DNA of 64,000 nucleotides, taken from positions 13,991-77,990 of the forward strand of contig JAZQBI010000069.1 in NCBI GenBank assembly GCA_045545635.1, in the 5' to 3' direction. The DNA is from Clostridia bacterium (lineage in GTDB: Bacteria; Bacillota; Clostridia; UMGS1810). A program made the translations under genes and the position numbers. The notes under the pieces are model-generated. The model was not told the origin of the DNA and did no database searches. It saw only the letters and a program-made list of their open reading frames with translations. The first letter of the stretch is position 1. Each line of letters starts with the position of its first letter. Of this stretch, positions 1 through 64,000 are shown piece after piece.

Positions 1-1702
1 GTATTTTCATCTCAACAGTAAAAATGTCATCCTTTGCTCTTACGGTGCATCCGTAGTTATCGCCAAATATAAGACGCAATCGCTTGTTTACATTTTTAAG
101 ACCGATGTTCTTGCTGGAGGGCATATCGCCGTTTTTCATAGATTCCTGAATTTTTCTTACGGTGTCCTCATCAATGTGGCTGCAGGTGTTGGAAACAGTA
201 AATATTGCTGTATCACCTTCTCTGCGGATATCTATCTCAATTGTCCCTTTCGTCTCGTTGCGGAGGGATTTTACACCGTGTTTTATTGCATTTTCAATAA
301 GCGGCTGCATAGATAGCTTGACGGTGTAGCAGCCAAGCAGGCTTTCGTCCACGCTCCACACCGTATCAAAGAGGTAGGTATCAGTAAGCTTCTGAAAATC
401 CAGATATTTTTTTGCATATGCTATTTCGTCGCAGATATGTACAAGATATTTGTTGGTGTTGAGTGATTCGCAAAGTATGTCTGACAAAAGTACAATAAGC
501 GACGGATATGGAGAGTCCATGCCGTGGTCACGGGTGAGCTTCATGCTCAGCGAGTTCAGGGCATTGAAAAGAAAATGCGGATTAAACTGCATCTGCAGGG
601 TTTCTATCTGCATTTGCTTGAGGGCAAAAGCACTTGTGGTAAGCTCCTCCTGAAGGGAAATGTTTTTCTTGTGTATTCCCGAAATGCTTGATGTGATAAA
701 GGATATTTCGTTGAGAGTCTGGGGATTGGAAAGTCCCTCGGTACCGTAGCCGTCAATTTCCAGAAGAATCTGGTCTATGGAGGAATAGGACTTTATGGAT
801 ACAATAAGTGCCAGAAGAAGGGATATCACTATTGTTATAATGAGCCAGAGAACAATGTACATACCCATTTCTACTGTATAGGTTTCCCCTGCGGGAATGG
901 CAAGATTTATGTATATGCCGTTGGGATTGGAAGCCAGATAAAATATGTTTTTTCTGGACTGACTTGAGCTTTCCGCAGGGTATGATATATATCGCTTATC
1001 CATATCGCCACGGGAGAAAAACACCTTTTTTCCACCGTCGCAAAAACGTGCGGAAATATTCCCCAGATCAGGGGGCAAAAGCATATCTCCCGAAATATCA
1101 AATATAAGGACACCCTGCACTTTGTTCTTGAAAAACACATTGTAGCATATATAGAAGTTTTTTCCGTCCTTTCCCGGCAGAAAGAAGCTGTCCTTGTCAG
1201 AACGAAGCTTGCCGTACCACGGCTCTTCCGAAAATCTGTCTATATAGTTGTTTGTTCCCATAGACAAAACATATCCGCAGCTTTTGGAGTACACTGTTAT
1301 GCTGTTGATGGTATTGGATATTTCCGCAAAGTCGTCTATGAGCTTATCAAGGTCTTTGAGCTCATTTATCTGAAAGTACATATCATCCAGACTTTTTATC
1401 TGAAAAAACATAGATGCACCGGTTCTCTGAATAATGGTCATATATGCTCTGGTAGTTTCGTCCATAATATTTACCAGGTTGTTTTCCACTGTCATAAAGC
1501 TCTGCCTTGCCGACATCTCAGAACGCAGATTGAGATTTTTGTAGTAGAAGGAAGCCATTATGGTATTGAAAATAAAAAAAGGAACAAGAAAAACAACCAA
1601 AAAAAGTTTGCAGTAGTAGTAGAATATACTATTTTTCTTGAAAATCCTTACATTCCGGAAGTAATTTTCAAAAAGAGATCGCAACTTCTTTATTATGTTC
1701 AT
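1..1702 (-). CDS. Sensor histidine kinase, YesM-like; C-terminal end runs off the window start
   Basis: Not in the ORF track because it has no in-window stop. My translation from ATG 1702 reads MNIIKKLRSLFENYF... Two hydrophobic segments (FYYYCKLFLVVFLVPFFIF and MGMYIVLWLIITIVISLLLALIV). H-box-like LQMQFNPHFLFNALNS, N-box PLIENAIKHG and NIGLKNVNKRL near the end. The ATGA overlap with the stop of the upstream response regulator suggests translational coupling. Confidence 0.85.
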   Translation of the reverse strand, partial: MNIIKKLRSLFENYFRNVRIFKKNSIFYYYCKLFLVVFLVPFFIFNTIMASFYYKNLNLRSEMSARQSFMTVENNLVNIMDETTRAYMTIIQRTGASMFFQIKSLDDMYFQINELKDLDKLIDDFAEISNTINSITVYSKSCGYVLSMGTNNYIDRFSEEPWYGKLRSDKDSFFLPGKDGKNFYICYNVFFKNKVQGVLIFDISGDMLLPPDLGNISARFCDGGKKVFFSRGDMDKRYISYPAESSSQSRKNIFYLASNPNGIYINLAIPAGETYTVEMGMYIVLWLIITIVISLLLALIVSIKSYSSIDQILLEIDGYGTEGLSNPQTLNEISFITSSISGIHKKNISLQEELTTSAFALKQMQIETLQMQFNPHFLFNALNSLSMKLTRDHGMDSPYPSLIVLLSDILCESLNTNKYLVHICDEIAYAKKYLDFQKLTDTYLFDTVWSVDESLLGCYTVKLSMQPLIENAIKHGVKSLRNETKGTIEIDIRREGDTAIFTVSNTCSHIDEDTVRKIQESMKNGDMPSSKNIGLKNVNKRLRLIFGDNYGCTVRAKDDIFTVEMKI

Positions 1703-2907
1703 TCATCGTCCCTCACAAATTTGTTTTTGTATTCTGCAGGAGTCATATTGTATTGTTTTTTGAACTTCTCGTAAAAGTTACCCATATGGTTATATCCAAC
1801 CATTTCGCATACATCGTTCACTTTGAGGCTCTTTTTTTCCAGAAGCTTTGCCGCATTGGTTATGCGTATCTGGGTAAGCATATCTATAAACCGCTTTCCG
1901 GTTATTTTCTTGAAATAAGTGCTGAAATACGACGGTGACATATACACATAGTCAGCAACCTCTTTCATGGAAAGGTCCTTTGAAAAGTTCTGTTGCATAT
2001 ACATAACCGCCTTGGCTATGGTGCGGTTTTCTATTGCTGTTTCGGACTGAACCGGACGGGAGGATTCCACAAGCTCCTGAATATTTCCGTAGGACCTGCG
2101 GTAGTTTACGGAAAGACTCATACCAAAGATTTCCTCCAATGTGGACATTAGCCGTATTTCAAAATCTCCTACAGTTTTTTCGGTATTTGTGTTCTTTTTG
2201 TGTATGACAATCCACACTATATTTCCGTAGGCGTAGTTCGCCAGAGAGAAATAGGCATCCTTTGTTTCAAAGGGTACGGCATTGCTTATTGCATAGTAGA
2301 GCTTGAGTGCACTGTATTTCCATGTTTTTTCCACAAAAGTATCGAAATTCTCTATGTGAAATTTAACAACGGACAAGGATGAATCAACATCTGCGGGAGA
2401 TATGCCAAGTTCCACAAGAGCCTTGTCGGTTTGCTCGCGGTTTTCATCATATTGATACAGCAGATTTGAAAAGAACTCAAGGCGTTTTCCGAGAATCTCC
2501 TCGGAGGAAAACTCCGAGTATCCTGTCGCAGCACGAAGATTCTCCTCAAGTGAACGCAGAAGGTCCACCAACTTTTGGAAATCAAGGGGTTTTGTAAGGT
2601 AGTCAACCACATTGCGGTAGCGTATTGCCTGCCTTGCAAACTCGAAATTTCTGAATGCACTGAGCAGTATTATTTTTATGTTCGGAAGTTCGTTTTCGCA
2701 TATTCTGACAATTTCAAGTCCGTCGGGCTCTTCCATAGCTATGTCGGTAAGTATCACATCAACATGATTATTGTGAGCATATTCCATAGCCTTGCGGCTG
2801 TCGGTAAAAATTTCCGCAAGTTCAAATCCCAGACTGTTCCAGGGTATTATTTCTTTTATGGATTCCACAACCACGGGGTTGTCGTCAATGGCTATTATTC
2901 TGAACAT
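1699..2907 (-). CDS. Two-component response regulator, REC + AraC-type HTH (YesN-like)
   Basis: 402 aa. REC features AIDDN, DVILTDIAMEEPDG, ILLSA and YLTKP. C-terminal AraC HTH (SPSYFSTYFKK...GYNHMGNFYEKFKKQYNMTPAEY). Coupled to the downstream kinase. Confidence 0.9.
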   Translation of the reverse strand: MFRIIAIDDNPVVVESIKEIIPWNSLGFELAEIFTDSRKAMEYAHNNHVDVILTDIAMEEPDGLEIVRICENELPNIKIILLSAFRNFEFARQAIRYRNVVDYLTKPLDFQKLVDLLRSLEENLRAATGYSEFSSEEILGKRLEFFSNLLYQYDENREQTDKALVELGISPADVDSSLSVVKFHIENFDTFVEKTWKYSALKLYYAISNAVPFETKDAYFSLANYAYGNIVWIVIHKKNTNTEKTVGDFEIRLMSTLEEIFGMSLSVNYRRSYGNIQELVESSRPVQSETAIENRTIAKAVMYMQQNFSKDLSMKEVADYVYMSPSYFSTYFKKITGKRFIDMLTQIRITNAAKLLEKKSLKVNDVCEMVGYNHMGNFYEKFKKQYNMTPAEYKNKFVRDDE

Positions 2908-2973
2908 AGTTCATCCTCCGCAAGTAAATAGCTTTGTAATTATAGTTTACCACGGATTATTTGTTTTTTGTAT

Positions 2974-3007
2974 GCGTTTTTTTTGGTTTTTGTGTCGTTT
3001 TTTTTGG
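2974..3007. promoter_or_regulatory. Direct repeat GCGTTTTTTTTGG / TCGTTTTTTTTGG with exactly 21-bp phasing; candidate AraC-type operator
   Basis: The CG dinucleotides sit at 2975 and 2996. The repeats lie just upstream of a TTGAAA (3025-3030) / TGcTATATT (3046-3054) promoter-like pair for the GH127-like gene. Confidence 0.4.
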
Positions 3008-3098
3008 CACTTTTCTGCCCCGTGTTGAAAATCGCCAATGCCATATGCTATATTACTATAGTAGATTAATTCAGCCAATATGTCAAGGAGTGAAAATC

Positions 3099-5066
3099 AT
3101 GAGAAGTTTGTATAAACCGATGACAGCCAATTATCCGAGGCTTAACACGGATGTGTTTTTTTCAGATTACGGTAATGAGTTTGATTTTAACGGTCTTATT
3201 GGTAAAACGATAAAGTATATAGAAGACTTTCAGTTTTTAAATCCCGTTTTGTGGGAGCGGTTTGTTCAGCAGTTTCGTGAGGATGCCGACTTTGAGGGCG
3301 GATGGCGAGGAGAATACTGGGGCAAAAGCATGAGAGGTGCGGCACTGGTTTATTCCTGCACCCGCAATCCCGAACTCTACAAGGCAATGACCGATACCGT
3401 GGAGTCCATTCTGAAAGCACAGGACAAGGACGGAAGAATATCCAGTTATGCTTCTGCCCATGAGTTTGAAGCATGGGATTTGTGGGGCAGAAAGTATGTT
3501 CTTCTGGGTATGCAGTATTTTCTGGAAATATGCGAAGACGAGGATTTGTACAAAAGAATTGTAAGCTCTATGTGCACTCAGGTTGACTATATAATGACAA
3601 AAATAGGTTACAAGGAAGATGGCAAAAAGCCCATCACAAGTGCCACAAGACATTGGAGAGGCCTGAATTCTTCATCAATTCTGGAGCCTGTTGTCCGTCT
3701 TTATTCCCTCACAGGGGTGGCGAAGTATCTGGATTTTGCCGGATATATAGTTTCCGAAGGCGGCATGGATGTGGCAAACGTCTTTGACCTTGCCTATGAG
3801 AAGAAGCTCAGATTATGGCAGTACCCTGCCACAAAAGCATACGAAATGACCTCCTGCTTTGAGGGACTTCTGGAGTATTACAGAATCACAGGGGAGAAAA
3901 GATACAAAACTGCAATAATAAATTTTGCAGACCTCATCCTTGAGGATGAATTCACGGTAATAGGCACAAGCGGTTGTACCCACGAGCTTTTTGACCATTC
4001 CACGGTAAGACAGGCAAACACAACAAACGGTCTCAAGGCTCAGGAAACCTGCGTAACGGTTACTCTTATGAAGTTTTTCTGGCAGCTCACACTTCTTACG
4101 GGTGATGCAAAATATGCCGATGCATTCGAAAGGTCGATCTACAACGCATACCTTGGTGCCGTAAATACCCAAAAGGTTATAGAGCCGTCCATAAGGGCAA
4201 CCTTTCCCGATGATGTGCTGGAGCCTCTTCCTTTTGACAGCTACAGCCCCCTTACTGCCGGAACAAGAGGAAACGGTGTAGGCGGTCTTATGAAAATGAG
4301 CGACGGACACTATTACGGATGCTGTGCATGTATCGGCGGAGCAGGTCTTGGTATTGCGGCAAAGATGGCGGTTCTGGCTGGAAGAGATTCTATTGTAATA
4401 AATCTGTATATAAACGGAACGATAAAGACATATTCACCAAGCGGAAAGGAAGTTGTCATAAGAATAAATACAGACTATCCGAAATACGGAAATGTGGAAA
4501 TTACCGTTTGTACAGATGAAGAATTTCCTCTTTTTGTAAGAAACCCCAAGTGGAGCAAGAATACAACTGTAAAGGTAAACGGCAAAAACATTGATTGCGA
4601 AGCCGGTTACACAAAGGTTGACATAAAAGGGGAAACTGTGATTGAGCTGGATTTTGATATGTCAACATATGTTATTTATCCGGAAGGCTACGGCTCTCAG
4701 GTACTTATGAATGAGGTTATATGGGGCTACAACTATGTAATCCCCAACTTTGACGAGGAGGATCCTCTTGCAAAGTATCACATTGCACTAAGCAGAGGTC
4801 CGCTTGTTCTTGCGGCAGAAAACCGTCTTGGTTACAGTGTGGACGATTCCTTTGATATCAGAATAGAATCCGACGGTACGGTGGATGCAAAAATCCCCTC
4901 CGTAGCTACAGCTCCCTATGAAAATATTCTGGAGGTTACAGTTCCGCTAAAGGATGGCGGCGAGATGACGCTTACGGATTATGCCTCTGCAGGAAAACTC
5001 TGGAATGAGGAGAGCAAAATGGCTGCATGGATAAAAACAAACACACCCCGTCCCGAAAAAAACTGA
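3099..5066 (+). CDS. GH127/GH146-like (DUF1680) glycoside hydrolase, putative beta-L-arabinofuranosidase type
   Basis: Start taken at ATG 3099, 8 nt after AAGGAG (3085-3090). The ORF-track start at 2961 is a TTG inside the T-rich promoter region. QETC and GCCAC strings, about 90 aa apart, resemble the Glu/Cys and Cys-Cys zinc and nucleophile site described for GH127 HypBA1. Confidence 0.7.
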   Translation: MRSLYKPMTANYPRLNTDVFFSDYGNEFDFNGLIGKTIKYIEDFQFLNPVLWERFVQQFREDADFEGGWRGEYWGKSMRGAALVYSCTRNPELYKAMTDTVESILKAQDKDGRISSYASAHEFEAWDLWGRKYVLLGMQYFLEICEDEDLYKRIVSSMCTQVDYIMTKIGYKEDGKKPITSATRHWRGLNSSSILEPVVRLYSLTGVAKYLDFAGYIVSEGGMDVANVFDLAYEKKLRLWQYPATKAYEMTSCFEGLLEYYRITGEKRYKTAIINFADLILEDEFTVIGTSGCTHELFDHSTVRQANTTNGLKAQETCVTVTLMKFFWQLTLLTGDAKYADAFERSIYNAYLGAVNTQKVIEPSIRATFPDDVLEPLPFDSYSPLTAGTRGNGVGGLMKMSDGHYYGCCACIGGAGLGIAAKMAVLAGRDSIVINLYINGTIKTYSPSGKEVVIRINTDYPKYGNVEITVCTDEEFPLFVRNPKWSKNTTVKVNGKNIDCEAGYTKVDIKGETVIELDFDMSTYVIYPEGYGSQVLMNEVIWGYNYVIPNFDEEDPLAKYHIALSRGPLVLAAENRLGYSVDDSFDIRIESDGTVDAKIPSVATAPYENILEVTVPLKDGGEMTLTDYASAGKLWNEESKMAAWIKTNTPRPEKN

Positions 5067-5163
5067 AAAATAGTAAAAAACCGAAATTAAAAACAAAAAA
5101 ACCGCATTTTATTTTTTCGTTAATTATGATATAATTAGTATTGTGTAGATTTGTTTGCAAAAA

Positions 5164-5187
5164 GCCGGATAAGAAAAATCATCCGGC
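5164..5187 (+). promoter_or_regulatory. 7-bp stem hairpin GCCGGAT(N10)ATCCGGC immediately 5' of the permease RBS
   Basis: Perfect inverted repeat read directly from the sequence. Its function (processing, stability or attenuation) is unknown. Confidence 0.3.
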
Positions 5188-5202
5188 AGAATGGAGAAAG
5201 TT

Positions 5203-6132
5203 ATGGAAAATATAATCAAAAAGAAAAAAAGACGTGATCCCAGCACATGGCAGTTATGGTCACTGAGTCTGATTCCTGCGGCTTTGGTTCTTCTTTTCAG
5301 CTATGTGCCCATGTTTGGTATAATAATAGCATTTAAGGACTACAAGTTTGCCAGAGGTATATTCGGAAGCGAATGGAACGGACTTGATAACTTCAAATAC
5401 CTTCTCGGTTCAAATACCTTTTTCAGAATTACAAGAAACACTCTTGTTATGAACCTTATATTTATATTTGTAGGTCTTGTTGCTGCGGTTTCTCTTGCAG
5501 TTGTTCTGTACAGACTTACCAGCAGACGTTTTACCAAGGTGTATCAGACAATCCTCATTACACCAAACTTTCTCTCCTGGGTTGTTGTAGCTTACATGGC
5601 ATATGCAATACTTCACCCGCAGAACGGTACCTTAAATCAGCTTCTTGGTGTTTTTGGCATCAAGCCGGTTGACTGGTACGGTGAGCCCGGTGCATGGCCA
5701 TTCATACTGACTGTTGCCAACGTGTGGAAGCATGTAGGTATGAACTCTGTTATTTACTATGCGGCTCTTATGGGGATAGATGCCTCTCTCTTTGAAGCGG
5801 CAGAGGTTGACGGTGCAACATCCCGTCAGGTTACAAGATACATACTTATTCCCTGTATCACAAGCATAATGATTATGCTCACTATCCTCAACATAGGCAG
5901 TATTTTCAGAGCGGACTTCGGTCTCTTCTTCCAGGTACCGAGAAATGTCGGTGCACTCTATGAGACAACGGATGTTATCGATACATACATTTTCCGTTCT
6001 CTCCGTACAGCAAATACCAATCTGGGTGTTACCACTGCGGTAGGTTTCCTCCAGTCCTTTGTAGGTCTTGTTATGGTTGTTACCACAAACTATATTGTAG
6101 GTAAGATAGATCCTGACAGCCAGTTATTCTGA
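5203..6132 (+). CDS. Carbohydrate ABC transporter permease (LplB/MalF-like)
   Basis: Multi-pass membrane protein with EAA loop FEAAEVDGATSRQVTRYILIP. ATG 5203 follows GGAGA (5193-5197). The ORF-track start at 5191 has no RBS. Confidence 0.85.
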   Translation: MENIIKKKKRRDPSTWQLWSLSLIPAALVLLFSYVPMFGIIIAFKDYKFARGIFGSEWNGLDNFKYLLGSNTFFRITRNTLVMNLIFIFVGLVAAVSLAVVLYRLTSRRFTKVYQTILITPNFLSWVVVAYMAYAILHPQNGTLNQLLGVFGIKPVDWYGEPGAWPFILTVANVWKHVGMNSVIYYAALMGIDASLFEAAEVDGATSRQVTRYILIPCITSIMIMLTILNIGSIFRADFGLFFQVPRNVGALYETTDVIDTYIFRSLRTANTNLGVTTAVGFLQSFVGLVMVVTTNYIVGKIDPDSQLF

Positions 6133-6151
6133 TAAGAAAGGAGATACAGAT

Positions 6152-7045
6152 ATGACTACTGCAAAAATTGCTAAAATCAAAAGAATGCAGATAGGAAGAA
6201 AGATTTTTCTCGCCTTACTGTGTGCTGTTGTTGTATATCCTTTGTGGATGCTTATATCCGTTTCCCTTTCGTCGGAAGCTGATATTTCCAAATACGGCTA
6301 TCTTCTTATTCCCAAAAAAGTTGATTTTGCCGCATACAAATATGTGTTTTCAAACCCAACGGCTATTATAGATGCGTACAAGGTAACATTCTTTTTCTCG
6401 GTTGTTTCTATGGCGCTTTCCGTGATTTTGCAGTCTATGATAGCATACCCTCTCTCCAAGAAAACATTTAAGGCAAAGAGAGGTCTTTCTTTCTATCTTT
6501 ACTTTACAATGCTCTTTGGCGGCGGTATGGTACCTACATACATACTTCTTACCCGCTATCTTCACCTTGATGATACAATCTGGATATACATTCTTCCCGC
6601 ACTTATAAGTCCCTGGAATGTGTTTATGATGCGTACGTTCTTCTCGCAGATTCCCTACGAAATTTCTGAGTCGGTACTGGTTGACGGCGGTAATGAATAT
6701 ATTATATATGCAAAGTTTATACTGCCTCTTTCCAAACCCGTGCTTGCAACCATCGCTCTTCTTACCTTCCTTGGTAAGTGGAATTCCTGGTCAGAATCTA
6801 TGCTCTACATAAATAACCCCAAGCTCTACAGCCTGCAGTTCCTCCTGCAGGAAATTATGCAGAAGGTAGAGATGCTCCAGAACTCCAACATCGGTATGAA
6901 TGTACAGCTCGATGTTTCCGATATTCCATCGGAAACTGCCCGTATGGCAATGGCAATGGTAGTTGCCGGACCTGCACTTATTGTGTTCCCATTCTTCCAG
7001 AAGTATTTTGTAAAGGGACTAACAGTAGGTTCCGTGAAAGGTTAA
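6152..7045 (+). CDS. Carbohydrate ABC transporter permease (LplC/MalG-like)
   Basis: 297 aa, multi-pass. EAA-like loop ESVLVDGGNEYIIYAKFILPLSKP. RBS AAAGGAGA upstream. Confidence 0.85.
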   Translation: MTTAKIAKIKRMQIGRKIFLALLCAVVVYPLWMLISVSLSSEADISKYGYLLIPKKVDFAAYKYVFSNPTAIIDAYKVTFFFSVVSMALSVILQSMIAYPLSKKTFKAKRGLSFYLYFTMLFGGGMVPTYILLTRYLHLDDTIWIYILPALISPWNVFMMRTFFSQIPYEISESVLVDGGNEYIIYAKFILPLSKPVLATIALLTFLGKWNSWSESMLYINNPKLYSLQFLLQEIMQKVEMLQNSNIGMNVQLDVSDIPSETARMAMAMVVAGPALIVFPFFQKYFVKGLTVGSVKG

Positions 7046-7135
7046 TTGTAGGGAATGTAAAATAAAGCGCAGACCGCTTATAGGCTTATTATTGACATTT
7101 CGGTAGTCTTGAATATAGTAAAATAATAAAAATTA

Positions 7136-7169
7136 GAAACCTGCAAATTTGCAGGTTTCTGTTATTTTT
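7136..7169 (+). terminator. Rho-independent terminator
   Basis: GAAACCTGCA-AATT-TGCAGGTTTC hairpin followed by TGTTATTTTT. Confidence 0.8.
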
Positions 7170-7500
7170 AGCCTATAAGCTCTAAGCGAACTTCACCTCT
7201 CGACGTGCCCTCGCACGCCTTCGGGTACCCCTCGCAAGACAAGCTTGCTTCGGTTCAGTTCGCTTATTCTGCATCTTTTTTTACATTCCCTTTTTCGGCA
7301 GGAGCAAAAGACACTCCACCTCATCACCGCCTATGGCGGAGCCTCTCCTCAAGGAGAAGCCTTTCCCTGTCCTGCAAGGGGTTATTTTAAGTGTTGGTTG
7401 TTAAGGCTATCTTTTTGCTTTCTTATTCCCATATTTTCAATGCGGAATGCAGGGCAGGAGCAAGCTCCTGCCCTGCAAAGGGTTAATTAATCGGTAATCC
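7170..7500. repeat. GC-rich, hairpin-dense non-coding element (REP-like or possible small RNA)
   Basis: 9-bp inverted repeat AAGCGAACT (7184-7192) / AGTTCGCTT (7259-7267). Hairpins CCGCC-TAT-GGCGG (from about 7328) and TCTCC-TCAA-GGAGA (from about 7344). Perfect 13-bp hairpin GCAGGGCAGGAGC-AA-GCTCCTGCCCTGC (7449-7476). Direct repeats CCTG(T/C)CCTGCAA(G/A)GGGTTA and GGCAGGAGCAA. Shares several 8-9 nt words with 63780-63950. Confidence 0.5.
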
Positions 7501-7505
7501 GGCGG

Positions 7506-9746
7506 TTAATTGGTTTTGGAGGCTACGATAATACGAACCATACCGCCGGCGCTTGTATCCTTGTCATAAAAAGCTGTAAGCTTGAAGCTATTGGTGTTTA
7601 TGACTTCGTTTATGGAGATTATTGTATAATTGTTATCGGAATCTTTGTGATAGACGGTAACATCATCACTTATCTTGTATGTTTTTGAGGGTGTTTTGAG
7701 GGTAGTTTCCGATACAATAGTTATTTCTTCTTTTATTTCGGAAATTGCTTTCATATTCTGGATATTTCCGGAGGCTGTAAGATCAAATTTTGCACCCTGT
7801 CCCTTTTTAACACTGTATAGTATTCCCGATGAGGTATAATTTGATAATTTACCGCCGATGTCGAATTCGTATATTCCGGTAAGATTGAGTCCCATCGACA
7901 TATTTTCCGCTTTTCTGATAATTCCGTATGAGTACATATCCCCCGTTACGTCTGCAAGAATAAGGCTCTCTAATTGATTCATGGAGTTTTTCTCACAGTG
8001 CAGTATTTGGTCGGAAGATATTCTTACACCATCCAGCCTTTCCGGAAAAACAGTAATATAATTTGCTTCCTTGTCGGGGTCTGTGGTGGAGACATCAAGA
8101 ATTTTGAGAGAATCAGACAGAGCATCACCGCCAAGACTTTTGTTTTTCCAATCAAATATGCCGCTGATTTTAGTGTTTTTGCTTACACTTTCCGGCTTTG
8201 CCTTTCCGTTTTTAAAGGAAAAGCTTTTTACGGAGTTTTTATAGCTTTTGTAATTTTTGTCAGTTTGGTATTCTCGGATTTGACCGTTTGGCAGTACTGC
8301 TTTTACATACATGGAAGTATATTTGCTCAGATTATCCTTCTGATATTCCCTGGAACCTGTCTCAAATATATATCCGTAAACAAAATCATCAGCTTGGGTA
8401 TATGTAAGAACATCGGCAATATCATTCGTTTTTCCAAGGAGCAGAGTTACCGTGTCACCATATTTCAGACTGCCTGAGGAGGAAAGCTTTTTAAAGGCAG
8501 AGTCACCCTCTATTTTGTACTTCGTTCCCGAAACTGTAATATACTCAGGCTCATCTCTGTTTGGTTCTGCGTTTTCGTATATTCCGACAATTTTGTTTGA
8601 ATATGCAAAAATCGTATTGAGACCGGAAACATAGTATAAAATATCATTTTCACTTAAATTTTGTATTGAAGAAAGCTCACCGTTTCTAATTACTCTTGCA
8701 GATGCCCACTCAGGGGAAGTATAACCTGTTTTATAGGTAACGGGGCCGTCGGTATCTCCCTCTTCAAAAATTATATACTTGGAGTCGCATGCATTATTGC
8801 AGTGAACATAGAGTACATCACCCATTTTGATTTCGGATATTTTATTGCTGTATACGGTTTTGGTATCGTCCTCGTAAACTGAAGTATCAGACGGAACAGA
8901 CAGGGTTTCCATATTACCGTTATTGTATGTTATAATATCATTTCCAAGCTTTGAATATACAACGTGCTTTTCGGGTTTGTCTGATGGGTTATCGGGCACA
9001 AAGCCTACAATCGTATCGCCATTTTCCACAAACATATCACCATGAAGACCTGTTATTTCCACTGAAAGAGGTTTCTCTATACTGAAGGTTCCCTTGGAGG
9101 TGTAAATCTCCTTCTTGTTGGTATCGCTAAGGGATATCAGTATGGAATCCTCAATTATTTCGGTATCAAAAATAGTCAGGAGCTTCCCGTTTGAATTTTT
9201 GATTTTTGTGCCGAGTGTGTTGTAGATGAGTGCGGCTGCCTTTTCCCTTGTTAATTCTTCACCGGGTTTTGCATTTGTACCATCAGAAATGCCAAGGTTT
9301 TCGGCAAGTCCCAGTTGTCCGTAAGGCCAGGAATTTCCAAAGTCATCATCTGTATATCCCAAAACTCTCAGGAGCATAGTTACCGCTTCTTCGTAGCTGA
9401 CAAAGTTATCAGGTCTGAAGGTTGAGTCCGTGTAGCCCTTGCAAAAGCCGTTATCAACTCCTGCCTTTATATAGGGAGATGCCCAGTATGTGGCGGGGAC
9501 ATCGCTGTAGGGTGAGGTTTTCAGTCCCGTTGCCACGGTGTTTCGAAACTCTGATGCGGCAACCGCCATCTTGACAAATTCGGCTCTTGTAACCTTTTTA
9601 TCAAGATGAAGGTTGCCGTTTTCGTCTCCGTTCATTATATCCAGCACAGAGAGAAGCTCCGTGACTTTGTCTTGGGAGGAGGCTAGTGCGGTAACAGATG
9701 TAAAAGTAACCGCCAGAGCAAGGATTGGTATAATAATTTTTTTCAC
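7506..9746 (-). CDS. Secreted surface protein with three N-terminal SLH repeats (S-layer paralog)
   Basis: 746 aa, GTG start. Signal peptide MKKIIIPILALAVTFTSVTALA. SLH strings LDIMNGDENGNLHLDKKVTRAEF, YSDVPATYWASPYIKAGVDNGF and FRPDNFVSYEEAVTMLLRVLGY. Starts 21 nt after the FtsX permease stop. Confidence 0.85.
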   Translation of the reverse strand: MKKIIIPILALAVTFTSVTALASSQDKVTELLSVLDIMNGDENGNLHLDKKVTRAEFVKMAVAASEFRNTVATGLKTSPYSDVPATYWASPYIKAGVDNGFCKGYTDSTFRPDNFVSYEEAVTMLLRVLGYTDDDFGNSWPYGQLGLAENLGISDGTNAKPGEELTREKAAALIYNTLGTKIKNSNGKLLTIFDTEIIEDSILISLSDTNKKEIYTSKGTFSIEKPLSVEITGLHGDMFVENGDTIVGFVPDNPSDKPEKHVVYSKLGNDIITYNNGNMETLSVPSDTSVYEDDTKTVYSNKISEIKMGDVLYVHCNNACDSKYIIFEEGDTDGPVTYKTGYTSPEWASARVIRNGELSSIQNLSENDILYYVSGLNTIFAYSNKIVGIYENAEPNRDEPEYITVSGTKYKIEGDSAFKKLSSSGSLKYGDTVTLLLGKTNDIADVLTYTQADDFVYGYIFETGSREYQKDNLSKYTSMYVKAVLPNGQIREYQTDKNYKSYKNSVKSFSFKNGKAKPESVSKNTKISGIFDWKNKSLGGDALSDSLKILDVSTTDPDKEANYITVFPERLDGVRISSDQILHCEKNSMNQLESLILADVTGDMYSYGIIRKAENMSMGLNLTGIYEFDIGGKLSNYTSSGILYSVKKGQGAKFDLTASGNIQNMKAISEIKEEITIVSETTLKTPSKTYKISDDVTVYHKDSDNNYTIISINEVINTNSFKLTAFYDKDTSAGGMVRIIVASKTN

Positions 9747-9767
9747 AAATGGTTCATCCTTTCAGTT

Positions 9768-10955
9768 TTATTCAAACCGCAATGCATCAATGGGATTTAA
9801 TTTTGCGGCTTTTTTTGCAGGCAGAAAGCCAAAGCTTACCCCTATGAGAGTTGATATTCCAAAAGAAAGTGCAATTGCTCCCAAAGACGGAAAAGCACTT
9901 ATATTCATAAGACTTCCCACAAGATTTGACAGCAGTATTCCCAGAATAATCCCGATAACACCGCCCATACAGCTCAGGGTTGCCGCTTCTATAACAAAAA
10001 GAGTAAGTATGTCCCGTTGCCTGGTTCCAAGAGCTTTTCGTATTCCGATTTCCTTTGTTCTTTCGCTGACGGTGACAAGCATTATGTTCATTATTCCGAT
10101 TCCTCCCACAAGGAGAGAAATTCCTGCAATGAAAACCAGTGCCCATGTCAGCATGTCTGTTATGTCGTTGACCATATCACGCAGCTCCTTCATACTTGTC
10201 ACACTGTAGAAGTCGCTGTTTTCAAGTATTTCGTTGAGCTTTGCTTTAATTGTATCTACAACGGCATCCACTGCATCTTCGCTTTCGGCATAAACATTGA
10301 AGCTCCGTATGGCGGAGTCGCCAAGGAGTCTTGTTGCGTTGGTGTAGGGGATGTACATACATTCATCTGCGGAATTTTCGGAGGAATTATCCTTTTCTTC
10401 CAGAACGCCGATTATGGTATAGGGGATTCCGTTAATTTTCACGGTTTCGCCCAGAGCGGAAGTTTTTCCAAATAAATATTCCTGTATGTACGTTCCGATT
10501 ACGCAGACATTCTGGAGTCTTTCCACATCAACGTAATCAAAAAAACGTCCTTCCGAAACAGTAGTCTTTGTCATTTGGGCATACTCTTCGCTGACACCGG
10601 AAACACTTGTTTCCAGAGAGTCGGAATCAAACCTTGTCCTGACTGTTGCACCCACAGAAACAGATGGAGATATCCCTGCAATAATGTCAGGTCTTTCCCG
10701 GCGGATTTCGTAGATATCGTTTGCAGTGACCTTTCTGGAGCCACCTCTGTCACGGATTGATACCGAAACGGTGGTTGTTCCTATTTCGTCAAACATTCCC
10801 GTTACCTCGCCTGTGATACCGTTCATAAGGCTAACAAGAGTTATAACCGACATTACACCGATGATTATACCGAGCATAGTGAGCAGGGAACGGTTTCTGC
10901 TTGCCAGAATATTGCTTATTGACATTTGAAAGCATTTGCTAAGCTTCATTATCAT
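9768..10955 (-). CDS. ABC transporter permease, MacB/FtsX type (YknZ-like)
   Basis: 395 aa. N-terminal TM, large extracytoplasmic domain, and C-terminal FtsX-like TM bundle (ERTKEIGIRKALGTRQRDIL). Confidence 0.85.
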   Translation of the reverse strand: MIMKLSKCFQMSISNILASRNRSLLTMLGIIIGVMSVITLVSLMNGITGEVTGMFDEIGTTTVSVSIRDRGGSRKVTANDIYEIRRERPDIIAGISPSVSVGATVRTRFDSDSLETSVSGVSEEYAQMTKTTVSEGRFFDYVDVERLQNVCVIGTYIQEYLFGKTSALGETVKINGIPYTIIGVLEEKDNSSENSADECMYIPYTNATRLLGDSAIRSFNVYAESEDAVDAVVDTIKAKLNEILENSDFYSVTSMKELRDMVNDITDMLTWALVFIAGISLLVGGIGIMNIMLVTVSERTKEIGIRKALGTRQRDILTLFVIEAATLSCMGGVIGIILGILLSNLVGSLMNISAFPSLGAIALSFGISTLIGVSFGFLPAKKAAKLNPIDALRFE

Positions 10956-11671
10956 TCACCCATACTTTTTCTGATTATTTCGTCGCCCATAGGTTCTCCG
11001 TCATAAACCAGCTTCCCGTCCGACATACGGAGAACCCTCTTTGCCTGAGCGGCAATGCCGTTGTCGTGGGTTACGAGGATTATGGTGTTTCCGAGGTCAT
11101 TTAGCACACGAAGAAAGTCAATGACCTCTTTTCCTGTTTTGGAGTCCAGTGCTCCCGTGGGTTCGTCTGCCAGAATAATAGACGGATCTCCTGCAAGAGC
11201 TCTTGCTATTGACACTCTCTGTTGCTGACCGCCAGATAGCTGAGAGGGCTTGTTTTTGCACTTGTCAAGAAGCCCGACTCTTTCCAGTGCTTTTTTGGCT
11301 CTTTCATTTTGTTCCTGCTCGCTCATTCGTCTGCATATGAGGGGAACCTTTACGTTTTCCAGCACGTTGAGTTTGGGGAGAAGATTGTACTGCTGAAAAA
11401 TGAAACCAAGAGTTATATTCCGTATCCCTGCCAGCTCATCGTCATCCATAGAGCTAACATCGGTACCGTCCAACAGATATGTTCCGCTTGTGGGAGTATC
11501 CAGACATCCGATAATGTTCATACAGGTGGATTTACCGCTTCCCGACTGACCGATTATTGCCACATATTCTCCCTTGTATATGGAGAAGGAAACCCCGTCG
11601 GCGGCTCTGACAACCGTATCACCTACATAATAGGTTTTGTGAACATCTTTAAATTCAACCAGAGGAATCAC
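10952..11671 (-). CDS. ABC transporter ATP-binding protein (MacB/LolD/YknY-like)
   Basis: Walker A GQSGSGKST, signature LSGGQQQRV, Walker B IILADEPT. 4-nt overlaps with both neighbouring genes. Confidence 0.9.
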   Translation of the reverse strand: MIPLVEFKDVHKTYYVGDTVVRAADGVSFSIYKGEYVAIIGQSGSGKSTCMNIIGCLDTPTSGTYLLDGTDVSSMDDDELAGIRNITLGFIFQQYNLLPKLNVLENVKVPLICRRMSEQEQNERAKKALERVGLLDKCKNKPSQLSGGQQQRVSIARALAGDPSIILADEPTGALDSKTGKEVIDFLRVLNDLGNTIILVTHDNGIAAQAKRVLRMSDGKLVYDGEPMGDEIIRKSMGE

Positions 11672-13647
11672 TTTCTGTCACCTCCGCTTGGGGGTTGCAT
11701 ACCGCCCGGTCCCATCATAGGGAATGCCATGCCCGTATTCATTGTTTCGGTTTTTACAATATCATTTTCGGAAAGCCCTGAAATTATTTCTATGTAATTC
11801 TTGTCATTTAATCCGGTTACAACCTTTACACTCTTGTAACCTTCCGGTGCCTTGTCTGTGACATCCTCTTTTTCTCCCACTACATAGACGATATTATCTC
11901 TTGTTACTGCACTTTTGGGTATTGCGGTAACATTCTTTACTTCACCGACTACTATTTCTGCATCTATGTTCATACCGGGCAGGAGGTCATCGTCAAATTC
12001 GGATATAACTATGGTGACAGGATATGAAGTCACGCCGTTTGACTCTGTGCCGTTTATGCTTATGTTGCTTATTTCTCCGAAGTATTCCTTTCCGTTCAGG
12101 GCATCGGCAGTAACTCTCACTTTTTGTCCGGTAGAGATTTTGTTTATGTCAAGCTCGTCAACCATAAGCTCAAATTCAAGTGAGGACATATCATATATCA
12201 CCGCCATAGGCTCCTGACCGGACATGGTGTCAATTTTGTCTCCTGCTTTTATGTTTTTTGTGACAATCTGACCGGAAATAGGTGCGGTAATTCTGTAGTC
12301 GTCATCTGCAGATTTCACCTTTTCCAGATTGTTCAGTGCTTCATCAAGTGCGATTTTTGCATTCTGTATCTGGGATTCGGGAGCGTGCTTACTAAGCTCA
12401 TCCTTGGCTTTGCGGTACACAACATCCGCATCCTCTACAGAAATTTTTGCATTTTCTATCTGTGAATCCAGTGAGTAATCATCCATATTGCTCTTTGCTT
12501 TTTCGAGACCGATTTGGGCATCCTGAAGTGTTATCAGAGCAGTTTCACTCTGGCTCTCAAGAGAAGAGTTTTCCAAAGTGAGAATGATATCTCCGGAGTG
12601 TACAGCGTTCCCTTTTTCTATCATAATATTCTTGACTGTACCGCTTGACTTTGCAGTGATTGTCTTTTCGTTCAAATACTCAAATGTGCCTGCATCATTG
12701 CAATATACGTCTCCGATATTTGCCGTGGCTTTTGCCGAGGCAGAAAGTGCACCGGGGGATTTTACACGGATGATAACCTCCCTCACACGCATGTTGGACT
12801 CCTTTACCCGGGATGCGGTGTTAATTCTTACAACCGTTCCTGCAAGAACTTCTCCGCTTCCGATAATTGTTACTTCCGCAGGCTGATTGGTGCTGATTGC
12901 GGCGACATCGGCTTCATTAAACGGCACCTTGAGATCCAGATATGTATCATTGTATATATGTGCAATGTTCGTGCCTGTGCTGACATAATCTCCCTGCTTA
13001 ACATACAGCTCGCCGATTGTTCCGGCAATATTTGATCTTACATACAGGTTCTGAATATCCTTTTGCAGGGTATCATAATTCTGCTGAGCTTTTTCAACAG
13101 CCAGATAGGCGCTTTCCAGAGTTTTTTCGTTATCGGATGTTCTTTGCTTCTTGGATTTCAGTGCATCATCATATGCCTGTTCAGCTTTTTTCTTTGATAG
13201 CTCTGCACTTTCGAGATTTCTTTTGTTTGCTGTATCGCTTTCTTTTTTGGATTTTGATGCATCATCGTAATTCTGACGGGCACGCATGACTGCCAGCTCC
13301 GCATTTTTTATGTCCTTTTCGATATCGCTCGCATCAATCTGATACAAAAGCTGTCCTTTTGCAACAAGGTCCCCCTCCTCAAAGCCGGCACTTATTACCT
13401 CGCCTGTTACAAGAGAATTTACGGAGTATTCGTCTCTTGGGCGGACAACTGCACTTCCGGTTATGGTAGCGGTTATATCCCGTCTTGAAACCTTGGTCTG
13501 AGCTTTTGCATTTGCATTGGTTTTATCTGCTTTCAAAGCGTTTTTGGCAAAAAAGGCAACACAAAGGACAAGGACTGCAATAAGAATAATTATTGCAATT
13601 TTTTTGCCTTTGCCGATTTTCATTTTATGTGACTCAATTTTTTTCAA
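11668..13647 (-). CDS. HlyD/MacA-family periplasmic adaptor-like protein (YknX-like) with extended coiled coil
   Basis: 659 aa. N-terminal TM followed by a barrel-sandwich/coiled-coil pattern. Internal repeat QNYDDASKSKK.../QAYDDALKSKK.../AQQNYD. TTG start at 13647 lies 8 nt after AGGAGG; an alternative ATG is at 13623. Confidence 0.8.
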   Translation of the reverse strand: MKKIESHKMKIGKGKKIAIIILIAVLVLCVAFFAKNALKADKTNANAKAQTKVSRRDITATITGSAVVRPRDEYSVNSLVTGEVISAGFEEGDLVAKGQLLYQIDASDIEKDIKNAELAVMRARQNYDDASKSKKESDTANKRNLESAELSKKKAEQAYDDALKSKKQRTSDNEKTLESAYLAVEKAQQNYDTLQKDIQNLYVRSNIAGTIGELYVKQGDYVSTGTNIAHIYNDTYLDLKVPFNEADVAAISTNQPAEVTIIGSGEVLAGTVVRINTASRVKESNMRVREVIIRVKSPGALSASAKATANIGDVYCNDAGTFEYLNEKTITAKSSGTVKNIMIEKGNAVHSGDIILTLENSSLESQSETALITLQDAQIGLEKAKSNMDDYSLDSQIENAKISVEDADVVYRKAKDELSKHAPESQIQNAKIALDEALNNLEKVKSADDDYRITAPISGQIVTKNIKAGDKIDTMSGQEPMAVIYDMSSLEFELMVDELDINKISTGQKVRVTADALNGKEYFGEISNISINGTESNGVTSYPVTIVISEFDDDLLPGMNIDAEIVVGEVKNVTAIPKSAVTRDNIVYVVGEKEDVTDKAPEGYKSVKVVTGLNDKNYIEIISGLSENDIVKTETMNTGMAFPMMGPGGMQPPSGGDRK

Positions 13648-13834
13648 TTAAAAAACCTCCTGAGCGTTGTTTAATTATAATATATAAAATTTTTGTACCT
13701 GTTTTCAAGACTTAAGCCGTAATATTTACAAATAATTGATAAATTGGTCATAAAAAATTAAAAATGAATCTTCTTCAGAAAAGAAATTCACAAAAAAGAC
13801 CTCACCCTTTGCTGTAGTGTGAAGTCCGTAAATA

Positions 13835-14698
13835 TTATTTCTTATTTTTCATAGCATAATGCTTTGGGGATATGCCGAATTTATTTTTGAAAGCTTTGCT
13901 GAAAGAGTAGAGCGAGGCATATTTCAGCATATCGGCAACGTGGTTAACCTTTGCTTTGCCCTCGTTGAGAAGAAGCTTGGCGGTTTCCAGCCGTCTTGTC
14001 TGGTAGTAGTTGAGGATGGTATCTCCCGTGCATCTTTTGAACATATTGGAAAGGTAGCTGTAATTGTAGGAGAATTTTTCCGAAAGCACCGAGAGGTTGT
14101 CTATGGTATAGATGTGGGTGTCTATATAGTGCATTATCTGCAGGCACAGTCTGTCGGTGGTCTGTGCACGTCTTGGGGTGCCTGAATCTTCGTTTGCATT
14201 GTAATTGCGGAGTATGAGATAGAGGATTTCCTCAAAAATGCAGGACAGAATCTCAGGATTGTAGCTGAGCTTGGCGGAAAGCTCTGCCACTGCAAGAGAT
14301 ACACAAGCACTAATCTGAGAGCTTGTAAACACTCTGTTTTCATAAGAGCAGATATCGGTTACAATCCGTTTGAGCCCTTTTCGTATTTCGGGATTTCTGG
14401 AATTGAAGGAAAAGAAATCGTACTTGAGCGGATTTTCCACCGAAGATATAATCTGGTGGAAGTCACCGGGGTGGGAGAGGTATATGTCACCTCTTTTTAC
14501 CGGAGTGGGGACATCGTTTGTGTATATGACACCCTCGCCGTTTGTAACCACGGTCAGCTCAAACCAGTCTATGTGTGCGTGCTTTGCAATATCCTCGCCC
14601 GGAGAACAAAAAAGTCTTCCAAGCTGAACAAGCATGGTGTCACGGTAGTACACGGCTTCGCCTACAAAGCTGAAGTCAACATGAAACTTTTTTTGCAC
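13835..14698 (-). CDS. AraC-family transcriptional regulator (cupin + HTH)
   Basis: 287 aa. N-terminal cupin-like region (HAHIDWFELTVVTNGEG) and C-terminal AraC HTH (YSYLSNMFKR...YASLYSFSKAFKNKFGISPKHY). Confidence 0.85.
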   Translation of the reverse strand: MQKKFHVDFSFVGEAVYYRDTMLVQLGRLFCSPGEDIAKHAHIDWFELTVVTNGEGVIYTNDVPTPVKRGDIYLSHPGDFHQIISSVENPLKYDFFSFNSRNPEIRKGLKRIVTDICSYENRVFTSSQISACVSLAVAELSAKLSYNPEILSCIFEEILYLILRNYNANEDSGTPRRAQTTDRLCLQIMHYIDTHIYTIDNLSVLSEKFSYNYSYLSNMFKRCTGDTILNYYQTRRLETAKLLLNEGKAKVNHVADMLKYASLYSFSKAFKNKFGISPKHYAMKNKK

Positions 14699-14890
14699 GG
14701 TATTTGTTCTCCTTTCATAATTTTATAGCTTCATTATAATAAAAACACAAAACAAAATCAACATATTTTGTAGCTGAATTATGCAAAAATGCAATAAAAA
14801 TAAAAAAATGATATGTTTTCGACATTTTGATGGCTTATACCCCAAAGAAAAGATATTGATAAGTAAACGTCAGAGATATATAATTATAAT

Positions 14891-14921
14891 GTATATGTGC
14901 CTTTTTTAGCGGTGTATGTGC
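14891..14921. promoter_or_regulatory. Direct repeat GT(A/G)TATGTGC with 21-bp phasing; candidate AraC operator
   Basis: TATGTGC occurs at 14894-14900 and 14915-14921, immediately upstream of the -35 of the promoter listed next. Confidence 0.45.
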
Positions 14922-14933
14922 AAATTTCGTCCC

Positions 14934-14962
14934 TTTACAAGGATAAAAAATTTTGATAGAAT
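14934..14962 (+). promoter_or_regulatory. Sigma-A-type promoter with extended -10
   Basis: TTTACA (14934-14939), 17-nt spacer, TGaTAGAAT (14954-14962). Confidence 0.5.
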
Positions 14963-14995
14963 AAATTATAACCTGATAGAAAGGATGTTGCGATT

Positions 14996-15841
14996 ATGAA
15001 AAAAATAGGTTTTGTTGATTATTATATCAGTGAATGGCATGCAAATAATTACCCCGAATTTATAAAAAATGTATGCGAAAAGACAGGTCAGGAATTTGAG
15101 GTTGCATATGTATGGGCAGAGGAATATGTATCTCCCGTTGACGGTGTGAATACCGACCAGTGGTGCGAAAAGTTCGGTGCAGAAAAATGCGCTACCATAG
15201 ACGAGCTTTGCGAAAAGAGTGATTACATTGTAGTTCTCTCTCCCGATAACCCCGAAAAGCACCTTGAATACGCAAAGGCTGTTCTTAAATACAAGAAGAA
15301 TACCTACATAGACAAGACTTTTGCACCGGATCTGGAAACCGCAAAGGCTATATTTGCCGAAGCGGAAAAGTATGGTACAAAGTTCTTCTCCACATCGGCA
15401 CTTCGTTGTGCAGATGAATTTGAGGGTGCAGATTGCTCTGAGGGACTTATAGTAACAAGCCATTGTCCCGATATAAGCATATATGCAATACACCCCATCG
15501 AAATTATGGTTTGCCTTATGAAAGCAAAGCCTGTAGCTGTTAAGACTATCGTACAGAACGAAAAGCAGGCTATATCTGTCGTTTCCTTTGAAAACGGAAA
15601 AAAAGCAAGTCTGATATTCGGCTGCGGTTATCCCTTTACAATCAACTGCTGCGGCAAGGATATGAGCTTTGAATATAAGCCTTTGGAATCCGATTTCTTT
15701 GGAAATCTTCTTGCAGATATTCTCAAATTCTTTGAAACCGGCGTAGAACCCTTTGACGGTCAGGAAACATTAAATGTTATCGCAATCCGTGATGCACTTA
15801 TGAAATCCGTTGATGTGCCCGATACCTGGGTTGAAATCTGA
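14996..15841 (+). CDS. Hypothetical protein, possibly Gfo/Idh/MocA-like oxidoreductase fold
   Basis: 281 aa. MKKIGFVDYY...YIVVLSPDNPEKHLEYAKAVLKYKKNTYIDKTFA resembles the N-terminal Rossmann part of that family, but there is no clean GxGxxG. Confidence 0.35.
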   Translation: MKKIGFVDYYISEWHANNYPEFIKNVCEKTGQEFEVAYVWAEEYVSPVDGVNTDQWCEKFGAEKCATIDELCEKSDYIVVLSPDNPEKHLEYAKAVLKYKKNTYIDKTFAPDLETAKAIFAEAEKYGTKFFSTSALRCADEFEGADCSEGLIVTSHCPDISIYAIHPIEIMVCLMKAKPVAVKTIVQNEKQAISVVSFENGKKASLIFGCGYPFTINCCGKDMSFEYKPLESDFFGNLLADILKFFETGVEPFDGQETLNVIAIRDALMKSVDVPDTWVEI

Positions 15842-15854
15842 TTGTGTATCAAAG

Positions 15855-15900
15855 CCTCTCAAATGTGTCCGATAGGGGACATTTGAGGGGTTTTATTATT
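15855..15900 (+). terminator. Rho-independent terminator
   Basis: CCTCTCAAATGTGTCC...GGACATTTGAGGGG imperfect hairpin followed by TTTTATTATTTTT. Confidence 0.75.
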
Positions 15901-15968
15901 TTTAGGTATATACAAAAATCAATTTTTTTGTTATAATTAAAGAAAACCGAAAAAATGAGAGGTGCACT

Positions 15969-17657
15969 ATGAAAAGATTACTCTACGGCGGAACGGTTAT
16001 TAATGTCTTTACGGGGGAAACCGAAAAGGCGAATGTTCTTATAGAAAACGAGACCATAATCGGTGTGGGGGATTATACCCCTGAGGATGCCGATGTAACA
16101 GAGGATGTTTCGGGAAAGTTTATCTGCCCGGGATTTATAGACGGTCACATACATATAGAGAGTACCATGCTTACTCCTGCGGAGCTTGCAAGAGTGTGCG
16201 TTCCCCACGGAACAACGGGAATTGTTGCAGATCCTCACGAAATGGCAAATGTTTGCGGTGTCAAGGGGATAGAATATATGATGGAAGCAAGCGAGGGCAT
16301 TCCCATGACGGTGTATATCACACTGCCGTCATGTGTTCCCGCCACGGCACTTGATGAGTCGGGAGCCTGCCTCAAGGCAGAAGATATAAATCACCTTTAC
16401 AGTCATCCGAGAGTTGTGGGACTTGCAGAAATGATGAATTACCCCGGTGTAATTTTTGACGACAAGGATGTTTGGAAAAAGATTGAGGATGCAAAAAAAG
16501 CCCGCAAAATTGTGGATGGACACGCACCCTTTTTGTCGGGCAGACAGCTCGATAAGTATGTGTCTGCAGGAATTTCCAGCGACCACGAGTGCTCGGACAT
16601 AAACGAAGCTAAAGAAAAGCTCAGAAAAGGTCAGCGGATAATGATAAGACAGGGTACTGCCGCAAGGAATCTGGATGACCTTATTTCCCTTTTTGATCCG
16701 CCGTATAGCAGCAGATGTATGCTTGTAACCGACGACAGACATCCTGCGGACCTTGTGAGCGAGGGACATATAGATAACATAATCCGCCTTGCAGTGGCAA
16801 AGGGCAAATCCCCGATTACGGCAATACAGATGGCAACAATACGCGTGGCAGAGCACTTTGACCTCCGGTTTGTGGGTGCCGTTGCCCCCGGCTACAGAGC
16901 AGATATACTTGTTCTTTCGGACCTTGACACCGTGGAGGTTGAGGATGTGTACACCTATGGAAACAAGGTGGTATGCGGTAAGGAAATCATATCCTTTGAT
17001 ACCCCAAAAATCAGTAGCGAGCTTGAGGAAACTGTCCGTAATTCCTTCCATGTAAGAGAGCTTTGCAAGGAAGATTTTTATATAGAACCAAAAGGTGACA
17101 GGTGCCGTGTTATAGAGATAATACCCGGCCAGCTTATTACAAAGGAAAAGCTTTGCCGCATTAACTGGGACGAAAATAACGGAATTGATACCCAAAGGGA
17201 TATCCTGAAGCTTGCGGTGATAGAAAGACACAAAAACACAGACCACAGAGGTCTTGGCTTTATAAACGGCATAGGTATGAAAAAAGGTGCAATAGCATCG
17301 TCTGTATCCCACGATTCCCACAATATAATTGTTATCGGAACAAATGATGAGGATATGGTGATTGCGGCAAATCACATCCGCAGTTTCGGCGGAAATGTGG
17401 TTGTGGCAGACGGTCAGGTTGTAGAGTATATGGCTCTTCCCATTGGCGGACTTATGACAGACCTTCCTGCCGAAAAAATTGCTCTTGACAACGAAAGAGT
17501 GAGAAATGCCGTGTATGATTTTGGTGTTCCAAAGGAAATAGAGCCCTTTATGAATATGGCGTTTGTGAGCCTGCCTGTTATCCCGTCACTAAAGATGACC
17601 ACCAGGGGACTTGCGGATGTGGATAAGCAGGAGTGGGTACCTCTTTTCAAAAAATGA
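15969..17657 (+). CDS. ade: Adenine deaminase
   Basis: 562 aa. PGFIDGHIHIESTMLTP metal-binding signature and overall amidohydrolase layout typical of Ade/AdeC. Confidence 0.85.
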   Translation: MKRLLYGGTVINVFTGETEKANVLIENETIIGVGDYTPEDADVTEDVSGKFICPGFIDGHIHIESTMLTPAELARVCVPHGTTGIVADPHEMANVCGVKGIEYMMEASEGIPMTVYITLPSCVPATALDESGACLKAEDINHLYSHPRVVGLAEMMNYPGVIFDDKDVWKKIEDAKKARKIVDGHAPFLSGRQLDKYVSAGISSDHECSDINEAKEKLRKGQRIMIRQGTAARNLDDLISLFDPPYSSRCMLVTDDRHPADLVSEGHIDNIIRLAVAKGKSPITAIQMATIRVAEHFDLRFVGAVAPGYRADILVLSDLDTVEVEDVYTYGNKVVCGKEIISFDTPKISSELEETVRNSFHVRELCKEDFYIEPKGDRCRVIEIIPGQLITKEKLCRINWDENNGIDTQRDILKLAVIERHKNTDHRGLGFINGIGMKKGAIASSVSHDSHNIIVIGTNDEDMVIAANHIRSFGGNVVVADGQVVEYMALPIGGLMTDLPAEKIALDNERVRNAVYDFGVPKEIEPFMNMAFVSLPVIPSLKMTTRGLADVDKQEWVPLFKK

Positions 17658-17797
17658 GGACAAAGTTTATAGAAATAACAGATAAGACGATGCACAAAAT
17701 ACACAAGTTATTCTCTTTTTTTACGATTATACAATTCATAGCTTGACATTTGTTTTGAGCTGTGCTTTAATTAGTAAAAATTTTACGGAGGTTTGCT

Positions 17798-18880
17798 ATG
17801 AAAACAGTTCTTTTGGGCGATATTTGCCCCACCACGGAAAACGGTTTTATGTATAAGGAAAAGAGAACGGAGGAGATATTCAGCGATACTCTTCCCATTA
17901 TGAGAGGAGCAGACTTTGTTGCGGTTAATCTGGAATGTGCTCTTACGGAACACGAAAATCAGATTGACAAATTCGGTCCTCCCTTAAAGGCTCCGTTGGA
18001 GACTGCACAGGTTCTTAAAGAGGCAGGGGTAAGCCTTTGCGGACTTAGTAACAACCATGTTTTTGACTATGGCAAAAAGGGTGCATTGGATACAATAAAA
18101 GCCCTCACCGATGCAGGTGTGGACTATACGGGCTTCGGCGAGAACTATGAGGACTCCCGAAAGAATTATGTAATAGAAAAAGATGGTCAGACCGTTTGCG
18201 TTATAGCCGTGTGCGAACACGAGTATTCCTATGCCCTTGAGGACAGAATGGGAAGCCGTCCCTTTGATGAATTTGAAAGTCTTGAGGATGTACGCGAGGC
18301 GGCACAAAAGTACGACAGAGTAATTGTTATGTACCACGGTGCCAAGGAGCTTTGCCGTTATCCCTCTCCCAGAGTATACAGACTTTGCCATGCAATGGCA
18401 AGAGCAGGCGCGGATGTGGTGCTCTGTCAGCATAGCCACTGCATAGGGGCATACGAAAAATATGAGGATTGCCACATCCTCTACGGTCAGGGTAACTTCC
18501 AGTTCTCCTGGTCAAACAGAGACGAAATGTGGTACACTGCCCTTATGGTGAAATATGACACAGTAACCCACGATATAGAATTTATCCCGTCCAAAATATC
18601 AGGACATACCGTTGAACTTGTTAAGGGTGAGGAAAAGGAAGAAATAATGAAAGCCTTCCAAAAACGTAACGATGAGATGCTCAGCGGCGATTGGAAAAAA
18701 GGCTGGCATACTTTTTGCGAAGAAAACAGAGAATTCTATATGGGTGTTATTGCCAAAAGCGGAAAGTCTGATGCTACAAGATTTGAAAGAGACTACTTTG
18801 GTCATATGCTGGATTGCGAGGCACATACCGATGTGTGGAGAGAGCTTAATCCTTCATACAACCTTACAAACGAAAAATAA
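17798..18880 (+). CDS. CapA-family (PGA_cap) metallophosphoesterase-like protein
   Basis: 360 aa. GDICP...NLECALT...GLSNNHVFDYG...MYHGAKE...CQHSHC pattern typical of CapA/PGA_cap proteins. Confidence 0.7.
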   Translation: MKTVLLGDICPTTENGFMYKEKRTEEIFSDTLPIMRGADFVAVNLECALTEHENQIDKFGPPLKAPLETAQVLKEAGVSLCGLSNNHVFDYGKKGALDTIKALTDAGVDYTGFGENYEDSRKNYVIEKDGQTVCVIAVCEHEYSYALEDRMGSRPFDEFESLEDVREAAQKYDRVIVMYHGAKELCRYPSPRVYRLCHAMARAGADVVLCQHSHCIGAYEKYEDCHILYGQGNFQFSWSNRDEMWYTALMVKYDTVTHDIEFIPSKISGHTVELVKGEEKEEIMKAFQKRNDEMLSGDWKKGWHTFCEENREFYMGVIAKSGKSDATRFERDYFGHMLDCEAHTDVWRELNPSYNLTNEK

Positions 18881-18883
18881 TTT

Positions 18884-19669
18884 TTATTTTCTGAATTGGC
18901 TTGGGGAGATTTTATATATTTTCTTAAACTGAGAAGAAAAGTAGTTGCTGTCGTTAAAACCGCATTTTGCGGAAATGGCGGCTACGGTAAGATCATCTCT
19001 GGTGCGGAGGAGCTTTTCCGCCTTTTTGAGACGGAGGAGTGTAATAAAACGGATAAATGATGTGCCAACCTCTGCAGCGAATATGCGGCTCAGATGTTCA
19101 CAACTGACATTGCAGACCTCTGCCACATCGGACAGCGAAATATTCTTGTCAAAATTGCCCTTGATATATTCAAGGGCTTTTTGTATATGCTCGTTGTTAA
19201 TTTCGGTATATTTATTCGGGTTGTCGGACATTGTGAAGAATAAAAGATGTGTATATGTCCTCAGTGTTTCTGTAAAATGCGGAGATTTTCTAAGATATGT
19301 CTCTGATATTTTTTTAAATATATAGCTGATGTCATCTGCCGTATCGTCATTTCGGTACAGGGTTACGGTGTCTGTATGCGATGGCACAAGACACGTGGGA
19401 ATAAATTCGTCGGAGCAGTTTATAAGCATGCGGGAGTGGACGCTGTTTACATATTCCGTGCTGTGTACACGACCTCCCGGGATTATTATAATATCTCCGG
19501 ATTTTAAGTTGTAGGTGCTTTCGTCCACGCGGTATTTGCACCTGCCGTCGGTTATGTAGTATATCTCCCAAAGATTATGATAGTGCTCCGTGAGAGTGTG
19601 TGTTCCCAGACGCTTACTGTTTTTACTGTAATCAAAAACAAAATCCTTGTCAAATGCCGTATATTTCAT
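18884..19669 (-). CDS. AraC-family transcriptional regulator (cupin + HTH)
   Basis: Start taken at ATG 19669 (MKYTAFDKDF...). The 364-aa ORF-track version extends through the intergenic region into uxaB and is not credible. C-terminal HTH: CGFNDSNYFSSQFKKIYKISPSQF. Confidence 0.8.
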   Translation of the reverse strand: MKYTAFDKDFVFDYSKNSKRLGTHTLTEHYHNLWEIYYITDGRCKYRVDESTYNLKSGDIIIIPGGRVHSTEYVNSVHSRMLINCSDEFIPTCLVPSHTDTVTLYRNDDTADDISYIFKKISETYLRKSPHFTETLRTYTHLLFFTMSDNPNKYTEINNEHIQKALEYIKGNFDKNISLSDVAEVCNVSCEHLSRIFAAEVGTSFIRFITLLRLKKAEKLLRTRDDLTVAAISAKCGFNDSNYFSSQFKKIYKISPSQFRK

Positions 19670-19703
19670 TATCTCACCGCCTTTTGTTATATCATAGCAT
19701 TGT

Positions 19704-19763
19704 ATATCAAAAAAATCAAGAAAAATACGATTAATATCAAAAAAACAAAGGCAATACGAAAAT
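19704..19763. promoter_or_regulatory. Imperfect tandem duplication of a ~30-bp unit (ATATCAAAAAAA...AATACGA); candidate operator between the AraC gene and uxaB
   Basis: Unit 1 is 19704-19733 and unit 2 is 19734-19763. The first 12 nt are identical and an AATACGA core repeats 29 bp apart. Confidence 0.4.
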
Positions 19764-19811
19764 GCTTTATATATACTCAAGCTATAAATAAAAAACCAAG
19801 AGGTGCTTGTT

Positions 19812-21074
19812 ATGGAAAAAGTTATACAGTTTGGCGAAGGCGGTTTTCTTCGCGGTTTTGCAGACTGGATGCTCCAGCTTGTAAACGAAAAGACAGATTT
19901 TGACGGAAAGGTTGTTGTGGTACAGCCTATAAAGAACGGTATGTGCGATATGCTCACAGAGCAGGACTGCAAATACACCCATCTTTGCAGAGGTGTAGAG
20001 GGTGTGGATGTAAAGAAGATAGATGTTATCTCCCGTTGTATTAAGCCCTATGACGATTTCGGGGCATATATGGCACTTGCGGAAAATCCCGATTTCCGTT
20101 TTGTTATCTCCAACACCACGGAAGCCGGAATCTGCTTTAAGGACAGCGACAAATTTTCCGATACTCCTGCAGACAGCTTCCCCGGAAAACTTACACAACT
20201 CCTCAAAAAGAGATTTGACCTTTCTCTCGGTGGATTTGTGTTCATTCCCTGCGAGCTTATAGACAAAAACGGCGAAAATCTCAAAAAATGCATTCTGCAG
20301 TATGCAGATCTGTGGAATCTTGGTGACGGGTTCAAAAACTGGATAGAAAAGGAAAACATCTTCTGCAACACTCTTGTTGACAGAATAAACACAGGCTATC
20401 CCAAGGATGAAAAAATAGACCTTGGCTACGAGGATAACCTTGTAAACACATCCGAGTACTTCCACCTCTGGGTAATAGAGGGATACAAGGGACTCTTTGA
20501 GGAAATCCCCTTTGACAAGTGCGGACTCAATGTTATTCTCACAGACAATTTGGAAATGTACCGCACAAGAAAGGTGCGTATATTAAACGGTGCACACACC
20601 TCTCTTGTTCCCTATGCGCTTCTTGAAGGCTTTGATACCGTTAAATCCTGCGTGGACGATGAGGGTATGAAGGAGCATATCCGCAAGTGTGTTTACGATG
20701 AAATCATCCCCACACTTGACCTGCCCCGTGAGGAGCTTATTGACTATGCGGACAATGTAATCACCCGTTTTTCCAATCCTTACATAAAGCACTATCTTTC
20801 CTCCATTGCACTGAACTCTGTCAGCAAATTCAAGGTGAGAGTGCTTCCCTCAATTCTGGAATACATAAAGAGATACGACAAGATGCCCCAAACCCTCATA
20901 TTTGCCTTTGCAAAGCTCATTGACTTCTACAGAACAGATATGACAAATGACGATAAGGAAATCACAGAGTTTATGAAGACCGCTTCCGTAGATGACATTC
21001 TGGCAAGAAGTGACTACTGGGGCGAGGATCTCACATTCCTGAAAGATGAGGTTATGAAGTATGTTAATAAATAA
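19812..21074 (+). CDS. uxaB: Tagaturonate reductase (altronate oxidoreductase)
   Basis: IQFGEGGFLRGFADWMLQLVNE matches the N-terminus of E. coli UxaB (IQFGEGNFLRAFVDW). RBS AAGAGGTG precedes ATG 19812. Confidence 0.85.
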   Translation: MEKVIQFGEGGFLRGFADWMLQLVNEKTDFDGKVVVVQPIKNGMCDMLTEQDCKYTHLCRGVEGVDVKKIDVISRCIKPYDDFGAYMALAENPDFRFVISNTTEAGICFKDSDKFSDTPADSFPGKLTQLLKKRFDLSLGGFVFIPCELIDKNGENLKKCILQYADLWNLGDGFKNWIEKENIFCNTLVDRINTGYPKDEKIDLGYEDNLVNTSEYFHLWVIEGYKGLFEEIPFDKCGLNVILTDNLEMYRTRKVRILNGAHTSLVPYALLEGFDTVKSCVDDEGMKEHIRKCVYDEIIPTLDLPREELIDYADNVITRFSNPYIKHYLSSIALNSVSKFKVRVLPSILEYIKRYDKMPQTLIFAFAKLIDFYRTDMTNDDKEITEFMKTASVDDILARSDYWGEDLTFLKDEVMKYVNK

Positions 21075-22434
21075 GCTTGATAATGTTGAGATAAACTTAG
21101 ATGACGGTCATAAGTATGCCCTCTGCGACATTGCGCAGGGGGAGAATATTATAAAATACGGTCAGCCCATAGGTCATGCCACAACTGATATAAAAAAGGG
21201 CGAGCATGTTCACACCCACAATATTGCTACCAATCTTTCGGGCAAGATAGAATACACCTACAACAAGGCATATACCTATGACGAAAAAGAGGATACAGAC
21301 CTTTTCTTTATGGGATATGTGAGGGAAAACGGCGATGTGGGTATCCGAAACGATATCTGGATAGTAAATACCGTCGGATGTGTAAACAAAATTGCAGAAA
21401 AGTTGGCATCCCTTACCGGTGCAAAATGTTTTTCCCATCCATTCGGATGCTCTCAGCTTGGCGATGATCAGGAAAACACCCAAAAGGTACTCAGAGGTAT
21501 GGTGAACCACCCCAATGCAGGCGGAGTTCTTGTGCTGGGACTTGGCTGCGAAAACAATAATATAGAAGTTTTTAAGAAGGTTCTCGGTACTTGGAACGAC
21601 AAGAGAGTAAAATTTCTGAATACTCAGGATTTTGACGATGATATTGCAGAGGGAGTACGCCTTATAGATGAGCTAAAAGCATACAGAGATACCTTTAAGC
21701 GTGAAAAGGTTCACATATCAAAGCTCAAGGTGGGACTAAAGTGCGGAGGAAGTGACGGACTTTCCGGCATCACCGCAAATCCCCTTGTAGGAAGATTCTG
21801 CGACAGGCTCATATCCTACGGCGGCTCCTGCGTACTTACTGAGGTTCCCGAAATGTTCGGTGCAGAGCATCTTCTTATGAACAGGTGTGAAAACCAAGAG
21901 GTTTTTGATAAAACTGTTGAGCTTATAAATAATTTCAAGGATTATTTTATGCGCTACAATCAGGTGGTGTACGAAAATCCGTCACCCGGAAACAAAAAGG
22001 GCGGTATTACCACCCTTGAGGAAAAGTCACTGGGATGTGTACAGAAGGGCGGACTCTCCACCGTTGTAGATGTTCTCGACTACGGCGATATCCTTACCAA
22101 AAGCGGACTTTCACTTCTGAATGGTCCCGGTAACGACATTGTGGCAGTTACCTGTCTTATGGCGGCAGGGGTTCACCTGATACTCTTTACTACAGGACGG
22201 GGAACTCCCCTTGGAGCACCTGTTCCTACAGTCAAGATTTCCACAAATTCCGACCTTGCAATCCGCAAGAAGTCGTGGATAGATTTTGATGCAGGCAAGG
22301 TCCTTGTGGGTAATGGTGACCTTACGGACGAAATTACTGACTTTGTTCTTAAGGTTGCCTCAGGCGAAAAGACAAAGAACGAAATAAACGGATATGAGGA
22401 AATCTCCATATTCAAAGACGGTGTAACGCTCTAG
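21061..22434 (+). CDS. uxaA: Altronate dehydratase
   Basis: N-terminal SAF-like KLDNVEINL...HKYALCDIAQGENIIKYGQPIGHATTDIKKGEHVHTHN parallels E. coli UxaA. Overlaps the uxaB stop by 14 nt. Confidence 0.85.
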   Translation: MLINKLDNVEINLDDGHKYALCDIAQGENIIKYGQPIGHATTDIKKGEHVHTHNIATNLSGKIEYTYNKAYTYDEKEDTDLFFMGYVRENGDVGIRNDIWIVNTVGCVNKIAEKLASLTGAKCFSHPFGCSQLGDDQENTQKVLRGMVNHPNAGGVLVLGLGCENNNIEVFKKVLGTWNDKRVKFLNTQDFDDDIAEGVRLIDELKAYRDTFKREKVHISKLKVGLKCGGSDGLSGITANPLVGRFCDRLISYGGSCVLTEVPEMFGAEHLLMNRCENQEVFDKTVELINNFKDYFMRYNQVVYENPSPGNKKGGITTLEEKSLGCVQKGGLSTVVDVLDYGDILTKSGLSLLNGPGNDIVAVTCLMAAGVHLILFTTGRGTPLGAPVPTVKISTNSDLAIRKKSWIDFDAGKVLVGNGDLTDEITDFVLKVASGEKTKNEINGYEEISIFKDGVTL

Positions 22435-22457
22435 GTTACATTTATAAAATTGCAAAA

Positions 22458-22499
22458 AATCATAATCACCCGTTTTGAACGGTGGTTATGATTTTTTTG
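22458..22499 (+). terminator. Rho-independent terminator
   Basis: AATCATAATCACCCG...CGGTGGTTATGATT hairpin followed by a T-run. Confidence 0.75.
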
Positions 22500-22664
22500 T
22501 GATTTTATATATTTTGTTCAAAAAACAAACCCAACACCTCGTTTATGCGGAAAAAGCTCATTAAAACTGTTTCGAAAAGTAAACCTTTTTGTTCGGATTT
22601 TGAGTGTTAAAATCCTCTTTGGTAATATATACTGTTTATAATACAGAAAGCTGAGGTGCTGATT

Positions 22665-24035
22665 ATGAAAGAATCCATAAAGGAAATGATATCGGAAAAT
22701 GTCAATCTTTGCTCAAATCCCTCTGAGCTTAAGATAACCGACATAAGGGTAGCAAATATCAACGGTGCTCCCAAGCATTGCCCCCTCATCAAGGTATACA
22801 CCAATCAGGGACTTGTGGGCTACGGCGAGGTGAGAGATGCCTCCAGTGCAACCTATGCACTTATGCTCAAATCCCGTCTTATAGGAGAGAACCCCTGTAA
22901 TGTTGACAAAATTTTCAGACGAATCAAGCAGTTTGGCGGTCATTCCCGTCAGGGCGGCGGTGTAAGCGGTCTGGAAATTGCAATGTGGGATCTGGCAGGA
23001 AAGGCGTGGGGAGTTCCTCTCTGGCAGATGCTTGGCGGTAAGTTCCGTGATAAGGTGCGTATGTATTGCGATACCGATGTGGATGGAAAGCATACGGGAA
23101 CCGATATGGGTAATGCTCTCAAGGCGAGAATTGAGCAGGGCTTCACCTTCGTCAAAATGGATCTTGGTATAGAGCTTATGCTGGACGAGCCGGGATGCCT
23201 CAATGCACCTCTGGGATTTATTGAGGACATAAAGAAGTATTCCATGAAAGCCATAAATCATCAAAAAGGCTCAATAGATATGGATATGATGCTTGGCAAA
23301 AATTATGAGATATTTACTATTCCTCATCATGCCACAGGTATTCACCTAACACAAAAGGGCATGGACTACCTTGAGGACTATGTAAAACAGGTGAGGGATG
23401 TTATCGGCTACGAGGTACCCCTTGCACTGGATCACTTCGGTCATGTGGCACTGGAGGATTGCATAACGTTTGCAAGACGGCTTGAAAAATACAATATTGC
23501 ATGGATTGAGGATATAGCTCCATGGCACTATACAAAGCATTATGAGAAAATTGCTCACAGCTGCAATGTTCCCGTTTGTACAGGTGAGGATATATACCTT
23601 GCAGAAAACTTTGAACCTCTTATGGCTTGCGGCGGTGTTTCGGTAGTTCATCCGGATATGCTCACCATTGGCGGTGCAATGGAAATGAAAAAGCTTGGCA
23701 ATATGTGTGATAAATACGGTGTGGCTCTCGCAATCCATATGGCAGAAAGTCCCATTGCCTGCATGGCGGCAATACACACTGCTGCTGCAATACAGAATGT
23801 CCTTGCAGTGGAATTCCATTCTGTTGATATACCATGGTGGAATGATCTTGCAATAGGAATTGACAATCCCCTGTTTAAGGATGGCTTTGTCCGTGTTCCC
23901 GACAAGCCCGGTCTTGGAATAGATTCCTTGAATGAGGAGCTTATAGCAGAGCATATGCACGAGAAATACCCCGGAATATGGGAAAGCACAGAAGCTTGGG
24001 ACAGCGAATGGGCAAACGACAGAGAGTGGAGCTGA
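22665..24035 (+). CDS. Enolase-superfamily (mandelate racemase/muconate lactonizing) sugar-acid dehydratase-like protein
   Basis: RBS GAGGTG precedes ATG 22665. GYGEV, LEIAMWDLAGK, VKMDLG, ALDHFGH, WIEDI and TGEDIY strings match the capping and barrel metal-ligand pattern of the galactonate/mannonate dehydratase subgroup. Confidence 0.75.
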   Translation: MKESIKEMISENVNLCSNPSELKITDIRVANINGAPKHCPLIKVYTNQGLVGYGEVRDASSATYALMLKSRLIGENPCNVDKIFRRIKQFGGHSRQGGGVSGLEIAMWDLAGKAWGVPLWQMLGGKFRDKVRMYCDTDVDGKHTGTDMGNALKARIEQGFTFVKMDLGIELMLDEPGCLNAPLGFIEDIKKYSMKAINHQKGSIDMDMMLGKNYEIFTIPHHATGIHLTQKGMDYLEDYVKQVRDVIGYEVPLALDHFGHVALEDCITFARRLEKYNIAWIEDIAPWHYTKHYEKIAHSCNVPVCTGEDIYLAENFEPLMACGGVSVVHPDMLTIGGAMEMKKLGNMCDKYGVALAIHMAESPIACMAAIHTAAAIQNVLAVEFHSVDIPWWNDLAIGIDNPLFKDGFVRVPDKPGLGIDSLNEELIAEHMHEKYPGIWESTEAWDSEWANDREWS

Positions 24036-24039
24036 TGGT

Positions 24040-24771
24040 ATGTTTGATTTAAAGGGAAAGACTGCACTTGTAACAGGTTCCACTCAGGGCATAGGCTTTG
24101 AGATAGCCTCTCTTTTGGCAAAGCACGGGGCAAAGGTATTTGTAAACGGCGCAACATCTGTGGAAAAGTGCATAGAGGCAAGCAAAAAAATCCAGAATTC
24201 CGTACCGGTTTTGGCGAATCTTCTCAAAACAGAGGATATAGACCGTCTGTATGAGACTACGGGTGATGTAGATATACTTGTGCAGAATGCATCTATTCAG
24301 TACAAGAGGAGCTGGGACGGATTTACCGACGAGGAATATGACATCCAGATGGATTGCAATGTAAAAAGTACATATCTTCTCATAAAAAAATATGCCCCCG
24401 CCATGAAGAATAAAGGCTGGGGAAGAATAGTTACCGTGGGAAGTGTCAATCAGTACAATCAACACCCTGAGCTTTCCGTCTACGGTGTAACAAAGGCGGC
24501 ACAAAAGAAGATGGCGGAGAACTTTGCACCTCTTTTTGCACCCTACGGAGTAACGGTCAACAATGTTGCGCCCGGTGCCATAGTGACACCGAGAAACATA
24601 GCTGTTGCAGAGGATGAAGAAACAAGAAAGCTTGTGGAGGACAAAATCCCTGCAGGCTATATGGGAAGTCCCGCAGATATTGCTCCGGCGGTGCTTCTTC
24701 TCTGCTCCGACGAGGGCAGATACATAACAGGAACGGATATTATAATAGATGGCGGAATGCATCTGAAATAG
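24040..24771 (+). CDS. SDR-family oxidoreductase
   Basis: TGSTQGIG cofactor motif and YGVTKAA (YxxxK) catalytic motif. Confidence 0.85.
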   Translation: MFDLKGKTALVTGSTQGIGFEIASLLAKHGAKVFVNGATSVEKCIEASKKIQNSVPVLANLLKTEDIDRLYETTGDVDILVQNASIQYKRSWDGFTDEEYDIQMDCNVKSTYLLIKKYAPAMKNKGWGRIVTVGSVNQYNQHPELSVYGVTKAAQKKMAENFAPLFAPYGVTVNNVAPGAIVTPRNIAVAEDEETRKLVEDKIPAGYMGSPADIAPAVLLLCSDEGRYITGTDIIIDGGMHLK

Positions 24772-24782
24772 GAGGCACGATT

Positions 24783-25691
24783 ATGAATTTTAATGTTAAG
24801 GAAGATGTAATAGCTCTGACTCCCCTATGGAAAGGGGAAAGATTTGAAGACGGACGTCCGAAGGTGGACGAAAAGTATCTTAAGGCACTAAAAACCCTTA
24901 CTCTTGAAGAAGTGTGGAAGCCGATATTTGTAAAAGGCTATGAAAGTCAGTTCGAGGGCAGACTTCATACTCTTCACGATGACGGAAGAAAGCTCATAGG
25001 AAGAGCGGTAACGGCGACATACTGTCCCTATCGCCCCGACTATGACGATGTGGTTAAGTCAATCGGCAGAGCAGAGGGCAGAACAGGTACATACAATCAG
25101 TGGGTTATAGACAGTCTCGGAGAGTACGATGTTCCCGTAATAGATATGTATGACAAAATATACAAGGGAACTTTTCTGGGCGGTAATCTTACCACTGCTA
25201 TCAAAAACAAGACAAAAAACGAAAACGGCGGTGCCGTTATCTGGGGCGGTGTGAGAGATACTGAGCAGATGAAAAAAATTGAAGATACTCAGGTGTACTT
25301 CCGCGGAATAGATCCCACTCCCATAAGAGACTTTGTTATGACGGGATTTAATACCGTAACACGAATCGGCAATGCGGTATGCCTTCCCGGTGATGTTGTT
25401 TTCGGAGCAGGCGGCGGAGTTCTGTTTATCCCTTCACACCTTGTTGAGGAGGTTGTGGGCGGTGCCGCAAAGACTCAGGTTAAGGACCTTTTCGGCTTTG
25501 AGATGATAACCTTAAACAAGTTCACCACTGCCCAGATAGACAAAAACACCTGGACAAAGGATATGCTTGACCTTCTTATGGAATTTATAGAGACCGATGA
25601 CCGTGCGGCAGAGTATCGCGGACTTGACTGGTCTCAGGAATACGATTTTGCAATAAACGGAGATCCCAACGACACACAGTCTGCGTTGTAA
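24783..25691 (+). CDS. RraA-family protein (class II aldolase/decarboxylase-like), long form
   Basis: 302 aa. GRAVTATYCP...GGNLTTAIKNK...GAVIWGGVRD pattern of the RraA/HMG-aldolase family. RBS AGGAGG upstream. Confidence 0.6.
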   Translation: MNFNVKEDVIALTPLWKGERFEDGRPKVDEKYLKALKTLTLEEVWKPIFVKGYESQFEGRLHTLHDDGRKLIGRAVTATYCPYRPDYDDVVKSIGRAEGRTGTYNQWVIDSLGEYDVPVIDMYDKIYKGTFLGGNLTTAIKNKTKNENGGAVIWGGVRDTEQMKKIEDTQVYFRGIDPTPIRDFVMTGFNTVTRIGNAVCLPGDVVFGAGGGVLFIPSHLVEEVVGGAAKTQVKDLFGFEMITLNKFTTAQIDKNTWTKDMLDLLMEFIETDDRAAEYRGLDWSQEYDFAINGDPNDTQSAL

Positions 25692-25696
25692 TGAAT

Positions 25697-25737
25697 AAAA
25701 GCCATCGGAATGGAACTTTTTCCACCGATGGCTTTTT
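25697..25737. terminator. Bidirectional Rho-independent terminator
   Basis: AAAAGCCATCGG...CCGATGGCTTTT with A/T runs on both sides, between convergent genes. Confidence 0.8.
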
Positions 25738-25743
25738 GAACTT

Positions 25744-26010
25744 TTATTTGTTTATAAGCAAAAATCCCAGTATAACTGGAAGCAGATAGTCATCGCATCC
25801 GTCTGACAGTACAAGGATAAGGAGACCGATAAGTATTATATCGTCGGTTTTAAGTCCCGACAGTATGCCGAGAGGAGAGCCTGCCACAGCAATTTCTCCC
25901 GATGCGGGTGCTTCCTGCGTGATTTCTTCCGGCTCTTTTTCGTGAGTGTCAGTTTCGGGTTGAGGTTTTTTTGCCCGCTGTTCGTAGTTGTCATAGTATC
26001 TGGTATACAT
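25744..26010 (-). CDS. Small membrane protein, unknown function
   Basis: 88 aa. Acidic N-terminus and C-terminal hydrophobic segment DDIILIGLLILVLSDG...LLPVILGFLLI. Tightly packed against the upstream small gene. Confidence 0.5.
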   Translation of the reverse strand: MYTRYYDNYEQRAKKPQPETDTHEKEPEEITQEAPASGEIAVAGSPLGILSGLKTDDIILIGLLILVLSDGCDDYLLPVILGFLLINK

Positions 26011-26012
26011 AG

Positions 26013-26303
26013 CTACTTCCTTTCGTTACGCATTACTTCCGTAAGCTTGGTGAGCTTGAGTATCTGTATTGCCCTGTCAATACCGCTTGCCCGTCCGGGA
26101 CTCATAAAGGGGCGAACGGCATTAAGCAGGTTTATTCTGCGGTCATCGGTGCGGCTAAGGACGGACATCATATTTGCCACACTGGATTCCAGCTCTCCGC
26201 CGTTTGGGTTTTCACTTTCGGGGGAAACACTCCCTGCAAGACCTTTCAGTGCATCGGGGTTCTGCAGAAGATTTCCAAGGAGCTTTGTAAGTTCCTCGTT
26301 CAT
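26013..26303 (-). CDS. Small conserved-looking hypothetical protein
   Basis: 96 aa, abuts the upstream gene (26304). No motif I can assign. Confidence 0.5.
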   Translation of the reverse strand: MNEELTKLLGNLLQNPDALKGLAGSVSPESENPNGGELESSVANMMSVLSRTDDRRINLLNAVRPFMSPGRASGIDRAIQILKLTKLTEVMRNERK

Positions 26304-26495
26304 TTATTTGCCCCCTTTCATTATTTCACGGGCTTTTTTGAGTATTGCGGGATTGGAACGGAGCATATTTTCTATTTCTTTTTCGCTGAGGGAGTCAAGC
26401 TTCCTTGCTATGTCTCCCATGCCAATTTCTTTTAATTTATCCATAACCTGTGCTTTGTTGAAGCCATCCATAAGGCCGTCTGAATTCTGTGACAT
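26304..26495 (-). CDS. Small hypothetical protein (63 aa; the ORF track gives an 83-aa version starting at 26555)
   Basis: MSQNSDGLMDGFNKAQVMDKLKEIGMGDIARKL... The longer form would read through a terminator-like hairpin, so the start is ambiguous. Confidence 0.45.
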   Translation of the reverse strand: MSQNSDGLMDGFNKAQVMDKLKEIGMGDIARKLDSLSEKEIENMLRSNPAILKKAREIMKGGK

Positions 26496-26540
26496 AAAAA
26501 AACACCGCCTTTCTGCTAAATAATATGCATAAGGCGGCAT
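26496..26540 (-). terminator. Terminator-like hairpin plus U-tract directly after spoIIR
   Basis: On the minus strand: CCGCCTT(N19)AAGGCGG, then TGTTTTTTT, then ATG 26495. The 3' arm (AAAGGCGGTG) is also the only SD-like sequence for the next ORF. Confidence 0.5.
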
Positions 26541-26551
26541 TTTTATGTTTT

Positions 26552-27169
26552 TCATTTTGCATTTTGCACTTTGCTTTTTGCATTTAATATGCTTTCGTAT
26601 ATTTTAAATTTTACTTGGAATCCATTCTGCTTGACTGCAGCATAAGTTTCCTTGTCAAGATTTTCCATAAGAAACTCGCGGGCATCTGCCGTGGCGGCAA
26701 CTGTCTCACGGGTAAAGCACAGGGGCGGAAACATTACACACCACCAGTTGTCCCCATTACCCTCACCGATTTCCACGGTAAGAGCCTTGTATGTTCCTGC
26801 AGGCAGAGTTATGTCTCCGTATGATTTGGTGGGAAAGGGGCTTTTACCAAGACCAACTTTTACAGGATAGCTGTACCCCTGCTTTGCCACTTCGTTTTTG
26901 GCACAGACAAGGATTTCATCCAGATTATCTGCAATTTTCGTTTCTGCTTCCTGTGCGTTACTACAGTCAGTTGCCAGATTTCTTACCTCGGTAAGGATTG
27001 CATCCCTCACACATAACTTAAGCTCCTGATCTGCTTCGGTGTTGCTGTTGGCTCGCACATGGAGGCGTATCACTTCCTCCGATACTGCACTCTGGGTTTC
27101 GTAAGCACCAATGAGGACTGTCACCGCAACAACCATTCCGACAAATATGGGGAGAACTATTTTCTTCAT
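26552..27169 (-). CDS. spoIIR: Stage II sporulation protein R
   Basis: VIRLHVRANSNTEADQELKLCVRDAILTEV signature. Signal/TM MKKIVLPIFVGMVVAVTVLIGA. Start taken at ATG 27169. Confidence 0.85.
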   Translation of the reverse strand: MKKIVLPIFVGMVVAVTVLIGAYETQSAVSEEVIRLHVRANSNTEADQELKLCVRDAILTEVRNLATDCSNAQEAETKIADNLDEILVCAKNEVAKQGYSYPVKVGLGKSPFPTKSYGDITLPAGTYKALTVEIGEGNGDNWWCVMFPPLCFTRETVAATADAREFLMENLDKETYAAVKQNGFQVKFKIYESILNAKSKVQNAK

Positions 27170-27189
27170 TATATAACCATTCCTTTTGC

Positions 27190-27220
27190 AAAAAAATTCC
27201 GGTGATGTTATTATCACCGG
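27190..27220 (-). terminator. Rho-independent terminator of the ATPase gene
   Basis: On the minus strand: CCGGTGAT-AATAAC-ATCACCGG followed by AATTTTTTT. Confidence 0.75.
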
Positions 27221-27269
27221 AAAAATGGTTTTTTATTCTAGTATTTTTAAATGGAGTCGTCATTGGACT

Positions 27270-28658
27270 TTATTCTGCCAGAATAATATCACTGCGCAAT
27301 CCGGATACTTCCTTGAGTTCCGGAGTAAATCCTCCGGCGCTGAATAGTATATACCATGTTTTTCTGTCAGACTTATTCCAGGAGACACTGTCGGCTTTCC
27401 TTTCCAATTCGGAAAGAATATTTATTCCAACAGGTTCATTCCAGTATTTACATTCCCCCAGTATCAGATTTTTTCCGTCAGGATCCAATGCGGCTATGTC
27501 AATCTCGGTATTGCCGTCCCAATATCTGCCTGCTTTTGAGAATGTAAAAGGCCAAGCTCCCGTGGCATTCATTTGCCACATTTTTTCTCTGCAAACATCT
27601 TCGTAAACAAAGCTTACCTGTCTGCTGACAAAGCCTTTTTGAATTTTATCCATTACTATCAGGCTGTTATCGCTTTCCAAAAAGCTGAGATTCGGATAGA
27701 CAAAAGCAAACCAGAATTTAATAAAATTATCTTTTATCCTGTATAACCCTTTTTTGCTTTTTTCGGGATTTTCTTCAGTTATTGGAACTTCACGCTCCAG
27801 AATATCCAAGTCTATTAGGGTTTTGAGATATTTGGTCAATCTTGTCTGAGGCAACTCCAGCGATGATGCAATTGCAGACAATTTGCTGTTGCCTGCAGCG
27901 ATGGTTTTTATAAGTGAAAAATAGCTTCCGATTTCTGACACTTCCTGCTGAAGCAAAAAGTAGGGTTCATCATACAGATAGCTCGAAGGATTCAGAACAT
28001 GTTTTTTTATGGCAGAGTAGATATCCTTTTCCTCTCGGAATGATTCTATATATTTGGGAACTCCACCGGTAACAGCATACATTTCTATAAGGTCTTTGCC
28101 GTCTTTGTGGGGAAAGAAATTTTTGTAATACGAAAAAGGAATTTGCTTCAGACGGATTTGTGCTGTTCGTCTTCCGTAGAGGGGACTGTTGTATTTTAAT
28201 GCCTGTTCTTCCATCATAGTTATTAATGAACCGCAGAGTATCAGCATAACAGACTTGTCTTTGAGTATGCAATCCCATATACGTTGCATTATAGAGGGGA
28301 ATGCACTGTTGGATTTGCCTATATACTGAAATTCGTCAATGACTATTATTGGTTTGGTTTCAAATTCTGTGTTTGCTATAGCTTTAAAAACGGTATCCCA
28401 GTCCGATATGTTTGCATTGCGAAGCAGGTCGCTTTTTATAAATTCCGCTGCCTTTTCTTTAAAAAGATTTCTGTTTTGAGCTTCTGATTCCTGACTTGCC
28501 AAAAAGAAAAGAGCATTTTTTCCTTTGATAAACTCTGATATGAGAGTTGTTTTGCCAACACGTCTTCTGCCGTACATTATAACAAGAGAAGAACCTTCCC
28601 GATTGTATTCATCTGTCAGTGTTTCCATTTCATGTTTTCTGTCAATAAATTTTGCCAT
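27270..28658 (-). CDS. AAA-type ATPase (Arch_ATPase-like) fused to DUF234-like C-terminal domain
   Basis: 462 aa. Walker A GRRRVGKTT and Walker B IIVIDEFQY. The C-terminal string EIDIAALDPDGKNLILGECKYW resembles a PD-(D/E)xK nuclease-fold motif. Confidence 0.8.
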   Translation of the reverse strand: MAKFIDRKHEMETLTDEYNREGSSLVIMYGRRRVGKTTLISEFIKGKNALFFLASQESEAQNRNLFKEKAAEFIKSDLLRNANISDWDTVFKAIANTEFETKPIIVIDEFQYIGKSNSAFPSIMQRIWDCILKDKSVMLILCGSLITMMEEQALKYNSPLYGRRTAQIRLKQIPFSYYKNFFPHKDGKDLIEMYAVTGGVPKYIESFREEKDIYSAIKKHVLNPSSYLYDEPYFLLQQEVSEIGSYFSLIKTIAAGNSKLSAIASSLELPQTRLTKYLKTLIDLDILEREVPITEENPEKSKKGLYRIKDNFIKFWFAFVYPNLSFLESDNSLIVMDKIQKGFVSRQVSFVYEDVCREKMWQMNATGAWPFTFSKAGRYWDGNTEIDIAALDPDGKNLILGECKYWNEPVGINILSELERKADSVSWNKSDRKTWYILFSAGGFTPELKEVSGLRSDIILAE

Positions 28659-28726
28659 ATCTTATTCACCACACCTTCTGCTTGTATTATACCACAGATT
28701 ATTATAATTTCAAGTATAATATGTAA

Positions 28727-29566
28727 TTATTCCAAGGTTTTGCCCAAAAAAGTTTCTTCGTATTGTTTCGACATAATATCATATGCATTCTGTGCTTTTT
28801 TTTCGTCTTCAAATATTGCAAACACTGCCGAACCGCTTCCGCTCATAAGGGATGCCTGTGCTCCGAGGGAAAGAAATTCTTTCTTTATATTTCCGATTAC
28901 GGGGTGCATACGTAATATGCTTTTTTCAAAGGTGTTGCCCATAAGGGAATAAAGCAGGGTAATATCCCCCTCTGCCAAAGCACGGCAGGCAAGAGAAGTG
29001 TCGGGATGGTCTGCATCACCGAGATTGACCGATGCATAAGCCGCAGGGGTGGATACTGCCACAGGAGGCTTTGCAATTACAATGTGTTTTTGGGGAAGGC
29101 TTGCAAGCGGAGTTATTTCGTCACCTATGCCCGTTGCTCTGGCGGTACTTGTCCCAAGAAAGAAGGGAACATCTGCACCAAGATTTGCCGATAGCTTCAT
29201 AAGTTCAATCAGACTGAGGGGCATTCCGTACAGGTCATTGAGCATTTCCATGACTGTTGCGGCATCGGAGCTTCCTCCGCCCATTCCTGCACAAAACGGA
29301 ATGCTTTTTTCTATATATATTGCGGCTCCGCCGTCTATGCCCGCTTCGTCAAAAAACAGCTTTGCCGCCTTGTATGCAAGATTGGTGCTGTCGTAGACGA
29401 GACTCCCCGTGCCGGAAAGGTTTATGCCCGATGGGGATTTTTCGCATGTAATGACATCACACAGACTTATTTTTTGCATTATCATATCCACATTGTGATA
29501 TCCGTCGGGACGTTTTGATACTATATCCAGTGTAAGGTTAACCTTTGCGTATGCGTTTTTCTTCAT
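28727..29566 (-). CDS. ispE: 4-diphosphocytidyl-2-C-methyl-D-erythritol kinase
   Basis: AYAKVNLTLDIVSKRPDGYH N-terminus and GHMP kinase motif PFCAGMGGGSSDAA. ATG 29566 is preferred over the TTG at 29587. Confidence 0.9.
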   Translation of the reverse strand: MKKNAYAKVNLTLDIVSKRPDGYHNVDMIMQKISLCDVITCEKSPSGINLSGTGSLVYDSTNLAYKAAKLFFDEAGIDGGAAIYIEKSIPFCAGMGGGSSDAATVMEMLNDLYGMPLSLIELMKLSANLGADVPFFLGTSTARATGIGDEITPLASLPQKHIVIAKPPVAVSTPAAYASVNLGDADHPDTSLACRALAEGDITLLYSLMGNTFEKSILRMHPVIGNIKKEFLSLGAQASLMSGSGSAVFAIFEDEKKAQNAYDIMSKQYEETFLGKTLE

Positions 29567-29655
29567 ATTATATAATTCCTTTGGCAATAAATTGAGGTTT
29601 TCTACATATATTATAGTGTATCCGCAAGCGGTGTGTCAATATATCAAAAAAACTC

Positions 29656-29684
29656 TTGACATTTTTGGCTTTACATTATAGAAT
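29656..29684 (+). promoter_or_regulatory. Promoter P1 upstream of the S-layer gene
   Basis: TTGACA (29656-29661), 17-nt spacer, TAGAAT (29679-29684). Implies a leader of about 255 nt. Confidence 0.55.
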
Positions 29685-29802
29685 ATATTAGTGCTTTGAG
29701 GCAAAAAAGGAAATATGCTTTTTTGAGTCTGCGCCGTTTTTTTACGTTTTGTAACATAAATTACTCTATTTTTACAGTTTTGTTACAACACTAATTACGG
29801 CA

Positions 29803-29832
29803 TTGACTATGCTCTCTTTGCGGTGATATAAT
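29803..29832 (+). promoter_or_regulatory. Promoter P2 upstream of the S-layer gene (extended -10)
   Basis: TTGACT (29803-29808), 18-nt spacer, TGaTATAAT (29824-29832). Confidence 0.6.
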
Positions 29833-29949
29833 CATCCCAAGGCTAGAGTATTCTCTGGCGAAGTGTTAAGCAGTATATGAAAGAGATGCGGCTTACACAC
29901 GAAAAAGTCAATCTCTTTCAAAAAATTTTATTAAGGAGGATTTGAGAAT

Positions 29950-32844
29950 ATGAGAAATCTCAAAAAGGTACTCGCACTCGTTATCGCATTCTCCATGATG
30001 CTCTCCGTAGTAGCATTTGCTGGCTACGCTGATGTAGATGCAGATGCAGATTATGCAAGTGCAGTAGAACTCACATCTGCTCTCGGTATTTTCCAGGGCG
30101 ATGAAAACGGCAACTTCAATGCCGACAAGACAATAACAAGAGCTGAAATGGCTGCTGTTATCATCCGTATGCAGGGTCTCGACGCTGCTGCTAAGGCTTC
30201 TGCTGGTGCAACAGAATTCGCAGACGTTGCTGCAGATCACTGGGCTTCAGGTTACATCAACCTCGCTAGCCAGAATGGTATCATCAAGGGTACAGGCGAT
30301 GGCAACTTCGCTCCCAACGATACTTTAACTTATGAAGCAGCTGTTGCTATGATCGTTCGTGCTCTCGGTTTTGAACCTATCGCTGAGAGAAAGGGCGGCT
30401 GGACAGCAGGTTACGTTGCAGTTGCTAACAGCTACAAAGTAACAGCAGGTGCTGCAGCTACAGCTACAAGAGGCAACCTTGCTATTCTCGTAGCTAATGC
30501 TATGAACACACCTATGATGGATCAGACATCCTATGGTTCTGACGAAAAGTATGAAGTTCTCGATGGCAAAGGCGACAGAGACTACAGAACACTTCTCACA
30601 GATATGGATATCTCCGTTGTAAACGGTGTTGTTGGTGCAAAGGACGGTACAACAGTAACCTTTACTGCTCAGGAAGCTTCCTTAGATGGTGAATTCCCAC
30701 TTGGAAAAAATGACGCTTATAAGGATTACGTGCTTGAGATTGGTGAATCCAATATTATGGATTATCAGCACCAGCAGGTTGACGCATATGTTCTCAACGA
30801 TGGTAGAAACGATGTAGTAATTGCTGTTGTTGCCTCTAATGTAGGTGAAACATTTGAACTCCTTTCCGATGATATTGTTAATTATGTAGATGGCAACGAT
30901 GTAGTTGAATACTATGTTGATTCTGCAAACAGCAACAAGACAAAGGAAATCAAGCTCAACTTAAATGAAAAAGATGAAGTTGAAGTTACTGTTGAGTACA
31001 ATAAGGGTAAAGGTTCAGTTTCCGATCTCGCAAAAATACTCAAGGACGTTGATGTTGAACTCGTATTTGTTGAAAACACAGGCGATTCAAGATATGACGG
31101 TGTTATTGCTACAAAGTACACCTCCGGTGTTGTAGACAATGTTGATGTAAACAGAGAGAGAATTACAGTTGATGGTGTTGGTACTATCAATTTCAAATTT
31201 GATGAAGAAGATGTAACAACTGTTCTTGTTGATGACAAGGGTAATGACATCACTCTCGAAGATATCGCAGAAGATGATGTTGTAGCTGTTGTTGCTGATG
31301 ATGCTACAGACAGTGCTCCCGGTAAGTTTGATAAATACATCAAGGTTGTTAAACTTGCTAACTCTGTTGTAGAAGGTTCCGTTGATGAAACCTATGATTC
31401 CAACGGTGTTCATTACATTGTAATCGATGGTCAGGAATATCCTAAGGCAGCAAGCCTTACAGATAAGCTTGAAGCTGGTACAGAAGGTAAGTTCTATATT
31501 GGTCTTACAGGTAAGGTAATACTCTTCGACGGTAGTGCAGTTGGCGAAGATTATGCATATATCCTTGAAGGTGCTAAGGCAGCAGGTGCGTTCACAAATG
31601 ATCAGTGGCAGCTTAAGCTCCTCACAAAGGATGGCGTAGAAACTTTCGATATCAGAAAGAATGCTCATGTAAATATTGAAAAGTATATTCTTGCTAACTT
31701 CTCTAGCGAATTTGCAGTAGAAGGTGCTAGTGTTGTAAATAAGTTTATATTTGATGATACCAATAAGAACCTTAATAAGGTTAACCCTGCAAGACTTGTA
31801 TCTTACAAGCTTGATGGTAACGGCGACATCAAGGCTCTTGAACCTGTTTATGGTTACAAGGTAAAAATTAAGGATGATGAAACCAGAACTGACTTTAATG
31901 CAGCTGAGGGTATTGCTTTTGACAAAGACGAAGAAGATTCTAATCCTCAGTATAGAGCTAATACTCAGCGTATTGCTGGTAAGCGCCTTGAAGATGAAGT
32001 TATTATCTTCAATGTAGATGTTGACGATGCTAAGGCTGCATACACAACAGACATCAGCTTCCTCGTTGACGAAGCTTCTTACACAGGTTTAGTAGCTGCA
32101 AATGAAGATGCTGAATATGTTGTAATGGTTGTTGCAGATGCTGATAGCGTATTTACTTCAGATACAGGCTTTGCAGTTGTTACTAAGAAATCTACCAGTA
32201 AGGATGCTGAAGGCGATCCTGTTACAAAGATAACTTATGTTCAGAATGAAGAAGAAGGCGTTCTCACATTTAACGATGATTCTAAGTATTATGCAGATGC
32301 TGCTAAGAAACACAACTATGAAAACTTCAAGACCGGTGATGTATTCATGTTCATAGCTGATGCTGAAGGTCTCGTTTCCGAGTATATTATGATCGCAACA
32401 CTTGATCAGATTGATGAAAAAGAAAAGAATTCTATGGACTTTGTTCTTACAGCAGAAGCTAAGGCTTCTGATGCAGAAGACAAGAATGGCGCATACGGTG
32501 CGTATACAGAATTTAAGACTGGTTATATCTTTAACGAGAAGTATGAGTCTTCCAGCAAGGGTCAGATTATAAGAATTGCAGATGGCGAATATGTAGTTGG
32601 TAGTGATACTTACAAGTACACATACAATGCTGCTGGCAGAAATACTGTAATCGAAGTTGCTGACTTTATGGCAGATGTAGACTACTACCAACAGGATAAG
32701 CTTGACAAAAATGAAGATGGCGAGCTTATTAATGAAGAGTACTATGCATCTCCTGTACTTCTTAGACTTGTAGATGGTGAAGTTGTAGATGTTTACACCA
32801 CAACAGCAAGATTTGAAAAAGTAGCTCCAAAAATAGAAGGATAA
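29950..32844 (+). CDS. Probable major S-layer protein; three N-terminal SLH repeats
   Basis: 964 aa. RBS AAGGAGGA. Signal peptide ending VVAFAG. SLH strings LGIFQGDENGNFNADKTITRAEMAAV, FADVAADHWASGYINLASQNGII and FAPNDTLTYEAAVAMIVRALGF. Acidic, and I found no Cys in the mature protein. Markedly biased codon choice, strong promoters and a strong terminator. Confidence 0.8.
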   Translation: MRNLKKVLALVIAFSMMLSVVAFAGYADVDADADYASAVELTSALGIFQGDENGNFNADKTITRAEMAAVIIRMQGLDAAAKASAGATEFADVAADHWASGYINLASQNGIIKGTGDGNFAPNDTLTYEAAVAMIVRALGFEPIAERKGGWTAGYVAVANSYKVTAGAAATATRGNLAILVANAMNTPMMDQTSYGSDEKYEVLDGKGDRDYRTLLTDMDISVVNGVVGAKDGTTVTFTAQEASLDGEFPLGKNDAYKDYVLEIGESNIMDYQHQQVDAYVLNDGRNDVVIAVVASNVGETFELLSDDIVNYVDGNDVVEYYVDSANSNKTKEIKLNLNEKDEVEVTVEYNKGKGSVSDLAKILKDVDVELVFVENTGDSRYDGVIATKYTSGVVDNVDVNRERITVDGVGTINFKFDEEDVTTVLVDDKGNDITLEDIAEDDVVAVVADDATDSAPGKFDKYIKVVKLANSVVEGSVDETYDSNGVHYIVIDGQEYPKAASLTDKLEAGTEGKFYIGLTGKVILFDGSAVGEDYAYILEGAKAAGAFTNDQWQLKLLTKDGVETFDIRKNAHVNIEKYILANFSSEFAVEGASVVNKFIFDDTNKNLNKVNPARLVSYKLDGNGDIKALEPVYGYKVKIKDDETRTDFNAAEGIAFDKDEEDSNPQYRANTQRIAGKRLEDEVIIFNVDVDDAKAAYTTDISFLVDEASYTGLVAANEDAEYVVMVVADADSVFTSDTGFAVVTKKSTSKDAEGDPVTKITYVQNEEEGVLTFNDDSKYYADAAKKHNYENFKTGDVFMFIADAEGLVSEYIMIATLDQIDEKEKNSMDFVLTAEAKASDAEDKNGAYGAYTEFKTGYIFNEKYESSSKGQIIRIADGEYVVGSDTYKYTYNAAGRNTVIEVADFMADVDYYQQDKLDKNEDGELINEEYYASPVLLRLVDGEVVDVYTTTARFEKVAPKIEG

Positions 32845-32877
32845 TTGCTTCTCAAGTCTTTGACTTAATAATAAAAA

Positions 32878-32912
32878 AGAGAGCCCTCGGCTTATGCCGG
32901 GGCTCTTTTTTT
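32878..32912 (+). terminator. Strong Rho-independent terminator
   Basis: AGAGCCC(T)CGGC-TTAT-GCCGGGGCTCT hairpin followed by TTTTTTT. Confidence 0.85.
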
Positions 32913-32970
32913 GGACTCTTTTTTTGGACTCTTTTTTGGTTTTTTTTTCTGGTTCTTTTTTTGGCTCTTT
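32903..32970 (+). repeat. About five tandem copies of a 13-nt T-rich unit (CTCTTTTTTTGGA and variants)
   Basis: Units start at 32903, 32916 and 32929 and then degenerate. The first unit is the 3' arm and U-tract of the terminator. Confidence 0.7.
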
Positions 32971-33064
32971 GTCAATAGTTGGGTTAAAATTAAATTCAAT
33001 AACCGAATTATTTTATATCTCACCTATCAATTGTATCACAACATATTTTTTATATGTTCTCTTA

Positions 33065-33093
33065 TTGACATAGCAAGGCAAGTGTAATAGAAT
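33065..33093 (+). promoter_or_regulatory. Sigma-A-type promoter
   Basis: TTGACA (33065-33070), 17-nt spacer, TAGAAT (33088-33093). Confidence 0.55.
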
Positions 33094-33191
33094 AAAGAAG
33101 ACGATTCAATACATAAATTATCTTGTTTTCTTCTTATCAGGAAAATGGCGGTAATTAATAAATCAAAATCTTTATGCACGGAGGGTACATT

Positions 33192-33953
33192 ATGCATTCA
33201 ATACTTATCATAGGTCAGTCGAATATGGCAGGCAGAGGTTTTGCCGTAGAGGTAGAACCCATTGAAAATCCGAGAATAAAAGTTTTGAGAAACGGTCGTT
33301 GGTGGGACAAATACACTCCCATCAATCCCGACAGAGTGACCGCAGGGGTGAATCTTGTGGAGAGTTTTGCGGATTTATATGTAAAAGACCACGACACAGA
33401 TGTTGGCATAATACCCTGTGCCGATGGGGGAACCTGTCTGGAGCAGTGGAAGGTGGGCGGAGTGCTTTTTGACCACGCCTGCTATATGGCAGAGCTTGCA
33501 CAGCGTACTTCCACCATTGCGGCAGTACTCTGGCACCAGGGAGAGTCCGATTGCGGTGATAGTGCGTATCCCCTCTACGAGGAGCGATTGACCGCAATTA
33601 TGGATGCTTTTCGTGAAAAGCTCAACCTGTATGATGTTCCGTTTCTTCTTGGGGGATTAGGCGACTTTATTGCCGACTACCGTGGCAGTGATGGAACCGA
33701 ATATCATTTTGCCAACAGTCCTCACATAAACACAGCTCTCAAAGCATATGTTGACAAAAGACCGATGACAGGCTTTGTAAGTGCAGAGGGACTTGGTGCA
33801 AATCCTGACGGACTTCACTTTTGTGCGGCGGCACTGCGTGAATTTGGCGTTCGTTACTATGAAGAATTCAGAAAGCTTGAGGATAAAAACAAGGTCTTTC
33901 CCGAAAAACCCGATTGGAATAATGCAGTAAGATCGGAATTGGAAAGTTTATAA
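33192..33953 (+). CDS. SASA-family (DUF303) carbohydrate O-acetylesterase
   Basis: GQSNMAGRG, WHQGESD and DGLHF strings (Ser, Gly/oxyanion and Asp-His pattern). RBS GGAGGG precedes ATG 33192. No signal peptide. Confidence 0.8.
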   Translation: MHSILIIGQSNMAGRGFAVEVEPIENPRIKVLRNGRWWDKYTPINPDRVTAGVNLVESFADLYVKDHDTDVGIIPCADGGTCLEQWKVGGVLFDHACYMAELAQRTSTIAAVLWHQGESDCGDSAYPLYEERLTAIMDAFREKLNLYDVPFLLGGLGDFIADYRGSDGTEYHFANSPHINTALKAYVDKRPMTGFVSAEGLGANPDGLHFCAAALREFGVRYYEEFRKLEDKNKVFPEKPDWNNAVRSELESL

Positions 33954-33960
33954 TATTCAA

Positions 33961-34026
33961 AAAGAGACTGTCTCTTTAAACACATTATTTTATGCTGTAT
34001 GGTGTTTAAAGAGGCAGTCTCTTTTT
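33961..34026. terminator. Bidirectional terminator, 23-bp stem with one mismatch
   Basis: AAAGAGACTGTCTCTTTAAACAC (33961-33983) pairs with GTGTTTAAAGAGGCAGTCTCTTT (34002-34024). Lies between convergent genes. Confidence 0.8.
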
Positions 34027-34029
34027 ATG

Positions 34030-35226
34030 TTATTTTTCAAAATACCATTCTTTATATTCACTTGGCGTTCTGCCGTATCTCTCGCGAAAGTGGTTGTAGA
34101 AGTTTCCTGTGTGCTTGTAGCCTACAAAAAGCTTTATATCTCTTATGGACATATCTGTTGTTACAAGAAGCTTAGCTGCTTGCTGAATTCGTATATCCGT
34201 GAGCTTTCCCACAAAGTTCTCGCCTGTGTGCTTTTTGAAGTATGAGCTAAAGTATATGGGGCTCACATTCACGTGCTCTGCTACGGTTTTCAGGGATATA
34301 TCCTTGTGGTAATTCCTTTGCATATACATAATGGCTTCCGATATTATGCTGTTGGCGGCGTAAGTGTTTTCCTGCTTTTCGGCTTTGAGCACCTTCATCA
34401 TATCGGTGAGAGATATCCACATTTTCCGTGAGCTTTCCGAAGTATCAAGAGACATCTTTTCAAAAAGCGTTCGCCGTATATAATCGGTAATGATGTCAAA
34501 GCCCGCCAGAATGTCACTTTTGTTTTTCTGAACTATGAACCAGGAAATGTTTCCGTGGGAGTAGCTTGTAAGGGAAATGTAAGCATCGCTTGTTTCAAAA
34601 GGAACCACCGATGCCAGCTCTTCATAAAAGTGTTCGCTGTCTTTTGAGCCGGCATTTCGTATGTGAGCAGAAAAATCCGAAATGTGAAAGTGTGTGAGCA
34701 GGCATGGCGAAGTGTCTGTAGGAATATTGAGTCCAAGCTCATCCAGTTTTTTTGCAGCATCATCCGGATTTGTTATATGGCCGTGTACTATATCAGAAAA
34801 GAATTCTGCCCGTTTAGTATGAAAATGCTGTCCCGTTGGAACTGCTTGCAAAAGGCACATTTCGTTGATGATTCGGTTTACTACAGAATAAAGATATTCC
34901 ATATCCGTTGGTTTTGTTAAAAAATCAACTACATTTCTGCATCTCACTGCCATATGTGCATAGGAAAATATCTTGTGCCTGCTCATAAGAATAATATTTG
35001 TATCAGGCACATATGATTCGCAAAAGTTGATTATTTCGGCACATCTTGGCTCCGGAGCAAACACATCGGTTATTACAATGTCCGGTTTGCTGAGGGAAAG
35101 ATGTTTAAGTGTGTCGTCGGGATTATCAAAGATGAATATTTCTGCATCTTCCATTCTGTTTGACAGAAAGTCCGAAATCTCATGGCATACGGACATATCT
35201 CTGTCGGCAATTACTATTTTTAACAC
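34030..35226 (-). CDS. Orphan YesN-like response regulator (REC + AraC HTH), paralog of 1699-2907
   Basis: GTG 35226 lies 9 nt after AAGGA and gives LKIVIADRD, in register with MFRIIAIDDN of the paralog. The ORF-track TTG start is 35253. DIVITDV, ILMS and FLTKP are conserved. HTH: SPIYFSSYFKK...GYKHTGNFYNHFRERYGRTPSEY. No kinase gene is adjacent. Confidence 0.85.
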   Translation of the reverse strand: MLKIVIADRDMSVCHEISDFLSNRMEDAEIFIFDNPDDTLKHLSLSKPDIVITDVFAPEPRCAEIINFCESYVPDTNIILMSRHKIFSYAHMAVRCRNVVDFLTKPTDMEYLYSVVNRIINEMCLLQAVPTGQHFHTKRAEFFSDIVHGHITNPDDAAKKLDELGLNIPTDTSPCLLTHFHISDFSAHIRNAGSKDSEHFYEELASVVPFETSDAYISLTSYSHGNISWFIVQKNKSDILAGFDIITDYIRRTLFEKMSLDTSESSRKMWISLTDMMKVLKAEKQENTYAANSIISEAIMYMQRNYHKDISLKTVAEHVNVSPIYFSSYFKKHTGENFVGKLTDIRIQQAAKLLVTTDMSIRDIKLFVGYKHTGNFYNHFRERYGRTPSEYKEWYFEK

Positions 35227-35323
35227 ATAAATCATTCCTTGCATAATATTCAAATCCGTTTTGGGTGCGTTAATCTTGGTGCCATTATATCAAAAAAGCC
35301 AGTACCGTGCAATAGATTATCTT

Positions 35324-35362
35324 AAAAAAGCGAACTTTTTTCTTCAAAAAGCGAACTTTTCG
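35324..35362. promoter_or_regulatory. Direct repeat AAAAAGCGAACTTTT x2 with 21-bp phasing, plus a third half-site; candidate operator of the orphan regulator
   Basis: GCGAAC occurs at 35330 and 35351, and CGAACT again at 35391. Located in the divergent region between the regulator and the SBP gene. Confidence 0.45.
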
Positions 35363-35483
35363 TTTTAATAAATAAAAAACATTAAAAAAACGAACTAAAT
35401 TCAAAAAAAAGAGAATATACTTTTTGAAATTCGAATGTTAGAATAATATATGTAAAAAAAGCAGACAAAAAAGAAAAGGAGAA

Positions 35484-36926
35484 ATGAAAATGAAAAGAAT
35501 TATTGCTCTTATCTGTCTTCTTTGCATGGCAGTGACCTTGTTTGCAGGTTGCGGTGACAAAAAGGATGACGAAGGTGTTGAACTTCTTTGGTATGTTCCC
35601 GGTGATGTTCAGCCCGATCAGGAACTTGTTATGACAGAAGTCAACAAGATCCTTAAAGAAAAAATCGGTGTAACACTCAATATTCAGTTTATTCCTACAT
35701 CGGCTTACGCAGAGCGTATGAAGATGACAATGGCATCCGGTGCAAAGTATGACCTTTGCTTCACATCCAACTGGCTCAACTACTACGATCAGGCAGTTGA
35801 CAACGGTGCTCTTTACGATATAACAGAGCTTGTCGAAGCAAACCCCGAGCTCTATGATGTAGTACCCAAAAGATACATAGACGGCATAAAGGTGGACGAT
35901 AGAGTTTATGCTTTCCCCAATATGCAGATTATGGCTCAGCCTCTTGCAGTATGGGCAAGAAAAGACCTTCTTGAAAAATACAATTTTGACCTCCAGAGTG
36001 TTGAACACATAAATGATATTGAACCCTTCCTCGAAATGGTTAAAGAGGGCGAAGATGGTATTTATCCCTTCAGAACCAAATGGGGCCCTGCATTCTGGGT
36101 TAATGCTGACTGGGGCGAACAGAAGGCAACAGGTCTTTGGTTCAACTACACAACCCACGAATTCAAGCCCAGATTTGAGGTTCCCGAATACATTGAACAT
36201 GTAGAGACATTCCGCAGATGGTATCAGAAGGGTTATATCCGTGCAGATGTTGCAAGTGCCGGAGATGACACTACAGATTCCAAACAGAATAAATATGCTG
36301 TACAGATGTCAGGCTACAAGCCCGGTCAGACTAGTCCCGATAGTCAGACAAACTGTGAATATGATTACAAGGTGCTCCTCACACTTCCTATGAGCGAAGG
36401 CTGTGCTGCAGCTACCATGACAGGTATCAGCATCACAAGTAAGCATCCCGAAAAAGCATTTGAGCTTATCAAGCTTGTCAATACTGACAAAGAGCTCTAC
36501 AACCTTATCTGTAACGGTATAGAAGGTAAACACTACAAGCTCAACGAAGAAGGCAAGATTATCCCCGATCCAAACTCAGGCTATCATCCCGATGTTGACT
36601 GGGAATTCGGTAATCAGTTCAATGCCCTTATAGACGAGGGTATGCCCGATGATGTATGGGAGCAGACTAAGGAACTCAATGAAAATTCAGAGATGAGTCC
36701 TCTTTCCGGATTTACTTATGATGACACAGAAACAAGCCTTGATATAACAAATGTTGTAGCGGTAATGGATGAGTATGTAGACTATATCACTCCCAAGGAC
36801 TTTGAAGCATACAAGAAGGAATACAATGTGAAGATGAAAGCTGCAGGGGCTGACAAGGTTTATGCAGATATAGAAAAACAGGTTAAAGCCTTCCTCAAAG
36901 AGAACGGTATAAAACCCCGGAAATAG
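35484..36926 (+). CDS. ABC transporter solute-binding lipoprotein (large LplA-type sugar SBP)
   Basis: Lipobox LFAGC after MKMKRIIALICLLCMAVT. About 480 aa, typical of oligosaccharide SBPs. No permease or ATPase genes are adjacent. Confidence 0.8.
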   Translation: MKMKRIIALICLLCMAVTLFAGCGDKKDDEGVELLWYVPGDVQPDQELVMTEVNKILKEKIGVTLNIQFIPTSAYAERMKMTMASGAKYDLCFTSNWLNYYDQAVDNGALYDITELVEANPELYDVVPKRYIDGIKVDDRVYAFPNMQIMAQPLAVWARKDLLEKYNFDLQSVEHINDIEPFLEMVKEGEDGIYPFRTKWGPAFWVNADWGEQKATGLWFNYTTHEFKPRFEVPEYIEHVETFRRWYQKGYIRADVASAGDDTTDSKQNKYAVQMSGYKPGQTSPDSQTNCEYDYKVLLTLPMSEGCAAATMTGISITSKHPEKAFELIKLVNTDKELYNLICNGIEGKHYKLNEEGKIIPDPNSGYHPDVDWEFGNQFNALIDEGMPDDVWEQTKELNENSEMSPLSGFTYDDTETSLDITNVVAVMDEYVDYITPKDFEAYKKEYNVKMKAAGADKVYADIEKQVKAFLKENGIKPRK

Positions 36927-36936
36927 CATCTTTTAC

Positions 36937-36972
36937 AAAACCGCAATTATCCTTGGGGTAGTTGCGGTTTTA
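36937..36972 (+). terminator. Hairpin with short U-tract (weak terminator or attenuator)
   Basis: AAAACCGCAA(N15)TTGCGGTTTT. Confidence 0.5.
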
Positions 36973-37034
36973 CAATTATAATACACATTATATTTCTCCG
37001 GTGAAATATAAAGTAGTAACGGTGGTATGAGATT

Positions 37035-40000
37035 ATGAAAAGATTTTTTGCATTTTTATTGGTGCTTGCCATCACTTTAGGGGCAATGCCAATGGGCATT
37101 ATGGCTTCCGGCGAGGTGTACACTGACTTTGTGAAAGGAAGCATAGAAGATAACCTTGTAGTAAACTTCAAGGACTCCTTCTGGCATGCCAACACCCTCA
37201 ACGATTCCAGAGTTTCCCTTACGGGAATCAATTGGATCAACGGTGTGGGATATGCCGGTGCATCTATGACCGCCAAGGAGGATATACCTACGGTTGCTTC
37301 CCATTATGGCAGTGCAGGTATGGCAATAGGTACTTCAACCAATGCCACACATCCAAAGATAGAAAAAGAAGCAGATTCATACGCTATAGGCGAAAGATAT
37401 GTCTTTAAATTTGCGGCACGCAACATTAATCCCGACATTTCCGCTACCATAAGATTAGGTGTGTTCAACGGCACATATTCCGGTGTGGAATCCAGAGACT
37501 TTCTCCCCGTGACAGAGTATCCAAACGGTGAGATAGTGCTTCCTCAAAGCGGAGAATGGGTTACTGTGGAGGTTGTTTTGCCATCCTCCCCAAACAGAGC
37601 TGTTCCCGCAATACGTCTTGGCTTTGTCAAAGGCACCAAAGCAGGTGCATCGGTAGAGTTCAATGCCTGCCATCCCGGTGTTCAGCAGGTCTACTATGCG
37701 GAGGAAACTGCTCACAGCATAGAGGCAGACATTGTTTCTGGCGAGAATACACTGGGTGCAAAAGCCTCCATAACTCTCACCGCTTCGGTATTCAATCAGC
37801 TTGAAGAAAAAGGCAACTTAAGTCAGGAATTTGACTGGGCTTTGCTTGACTCCCAAAAAAGCCAAGTAACCGAAGGCTACACCATTACGGATAATGGCAC
37901 AAGTGCCAATGTTACCTTTGCAAATACAGATCTCAATAATGGCGATTACACAATAGTTGCCACCTCAAGGGAATACGGAATTTCAAGATTTATTCCCATA
38001 ACTGTCAGGGCAAAATTTGAGCTTCCCGAGTACATTCCTGTTTCCTCTGATGATAACCTTATCGAAACACCCACAAAGTCATCTATGGTAAGCACCGGAA
38101 CATCCAATATCGTACACGGCAAGACAGACGGTCTTACATATCCTGAAATATATACGGTTTGTGCAAGTGCAGATGTTGATGCACCTGCACACACCTGCTA
38201 TGAGCACGGTTTCCTGTACAAAAAGCTTGAGCCCGAGGGCGGCTATGTTGCAGGCGATAAATATGTTTTTTCTGTTTGGGTACGAAACTCCGGAGATGCT
38301 CCCACAAACTTTATTGCAGGACTTTCCAATGCGTATAATGTACCTACACAATACGGTTCCAACCACGGAAGCGAAGGCATATATCTTCCCAATGACGGCA
38401 AGTGGTATCACTACAAGGAGATATTCACAATGCCGGGTCCCAGGCCTATACTTAGTGCAGGCTTGCCTGCAGGAACAAAGGCAGGTGCCTCGGTAGATAT
38501 CAATCTTACAAATTCCGAACTTTCACCCTCTTATTTTGCAAAAGAGGTTGTTGCGGATATAGAGGCAGCAGCTTCAAAGCTTACTGCAAATAAGGGCGAA
38601 ACAATTACGATTGATGCCACTGTGGCAAATCAGCTTGGAGATGAAGGTTCACTGGCTCAGAACTTCAAGTGGGATGTTCTGGACGAGGATAAAAACTACA
38701 AGGATAGCGGTTATACCTTAAGTGCAGACGGTGACAAGGCATCTCTTACTGTTAATACGGAAGAAGCAGAAAACATATATGTGGCGGTAACTTCAACCGA
38801 TTACAATATAGTGCGTATGGTTCCCGTATCTGTAAACGGAAAGAAAGCTTTTGTGGATTTTGTAAAAGGCGAAATGCCTAAGAATCTCATTGCAGATCCC
38901 ACCGCAACAGATCATTTTGCAGATGCAAGTGCAAACTACAATGTGGAGGAAACCGGTGATTACAGACTGGAGCTTTCCAGTACATTTACCGCAAAGGCAG
39001 ATGTTACATCCTATGGTGCAGCTCACACCAAAGCCAGCGGTTTCCTTATCAAAAGCGGAAACACAGGAATCAGCACAGATTCCCTTCTTACAGGCGGAAC
39101 TCCGTATGTGTTCAGTGCCGATGTAAAGAATGCCAACGGCACAGGGGACATTGTTCTTGACGTGAGCCTCAGTAACTCAAATTACTGGACTGCGTCAAAA
39201 CCTGTGGAAACCTCCGCCGGCTACACAATTCCTGCAGGAGACGAATGGTACAAGGTTGCCGCAACCATGAAGCTTCCCGGTGACGTGGGAGCAGAATACA
39301 AGCCTTACCTTATCTTTGGCTTTGGTATAGGCACCAATGCAGGAGACAAATTTGAATTAAACAGAAAATACCCCACGGCAGATGCAATGTACTTTGCACC
39401 CGAGGAGGCATATGACATAAAGGTAACCAATCTTTCGGACAGTATGACGGTACAAAAGGGTAACGAAATTTCCTTTGGTGCCGAGGTATTGAATCAGATT
39501 GGTTCCACAGGATACTTAAATCAGAACTTTACCTGGTATGTAAGAAAAGCTGACAACACAGATGCTTCATCTTACTTTACCCTTGAAATAAGCGAAGACA
39601 CAAAAACAGTAACCCTCATTCCCAAGTCAAAGGCAAAGGGCGGTAAATATACCGTAATTGCCGCATCTGATGACTATGAGGAGCTTGTGAGGTTTGAGGA
39701 CTTTGTAGTTGCGGATTCCTCCACAACTCTCTATGTAGCTGTTGACGGAAGCGACAGTGCAGAGGGCACATCTTCCGAGCCTCTTGCAACACTTCAGGGT
39801 GCAATTGACAAAGTTGCAGAACTCAGAAAAAATAATATAACTGTAAACGAGGTTATATTTGCCCCCGGAGAATACCGTTTTACAGAAGGTGCGGTTTTTG
39901 GTAAAAAGGATGTTTACGATGTTCCCGTTACATTTAAGGCAGAAGAAAAGGGAACAGTAGTATTCAAAGGCTCCCAAAAGCTAAATCCCACAGACTTTAA

Positions 40001-42386
40001 GCTTGTGGAAGATGATAGCATTACATCACGCTTTGCTCCCGGTATGAAAGGCAAGATATACAGTCTGGATCTTGCAAAGGCAGGATACACTCCCGCGGAT
40101 ATAACAGATGTAACCCTCATTAACGGTCAGTACGGTCTCACAAGTCAGGGTGAATTCAACACCCTCTATTATGACGGTGTTGAGCAGACTGTTTCTCAGT
40201 GGCCCGACAGCGGTTATGCCATAAAGGGCGATCAGGAGCAGTACAATTCAAACAGTGTCAACTCAAAGGACGGTCTCTCCTTTACATATTACAGAAGCGA
40301 TATAGACCTTATGCTTCCCTCCATCAACTGCGACAGATGGGCAGATGCAAAGAATTTCTGGATTTCTTCTTTTGAGCCCTACGATTACAGCAGGTTCAGA
40401 TATTATGTAAAATCCATTGATACCACGTCTCACACAATTACGATTTGCGATAACCCCGCTCAGAAGCTTGCAAATGAGCGTTCGGGAAGATGGAAAGCAT
40501 TTAACTTAATAGAGGAAATCACTCTCCCCGGCGAATATGCCATAGATACGGAAAATATGATGCTCTACTATTATCCCCAGGGTGCACTGGGTACCTGCGA
40601 TATAGAGTTTTCCACACTTTCCGGTGCTATGATAAGTATTGCCAATTGTAAGAACATCATATTTGACTCTATTGTATTTACCCAGACACGGGATGATGCA
40701 ATAGTAATGACAGATGTAAGTGATATATCAATCCTTAACTGTGATTTTACCGACATTGCTTCCATTGCTGTTCAGACTTCGGGTTCACAGTATGCCGTAA
40801 GCGGCAGAGAAAGCTGGCAGGCACAGCGTAAGAACGGTGCCAATAATGTAGTTGTAAAAGGCAACAACTTTATTAACATCGGTCAGACAGCGGTTCAGCT
40901 ATCCGGCAGCGGCGATGTGGATACTCTCACAAGTTCGGGCAACTTAATCGAAGATAACTACATAAACAATACCTCCAACAAGTCATTCTGGGAGGCGATA
41001 GTTCTCGGCGGCTGCGGAGTAACTGTACGAAACAACAACATAAGCTCCGTTCCCATGCAGGCAATAAGAGCCTGGGGCAGTAACCACCTCATAGAATACA
41101 ACGAAATCTACGATGTAGTTACCGAGGATGCCGACTGTGCGGCTATCTACTGGGGCGGAAGCTCAATCTTTCAGGGTACGGTAGTCCGTTACAACTATAT
41201 TCACGATACCGTGGGTACAGTGTCCGGCGGTCAGGTTGGTATTTATTGGGACGATATGCAGCTCGGTCAGAGTGCAAAGTACAATATCCTTGCAAACCAG
41301 GACATAGACTTTAACTCCAACGGTGCAGGAGCAACGGTGCACAGCTACAACACCACCTATGTTGCAAACAAGCACCTTAACCATCACGACCACGCATCCC
41401 GCGGTGAGGACACAATAACAAGAGACTTAAACTATACCTCTCTTGAAGCAATACGAAATGATATTGCAGACCTTGACCTTTACTACAAGAGATATCCCTA
41501 TCTTGAAAATGTAATAGGCAAGGGTAACAATCCAACAAAGTACACAAGTATTATAGGTAATCTTGCAGTAGATGTTGGCGGAGTGTATCTCCAGAGCAAC
41601 GCACCAAAATATGCGGTTATATCAGGAAACACTCAGCTTGATTCCACAGATGCGTTTAATGATGTTGATTCGCAGGATTTCCGACTCAGAGCGGATTCGG
41701 AGCTTGCAAAGGCTAATCCCCACATTCTCAATACCGAAAACTTCGATATAGAAAAAATCGGTCTTTTGAGAGAATTTGCCCTTGGCACCTTTGATGCTGC
41801 CTATCCTGCAAACGGACAGTATGTTTCAGGTGAGATAGGACCTATAACCCTTTCCTGGAATACGGCGGCAGGTGCAAACCGCTATAATGTCATTGTGGCA
41901 AGGGATGCGGCACTTACAGATGTTGTGTTTGAAGACACTCTTATGTACAGCAATGTTATGCTCCCGTCACTTGAAAACGGCACATACTACTGGAAGGTGA
42001 CTGCGGTTAACACCTCAAGGGAATTTGCATCCCAAAAGGATGCAGAGGGAGGAGTAAGAAGGTTTATTGTTTCCTCCGCTCCTGCAGATGTTGCAATAAC
42101 CGAGCCGATAGTCACTGATTCTGACAGTCTTGACTTCCGCATTACATACAACGGTTCCGACTCGCTTTGCTTTGATGTGTATGTGGCAGGCTACTCGGAT
42201 GACGGAAAACTTGAGTTTGCAAATGTGCACGCAATAGAGAATGCTGCAGGCGGCAGCTCCTTTGACATAAACAGCATAGTAAATGACAACAAGCTCAAGG
42301 GATGCACAATGTTTAAAATATTCACCTGGAAGAATGGTCTTGTACCTCTCAAAGGCGGATTTAAGATGTTTTACAATAAAAAATAA
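37035..42386 (+). CDS. Giant secreted protein A: 3 x (CBM-like + Ig-like) + right-handed beta-helix region + Fn3-like + shared C-terminal module
   Basis: 1783 aa with signal peptide. Three ~180-aa beta-rich modules open with NLVVNF.../NLIETP.../NLIADP..., each followed by an Ig-like module with the N/LNQLG..G.L.Q.F.W string. The beta-helix region (about 39721-41770) starts LYVAVDGSDSAEGTSSEPLATLQGAIDKV and has repeated N-rich rungs (VVVKGNNFINIG, VTVRNNNISS, IEYNEIYD). Confidence 0.75.
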   Translation: MKRFFAFLLVLAITLGAMPMGIMASGEVYTDFVKGSIEDNLVVNFKDSFWHANTLNDSRVSLTGINWINGVGYAGASMTAKEDIPTVASHYGSAGMAIGTSTNATHPKIEKEADSYAIGERYVFKFAARNINPDISATIRLGVFNGTYSGVESRDFLPVTEYPNGEIVLPQSGEWVTVEVVLPSSPNRAVPAIRLGFVKGTKAGASVEFNACHPGVQQVYYAEETAHSIEADIVSGENTLGAKASITLTASVFNQLEEKGNLSQEFDWALLDSQKSQVTEGYTITDNGTSANVTFANTDLNNGDYTIVATSREYGISRFIPITVRAKFELPEYIPVSSDDNLIETPTKSSMVSTGTSNIVHGKTDGLTYPEIYTVCASADVDAPAHTCYEHGFLYKKLEPEGGYVAGDKYVFSVWVRNSGDAPTNFIAGLSNAYNVPTQYGSNHGSEGIYLPNDGKWYHYKEIFTMPGPRPILSAGLPAGTKAGASVDINLTNSELSPSYFAKEVVADIEAAASKLTANKGETITIDATVANQLGDEGSLAQNFKWDVLDEDKNYKDSGYTLSADGDKASLTVNTEEAENIYVAVTSTDYNIVRMVPVSVNGKKAFVDFVKGEMPKNLIADPTATDHFADASANYNVEETGDYRLELSSTFTAKADVTSYGAAHTKASGFLIKSGNTGISTDSLLTGGTPYVFSADVKNANGTGDIVLDVSLSNSNYWTASKPVETSAGYTIPAGDEWYKVAATMKLPGDVGAEYKPYLIFGFGIGTNAGDKFELNRKYPTADAMYFAPEEAYDIKVTNLSDSMTVQKGNEISFGAEVLNQIGSTGYLNQNFTWYVRKADNTDASSYFTLEISEDTKTVTLIPKSKAKGGKYTVIAASDDYEELVRFEDFVVADSSTTLYVAVDGSDSAEGTSSEPLATLQGAIDKVAELRKNNITVNEVIFAPGEYRFTEGAVFGKKDVYDVPVTFKAEEKGTVVFKGSQKLNPTDFKLVEDDSITSRFAPGMKGKIYSLDLAKAGYTPADITDVTLINGQYGLTSQGEFNTLYYDGVEQTVSQWPDSGYAIKGDQEQYNSNSVNSKDGLSFTYYRSDIDLMLPSINCDRWADAKNFWISSFEPYDYSRFRYYVKSIDTTSHTITICDNPAQKLANERSGRWKAFNLIEEITLPGEYAIDTENMMLYYYPQGALGTCDIEFSTLSGAMISIANCKNIIFDSIVFTQTRDDAIVMTDVSDISILNCDFTDIASIAVQTSGSQYAVSGRESWQAQRKNGANNVVVKGNNFINIGQTAVQLSGSGDVDTLTSSGNLIEDNYINNTSNKSFWEAIVLGGCGVTVRNNNISSVPMQAIRAWGSNHLIEYNEIYDVVTEDADCAAIYWGGSSIFQGTVVRYNYIHDTVGTVSGGQVGIYWDDMQLGQSAKYNILANQDIDFNSNGAGATVHSYNTTYVANKHLNHHDHASRGEDTITRDLNYTSLEAIRNDIADLDLYYKRYPYLENVIGKGNNPTKYTSIIGNLAVDVGGVYLQSNAPKYAVISGNTQLDSTDAFNDVDSQDFRLRADSELAKANPHILNTENFDIEKIGLLREFALGTFDAAYPANGQYVSGEIGPITLSWNTAAGANRYNVIVARDAALTDVVFEDTLMYSNVMLPSLENGTYYWKVTAVNTSREFASQKDAEGGVRRFIVSSAPADVAITEPIVTDSDSLDFRITYNGSDSLCFDVYVAGYSDDGKLEFANVHAIENAAGGSSFDINSIVNDNKLKGCTMFKIFTWKNGLVPLKGGFKMFYNKK

Positions 42387-42403
42387 AAGGAAGGGAAGTT
42401 AAA

Positions 42404-45079
42404 ATGAAGAGAATATTAAGCACAATCCTTATTCTTGCAATGATGCTGTCTGTAATGCCTGTCATTGGTATGGCAGAGGAAACTGCAGATGCACCTTATG
42501 CAGACGGCGTAGGGGAAATTCCGGAAAATCTCTTTTCGAACCCCAAGAACTCATCATTGTGGTATACTAACCCCACATATGTAAACAGTACAACTGTTCA
42601 GACAAAGAACGAGTGGACCTCCGACGGATTTGCAGGCTATGCCTTCAAAACAACAGGCATCGTTACAAACAAAACAAACGGTTGGCAGGTTGCCGCAGGC
42701 AGCAGATTGATTCCGGCACAGTTTAACGACTATACTGCAACCGAGGGTGAGCACTATGTAATTAAGTTTGCCGTACGCTCCCTTACCGAAAACACCGGAT
42801 TCGGTGTAAGGATCGGTACATGGAACGGTGCTTATTCCGGAACCAGTGCAGATGTAAGCCAAATTATGGATTACGAAAACGGTGTTGCGAATGTTCCCGG
42901 TGACGGCCAGTGGCATACAATAAAGGGCACATTACCTGCACTCAGGGCAAACGATATAAACGACAGCGGAAAGATTCGTATGGTTCTTGTTGGTATGGCA
43001 GCCGGAACTCCTGCAGATGTTACAATGGAGCTTAATAACCACTATAAGGAAATCCCCGATGATGTTCCTTACTTTGCAAAGGAAGAGGTTGCACAAATCA
43101 ACCTCGAAGCCGATAAGGATGTTGTCGAAGCAGGTGACACAGTTACTCTTACTGCCGAGGTGTTAAATCAGATTGGTACTCAGGGTGCTATCGACCAGGA
43201 AGCGATTAACTGGTATGTAACAAATGAAGAACGCACCGAGAAGATAGAGCTTGCAAATGCATTTGAATTTGACGGCTGTGAAATGACAGTCGGCACAGGT
43301 GCTCCTGCAGGAAACTACTATATAGTTGCAGAAAGTGCGGATAACACCGATGTGAGAAAGGGTGCAGCCATAACTGTCAAGGAACCCGTTAAGGAGGACT
43401 ATGTTCCTGTTGACACAGAGGACGGCAAGGCTTACGACATTACTCTCACATGCACAAGTGAGGAAAGAGAATACTACACATCTTTAAACGAGCTTACACT
43501 TACAGCTTCCCTTGTAGACAAGGACGGAAAAACCGACGGAATAGACCAGAACGTAAGCTGGATAATTCTCGATTCCGAAAAGAGAAACGAGGTTACAGAC
43601 GGCTTCTTTACTGCATCCGAGGGCGGCAGCATCACCGTTAACTTCGATGCGGCACTTCCCGAGGGCACATACTATGTTCGTGCCTATAAGGATGGGGACG
43701 TAATGTTCGGTAAGAACTTCCCTGTGGTTATAGACAACACATATATTCTCAGAGATATTATTGAAGAAATTAATGATAATGACGAAAACTTAAAGGAAAA
43801 TCTTCCCAAGTATCTTCCTTATATAGATGCAGAAAATGAGCTCTATGACGAAACAGACAAGGACAATTTTATTACTGTTCTTGCATCTATGGCAGAAGAG
43901 GAAGAATTTACTGCAGATAATCTAAAAGAAAGATTTATGCTTGCCTGCATAATTTCTCTCCACAATATACCTTCCGAAAATGCGGAGCTTTTCGAGGGAA
44001 CATCCTTTGTATACGAAAAAGAGCTTGGACTGGATAAAATTGCAGATGGCGGCTCCGACCTTTATTCCAAGGTTTATGCAGAGGGCATTACCGATGCAGG
44101 AAGAGAAAAAATAAAAAATGCTGTATCAATGGCAAAAACACAGAAAGATTTTGTTGATACATTCTGCAAAAGCACACTTCTTTGTGCAATTTCCGACAGT
44201 ACATATCTTGGTACAAACTATGTAACAGAGCTTCTTACTAAGGAAAATCTGGAAGCCGCAGACATAGAGGCTGAGGGCTATCTTGCATCCGAGGCAAAAG
44301 AGCTTTATGAAGATGAAATAGCTCACAACACTCTCACAAAAGCACAGCTTGAAGAAATCCTCAAAGAAGAATATGAATATGAGGAGGAAACCTCCTCAGG
44401 CGGAAGCTCAGGCGGTTCAGGCAGCGGCGGAGGCCGTGGCGGCAGTGTGTCTGTTGCAGGTCCCGCGGTAAGCGTGCCTGTTGCTCCCAAGAATGAAGAA
44501 ACCAAGGAAGACAAAGAGGACAAGGATATAAGCTTTAATGATGTTGACGAAAAGCACTGGGCATTTGTAAACATTCAGTTCCTTGCAAAGCTTGATGTCC
44601 TTAAAGGTGACGACAAAGGCAACTTCAATCCCGAAAAAGAGATTACAAGAGAGGAATTTGTAAAGGTTCTGGTAGAGGCATTTGACCTTGCCGGATCGGC
44701 AGATGTTTCCTTTGGCGATGTAAAGAGCGGTGCGTGGTACGAACAGTATGTAAAGACCGCTGTTGCAAACGGCATCATAAACGGTAAGGCAGACGGCACC
44801 TTTGGTGTTGGCGAAGCTGTAAGCCGTGAAGATATGTGTGTTATGATAGCCCGTGTTCTCAAAATGGGTGAGGATGCAGAAGGCTCTCTAGGTTATTCCG
44901 ATGAGGCCAGCATTGCTCCATATGCAAAGAACGCAGTAAGCTATTTGAGCATGCTCAGTATGATAAACGGAATGCCCGATAACACCTTCCGTCCCAAGGA
45001 TGCATGTACCCGTTCTCAGGCGGCAAGAGTTATTGCAGATATTCTCAACTATAATGTAATGGAGGTAAACGGCAAATGA
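42404..45079 (+). CDS. Secreted protein B: CBM-like + 2 Ig-like + helical region + Gly/Ser linker + three C-terminal SLH repeats
   Basis: 891 aa with signal peptide. Linker SSGGSSGGSGSGGGRGGS. SLH strings FNDVDEKHWAFVNIQFLAKLDVLKGDDKGNFNPEKEITREEF, FGDVKSGAWYEQYVKTAVANGII and FRPKDACTRSQAARVIADIL. Starts 17 nt after gene A. Confidence 0.8.
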   Translation: MKRILSTILILAMMLSVMPVIGMAEETADAPYADGVGEIPENLFSNPKNSSLWYTNPTYVNSTTVQTKNEWTSDGFAGYAFKTTGIVTNKTNGWQVAAGSRLIPAQFNDYTATEGEHYVIKFAVRSLTENTGFGVRIGTWNGAYSGTSADVSQIMDYENGVANVPGDGQWHTIKGTLPALRANDINDSGKIRMVLVGMAAGTPADVTMELNNHYKEIPDDVPYFAKEEVAQINLEADKDVVEAGDTVTLTAEVLNQIGTQGAIDQEAINWYVTNEERTEKIELANAFEFDGCEMTVGTGAPAGNYYIVAESADNTDVRKGAAITVKEPVKEDYVPVDTEDGKAYDITLTCTSEEREYYTSLNELTLTASLVDKDGKTDGIDQNVSWIILDSEKRNEVTDGFFTASEGGSITVNFDAALPEGTYYVRAYKDGDVMFGKNFPVVIDNTYILRDIIEEINDNDENLKENLPKYLPYIDAENELYDETDKDNFITVLASMAEEEEFTADNLKERFMLACIISLHNIPSENAELFEGTSFVYEKELGLDKIADGGSDLYSKVYAEGITDAGREKIKNAVSMAKTQKDFVDTFCKSTLLCAISDSTYLGTNYVTELLTKENLEAADIEAEGYLASEAKELYEDEIAHNTLTKAQLEEILKEEYEYEEETSSGGSSGGSGSGGGRGGSVSVAGPAVSVPVAPKNEETKEDKEDKDISFNDVDEKHWAFVNIQFLAKLDVLKGDDKGNFNPEKEITREEFVKVLVEAFDLAGSADVSFGDVKSGAWYEQYVKTAVANGIINGKADGTFGVGEAVSREDMCVMIARVLKMGEDAEGSLGYSDEASIAPYAKNAVSYLSMLSMINGMPDNTFRPKDACTRSQAARVIADILNYNVMEVNGK

Positions 45080-47934
45080 TGAAGAGAATACTATCCTTCG
45101 CACTGGTACTTTGCCTTGTACTTGGCCTCGCTCCGTCCCTGGGTGCTTTTGCCTTTGATGCAGAAGCTTCCGGATATACAGAGGCAGAAGGACTCTTTAT
45201 GAGTCTCGGCATTATTGACAAAGACAGCTATGAGCCCATGTCAAAGCTCACCAGAGCAGAATTTGCATACATAATTGCAAAGACTGCAAGACTTGTAGAT
45301 GATGATATAACAAGCGTATGGCAGGAAGAGAATTTCGGGGATATTCCTCAGGGCACAGTAGAGCCCGCCACATCAATGTTTGATGATGTGGACCCTGCAA
45401 ATGAGTACTACGAAGCTATAGCCGCAGTAAAAACTGCAGGATATATGAACGGCGTGGGAGAAAATCTTTTTGCTCCCGACCTTCAGCTTATCACATCCGA
45501 AGCGGTAAAGGTTATTGTAGATACCCTTGGCTACGATGTTATGGCAAAAAATTACGGCGGATATCCCGATGGATATCTTACTGCCGCAAACAAGCTCAAG
45601 CTCCTATCCGGAGTTGGAAGTGCCTACAATGAATTTATAACCAAGGGCGACCTTTTTGCAATCCTCGGCAATGCTCTTGATGTTGGTGTTGGCGAATTTG
45701 TGGGCATCAGCGATGACTATCTGGAAATCAAAGGAAGCAAGGAAAACTCCTTTATGACCGAGGTTATGGGTATAGCCAAGGTAGAGGGAAGAATTACCGA
45801 CAACGGTATTACCGCAGTCAACTCCTCCACAAAGCTCGACAGCGACTATATGTCAATTGGCGGAATTAAGGTAATTCACTCCAAAAACACAAAGAAATTC
45901 CGTTCCCTCATAGGAAGAGAAGTTACCGCTTACTATGACATTACCGATGAAACCAAGAATATTCTTGTTCATGTGGAAGATGCCGACAGAGATGTTACAG
46001 AAATATCTGCGGATAATTTTGCTTCATACAGCAATGGTGTAATAACTTACTATGACGGCAAAAAGAATGTGGATATCAACATTGGAAAAAATGCCCGTAT
46101 GATATACAATGGTGCATATCTGGGCAACTACACAGCTTCTGATTTTGATATTGAAGACGGTACCGTAACCGTTATTGATGCATCGGATATAAATCTTGTG
46201 ATAGTTGAAGATATGAAAAATATTTTTGTATCTACCGTAACCGAGACTTCCGTATATAGCAAGCTCAGCTTTGCCCCCATCGGAGACGAAATAAAGTCAA
46301 TAAACCTTGAAGAGGGTGAGGAGTTTGACAATATCGACATCATAAGTGCCGATGGCAAGACTCTTACTGCATCCGATATAGGTGTTGGCGATGTGCTTTC
46401 CGTTGCGGCAAGCAAAAACGGTGAATATGCAAAAATAATAGTTTCCGAAAAAGTGCTTTCCGCCTCTCAGATTATTTCTTTTGACGGAGAAAATTACGAA
46501 ACTTCCGAGGGAGAAATCACAGCATCCCAAGCATATACAAAGGCTATCAACAAAAATGATCCCGAATTTAACGCTCTTCACGATATCTACCTTAATGCTT
46601 ACGGCAAAATCGTATGGGTAGAAAAGGCAGGCGAAGCTGTTTCCGACAAGGTTGCAATTCTTCTGGATGCGGCAGACGGCTCCAACGGCTTTGCAGATGA
46701 TTTTGCAGTTAAGTTCTATACAGACAACGGCAAGATTACAGTATATAAGCTCTCTGACAAGCTTACATTAAACGGAAAGAAAATTGATGTTAAGGATGCC
46801 CTGTCTACCCTCAAGGCAGAACAGGCAAAACCCGTTCTTTATGTGGAAAAAGACGGCATTGTGACAAAAATTACAACACCTGCTCCCTACGGTACAGACG
46901 GTTCCGTCGATAAACGCGGTTGGTACAAGGTAACTCACGACATAGAACACTATGAACAGGGAAGCCTCTCCACAAACGACTGGAATGCATACAGATGGAA
47001 GTACTACTATATCTACTCCAATGCAGGTAACGGTGCGGCATACACCATCCGTACAGACGGAAGCCAGACAGGTCCCCGTGCATCTATACTTACTCATAAT
47101 GCAAACACAAAGTTCTATTCTGTTCCTACAAATCCCGACGATTTTGACAATGACAAGTTCTTTAGCATAGTAACTAAGCCTTCTTTCCCCGAAAACGCAT
47201 ACTTTGCAATAGACGGTTATTCCAGAACTGCAAAGAACCCCAGCCCCGAGGTTATGGTTCAGAGAAAGAACGCAAAGGGAAGCGGTACTCCCGGCGAGAG
47301 CAGTGCATTCCTTATTACCAAGGTTAAGAACGGTGTAAATGTGGATGAGGATAACATTGTAATTCTCGAAGGCTACGACATCAAACAGGGCAGTGCCAAG
47401 AAGAACTCCCTCAAGGTAAATGTTGATGCAATAATGCTTGACGAAGAAAATGAGGAAATTGACGTAAGTCAGAATGAGTCGGCAGTCGGCCCCAGAACCT
47501 ACAAGGAGCTTGAAGCAGGCGATATCATCCGTTACAGCACAAATGCTCTTGGCGAAATCAACACAATGAGAATATCCTTTGACTACAACACGAAGAATGC
47601 ATTTGAAAGAAGCGGCGGTTATCACACTGCATCCTACGGTGCTGTAATGAGTGTCAATGCCGATGCCCTCAAGGTTGTAACCGGCGGTCTTTTACCCGAG
47701 AACTTTGATTACAGCAGTATCGAAAATGTTACATCAACCAGAGTATATCCGCTTCTTCCCAGCTCTGTTGTAATAATTGCAGAAAAGGATGCAAGAGGCT
47801 CACTCACATTCCGTATGGGAACAGCAGGGGACATCATAGCATACGAAAACACTCTTGTTCCCGGAGAATATGACAATGTTGCCACAGTTGCTCACTGGTT
47901 CGGCGGATTTTTGGCTACTGTTATATACAGATAA
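45076..47934 (+). CDS. Secreted protein C: three N-terminal SLH repeats + long beta-rich region (S-layer paralog)
   Basis: 952 aa. ATGA overlap with the gene B stop, and GGAGGT lies 9 nt upstream. SLH strings LGIIDKDSYEPMSKLTRAEFAYII, FDDVDPANEYYEAIAAVKTAGYMNG and FAPDLQLITSEAVKVIVDTLGY. Same architecture as the proteins at 7506-9746 and 29950-32844. Confidence 0.8.
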   Translation: MMKRILSFALVLCLVLGLAPSLGAFAFDAEASGYTEAEGLFMSLGIIDKDSYEPMSKLTRAEFAYIIAKTARLVDDDITSVWQEENFGDIPQGTVEPATSMFDDVDPANEYYEAIAAVKTAGYMNGVGENLFAPDLQLITSEAVKVIVDTLGYDVMAKNYGGYPDGYLTAANKLKLLSGVGSAYNEFITKGDLFAILGNALDVGVGEFVGISDDYLEIKGSKENSFMTEVMGIAKVEGRITDNGITAVNSSTKLDSDYMSIGGIKVIHSKNTKKFRSLIGREVTAYYDITDETKNILVHVEDADRDVTEISADNFASYSNGVITYYDGKKNVDINIGKNARMIYNGAYLGNYTASDFDIEDGTVTVIDASDINLVIVEDMKNIFVSTVTETSVYSKLSFAPIGDEIKSINLEEGEEFDNIDIISADGKTLTASDIGVGDVLSVAASKNGEYAKIIVSEKVLSASQIISFDGENYETSEGEITASQAYTKAINKNDPEFNALHDIYLNAYGKIVWVEKAGEAVSDKVAILLDAADGSNGFADDFAVKFYTDNGKITVYKLSDKLTLNGKKIDVKDALSTLKAEQAKPVLYVEKDGIVTKITTPAPYGTDGSVDKRGWYKVTHDIEHYEQGSLSTNDWNAYRWKYYYIYSNAGNGAAYTIRTDGSQTGPRASILTHNANTKFYSVPTNPDDFDNDKFFSIVTKPSFPENAYFAIDGYSRTAKNPSPEVMVQRKNAKGSGTPGESSAFLITKVKNGVNVDEDNIVILEGYDIKQGSAKKNSLKVNVDAIMLDEENEEIDVSQNESAVGPRTYKELEAGDIIRYSTNALGEINTMRISFDYNTKNAFERSGGYHTASYGAVMSVNADALKVVTGGLLPENFDYSSIENVTSTRVYPLLPSSVVIIAEKDARGSLTFRMGTAGDIIAYENTLVPGEYDNVATVAHWFGGFLATVIYR

Positions 47935-47952
47935 TGAAAGGTGCGAAATAAT

Positions 47953-50900
47953 ATGAAAAAATTACTTGCAGTTTTTCTTGCATCGCTTATGATTTTTTCT
48001 GCTATTCCCACTTTTGCATCTGACGGTGTGACGGATATCTATGTATCCGTCACATCCGGAAGCGACAGTGCCGTTGGCAGTGCACAAGCTCCCTTGCGTT
48101 CAATAGAAGCGGCGCTCAGCATTGCAAAAAATGAGCTGGCACTGGGCAAGGCCGTAAATATTATTTTAAGAGGCGGCGAATACAGATTAAATAATGTAAT
48201 AACTCTCAATAATACCTATTCCGGTGTATCTGCAGAAAAACCCCTCACCATCAAAGGCTTTGAGGGCGAGGAGGCAGTGTTCAAGGCATCACAGGTGATA
48301 GATGTAACAAATGCACAGCCTGTTACCGACGAAAAGGTACGCGAGAGACTTTACGAGGATGTAAGAGATAAGCTTATTGTGGTTGACCTTGGTGCTCAGG
48401 GAATTGATTCAGGACATATTTTCCAGTCCCACAATGTCAACAACAACTATCAGTTAAATCAGAATACAGAGGGTAACTTCCTTAAGGCTTCTGAATACAA
48501 CTGTGTGTATGTGGACGGCAAGGAACAGTCGCTCTCCCGTTGGCCCAATGACCGTCACTACGCAAGATGGACAAAGGCGTTAAACGACCAGACCTTCTAC
48601 TACGAGGATGCAGAGCCTTCCCGATGGACACAGGCTAAGGATTACTGGTATGCAGGATTTCCTACATATGACTATTCTTTCTCCAGAATGAGCATAAAAG
48701 AAGTTAATCCTGAGGAAAAGACAGTTAAACTCATAGATAAGCCTGTCGGTGCTCTCACAAGCTATATGACAAGACGCTGGGCGGCATATAACCTCTTGGA
48801 AGAGATAGATGTCCCCGGAGAATTCTACATAGACAGAGACAATATGCTCCTCTACTTCTATCCCCCATATTCCTTAAAGGATGCCAAGGTGGAATTATCC
48901 ATAGCGGAGACACCTGCATTTCTTGTGGACGGTGCAAAGAATATTATCTTTGAAAACTTAAACTTTGACCAGTTCAGAGGAAACGCATTCTACGCAAGAG
49001 ATGTAGACAATGTGGATGTAATTAACTGTAATTTCCAAAATATCGGTGTAAATGCTATTAAGTATGCCGGCGGTGTTCCTGCCGAAACAGGTAAGAACCA
49101 CTGGGCAAAGCAGAGCAAAAATCAGTCCTTTAATTGTGACATACGAGGATGTAACTTCTACAACTTGGGTATGGCGGCAGTGGATATGGGCGGCGGTGAT
49201 GTTGACCTGCTTATCCCCTCCAACAACGTAATTGAAGACAACTTCATAAACCGCGTTGCACAGAGGAGTATGTGGGAGGCAATATCAGTCCGTGGTATGG
49301 CAATAACAGTCCGTAATAACAACTTTTCCAACGGTACAGGCAATGCCATAAGACCTTGGGGAAGCCAGCAGCTTATTGAATACAATGAGTTTTCCAGCTT
49401 CACCAGAGAAAACGACGACTGTGCGGCTATTTATTTCGGCGGAAGTATGCTTTTCCGCGGAACGCAGGCAAACTACAACTATCTGCACGATTTGCCATCA
49501 ATAGAGCCAATGGTATATAACGCAAAGGTTGCTCTCTACTGGGACGATGCCCAGAGCGGTAACTCTGCACAGAACAATATTCTTATGGGTACCAAGACGG
49601 CATTTAACTCCAACGGTGCCGGTGCAACAACTCACCGATGGAATTTTGCTATTGACGTTACAAACCCCTTTAACTTAATCGACCACCAGCACAGAACAAA
49701 CGAAACCATAACCATGAGTACCTACTATACTCTTGAGGAAACCCGCAACAACATTCCAAATAAGGAGCTTTACTACAAGGCATATCCCACAATGGAACAG
49801 GAAATGAGCGGTGTCAACCCCAAGAAGTTCAGTAAGATATACGAAAACATGGCTTTCCGTACAGGTCCCTACAAGATTGGTAAACAGGAACAGCAGTTCT
49901 CTTACCTCAAGGATAACCTGGTGTTTGATAATCTGGATATGTTCGTAGATCCCGACAATCATGACTGGAGACTAAAGGCAGACAGCGAGCTTGCAATTAA
50001 GTACCCCAATCTTATAAACGAAAATAACTTCTCTATGGATAGTATCGGTCTTAAGACCAAGAGAACACTGGACGAAACAACGGCACCCTTCAAGATGCTC
50101 TACCCCCGTAACGGTGCGGATGCAGTATCTGCAATAGACCACGAATTTTTGTGGGAAAATGCCTACGGTGCAACTCACTACCGACTTGTTGTGGCAAAGG
50201 ATATAGACTTTACCGATATAGTATATGACGATATTGTTTACCACTGCTCAACTACTCTGGATTGTCTGGAAAAGGGCACAACCTACTACTGGAAGGTTGA
50301 GGCTATGAGCTTCTCCAAGGAATTTACAACCCCCTGGAAGTCCGAGAGTGGTGTATGGGCATTCAGAACAGCCATCAATGACGAGATAGATACATACAGT
50401 GCAACTCTTGCGGTAGAAACCGCATTAAAGCGTGCGGATACCATCCGTGAGGGCAATGTTGCAGGCGACTACAAGATAGGAACAAAAAAGAAACTCTATC
50501 AGTATGCAAATCTACTGAGCTTCTTTACCAAGGGCAAGCTCCCAATGCTTACTCAGGCAAGACTTGATTCCTATGCAGAGCTTGTTTCGGGCTATCTTTC
50601 CAATCCTGACCTTATCAATGCGGGATATATGGACCTTTCCACCCACTTTATCCCTCACGAATGGGACGGTGACCTTACGGTAACCAAGGACTATGTACTT
50701 ATCGAAAATGATGAATACAAAAATCACTTTGTCGGTACAAACAGCCTTGATGCCACAACGGGAAATGTTATCTACTGCTTTGACGCACAGGTTGAGCTTC
50801 CGGAGGAGCCCGGTGCATGGATGAGCCTTGGCCTAAGTCTCTACAATGACCGTAACCAGTACACCAGTGTCAATATGGGTTACTACATAGTTCTCAAGGA

Positions 50901-51669
50901 TAACCTCATTGAGCTCCAGAGGGTAACAGGAAGTAAAAATCAGATTATAGCCACTGCCGACTATCAGGTGGTGGACGGCAGCCGTCACTCCTTCCGTTTC
51001 GGAAGAGTTAAGCTTGATACAGGTAACTACATTACCATATTTATAGACGATAAACCAATATTTATCTATCCCGATGTGGACGGTACAGAGCTTAGCAGTA
51101 CAAACCAGTTTGTAACCTGTATCTACAACGGCGGCACAACGGTTAAGTATCTGCCCTATGGCGGAATTCTTCCCGACAGTGCGGCATTTGAAGCTCACAA
51201 GGTTCAGGGACTCAAGGATTCCGTAAAGGCTATTTACGATGTGTATGCAAAGGAATTTACAGATTACGCCATAGTAAATGTAAACTCTAAGAGAATTATG
51301 ACAAATAAAGGTCTCTACGAGATTTCCGCAGCTCCCGTGGCAAACGATGCCAACGAAGTCTTTGTAACCAAGGATACATTGGAAAAGATGTTTGCCGTAA
51401 CTGTCAGCATGGGTGCAGCCTCTGCTGATGTAACTCTGGACGGTGTGACGGTTACCACTCCCGTTCACAATAAGAACGGTGTGGATATGATTTGTATTAA
51501 TGATGTACTCTTAAAGCTCAACAAGAGCTTTACCTACGACTGGCAGCATGGAAACCTCATTGTTGCGGGTGACGGTAACCTTGTTGTGCTAAACGAGGGT
51601 ACAAGACTCCAGAAAACAAAGGAAATATTCATTGCAACAGAACATCTCGGTTCCTTTGATTTCAACTGA
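47953..51669 (+). CDS. Secreted protein D: beta-helix region (paralog of A) + Fn3-like + helical region + jelly-roll (LamG-like?) + C-terminal copper-amine-oxidase-N-like domain
   Basis: 1238 aa from ATG 47953; the ORF-track GTG start is 47941. IYVSVTSGSDSAVGSAQAPLRSIEAAL opening. Long blocks are collinear with protein A, for example VRNNNFSNGTGNAIRPWGSQQLIEYNEF...DDCAAIYFGGS. Confidence 0.75.
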   Translation: MKKLLAVFLASLMIFSAIPTFASDGVTDIYVSVTSGSDSAVGSAQAPLRSIEAALSIAKNELALGKAVNIILRGGEYRLNNVITLNNTYSGVSAEKPLTIKGFEGEEAVFKASQVIDVTNAQPVTDEKVRERLYEDVRDKLIVVDLGAQGIDSGHIFQSHNVNNNYQLNQNTEGNFLKASEYNCVYVDGKEQSLSRWPNDRHYARWTKALNDQTFYYEDAEPSRWTQAKDYWYAGFPTYDYSFSRMSIKEVNPEEKTVKLIDKPVGALTSYMTRRWAAYNLLEEIDVPGEFYIDRDNMLLYFYPPYSLKDAKVELSIAETPAFLVDGAKNIIFENLNFDQFRGNAFYARDVDNVDVINCNFQNIGVNAIKYAGGVPAETGKNHWAKQSKNQSFNCDIRGCNFYNLGMAAVDMGGGDVDLLIPSNNVIEDNFINRVAQRSMWEAISVRGMAITVRNNNFSNGTGNAIRPWGSQQLIEYNEFSSFTRENDDCAAIYFGGSMLFRGTQANYNYLHDLPSIEPMVYNAKVALYWDDAQSGNSAQNNILMGTKTAFNSNGAGATTHRWNFAIDVTNPFNLIDHQHRTNETITMSTYYTLEETRNNIPNKELYYKAYPTMEQEMSGVNPKKFSKIYENMAFRTGPYKIGKQEQQFSYLKDNLVFDNLDMFVDPDNHDWRLKADSELAIKYPNLINENNFSMDSIGLKTKRTLDETTAPFKMLYPRNGADAVSAIDHEFLWENAYGATHYRLVVAKDIDFTDIVYDDIVYHCSTTLDCLEKGTTYYWKVEAMSFSKEFTTPWKSESGVWAFRTAINDEIDTYSATLAVETALKRADTIREGNVAGDYKIGTKKKLYQYANLLSFFTKGKLPMLTQARLDSYAELVSGYLSNPDLINAGYMDLSTHFIPHEWDGDLTVTKDYVLIENDEYKNHFVGTNSLDATTGNVIYCFDAQVELPEEPGAWMSLGLSLYNDRNQYTSVNMGYYIVLKDNLIELQRVTGSKNQIIATADYQVVDGSRHSFRFGRVKLDTGNYITIFIDDKPIFIYPDVDGTELSSTNQFVTCIYNGGTTVKYLPYGGILPDSAAFEAHKVQGLKDSVKAIYDVYAKEFTDYAIVNVNSKRIMTNKGLYEISAAPVANDANEVFVTKDTLEKMFAVTVSMGAASADVTLDGVTVTTPVHNKNGVDMICINDVLLKLNKSFTYDWQHGNLIVAGDGNLVVLNEGTRLQKTKEIFIATEHLGSFDFN

Positions 51670-51686
51670 TATATATGTAACAAAAT

Positions 51687-51710
51687 CCGTGCCGTCGACG
51701 GGCGGCACGG
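51687..51710 (+). terminator. GC-rich hairpin without U-tract (possible weak terminator or processing site)
   Basis: CCGTGCCG(N8)CGGCACGG, followed by A-rich sequence. Confidence 0.35.
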
Positions 51711-51786
51711 AAGAAAAATAAAAAAATTACTGATTGTTAAAAAATGCAACACCTTGTAAAATTTATTTTAAAAGGAGTAATGAAAA

Positions 51787-53907
51787 ATGAAAAGATTGTT
51801 ATCAATCTTTGTTGCCATGCTTATGGTAACAACAATGTTAGTACCGAGTGTAGGAGTTTTTGCAGAGGAAACAGAGACAGCGTTTGATCCTTTTGCAGGG
51901 GATTATGTTGCAGGGGAACTTCCTGCTAACCTTTTTCAGAATCCTACAAATGCTATGATTATTGCAAGTAATACACCACAAAGCCTTACACGTGCTTCAT
52001 GTAGTGACTATACATCATACTATCTTCAAATTAATGAAGATTATGTGGCAAGCGGTACAAATTACAACAAAGGTCTTATAGGTACACAGCTTCTTGCCAA
52101 CAATGCTGCAAATATCAGCTTCCCCGAAAAGCTCACCGCAGGCAAGTCCTATGTATATAGCTTTGATGCTATGAACTACGGAACAACCGATAGCTTTGTA
52201 TATAACATGGCATTGGGTACATCTGCAGGATGGACGGCAAACTATTCTGTTGAAAAAGGTGCGGAAGGTTTTGTTATTTCTGACAAAGAAAATTGGACCA
52301 CAGTAGCCGGAACACTTGTAATGAAGGGTACTGCAGGAGATAACACAGCAACAACTTATCTTTGTTCCGGTTTCCAGAATGCAAAGGCAGGCAGTGCAAT
52401 AAGAGTAAGACACAGTGCAAGCTCTCATCCTTATTTGGCAGAGGAAGCACTATATGACATATCCTTTACTGCAAAGAGCGGCAACACCGTTATAAAGGGT
52501 GTTCCTGCAACTTTTGAAGCAAAACTATTAAACCAGATTGGTTCTACCGGAACACTTAATCAGGATGTATTTACATTCAGCGTATTCGGTGCTGACGGCA
52601 ATGCAGTAGAAGGTCTTACCGTTTCCGAAGACGGAGCTGTTTCTGCAACAGATGCAGTGGCAGACGGCACATACTATGTAAGAGCTATCGCACAGATAGA
52701 TGAAGAAACAACATGGAACAAAACTCTTGAAATCAATGTTGCAGGTGCAATAGAAAATACTGATGACCATGTAAAAGGAGAACTTAACGATAATATTGTT
52801 AATCCGAATAATCCTTTCAAGGGACAGACAGCTGGTGCAGTTGCTTGGAGTGGTCAGAATCTTCCTTCAGATGTAACTGTCGATATGGGCACGCAGTATT
52901 ACACAGCCTTTAAAACTTCATCATCTGCTTATACAAATTCCGATTATTGGGGTGTTGGCGGCAGTTTTATGCTGGACAAAAATACATCTGCAAGCTTTGT
53001 TCCGGAAGAGAATACTACTTATGTACTTGAGGCGACTGTTCGCTCTTTATCCGGAGAACAGTACCTGAACTTGGTATATACCTCTGGTTGGAGTTTAGCT
53101 AAAACAAGATATTCAAATGAATATGGTTCAGAAGGTAAAAAAATAGGAACTGAATGGGAGACATTTAAGGCAACTGTAACCACGAGCACAACAAGTGCGA
53201 ATGCGAATGGAATTCTCCTTGGATTAAGAAAGACTCCGGCGAATGATTATCTCATTATGAACCACTCTGCGGGCTTCTACTTTGCAAAAGAAAAAGCACA
53301 CGACATCAATGTAAAGGGTGCTTCTGCTTCTGTTAACAGTGGCGAGACACTTAATTTAGAGGCAGAACTCCTCAATCAGATCGGCACAAAGGGAACTCTT
53401 ACACAGTCCTTTGATTGGGTAGCAGTAACCGAGGACAGACTCTCCTATGTAGACGGAATTACATTCACCGAGACAAACGACGGTGCAAATGTTACCGTAA
53501 ATGTTGCAGACACAGTTGCTGCAGGAGATTACCTTATAGTTGCACAGGATAAAACCTACGGCATGAACAGACAGTATCCAATTACTGTTACAGTACCCAC
53601 CTATGACGTGACAGAGCTTGCTGTTACAACTACATCAAGCAGTGCATTCGTTGATGCTATAAGCGTAAATGCAACAGAAGATGTAATGGTTGTTATTGCA
53701 GGCTTTAACGGTGACAAGCTCGTGAAAGCGAAAAAGGCAGTTCTGACACCTGCAGACGGTGTTGCAACACTTGCAGAACTTGCAGAAGCTCTTGAAATCA
53801 CAGGACTTACTGCAGGCAACAAGGTGAGAGTATTCGTATGGACAGCGGATGATTATACACCTCTTACAATGAAAGCAGCTGACAAAGCACCCAAAACAAT
53901 AGAATAA
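51787..53907 (+). CDS. Secreted protein E: 2 x (CBM-like + Ig-like) + shared C-terminal module
   Basis: 706 aa. RBS AAGGAG and signal peptide. Modules open NLFQNPTNAMI and NIVNPNNPFKG. The C-terminal ~200 aa are closely related to those of protein F. Confidence 0.75.
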   Translation: MKRLLSIFVAMLMVTTMLVPSVGVFAEETETAFDPFAGDYVAGELPANLFQNPTNAMIIASNTPQSLTRASCSDYTSYYLQINEDYVASGTNYNKGLIGTQLLANNAANISFPEKLTAGKSYVYSFDAMNYGTTDSFVYNMALGTSAGWTANYSVEKGAEGFVISDKENWTTVAGTLVMKGTAGDNTATTYLCSGFQNAKAGSAIRVRHSASSHPYLAEEALYDISFTAKSGNTVIKGVPATFEAKLLNQIGSTGTLNQDVFTFSVFGADGNAVEGLTVSEDGAVSATDAVADGTYYVRAIAQIDEETTWNKTLEINVAGAIENTDDHVKGELNDNIVNPNNPFKGQTAGAVAWSGQNLPSDVTVDMGTQYYTAFKTSSSAYTNSDYWGVGGSFMLDKNTSASFVPEENTTYVLEATVRSLSGEQYLNLVYTSGWSLAKTRYSNEYGSEGKKIGTEWETFKATVTTSTTSANANGILLGLRKTPANDYLIMNHSAGFYFAKEKAHDINVKGASASVNSGETLNLEAELLNQIGTKGTLTQSFDWVAVTEDRLSYVDGITFTETNDGANVTVNVADTVAAGDYLIVAQDKTYGMNRQYPITVTVPTYDVTELAVTTTSSSAFVDAISVNATEDVMVVIAGFNGDKLVKAKKAVLTPADGVATLAELAEALEITGLTAGNKVRVFVWTADDYTPLTMKAADKAPKTIE

Positions 53908-53922
53908 ATTTTGATTAACCAA

Positions 53923-53960
53923 GCAGACACTGGGGCTAAATGCCACGGTGTCTGTTTTTG
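53923..53960 (+). terminator. Rho-independent terminator (moderate)
   Basis: CAGACAC(N17)GTGTCTG followed by TTTTT. Confidence 0.55.
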
Positions 53961-54065
53961 TAAGTGAATAATTTTCCGAACACAAAACAGTAAAAAACCG
54001 AATTGTAACATCAAAAAAAATATAGTAAAATAATTATATTATTTAGAATTGGAGGATTGTACATA

Positions 54066-64000: not shown

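Follow-up and report, generated by a model that had tools for sequence, protein, structure and literature searches.

Dockerins are calcium-binding, helical, duplicated segments of ~70 aa, unlike the module described here, which is predicted to be all-beta. The closest precedents for C-terminal modules that hold secreted proteins on the surface of Gram-positive bacteria are CBM37 and WxL. CBM37 of Ruminococcus albus (the 'X' module; Xu 2004, Ezer 2008) is ~100 aa long and located C-terminally on many secreted CAZymes and non-catalytic proteins, in some cases in tandem (PMC4081043). Proteins with CBM37 hardly ever also carry a dockerin. CBM37 binds carbohydrate of the cell wall as well as many polysaccharides, was reported to be unique to R. 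albus, and has been read as another means of keeping enzymes on the cell surface (PMC4081043). The WxL domain (PF13731) of Lactobacillales and Bacillales is a C-terminal, Trp-containing domain for non-covalent surface retention, and WxLIP, the anchored partner to which it docks, is encoded in the same gene clusters (PMC5817068, PMC10599100).

We analyzed a 64,000-nucleotide window (the whole stretch of DNA under study) of a Clostridia MAG in which three proteins, A, E, and F, end in a module with a comparable layout. Like CBM37, the module is ~100 aa long, mostly C-terminal, sometimes tandem, and found on secreted CAZymes without dockerin (0/46 full-length carriers). A cluster-encoded C-terminal domain with an anchored partner, as in WxL systems, is the logic that the initial annotation of this DNA had proposed. 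The module also recalls cellulosomes, where a terminal non-catalytic module sets the place of a protein, and among the cohesin paralogues of one locus (L009) it replaces SLH or dockerin.

Identity with each of these domains was rejected. The CBM37 protein of R. albus 7 (GH11-CBM22-GH10-CBM37, WP_013483737, L004:4611-7316) scored -3.9 bits against the module HMM; its CBM37 is by eye an FN3-type sequence lacking the A-x-Y / F-x-W...P signature of the module, and plasmids, R. albus 7 pRUMAL02 among them, returned no match when searched with the modules by tblastn. PF13731 matched none of 54 diverse modules, which differ from WxL in their ~100 aa and in a single F-x-W-[DN]-x3-[LM]-x-P motif with other spacing (WxL motif definition: PMC5817068). 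Dockerin (PF00404) gave no Pfam match to the module (E ≤ 1-10) and the AlphaFold2 model was all-beta, in keeping with the initial statement that module and dockerin are unrelated in sequence. SLH (PF00395) was absent from A, E, and F and from all 46 carriers, and the T9SS CTD (PF18962 / TIGR04183) was absent from the Pfam and NCBIfam matches at E ≤ 1.

Genes of the cluster and their terminal modules

Gene A (37035..42386, + strand) encodes a secreted protein of 1783 aa with three CBM-like+Ig units, a right-handed beta-helix that is Pel9A-like in orthologues, an FN3-like domain, and the module. B (42404..45079, +; secreted, 891 aa) consists of CBM-like+Ig units and three C-terminal SLH repeats (SLH E = 4e-37). 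C (45076..47934, +; 952 aa) overlaps with the end of B by 4 nt; it has an SLH domain at its N-terminus and ~750 aa behind that, and is the candidate anchored partner of the module proteins. A second C-like protein is encoded at 29950-32844. No cohesin-like receptor was identified in B or C. D (47941..51669, +; 1242 aa) is a beta-helix protein. E (51787..53907, +; secreted, 706 aa) has two CBM-like+Ig units and then the module, and F (54057..58202, +; secreted, 1381 aa) combines a GDSL/SGNH esterase, CBM-like+Ig units, and the module. E and F carry two to four CBM4_9-like units.

Domain searches and the family profile reproduced the distribution given in the initial annotation, with the module on A, E, and F, which have no SLH, and missing from B and C, which do. 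D was correctly described as having neither SLH nor the module. The copper-amine-oxidase-N-like end also ascribed to D was visible only through an orthologue: the D C-terminus aligned with the Cu_amine_oxidN1 domain (aa 1118-1204) of the orthologue in locus L002, and hmmscan found no such domain in D of the window itself. The carriers had been called enzymes, a term that does not fit E, since no catalytic domain was recognizable in it. E comprises CBM-like and Ig-like units only, and is therefore easiest to understand as a protein that is attached to something.

The module occupies 53584..53904 (+) in E (aa ~600-706; broad family HMM envelope, E = 1.6e-27), 57891..58199 (+) in F (aa ~1279-1381; E = 1.5e-25), and, as a divergent copy, 42111..42383 (+) in A (aa ~1693-1783; E = 3.3e-7, matched over residues ~1693-1773). 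The ranges first drawn by eye (53590-53904, 57900-58199, and 42090-42383) are in frame and comprise the last 105, 100, and 98 residues of E, F, and A. Pairwise, the E and F modules shared 57-59% identity (57% over 104 aa, E = 4e-34), and the A module was weakly similar to both (24-25% identity; E = 0.014 with E and 0.001 with F). The family profile was built from 68 database relatives that included neither A nor A-like sequences. Among all 336 ORFs of the window it matched these three only, the next ORF reaching just E = 0.14, and it also matched the A orthologues in L003, L006, and L007 (5e-9 to 6e-6). The ~90-105 aa copies on A, E, and F are homologous. That the same module ends all three proteins, as claimed from the letters alone, is upheld by the pairwise and profile matches and by the presence of the quoted strings.

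Signature, fold, and carriers of the family

The motifs picked out by eye turned out to be the family signature across 54 diverse modules: A-x-Y...K-L...G...[VI]-[KR]-x-F-x-W-[DN]-x3-[LM]-x-P. Conservation was 87% for A37, 100% for Y/F39, 74% for K/R43, 76% for L44, 69% for G57, 99% for K/R80, 93% for F82, 98% for W84, and 100% for P91. A place in the core could by itself account for the strongest conservation, that of A, Y, F, W, and P.

The AlphaFold2 model of the E module (pLDDT 94) was all-beta, with 7 strands of at least 3 residues, shorter bridges, and a short helix. Its best structural matches in the PDB by Foldseek were FN3 monobodies, GH2 Ig-like domains, and TEAD, all weak (E = 4.5e-3 to 1.6e-2; TM 0.35-0.55), and viral structures gave no match. 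The predicted fold is probably a generic Ig-like beta-sandwich, and it has no close structural neighbor. A sequence-profile search of the PDB returned only noise and no sequence-level relative. A Pfam scan of the 54 modules placed the module in no family, and none of the CBM families matched. The sole library model with signal was FxLYD (NCBIfam NF038353), for which three of the 54 scored 24.4 (P0078), 16.1 (P0059), and 14.3 bits (P0074) against a curated cutoff of 23 bits; none of the copies on A, E, and F matched it. The FxLYD match covered the central 'x-A-x-Y-D-x-x-G-x-L' hairpin region, only ~42 of the ~100 module residues, and missed the F-x-W...P end. Our literature search found no mention of an FxLYD domain. 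The module pI was acidic (median 4.6) and similar to that of the remainder of the proteins, a point in which many wall-binding modules differ.

Clustered at 50% identity, the relatives recovered by an exhaustive profile search formed ~65 clusters. Word-indexed protein searches with one module or with the alignment of 54 had returned nothing useful, since modules so short and divergent do not pass the word filter. The module is real and moves between proteins, as it is found behind N-terminal parts of unrelated architecture: GDSL, beta-helix, CBM4_9-like, LRR_5, cohesin, and LamG-like. The carriers are multidomain proteins of uncultured Clostridia, exported by Sec and either carbohydrate-active or carbohydrate-binding, with the module as the last domain. 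The initial annotation had asked whether a profile search would find the module always C-terminal on secreted enzymes, and this was largely so for secreted proteins. Ordinary Sec signal peptides were present in all complete module proteins, and the last module lay within 10 residues of the C-terminus in 65/69 proteins, and in 39 of the 41 that were complete with a signal peptide. Internal copies may be underrepresented in these counts, since the profile behind them was seeded on C-terminal ones. Copies were in tandem in P0031, P0054, P0060, P0076, and a protein of L005, and internal or N-terminal in P0065, P0078, P0080, and P0061; the P0078 module sits among CBM32, CBM6, and GH29, and that of P0080 precedes CE4. 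The initial annotation had held that a match to a known catalytic-accessory or simple Ig-like spacer domain found in any position would refute its reading, and these internal and N-terminal copies go part of the way toward that outcome.

Known wall anchors (list from PMC5817068) were sought in the full-length carriers, and 0/46 contained SLH, LPXTG, dockerin, LysM, WxL, CWB1/2, SH3b, or ChW. Eleven matches from the representative search that consisted of many partial stretches were discarded as spurious; they were VTVxGLxAGDxVRVY repeat proteins and FG-GAP-like repeats, one of them with SLH. Nine of the eleven had a best single-domain score <10 bits with the broad HMM, and P0055 and P0066 were set aside by the pattern alone. 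Should it prove to be no more than a CBM or a structural cap, the module would still constitute an unannotated and curatable domain family with a signature, a confident fold model, and ~65 sequence clusters.

Exchange with SLH and gene neighborhood

A CBM-like+Ig unit of B (residues 37-328; 42512..43387, +) was 71% identical to residues 991-1283 of F (57027-57905; BLASTP E = 8e-133). After this shared unit, B continues through further non-catalytic sequence to its three SLH repeats, and F passes directly into the module. Of three adjacent cohesin genes in L009, one ends in a dockerin-like segment, one in three modules, and one in three SLH repeats, and two modules close a further cohesin protein, found in L005. 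SLH and the module therefore interchange on homologous proteins in two independent paralogue sets, B/F and the L009 cohesin trio.

Co-occurrence with SLH-protein genes, which the initial annotation had suggested looking for, was seen in four of the six independent loci with enough flank, and the neighbor was a relative of C in three. L003, L006, and L007 keep the gene order A-B-C-D-E, and L001 and L002, which are ~30% identical, keep B-C-D-E. C-like genes adjoined module genes in L001, L002, L012, and L014; in the latter two, which are more diverged, module proteins of unrelated architecture adjoined SLH proteins that share 25-26% identity with C over ~600 aa. No SLH neighbor was seen within the limited flanks of L005 and L016. 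SLH proteins are common in such loci, so the adjacency may be partly due to chance. A metagenome scan with a four-sequence alignment of the C family matched no relative, and a genome scan with a single protein gave one close MAG only.

Possible roles of the module

The most likely reading, which we put forward tentatively, is that the module serves non-covalent surface retention or docking; both the binding and its target are inferred. Proteins that have no signal of the SLH, sortase, or dockerin type would be kept at the surface of the cell by the module, whose target would be either an SLH-anchored protein of the same cluster (the C family as best candidate, then B) or a wall glycopolymer. 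The esterase, beta-helix enzymes, and CBM proteins of the cluster would then be assembled beside the cell. This reading, first proposed from the three proteins of the window, gained from the wider survey through the terminal position, the exclusion of anchors, the SLH swaps, and the neighborhood. Because the module stands at the very end of the protein, there is nothing there for a spacer to space. Counted against retention were the generic fold, the acidic pI, a divergence faster than that of the preceding Ig domain, the internal and N-terminal copies, and the loci without an SLH neighbor (L005 and L016); a CBM would also explain much of the evidence. If retention or docking is correct, the module would be a new entry beside LPXTG, SLH, LysM, WxL, CWB1/2, SH3b, ChW, CBM37, and dockerin in the list of Gram-positive surface-holding devices. 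It would explain how the SLH-less members of a conserved polysaccharide-degradation cluster remain with the cell, and could provide a new surface-display tag for Clostridia.

A more specific form of this proposal, in which the module and the C-family proteins (N-terminal SLH plus ~750 aa) are a cluster-encoded, cohesin-dockerin-like pair of unrelated folds, is doubtful. Were it true, the wall of uncultured Clostridia from the gut or the environment would be where esterases, beta-helix polysaccharide-cleaving enzymes, and CBM-only proteins are brought together.

The alternative that survives best, somewhat unlikely in our estimation, is a new CBM family that targets proteins to their polysaccharide substrate and not to the cell. 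In its beta-sandwich fold, its size, and its mostly C-terminal, at times tandem placement, the module is like many CBMs, and the conserved K/R-x-F-x-W strand beside the A-x-Y strand could make an aromatic platform. The surroundings of the P0078 module, with CBM32, CBM6, and GH29, suit a CBM, as does P0031, whose cohesin and three modules resemble a CBM-bearing scaffoldin, and carriers include GDSL esterases, beta-helix enzymes, a fucosidase, and CE4. However, substrate CBMs routinely share a polypeptide with SLH or dockerin, which the module did in none of 46 carriers, and E and F are already equipped with CBM4_9-like units. Foldseek placed the module near no solved CBM, just as no Pfam CBM family matched, and a substrate CBM would leave the recurrent C-like SLH neighbor unexplained.

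It is improbable, and more so than a CBM, that the module is a ligand-free, structural Ig-like cap that stabilizes the preceding string of beta-sandwiches or shields it from proteolysis. The generic Ig-like or FN3-like sandwich, the distant link of P0078 to the FxLYD beta-sandwich domain, the mostly hydrophobic conserved residues, and a pI as acidic as that of the remainder of the protein all agree with a cap. So does the comparison of the E and F paralogues, in which the module was less conserved (58.6%) than the neighboring Ig domain that precedes it (82.7%). The model of whole E, too, looked like a string of Ig-like domains, comparable to the parts of Sap, SbsC, and EA1 that serve S-layer assembly, at a TM of only 0.13-0.15. 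Movement between unrelated architectures would nevertheless be unexpected for a passive cap, as would terminal tandems, the exclusion of every known anchor, and swaps with SLH. The almost invariant K/R80 shares its strand face with F82 and W84, an unusual arrangement if that face were wholly buried.

A C-terminal sorting or secretion signal like the T9SS CTD, recognized and possibly removed by export or attachment machinery, would share the extreme C-terminal position, the 80-100 aa, and the beta-sandwich fold, and the 'A-x-Y-x-x-G-K-L' hairpin and 'G-x-x-V-K-V-F-V-W' strand loosely resemble T9SS CTD motifs, a likeness tested only through library scans; it is highly improbable, as Por_Secre_tail and TIGR04183 had no match in Pfam/NCBIfam at E ≤ 1, the host is a Clostridia MAG and no such system is known in Firmicutes, the module proteins have ordinary Sec signal peptides, and the tandem and internal copies are unfit for a cleaved signal.

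The C-terminal module in A, E and F

The module occupied the in-frame C-terminal codons (98–105 across the three) of the secreted-protein genes A (ORF 37035–42386), E (51787–53907) and F (54057–58202). The E and F copies are clear homologues (57% identity, E-value 4e-34), while pairwise similarity of the A copy to these was weak (24–25% identity, E-values 0.014 and 0.001). For a non-circular test of A, all 336 stop-to-stop ORFs of the window were searched with a profile of 68 relatives from the databases, from which A and its orthologues had been left out. This profile matched E (1.6e-27), F (1.5e-25) and A (3.3e-7, at the extreme C-terminus), and also the C-terminal ends of the A orthologues encoded at three further loci. 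There was no fourth copy among the 336 ORFs, with the next-best at only 0.14. The E/F identity and the A-free profile thus bear out the shared module proposed in the initial annotation. Its reported restriction to proteins without SLH repeats also held relative to B (42404–45079), which has three SLH repeats, and C (45076–47934), which has SLH, as neither contained the module. The beta-helix protein D (47941–51669) had neither SLH nor module by domain scan and profile search over the window ORFs. Its proposed copper-amine-oxidase-N-like ending was supported by C-terminal alignment with the Cu_amine_oxidN1 domain of a 26%-identical orthologue; hmmscan on D itself gave no Cu_amine_oxidN1 match. 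A and D also had in common an FN3-like domain after the beta-helix (~41750–42090 and ~50100–50350; pattern 'W...GA..Y...T(Y)YW(K)V'), located immediately before the module in A and followed by other domains in D.

No Pfam model matched the modules of A, E and F, or any of 54 diverse relatives at E ≤ 1, and PDB sequence profiles gave no match. The sole recurring NCBIfam signal was the uncharacterised FxLYD domain in 3/54 relatives, which passed the cutoff once, barely (24.4 vs 23 bits), and covered the central hairpin alone; the modules of A, E and F did not match it. AlphaFold2, using a 10-sequence alignment, confidently predicted an Ig-like sandwich that is all-beta except for a short helix at the end (pLDDT 94, pTM 0.84). 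The matches that Foldseek returned with this model were all generic sandwiches of the FN3, GH2 Ig-like or TEAD type (E ≥ 4.5e-3, TM ≤ 0.55), and viral models gave none. The signature across 54 modules was A37-x-Y39, K43-L44, G57, [VI]79-[KR]80-x-F82-x-W84-[DN]85 and [LM]89-x-P91, with K/R80 conserved in 99%, W84 in 98% and P91 in 100%. Terminal accessory beta-sandwich modules are a known kind, within which this one forms a new, unannotated family.

Carriers and gene neighbourhood

When 1.84 billion representatives were searched exhaustively with a profile, 76 matched at E ≤ 1e-3. Eleven were rejected as spurious, since their scores add up several partial matches in unrelated repeat proteins; the nine of these that were fetched had best single-domain scores <10 bits with a broad profile. 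Strict C-terminal placement was largely upheld, given a search profile seeded on C-terminal copies that may under-detect internal ones: the last module lay ≤10 residues from the C-terminus in 65/69 proteins, and in 39/41 complete proteins with a signal peptide. The exceptions were P0065, P0061, P0078 (module between CBM32/CBM6 modules and a GH29) and P0080 (module N-terminal to a CE4). Terminal tandem copies were present in P0031 (three), P0054, P0060, P0076 and a protein of locus L005. The module is mobile, as its carriers have mutually unrelated N-terminal parts: GDSL esterases, beta-helix enzymes, CBM4_9-like units, BspA-type LRRs, cohesins and LamG-like repeats. Among the 46 full-length carriers, no SLH, dockerin, LPXTG or other wall-attachment domain listed in PMC5817068 was present. 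Module genes tended to adjoin in pairs or triplets, with two in L012 (6735–15745), two in L016 (3–4043) and three in the window.

The order A-B-C-D-E was kept in L003 (a Clostridia MAG), L006 and L007, and B-C-D-E in L001 and L002, where identity is ~30%. At deeper divergence, L012 encoded two module proteins that differ widely in architecture, followed by genes for an SLH protein, for a C-like protein with 25% identity across ~600 aa and for beta-helix enzymes, and L014 had a C-like SLH protein directly upstream of the module protein P0075. Overall, 4/6 independent loci with usable flanks had an SLH-protein neighbour; none was found in L005 and L016, which are 7.5–7.9 kb contigs. The N-terminal SLH domain of the C family matched those of SpaA and Sap over all three repeats, and the remaining ~750 residues of the family had no detected relative. 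The C start codon overlaps the B stop codon by 4 nt (ATGA, 45076–45079), suggesting translational coupling of both SLH proteins. Upstream genes encode a second C-like SLH protein (29950–32844, 22% identical to C), a SASA-type acetylesterase (33174–33953), an AraC-type response regulator (34030–35253, minus strand) and a sugar ABC solute-binding lipoprotein (35484–36926), which together look like one polysaccharide-utilisation locus.

Exchange of terminal devices

A CBM-like+Ig unit was common to B (unit 1, 42512–43387, residues 37–328) and F (unit 4, 57027–57905, residues 991–1283) at 71% identity (E-value 8e-133), after which B runs on to its three SLH repeats and F enters the module directly. 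These units are shuffled as cassettes. By eye, a B/F-type unit also replaces the second unit of E in its orthologues P0002 and P0005. Independently of the B/F swap, three adjacent cohesin genes in L009 (6571–11037) each ended differently, one in a dockerin-like segment (read by eye), one in three modules (P0031) and one in three SLH repeats. This gene set resembles a small cellulosome-like system; a 3452-aa Big_2/PKD/fn3 protein is encoded upstream. In L005, a 1782-aa ORF with ten CHB_HEX_C_1 repeats and a cohesin was followed in the same frame by two tandem modules, separated by a lone TAA (5375–5377) that might reflect a sequencing error, read-through or a pseudogene. In the gene calls this tail is a separate 176-aa protein, P0074, whose start falls inside a module. 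In both settings the module occupies the slot of an anchoring or docking device.

Possible role of the module

No catalytic domain was found in E, which was modelled as a string of beta-sandwich domains, and relatives of its units matched CBM_4_9. The best Foldseek matches of full-length E were S-layer assembly domains, those of Sap and EA1 from B. anthracis and that of SbsC (E-value ~4e-11, TM 0.13–0.15), with complement MG arrays also among the best low-TM matches; the S-layer match probably reflects merely the string of Ig-like domains. We infer the function of the module from its context: a free, CBM-only E would make little sense, and this, together with terminal position, exclusion of other anchors, the swaps and the neighbourhood, speaks for retention or docking. 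Going by neighbourhood, C is the leading candidate partner, with a wall glycopolymer no less possible.

Several features count against retention. The predicted fold is generic, and the conserved residues may belong to the core. The module is acidic (median pI 4.6), as are the other parts of the protein. Internal copies exist, and the module diverges faster between E and F than the adjacent Ig domain (58.6% vs 82.7% identity). The main rival is a new substrate-binding CBM. However, it is normal for a CBM to share a polypeptide with SLH or dockerin, which the module did in none of the 46 full-length carriers.

The closest functional analogue for a retention module is the CBM37 of R. albus, which is ~100 aa, C-terminal, sometimes tandem, hardly ever found with dockerin, and keeps enzymes on the cell (PMC4081043). 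The two are unrelated by sequence, as the CBM37 of R. albus 7 WP_013483737 scored −3.9 bits against the module profile. WxL clusters also follow the proposed logic: there, the C-terminal WxL domain docks on a partner that is anchored in the membrane and encoded in the same cluster (PMC10599100). Motif and size differ, and PF13731 gave no match to the module.
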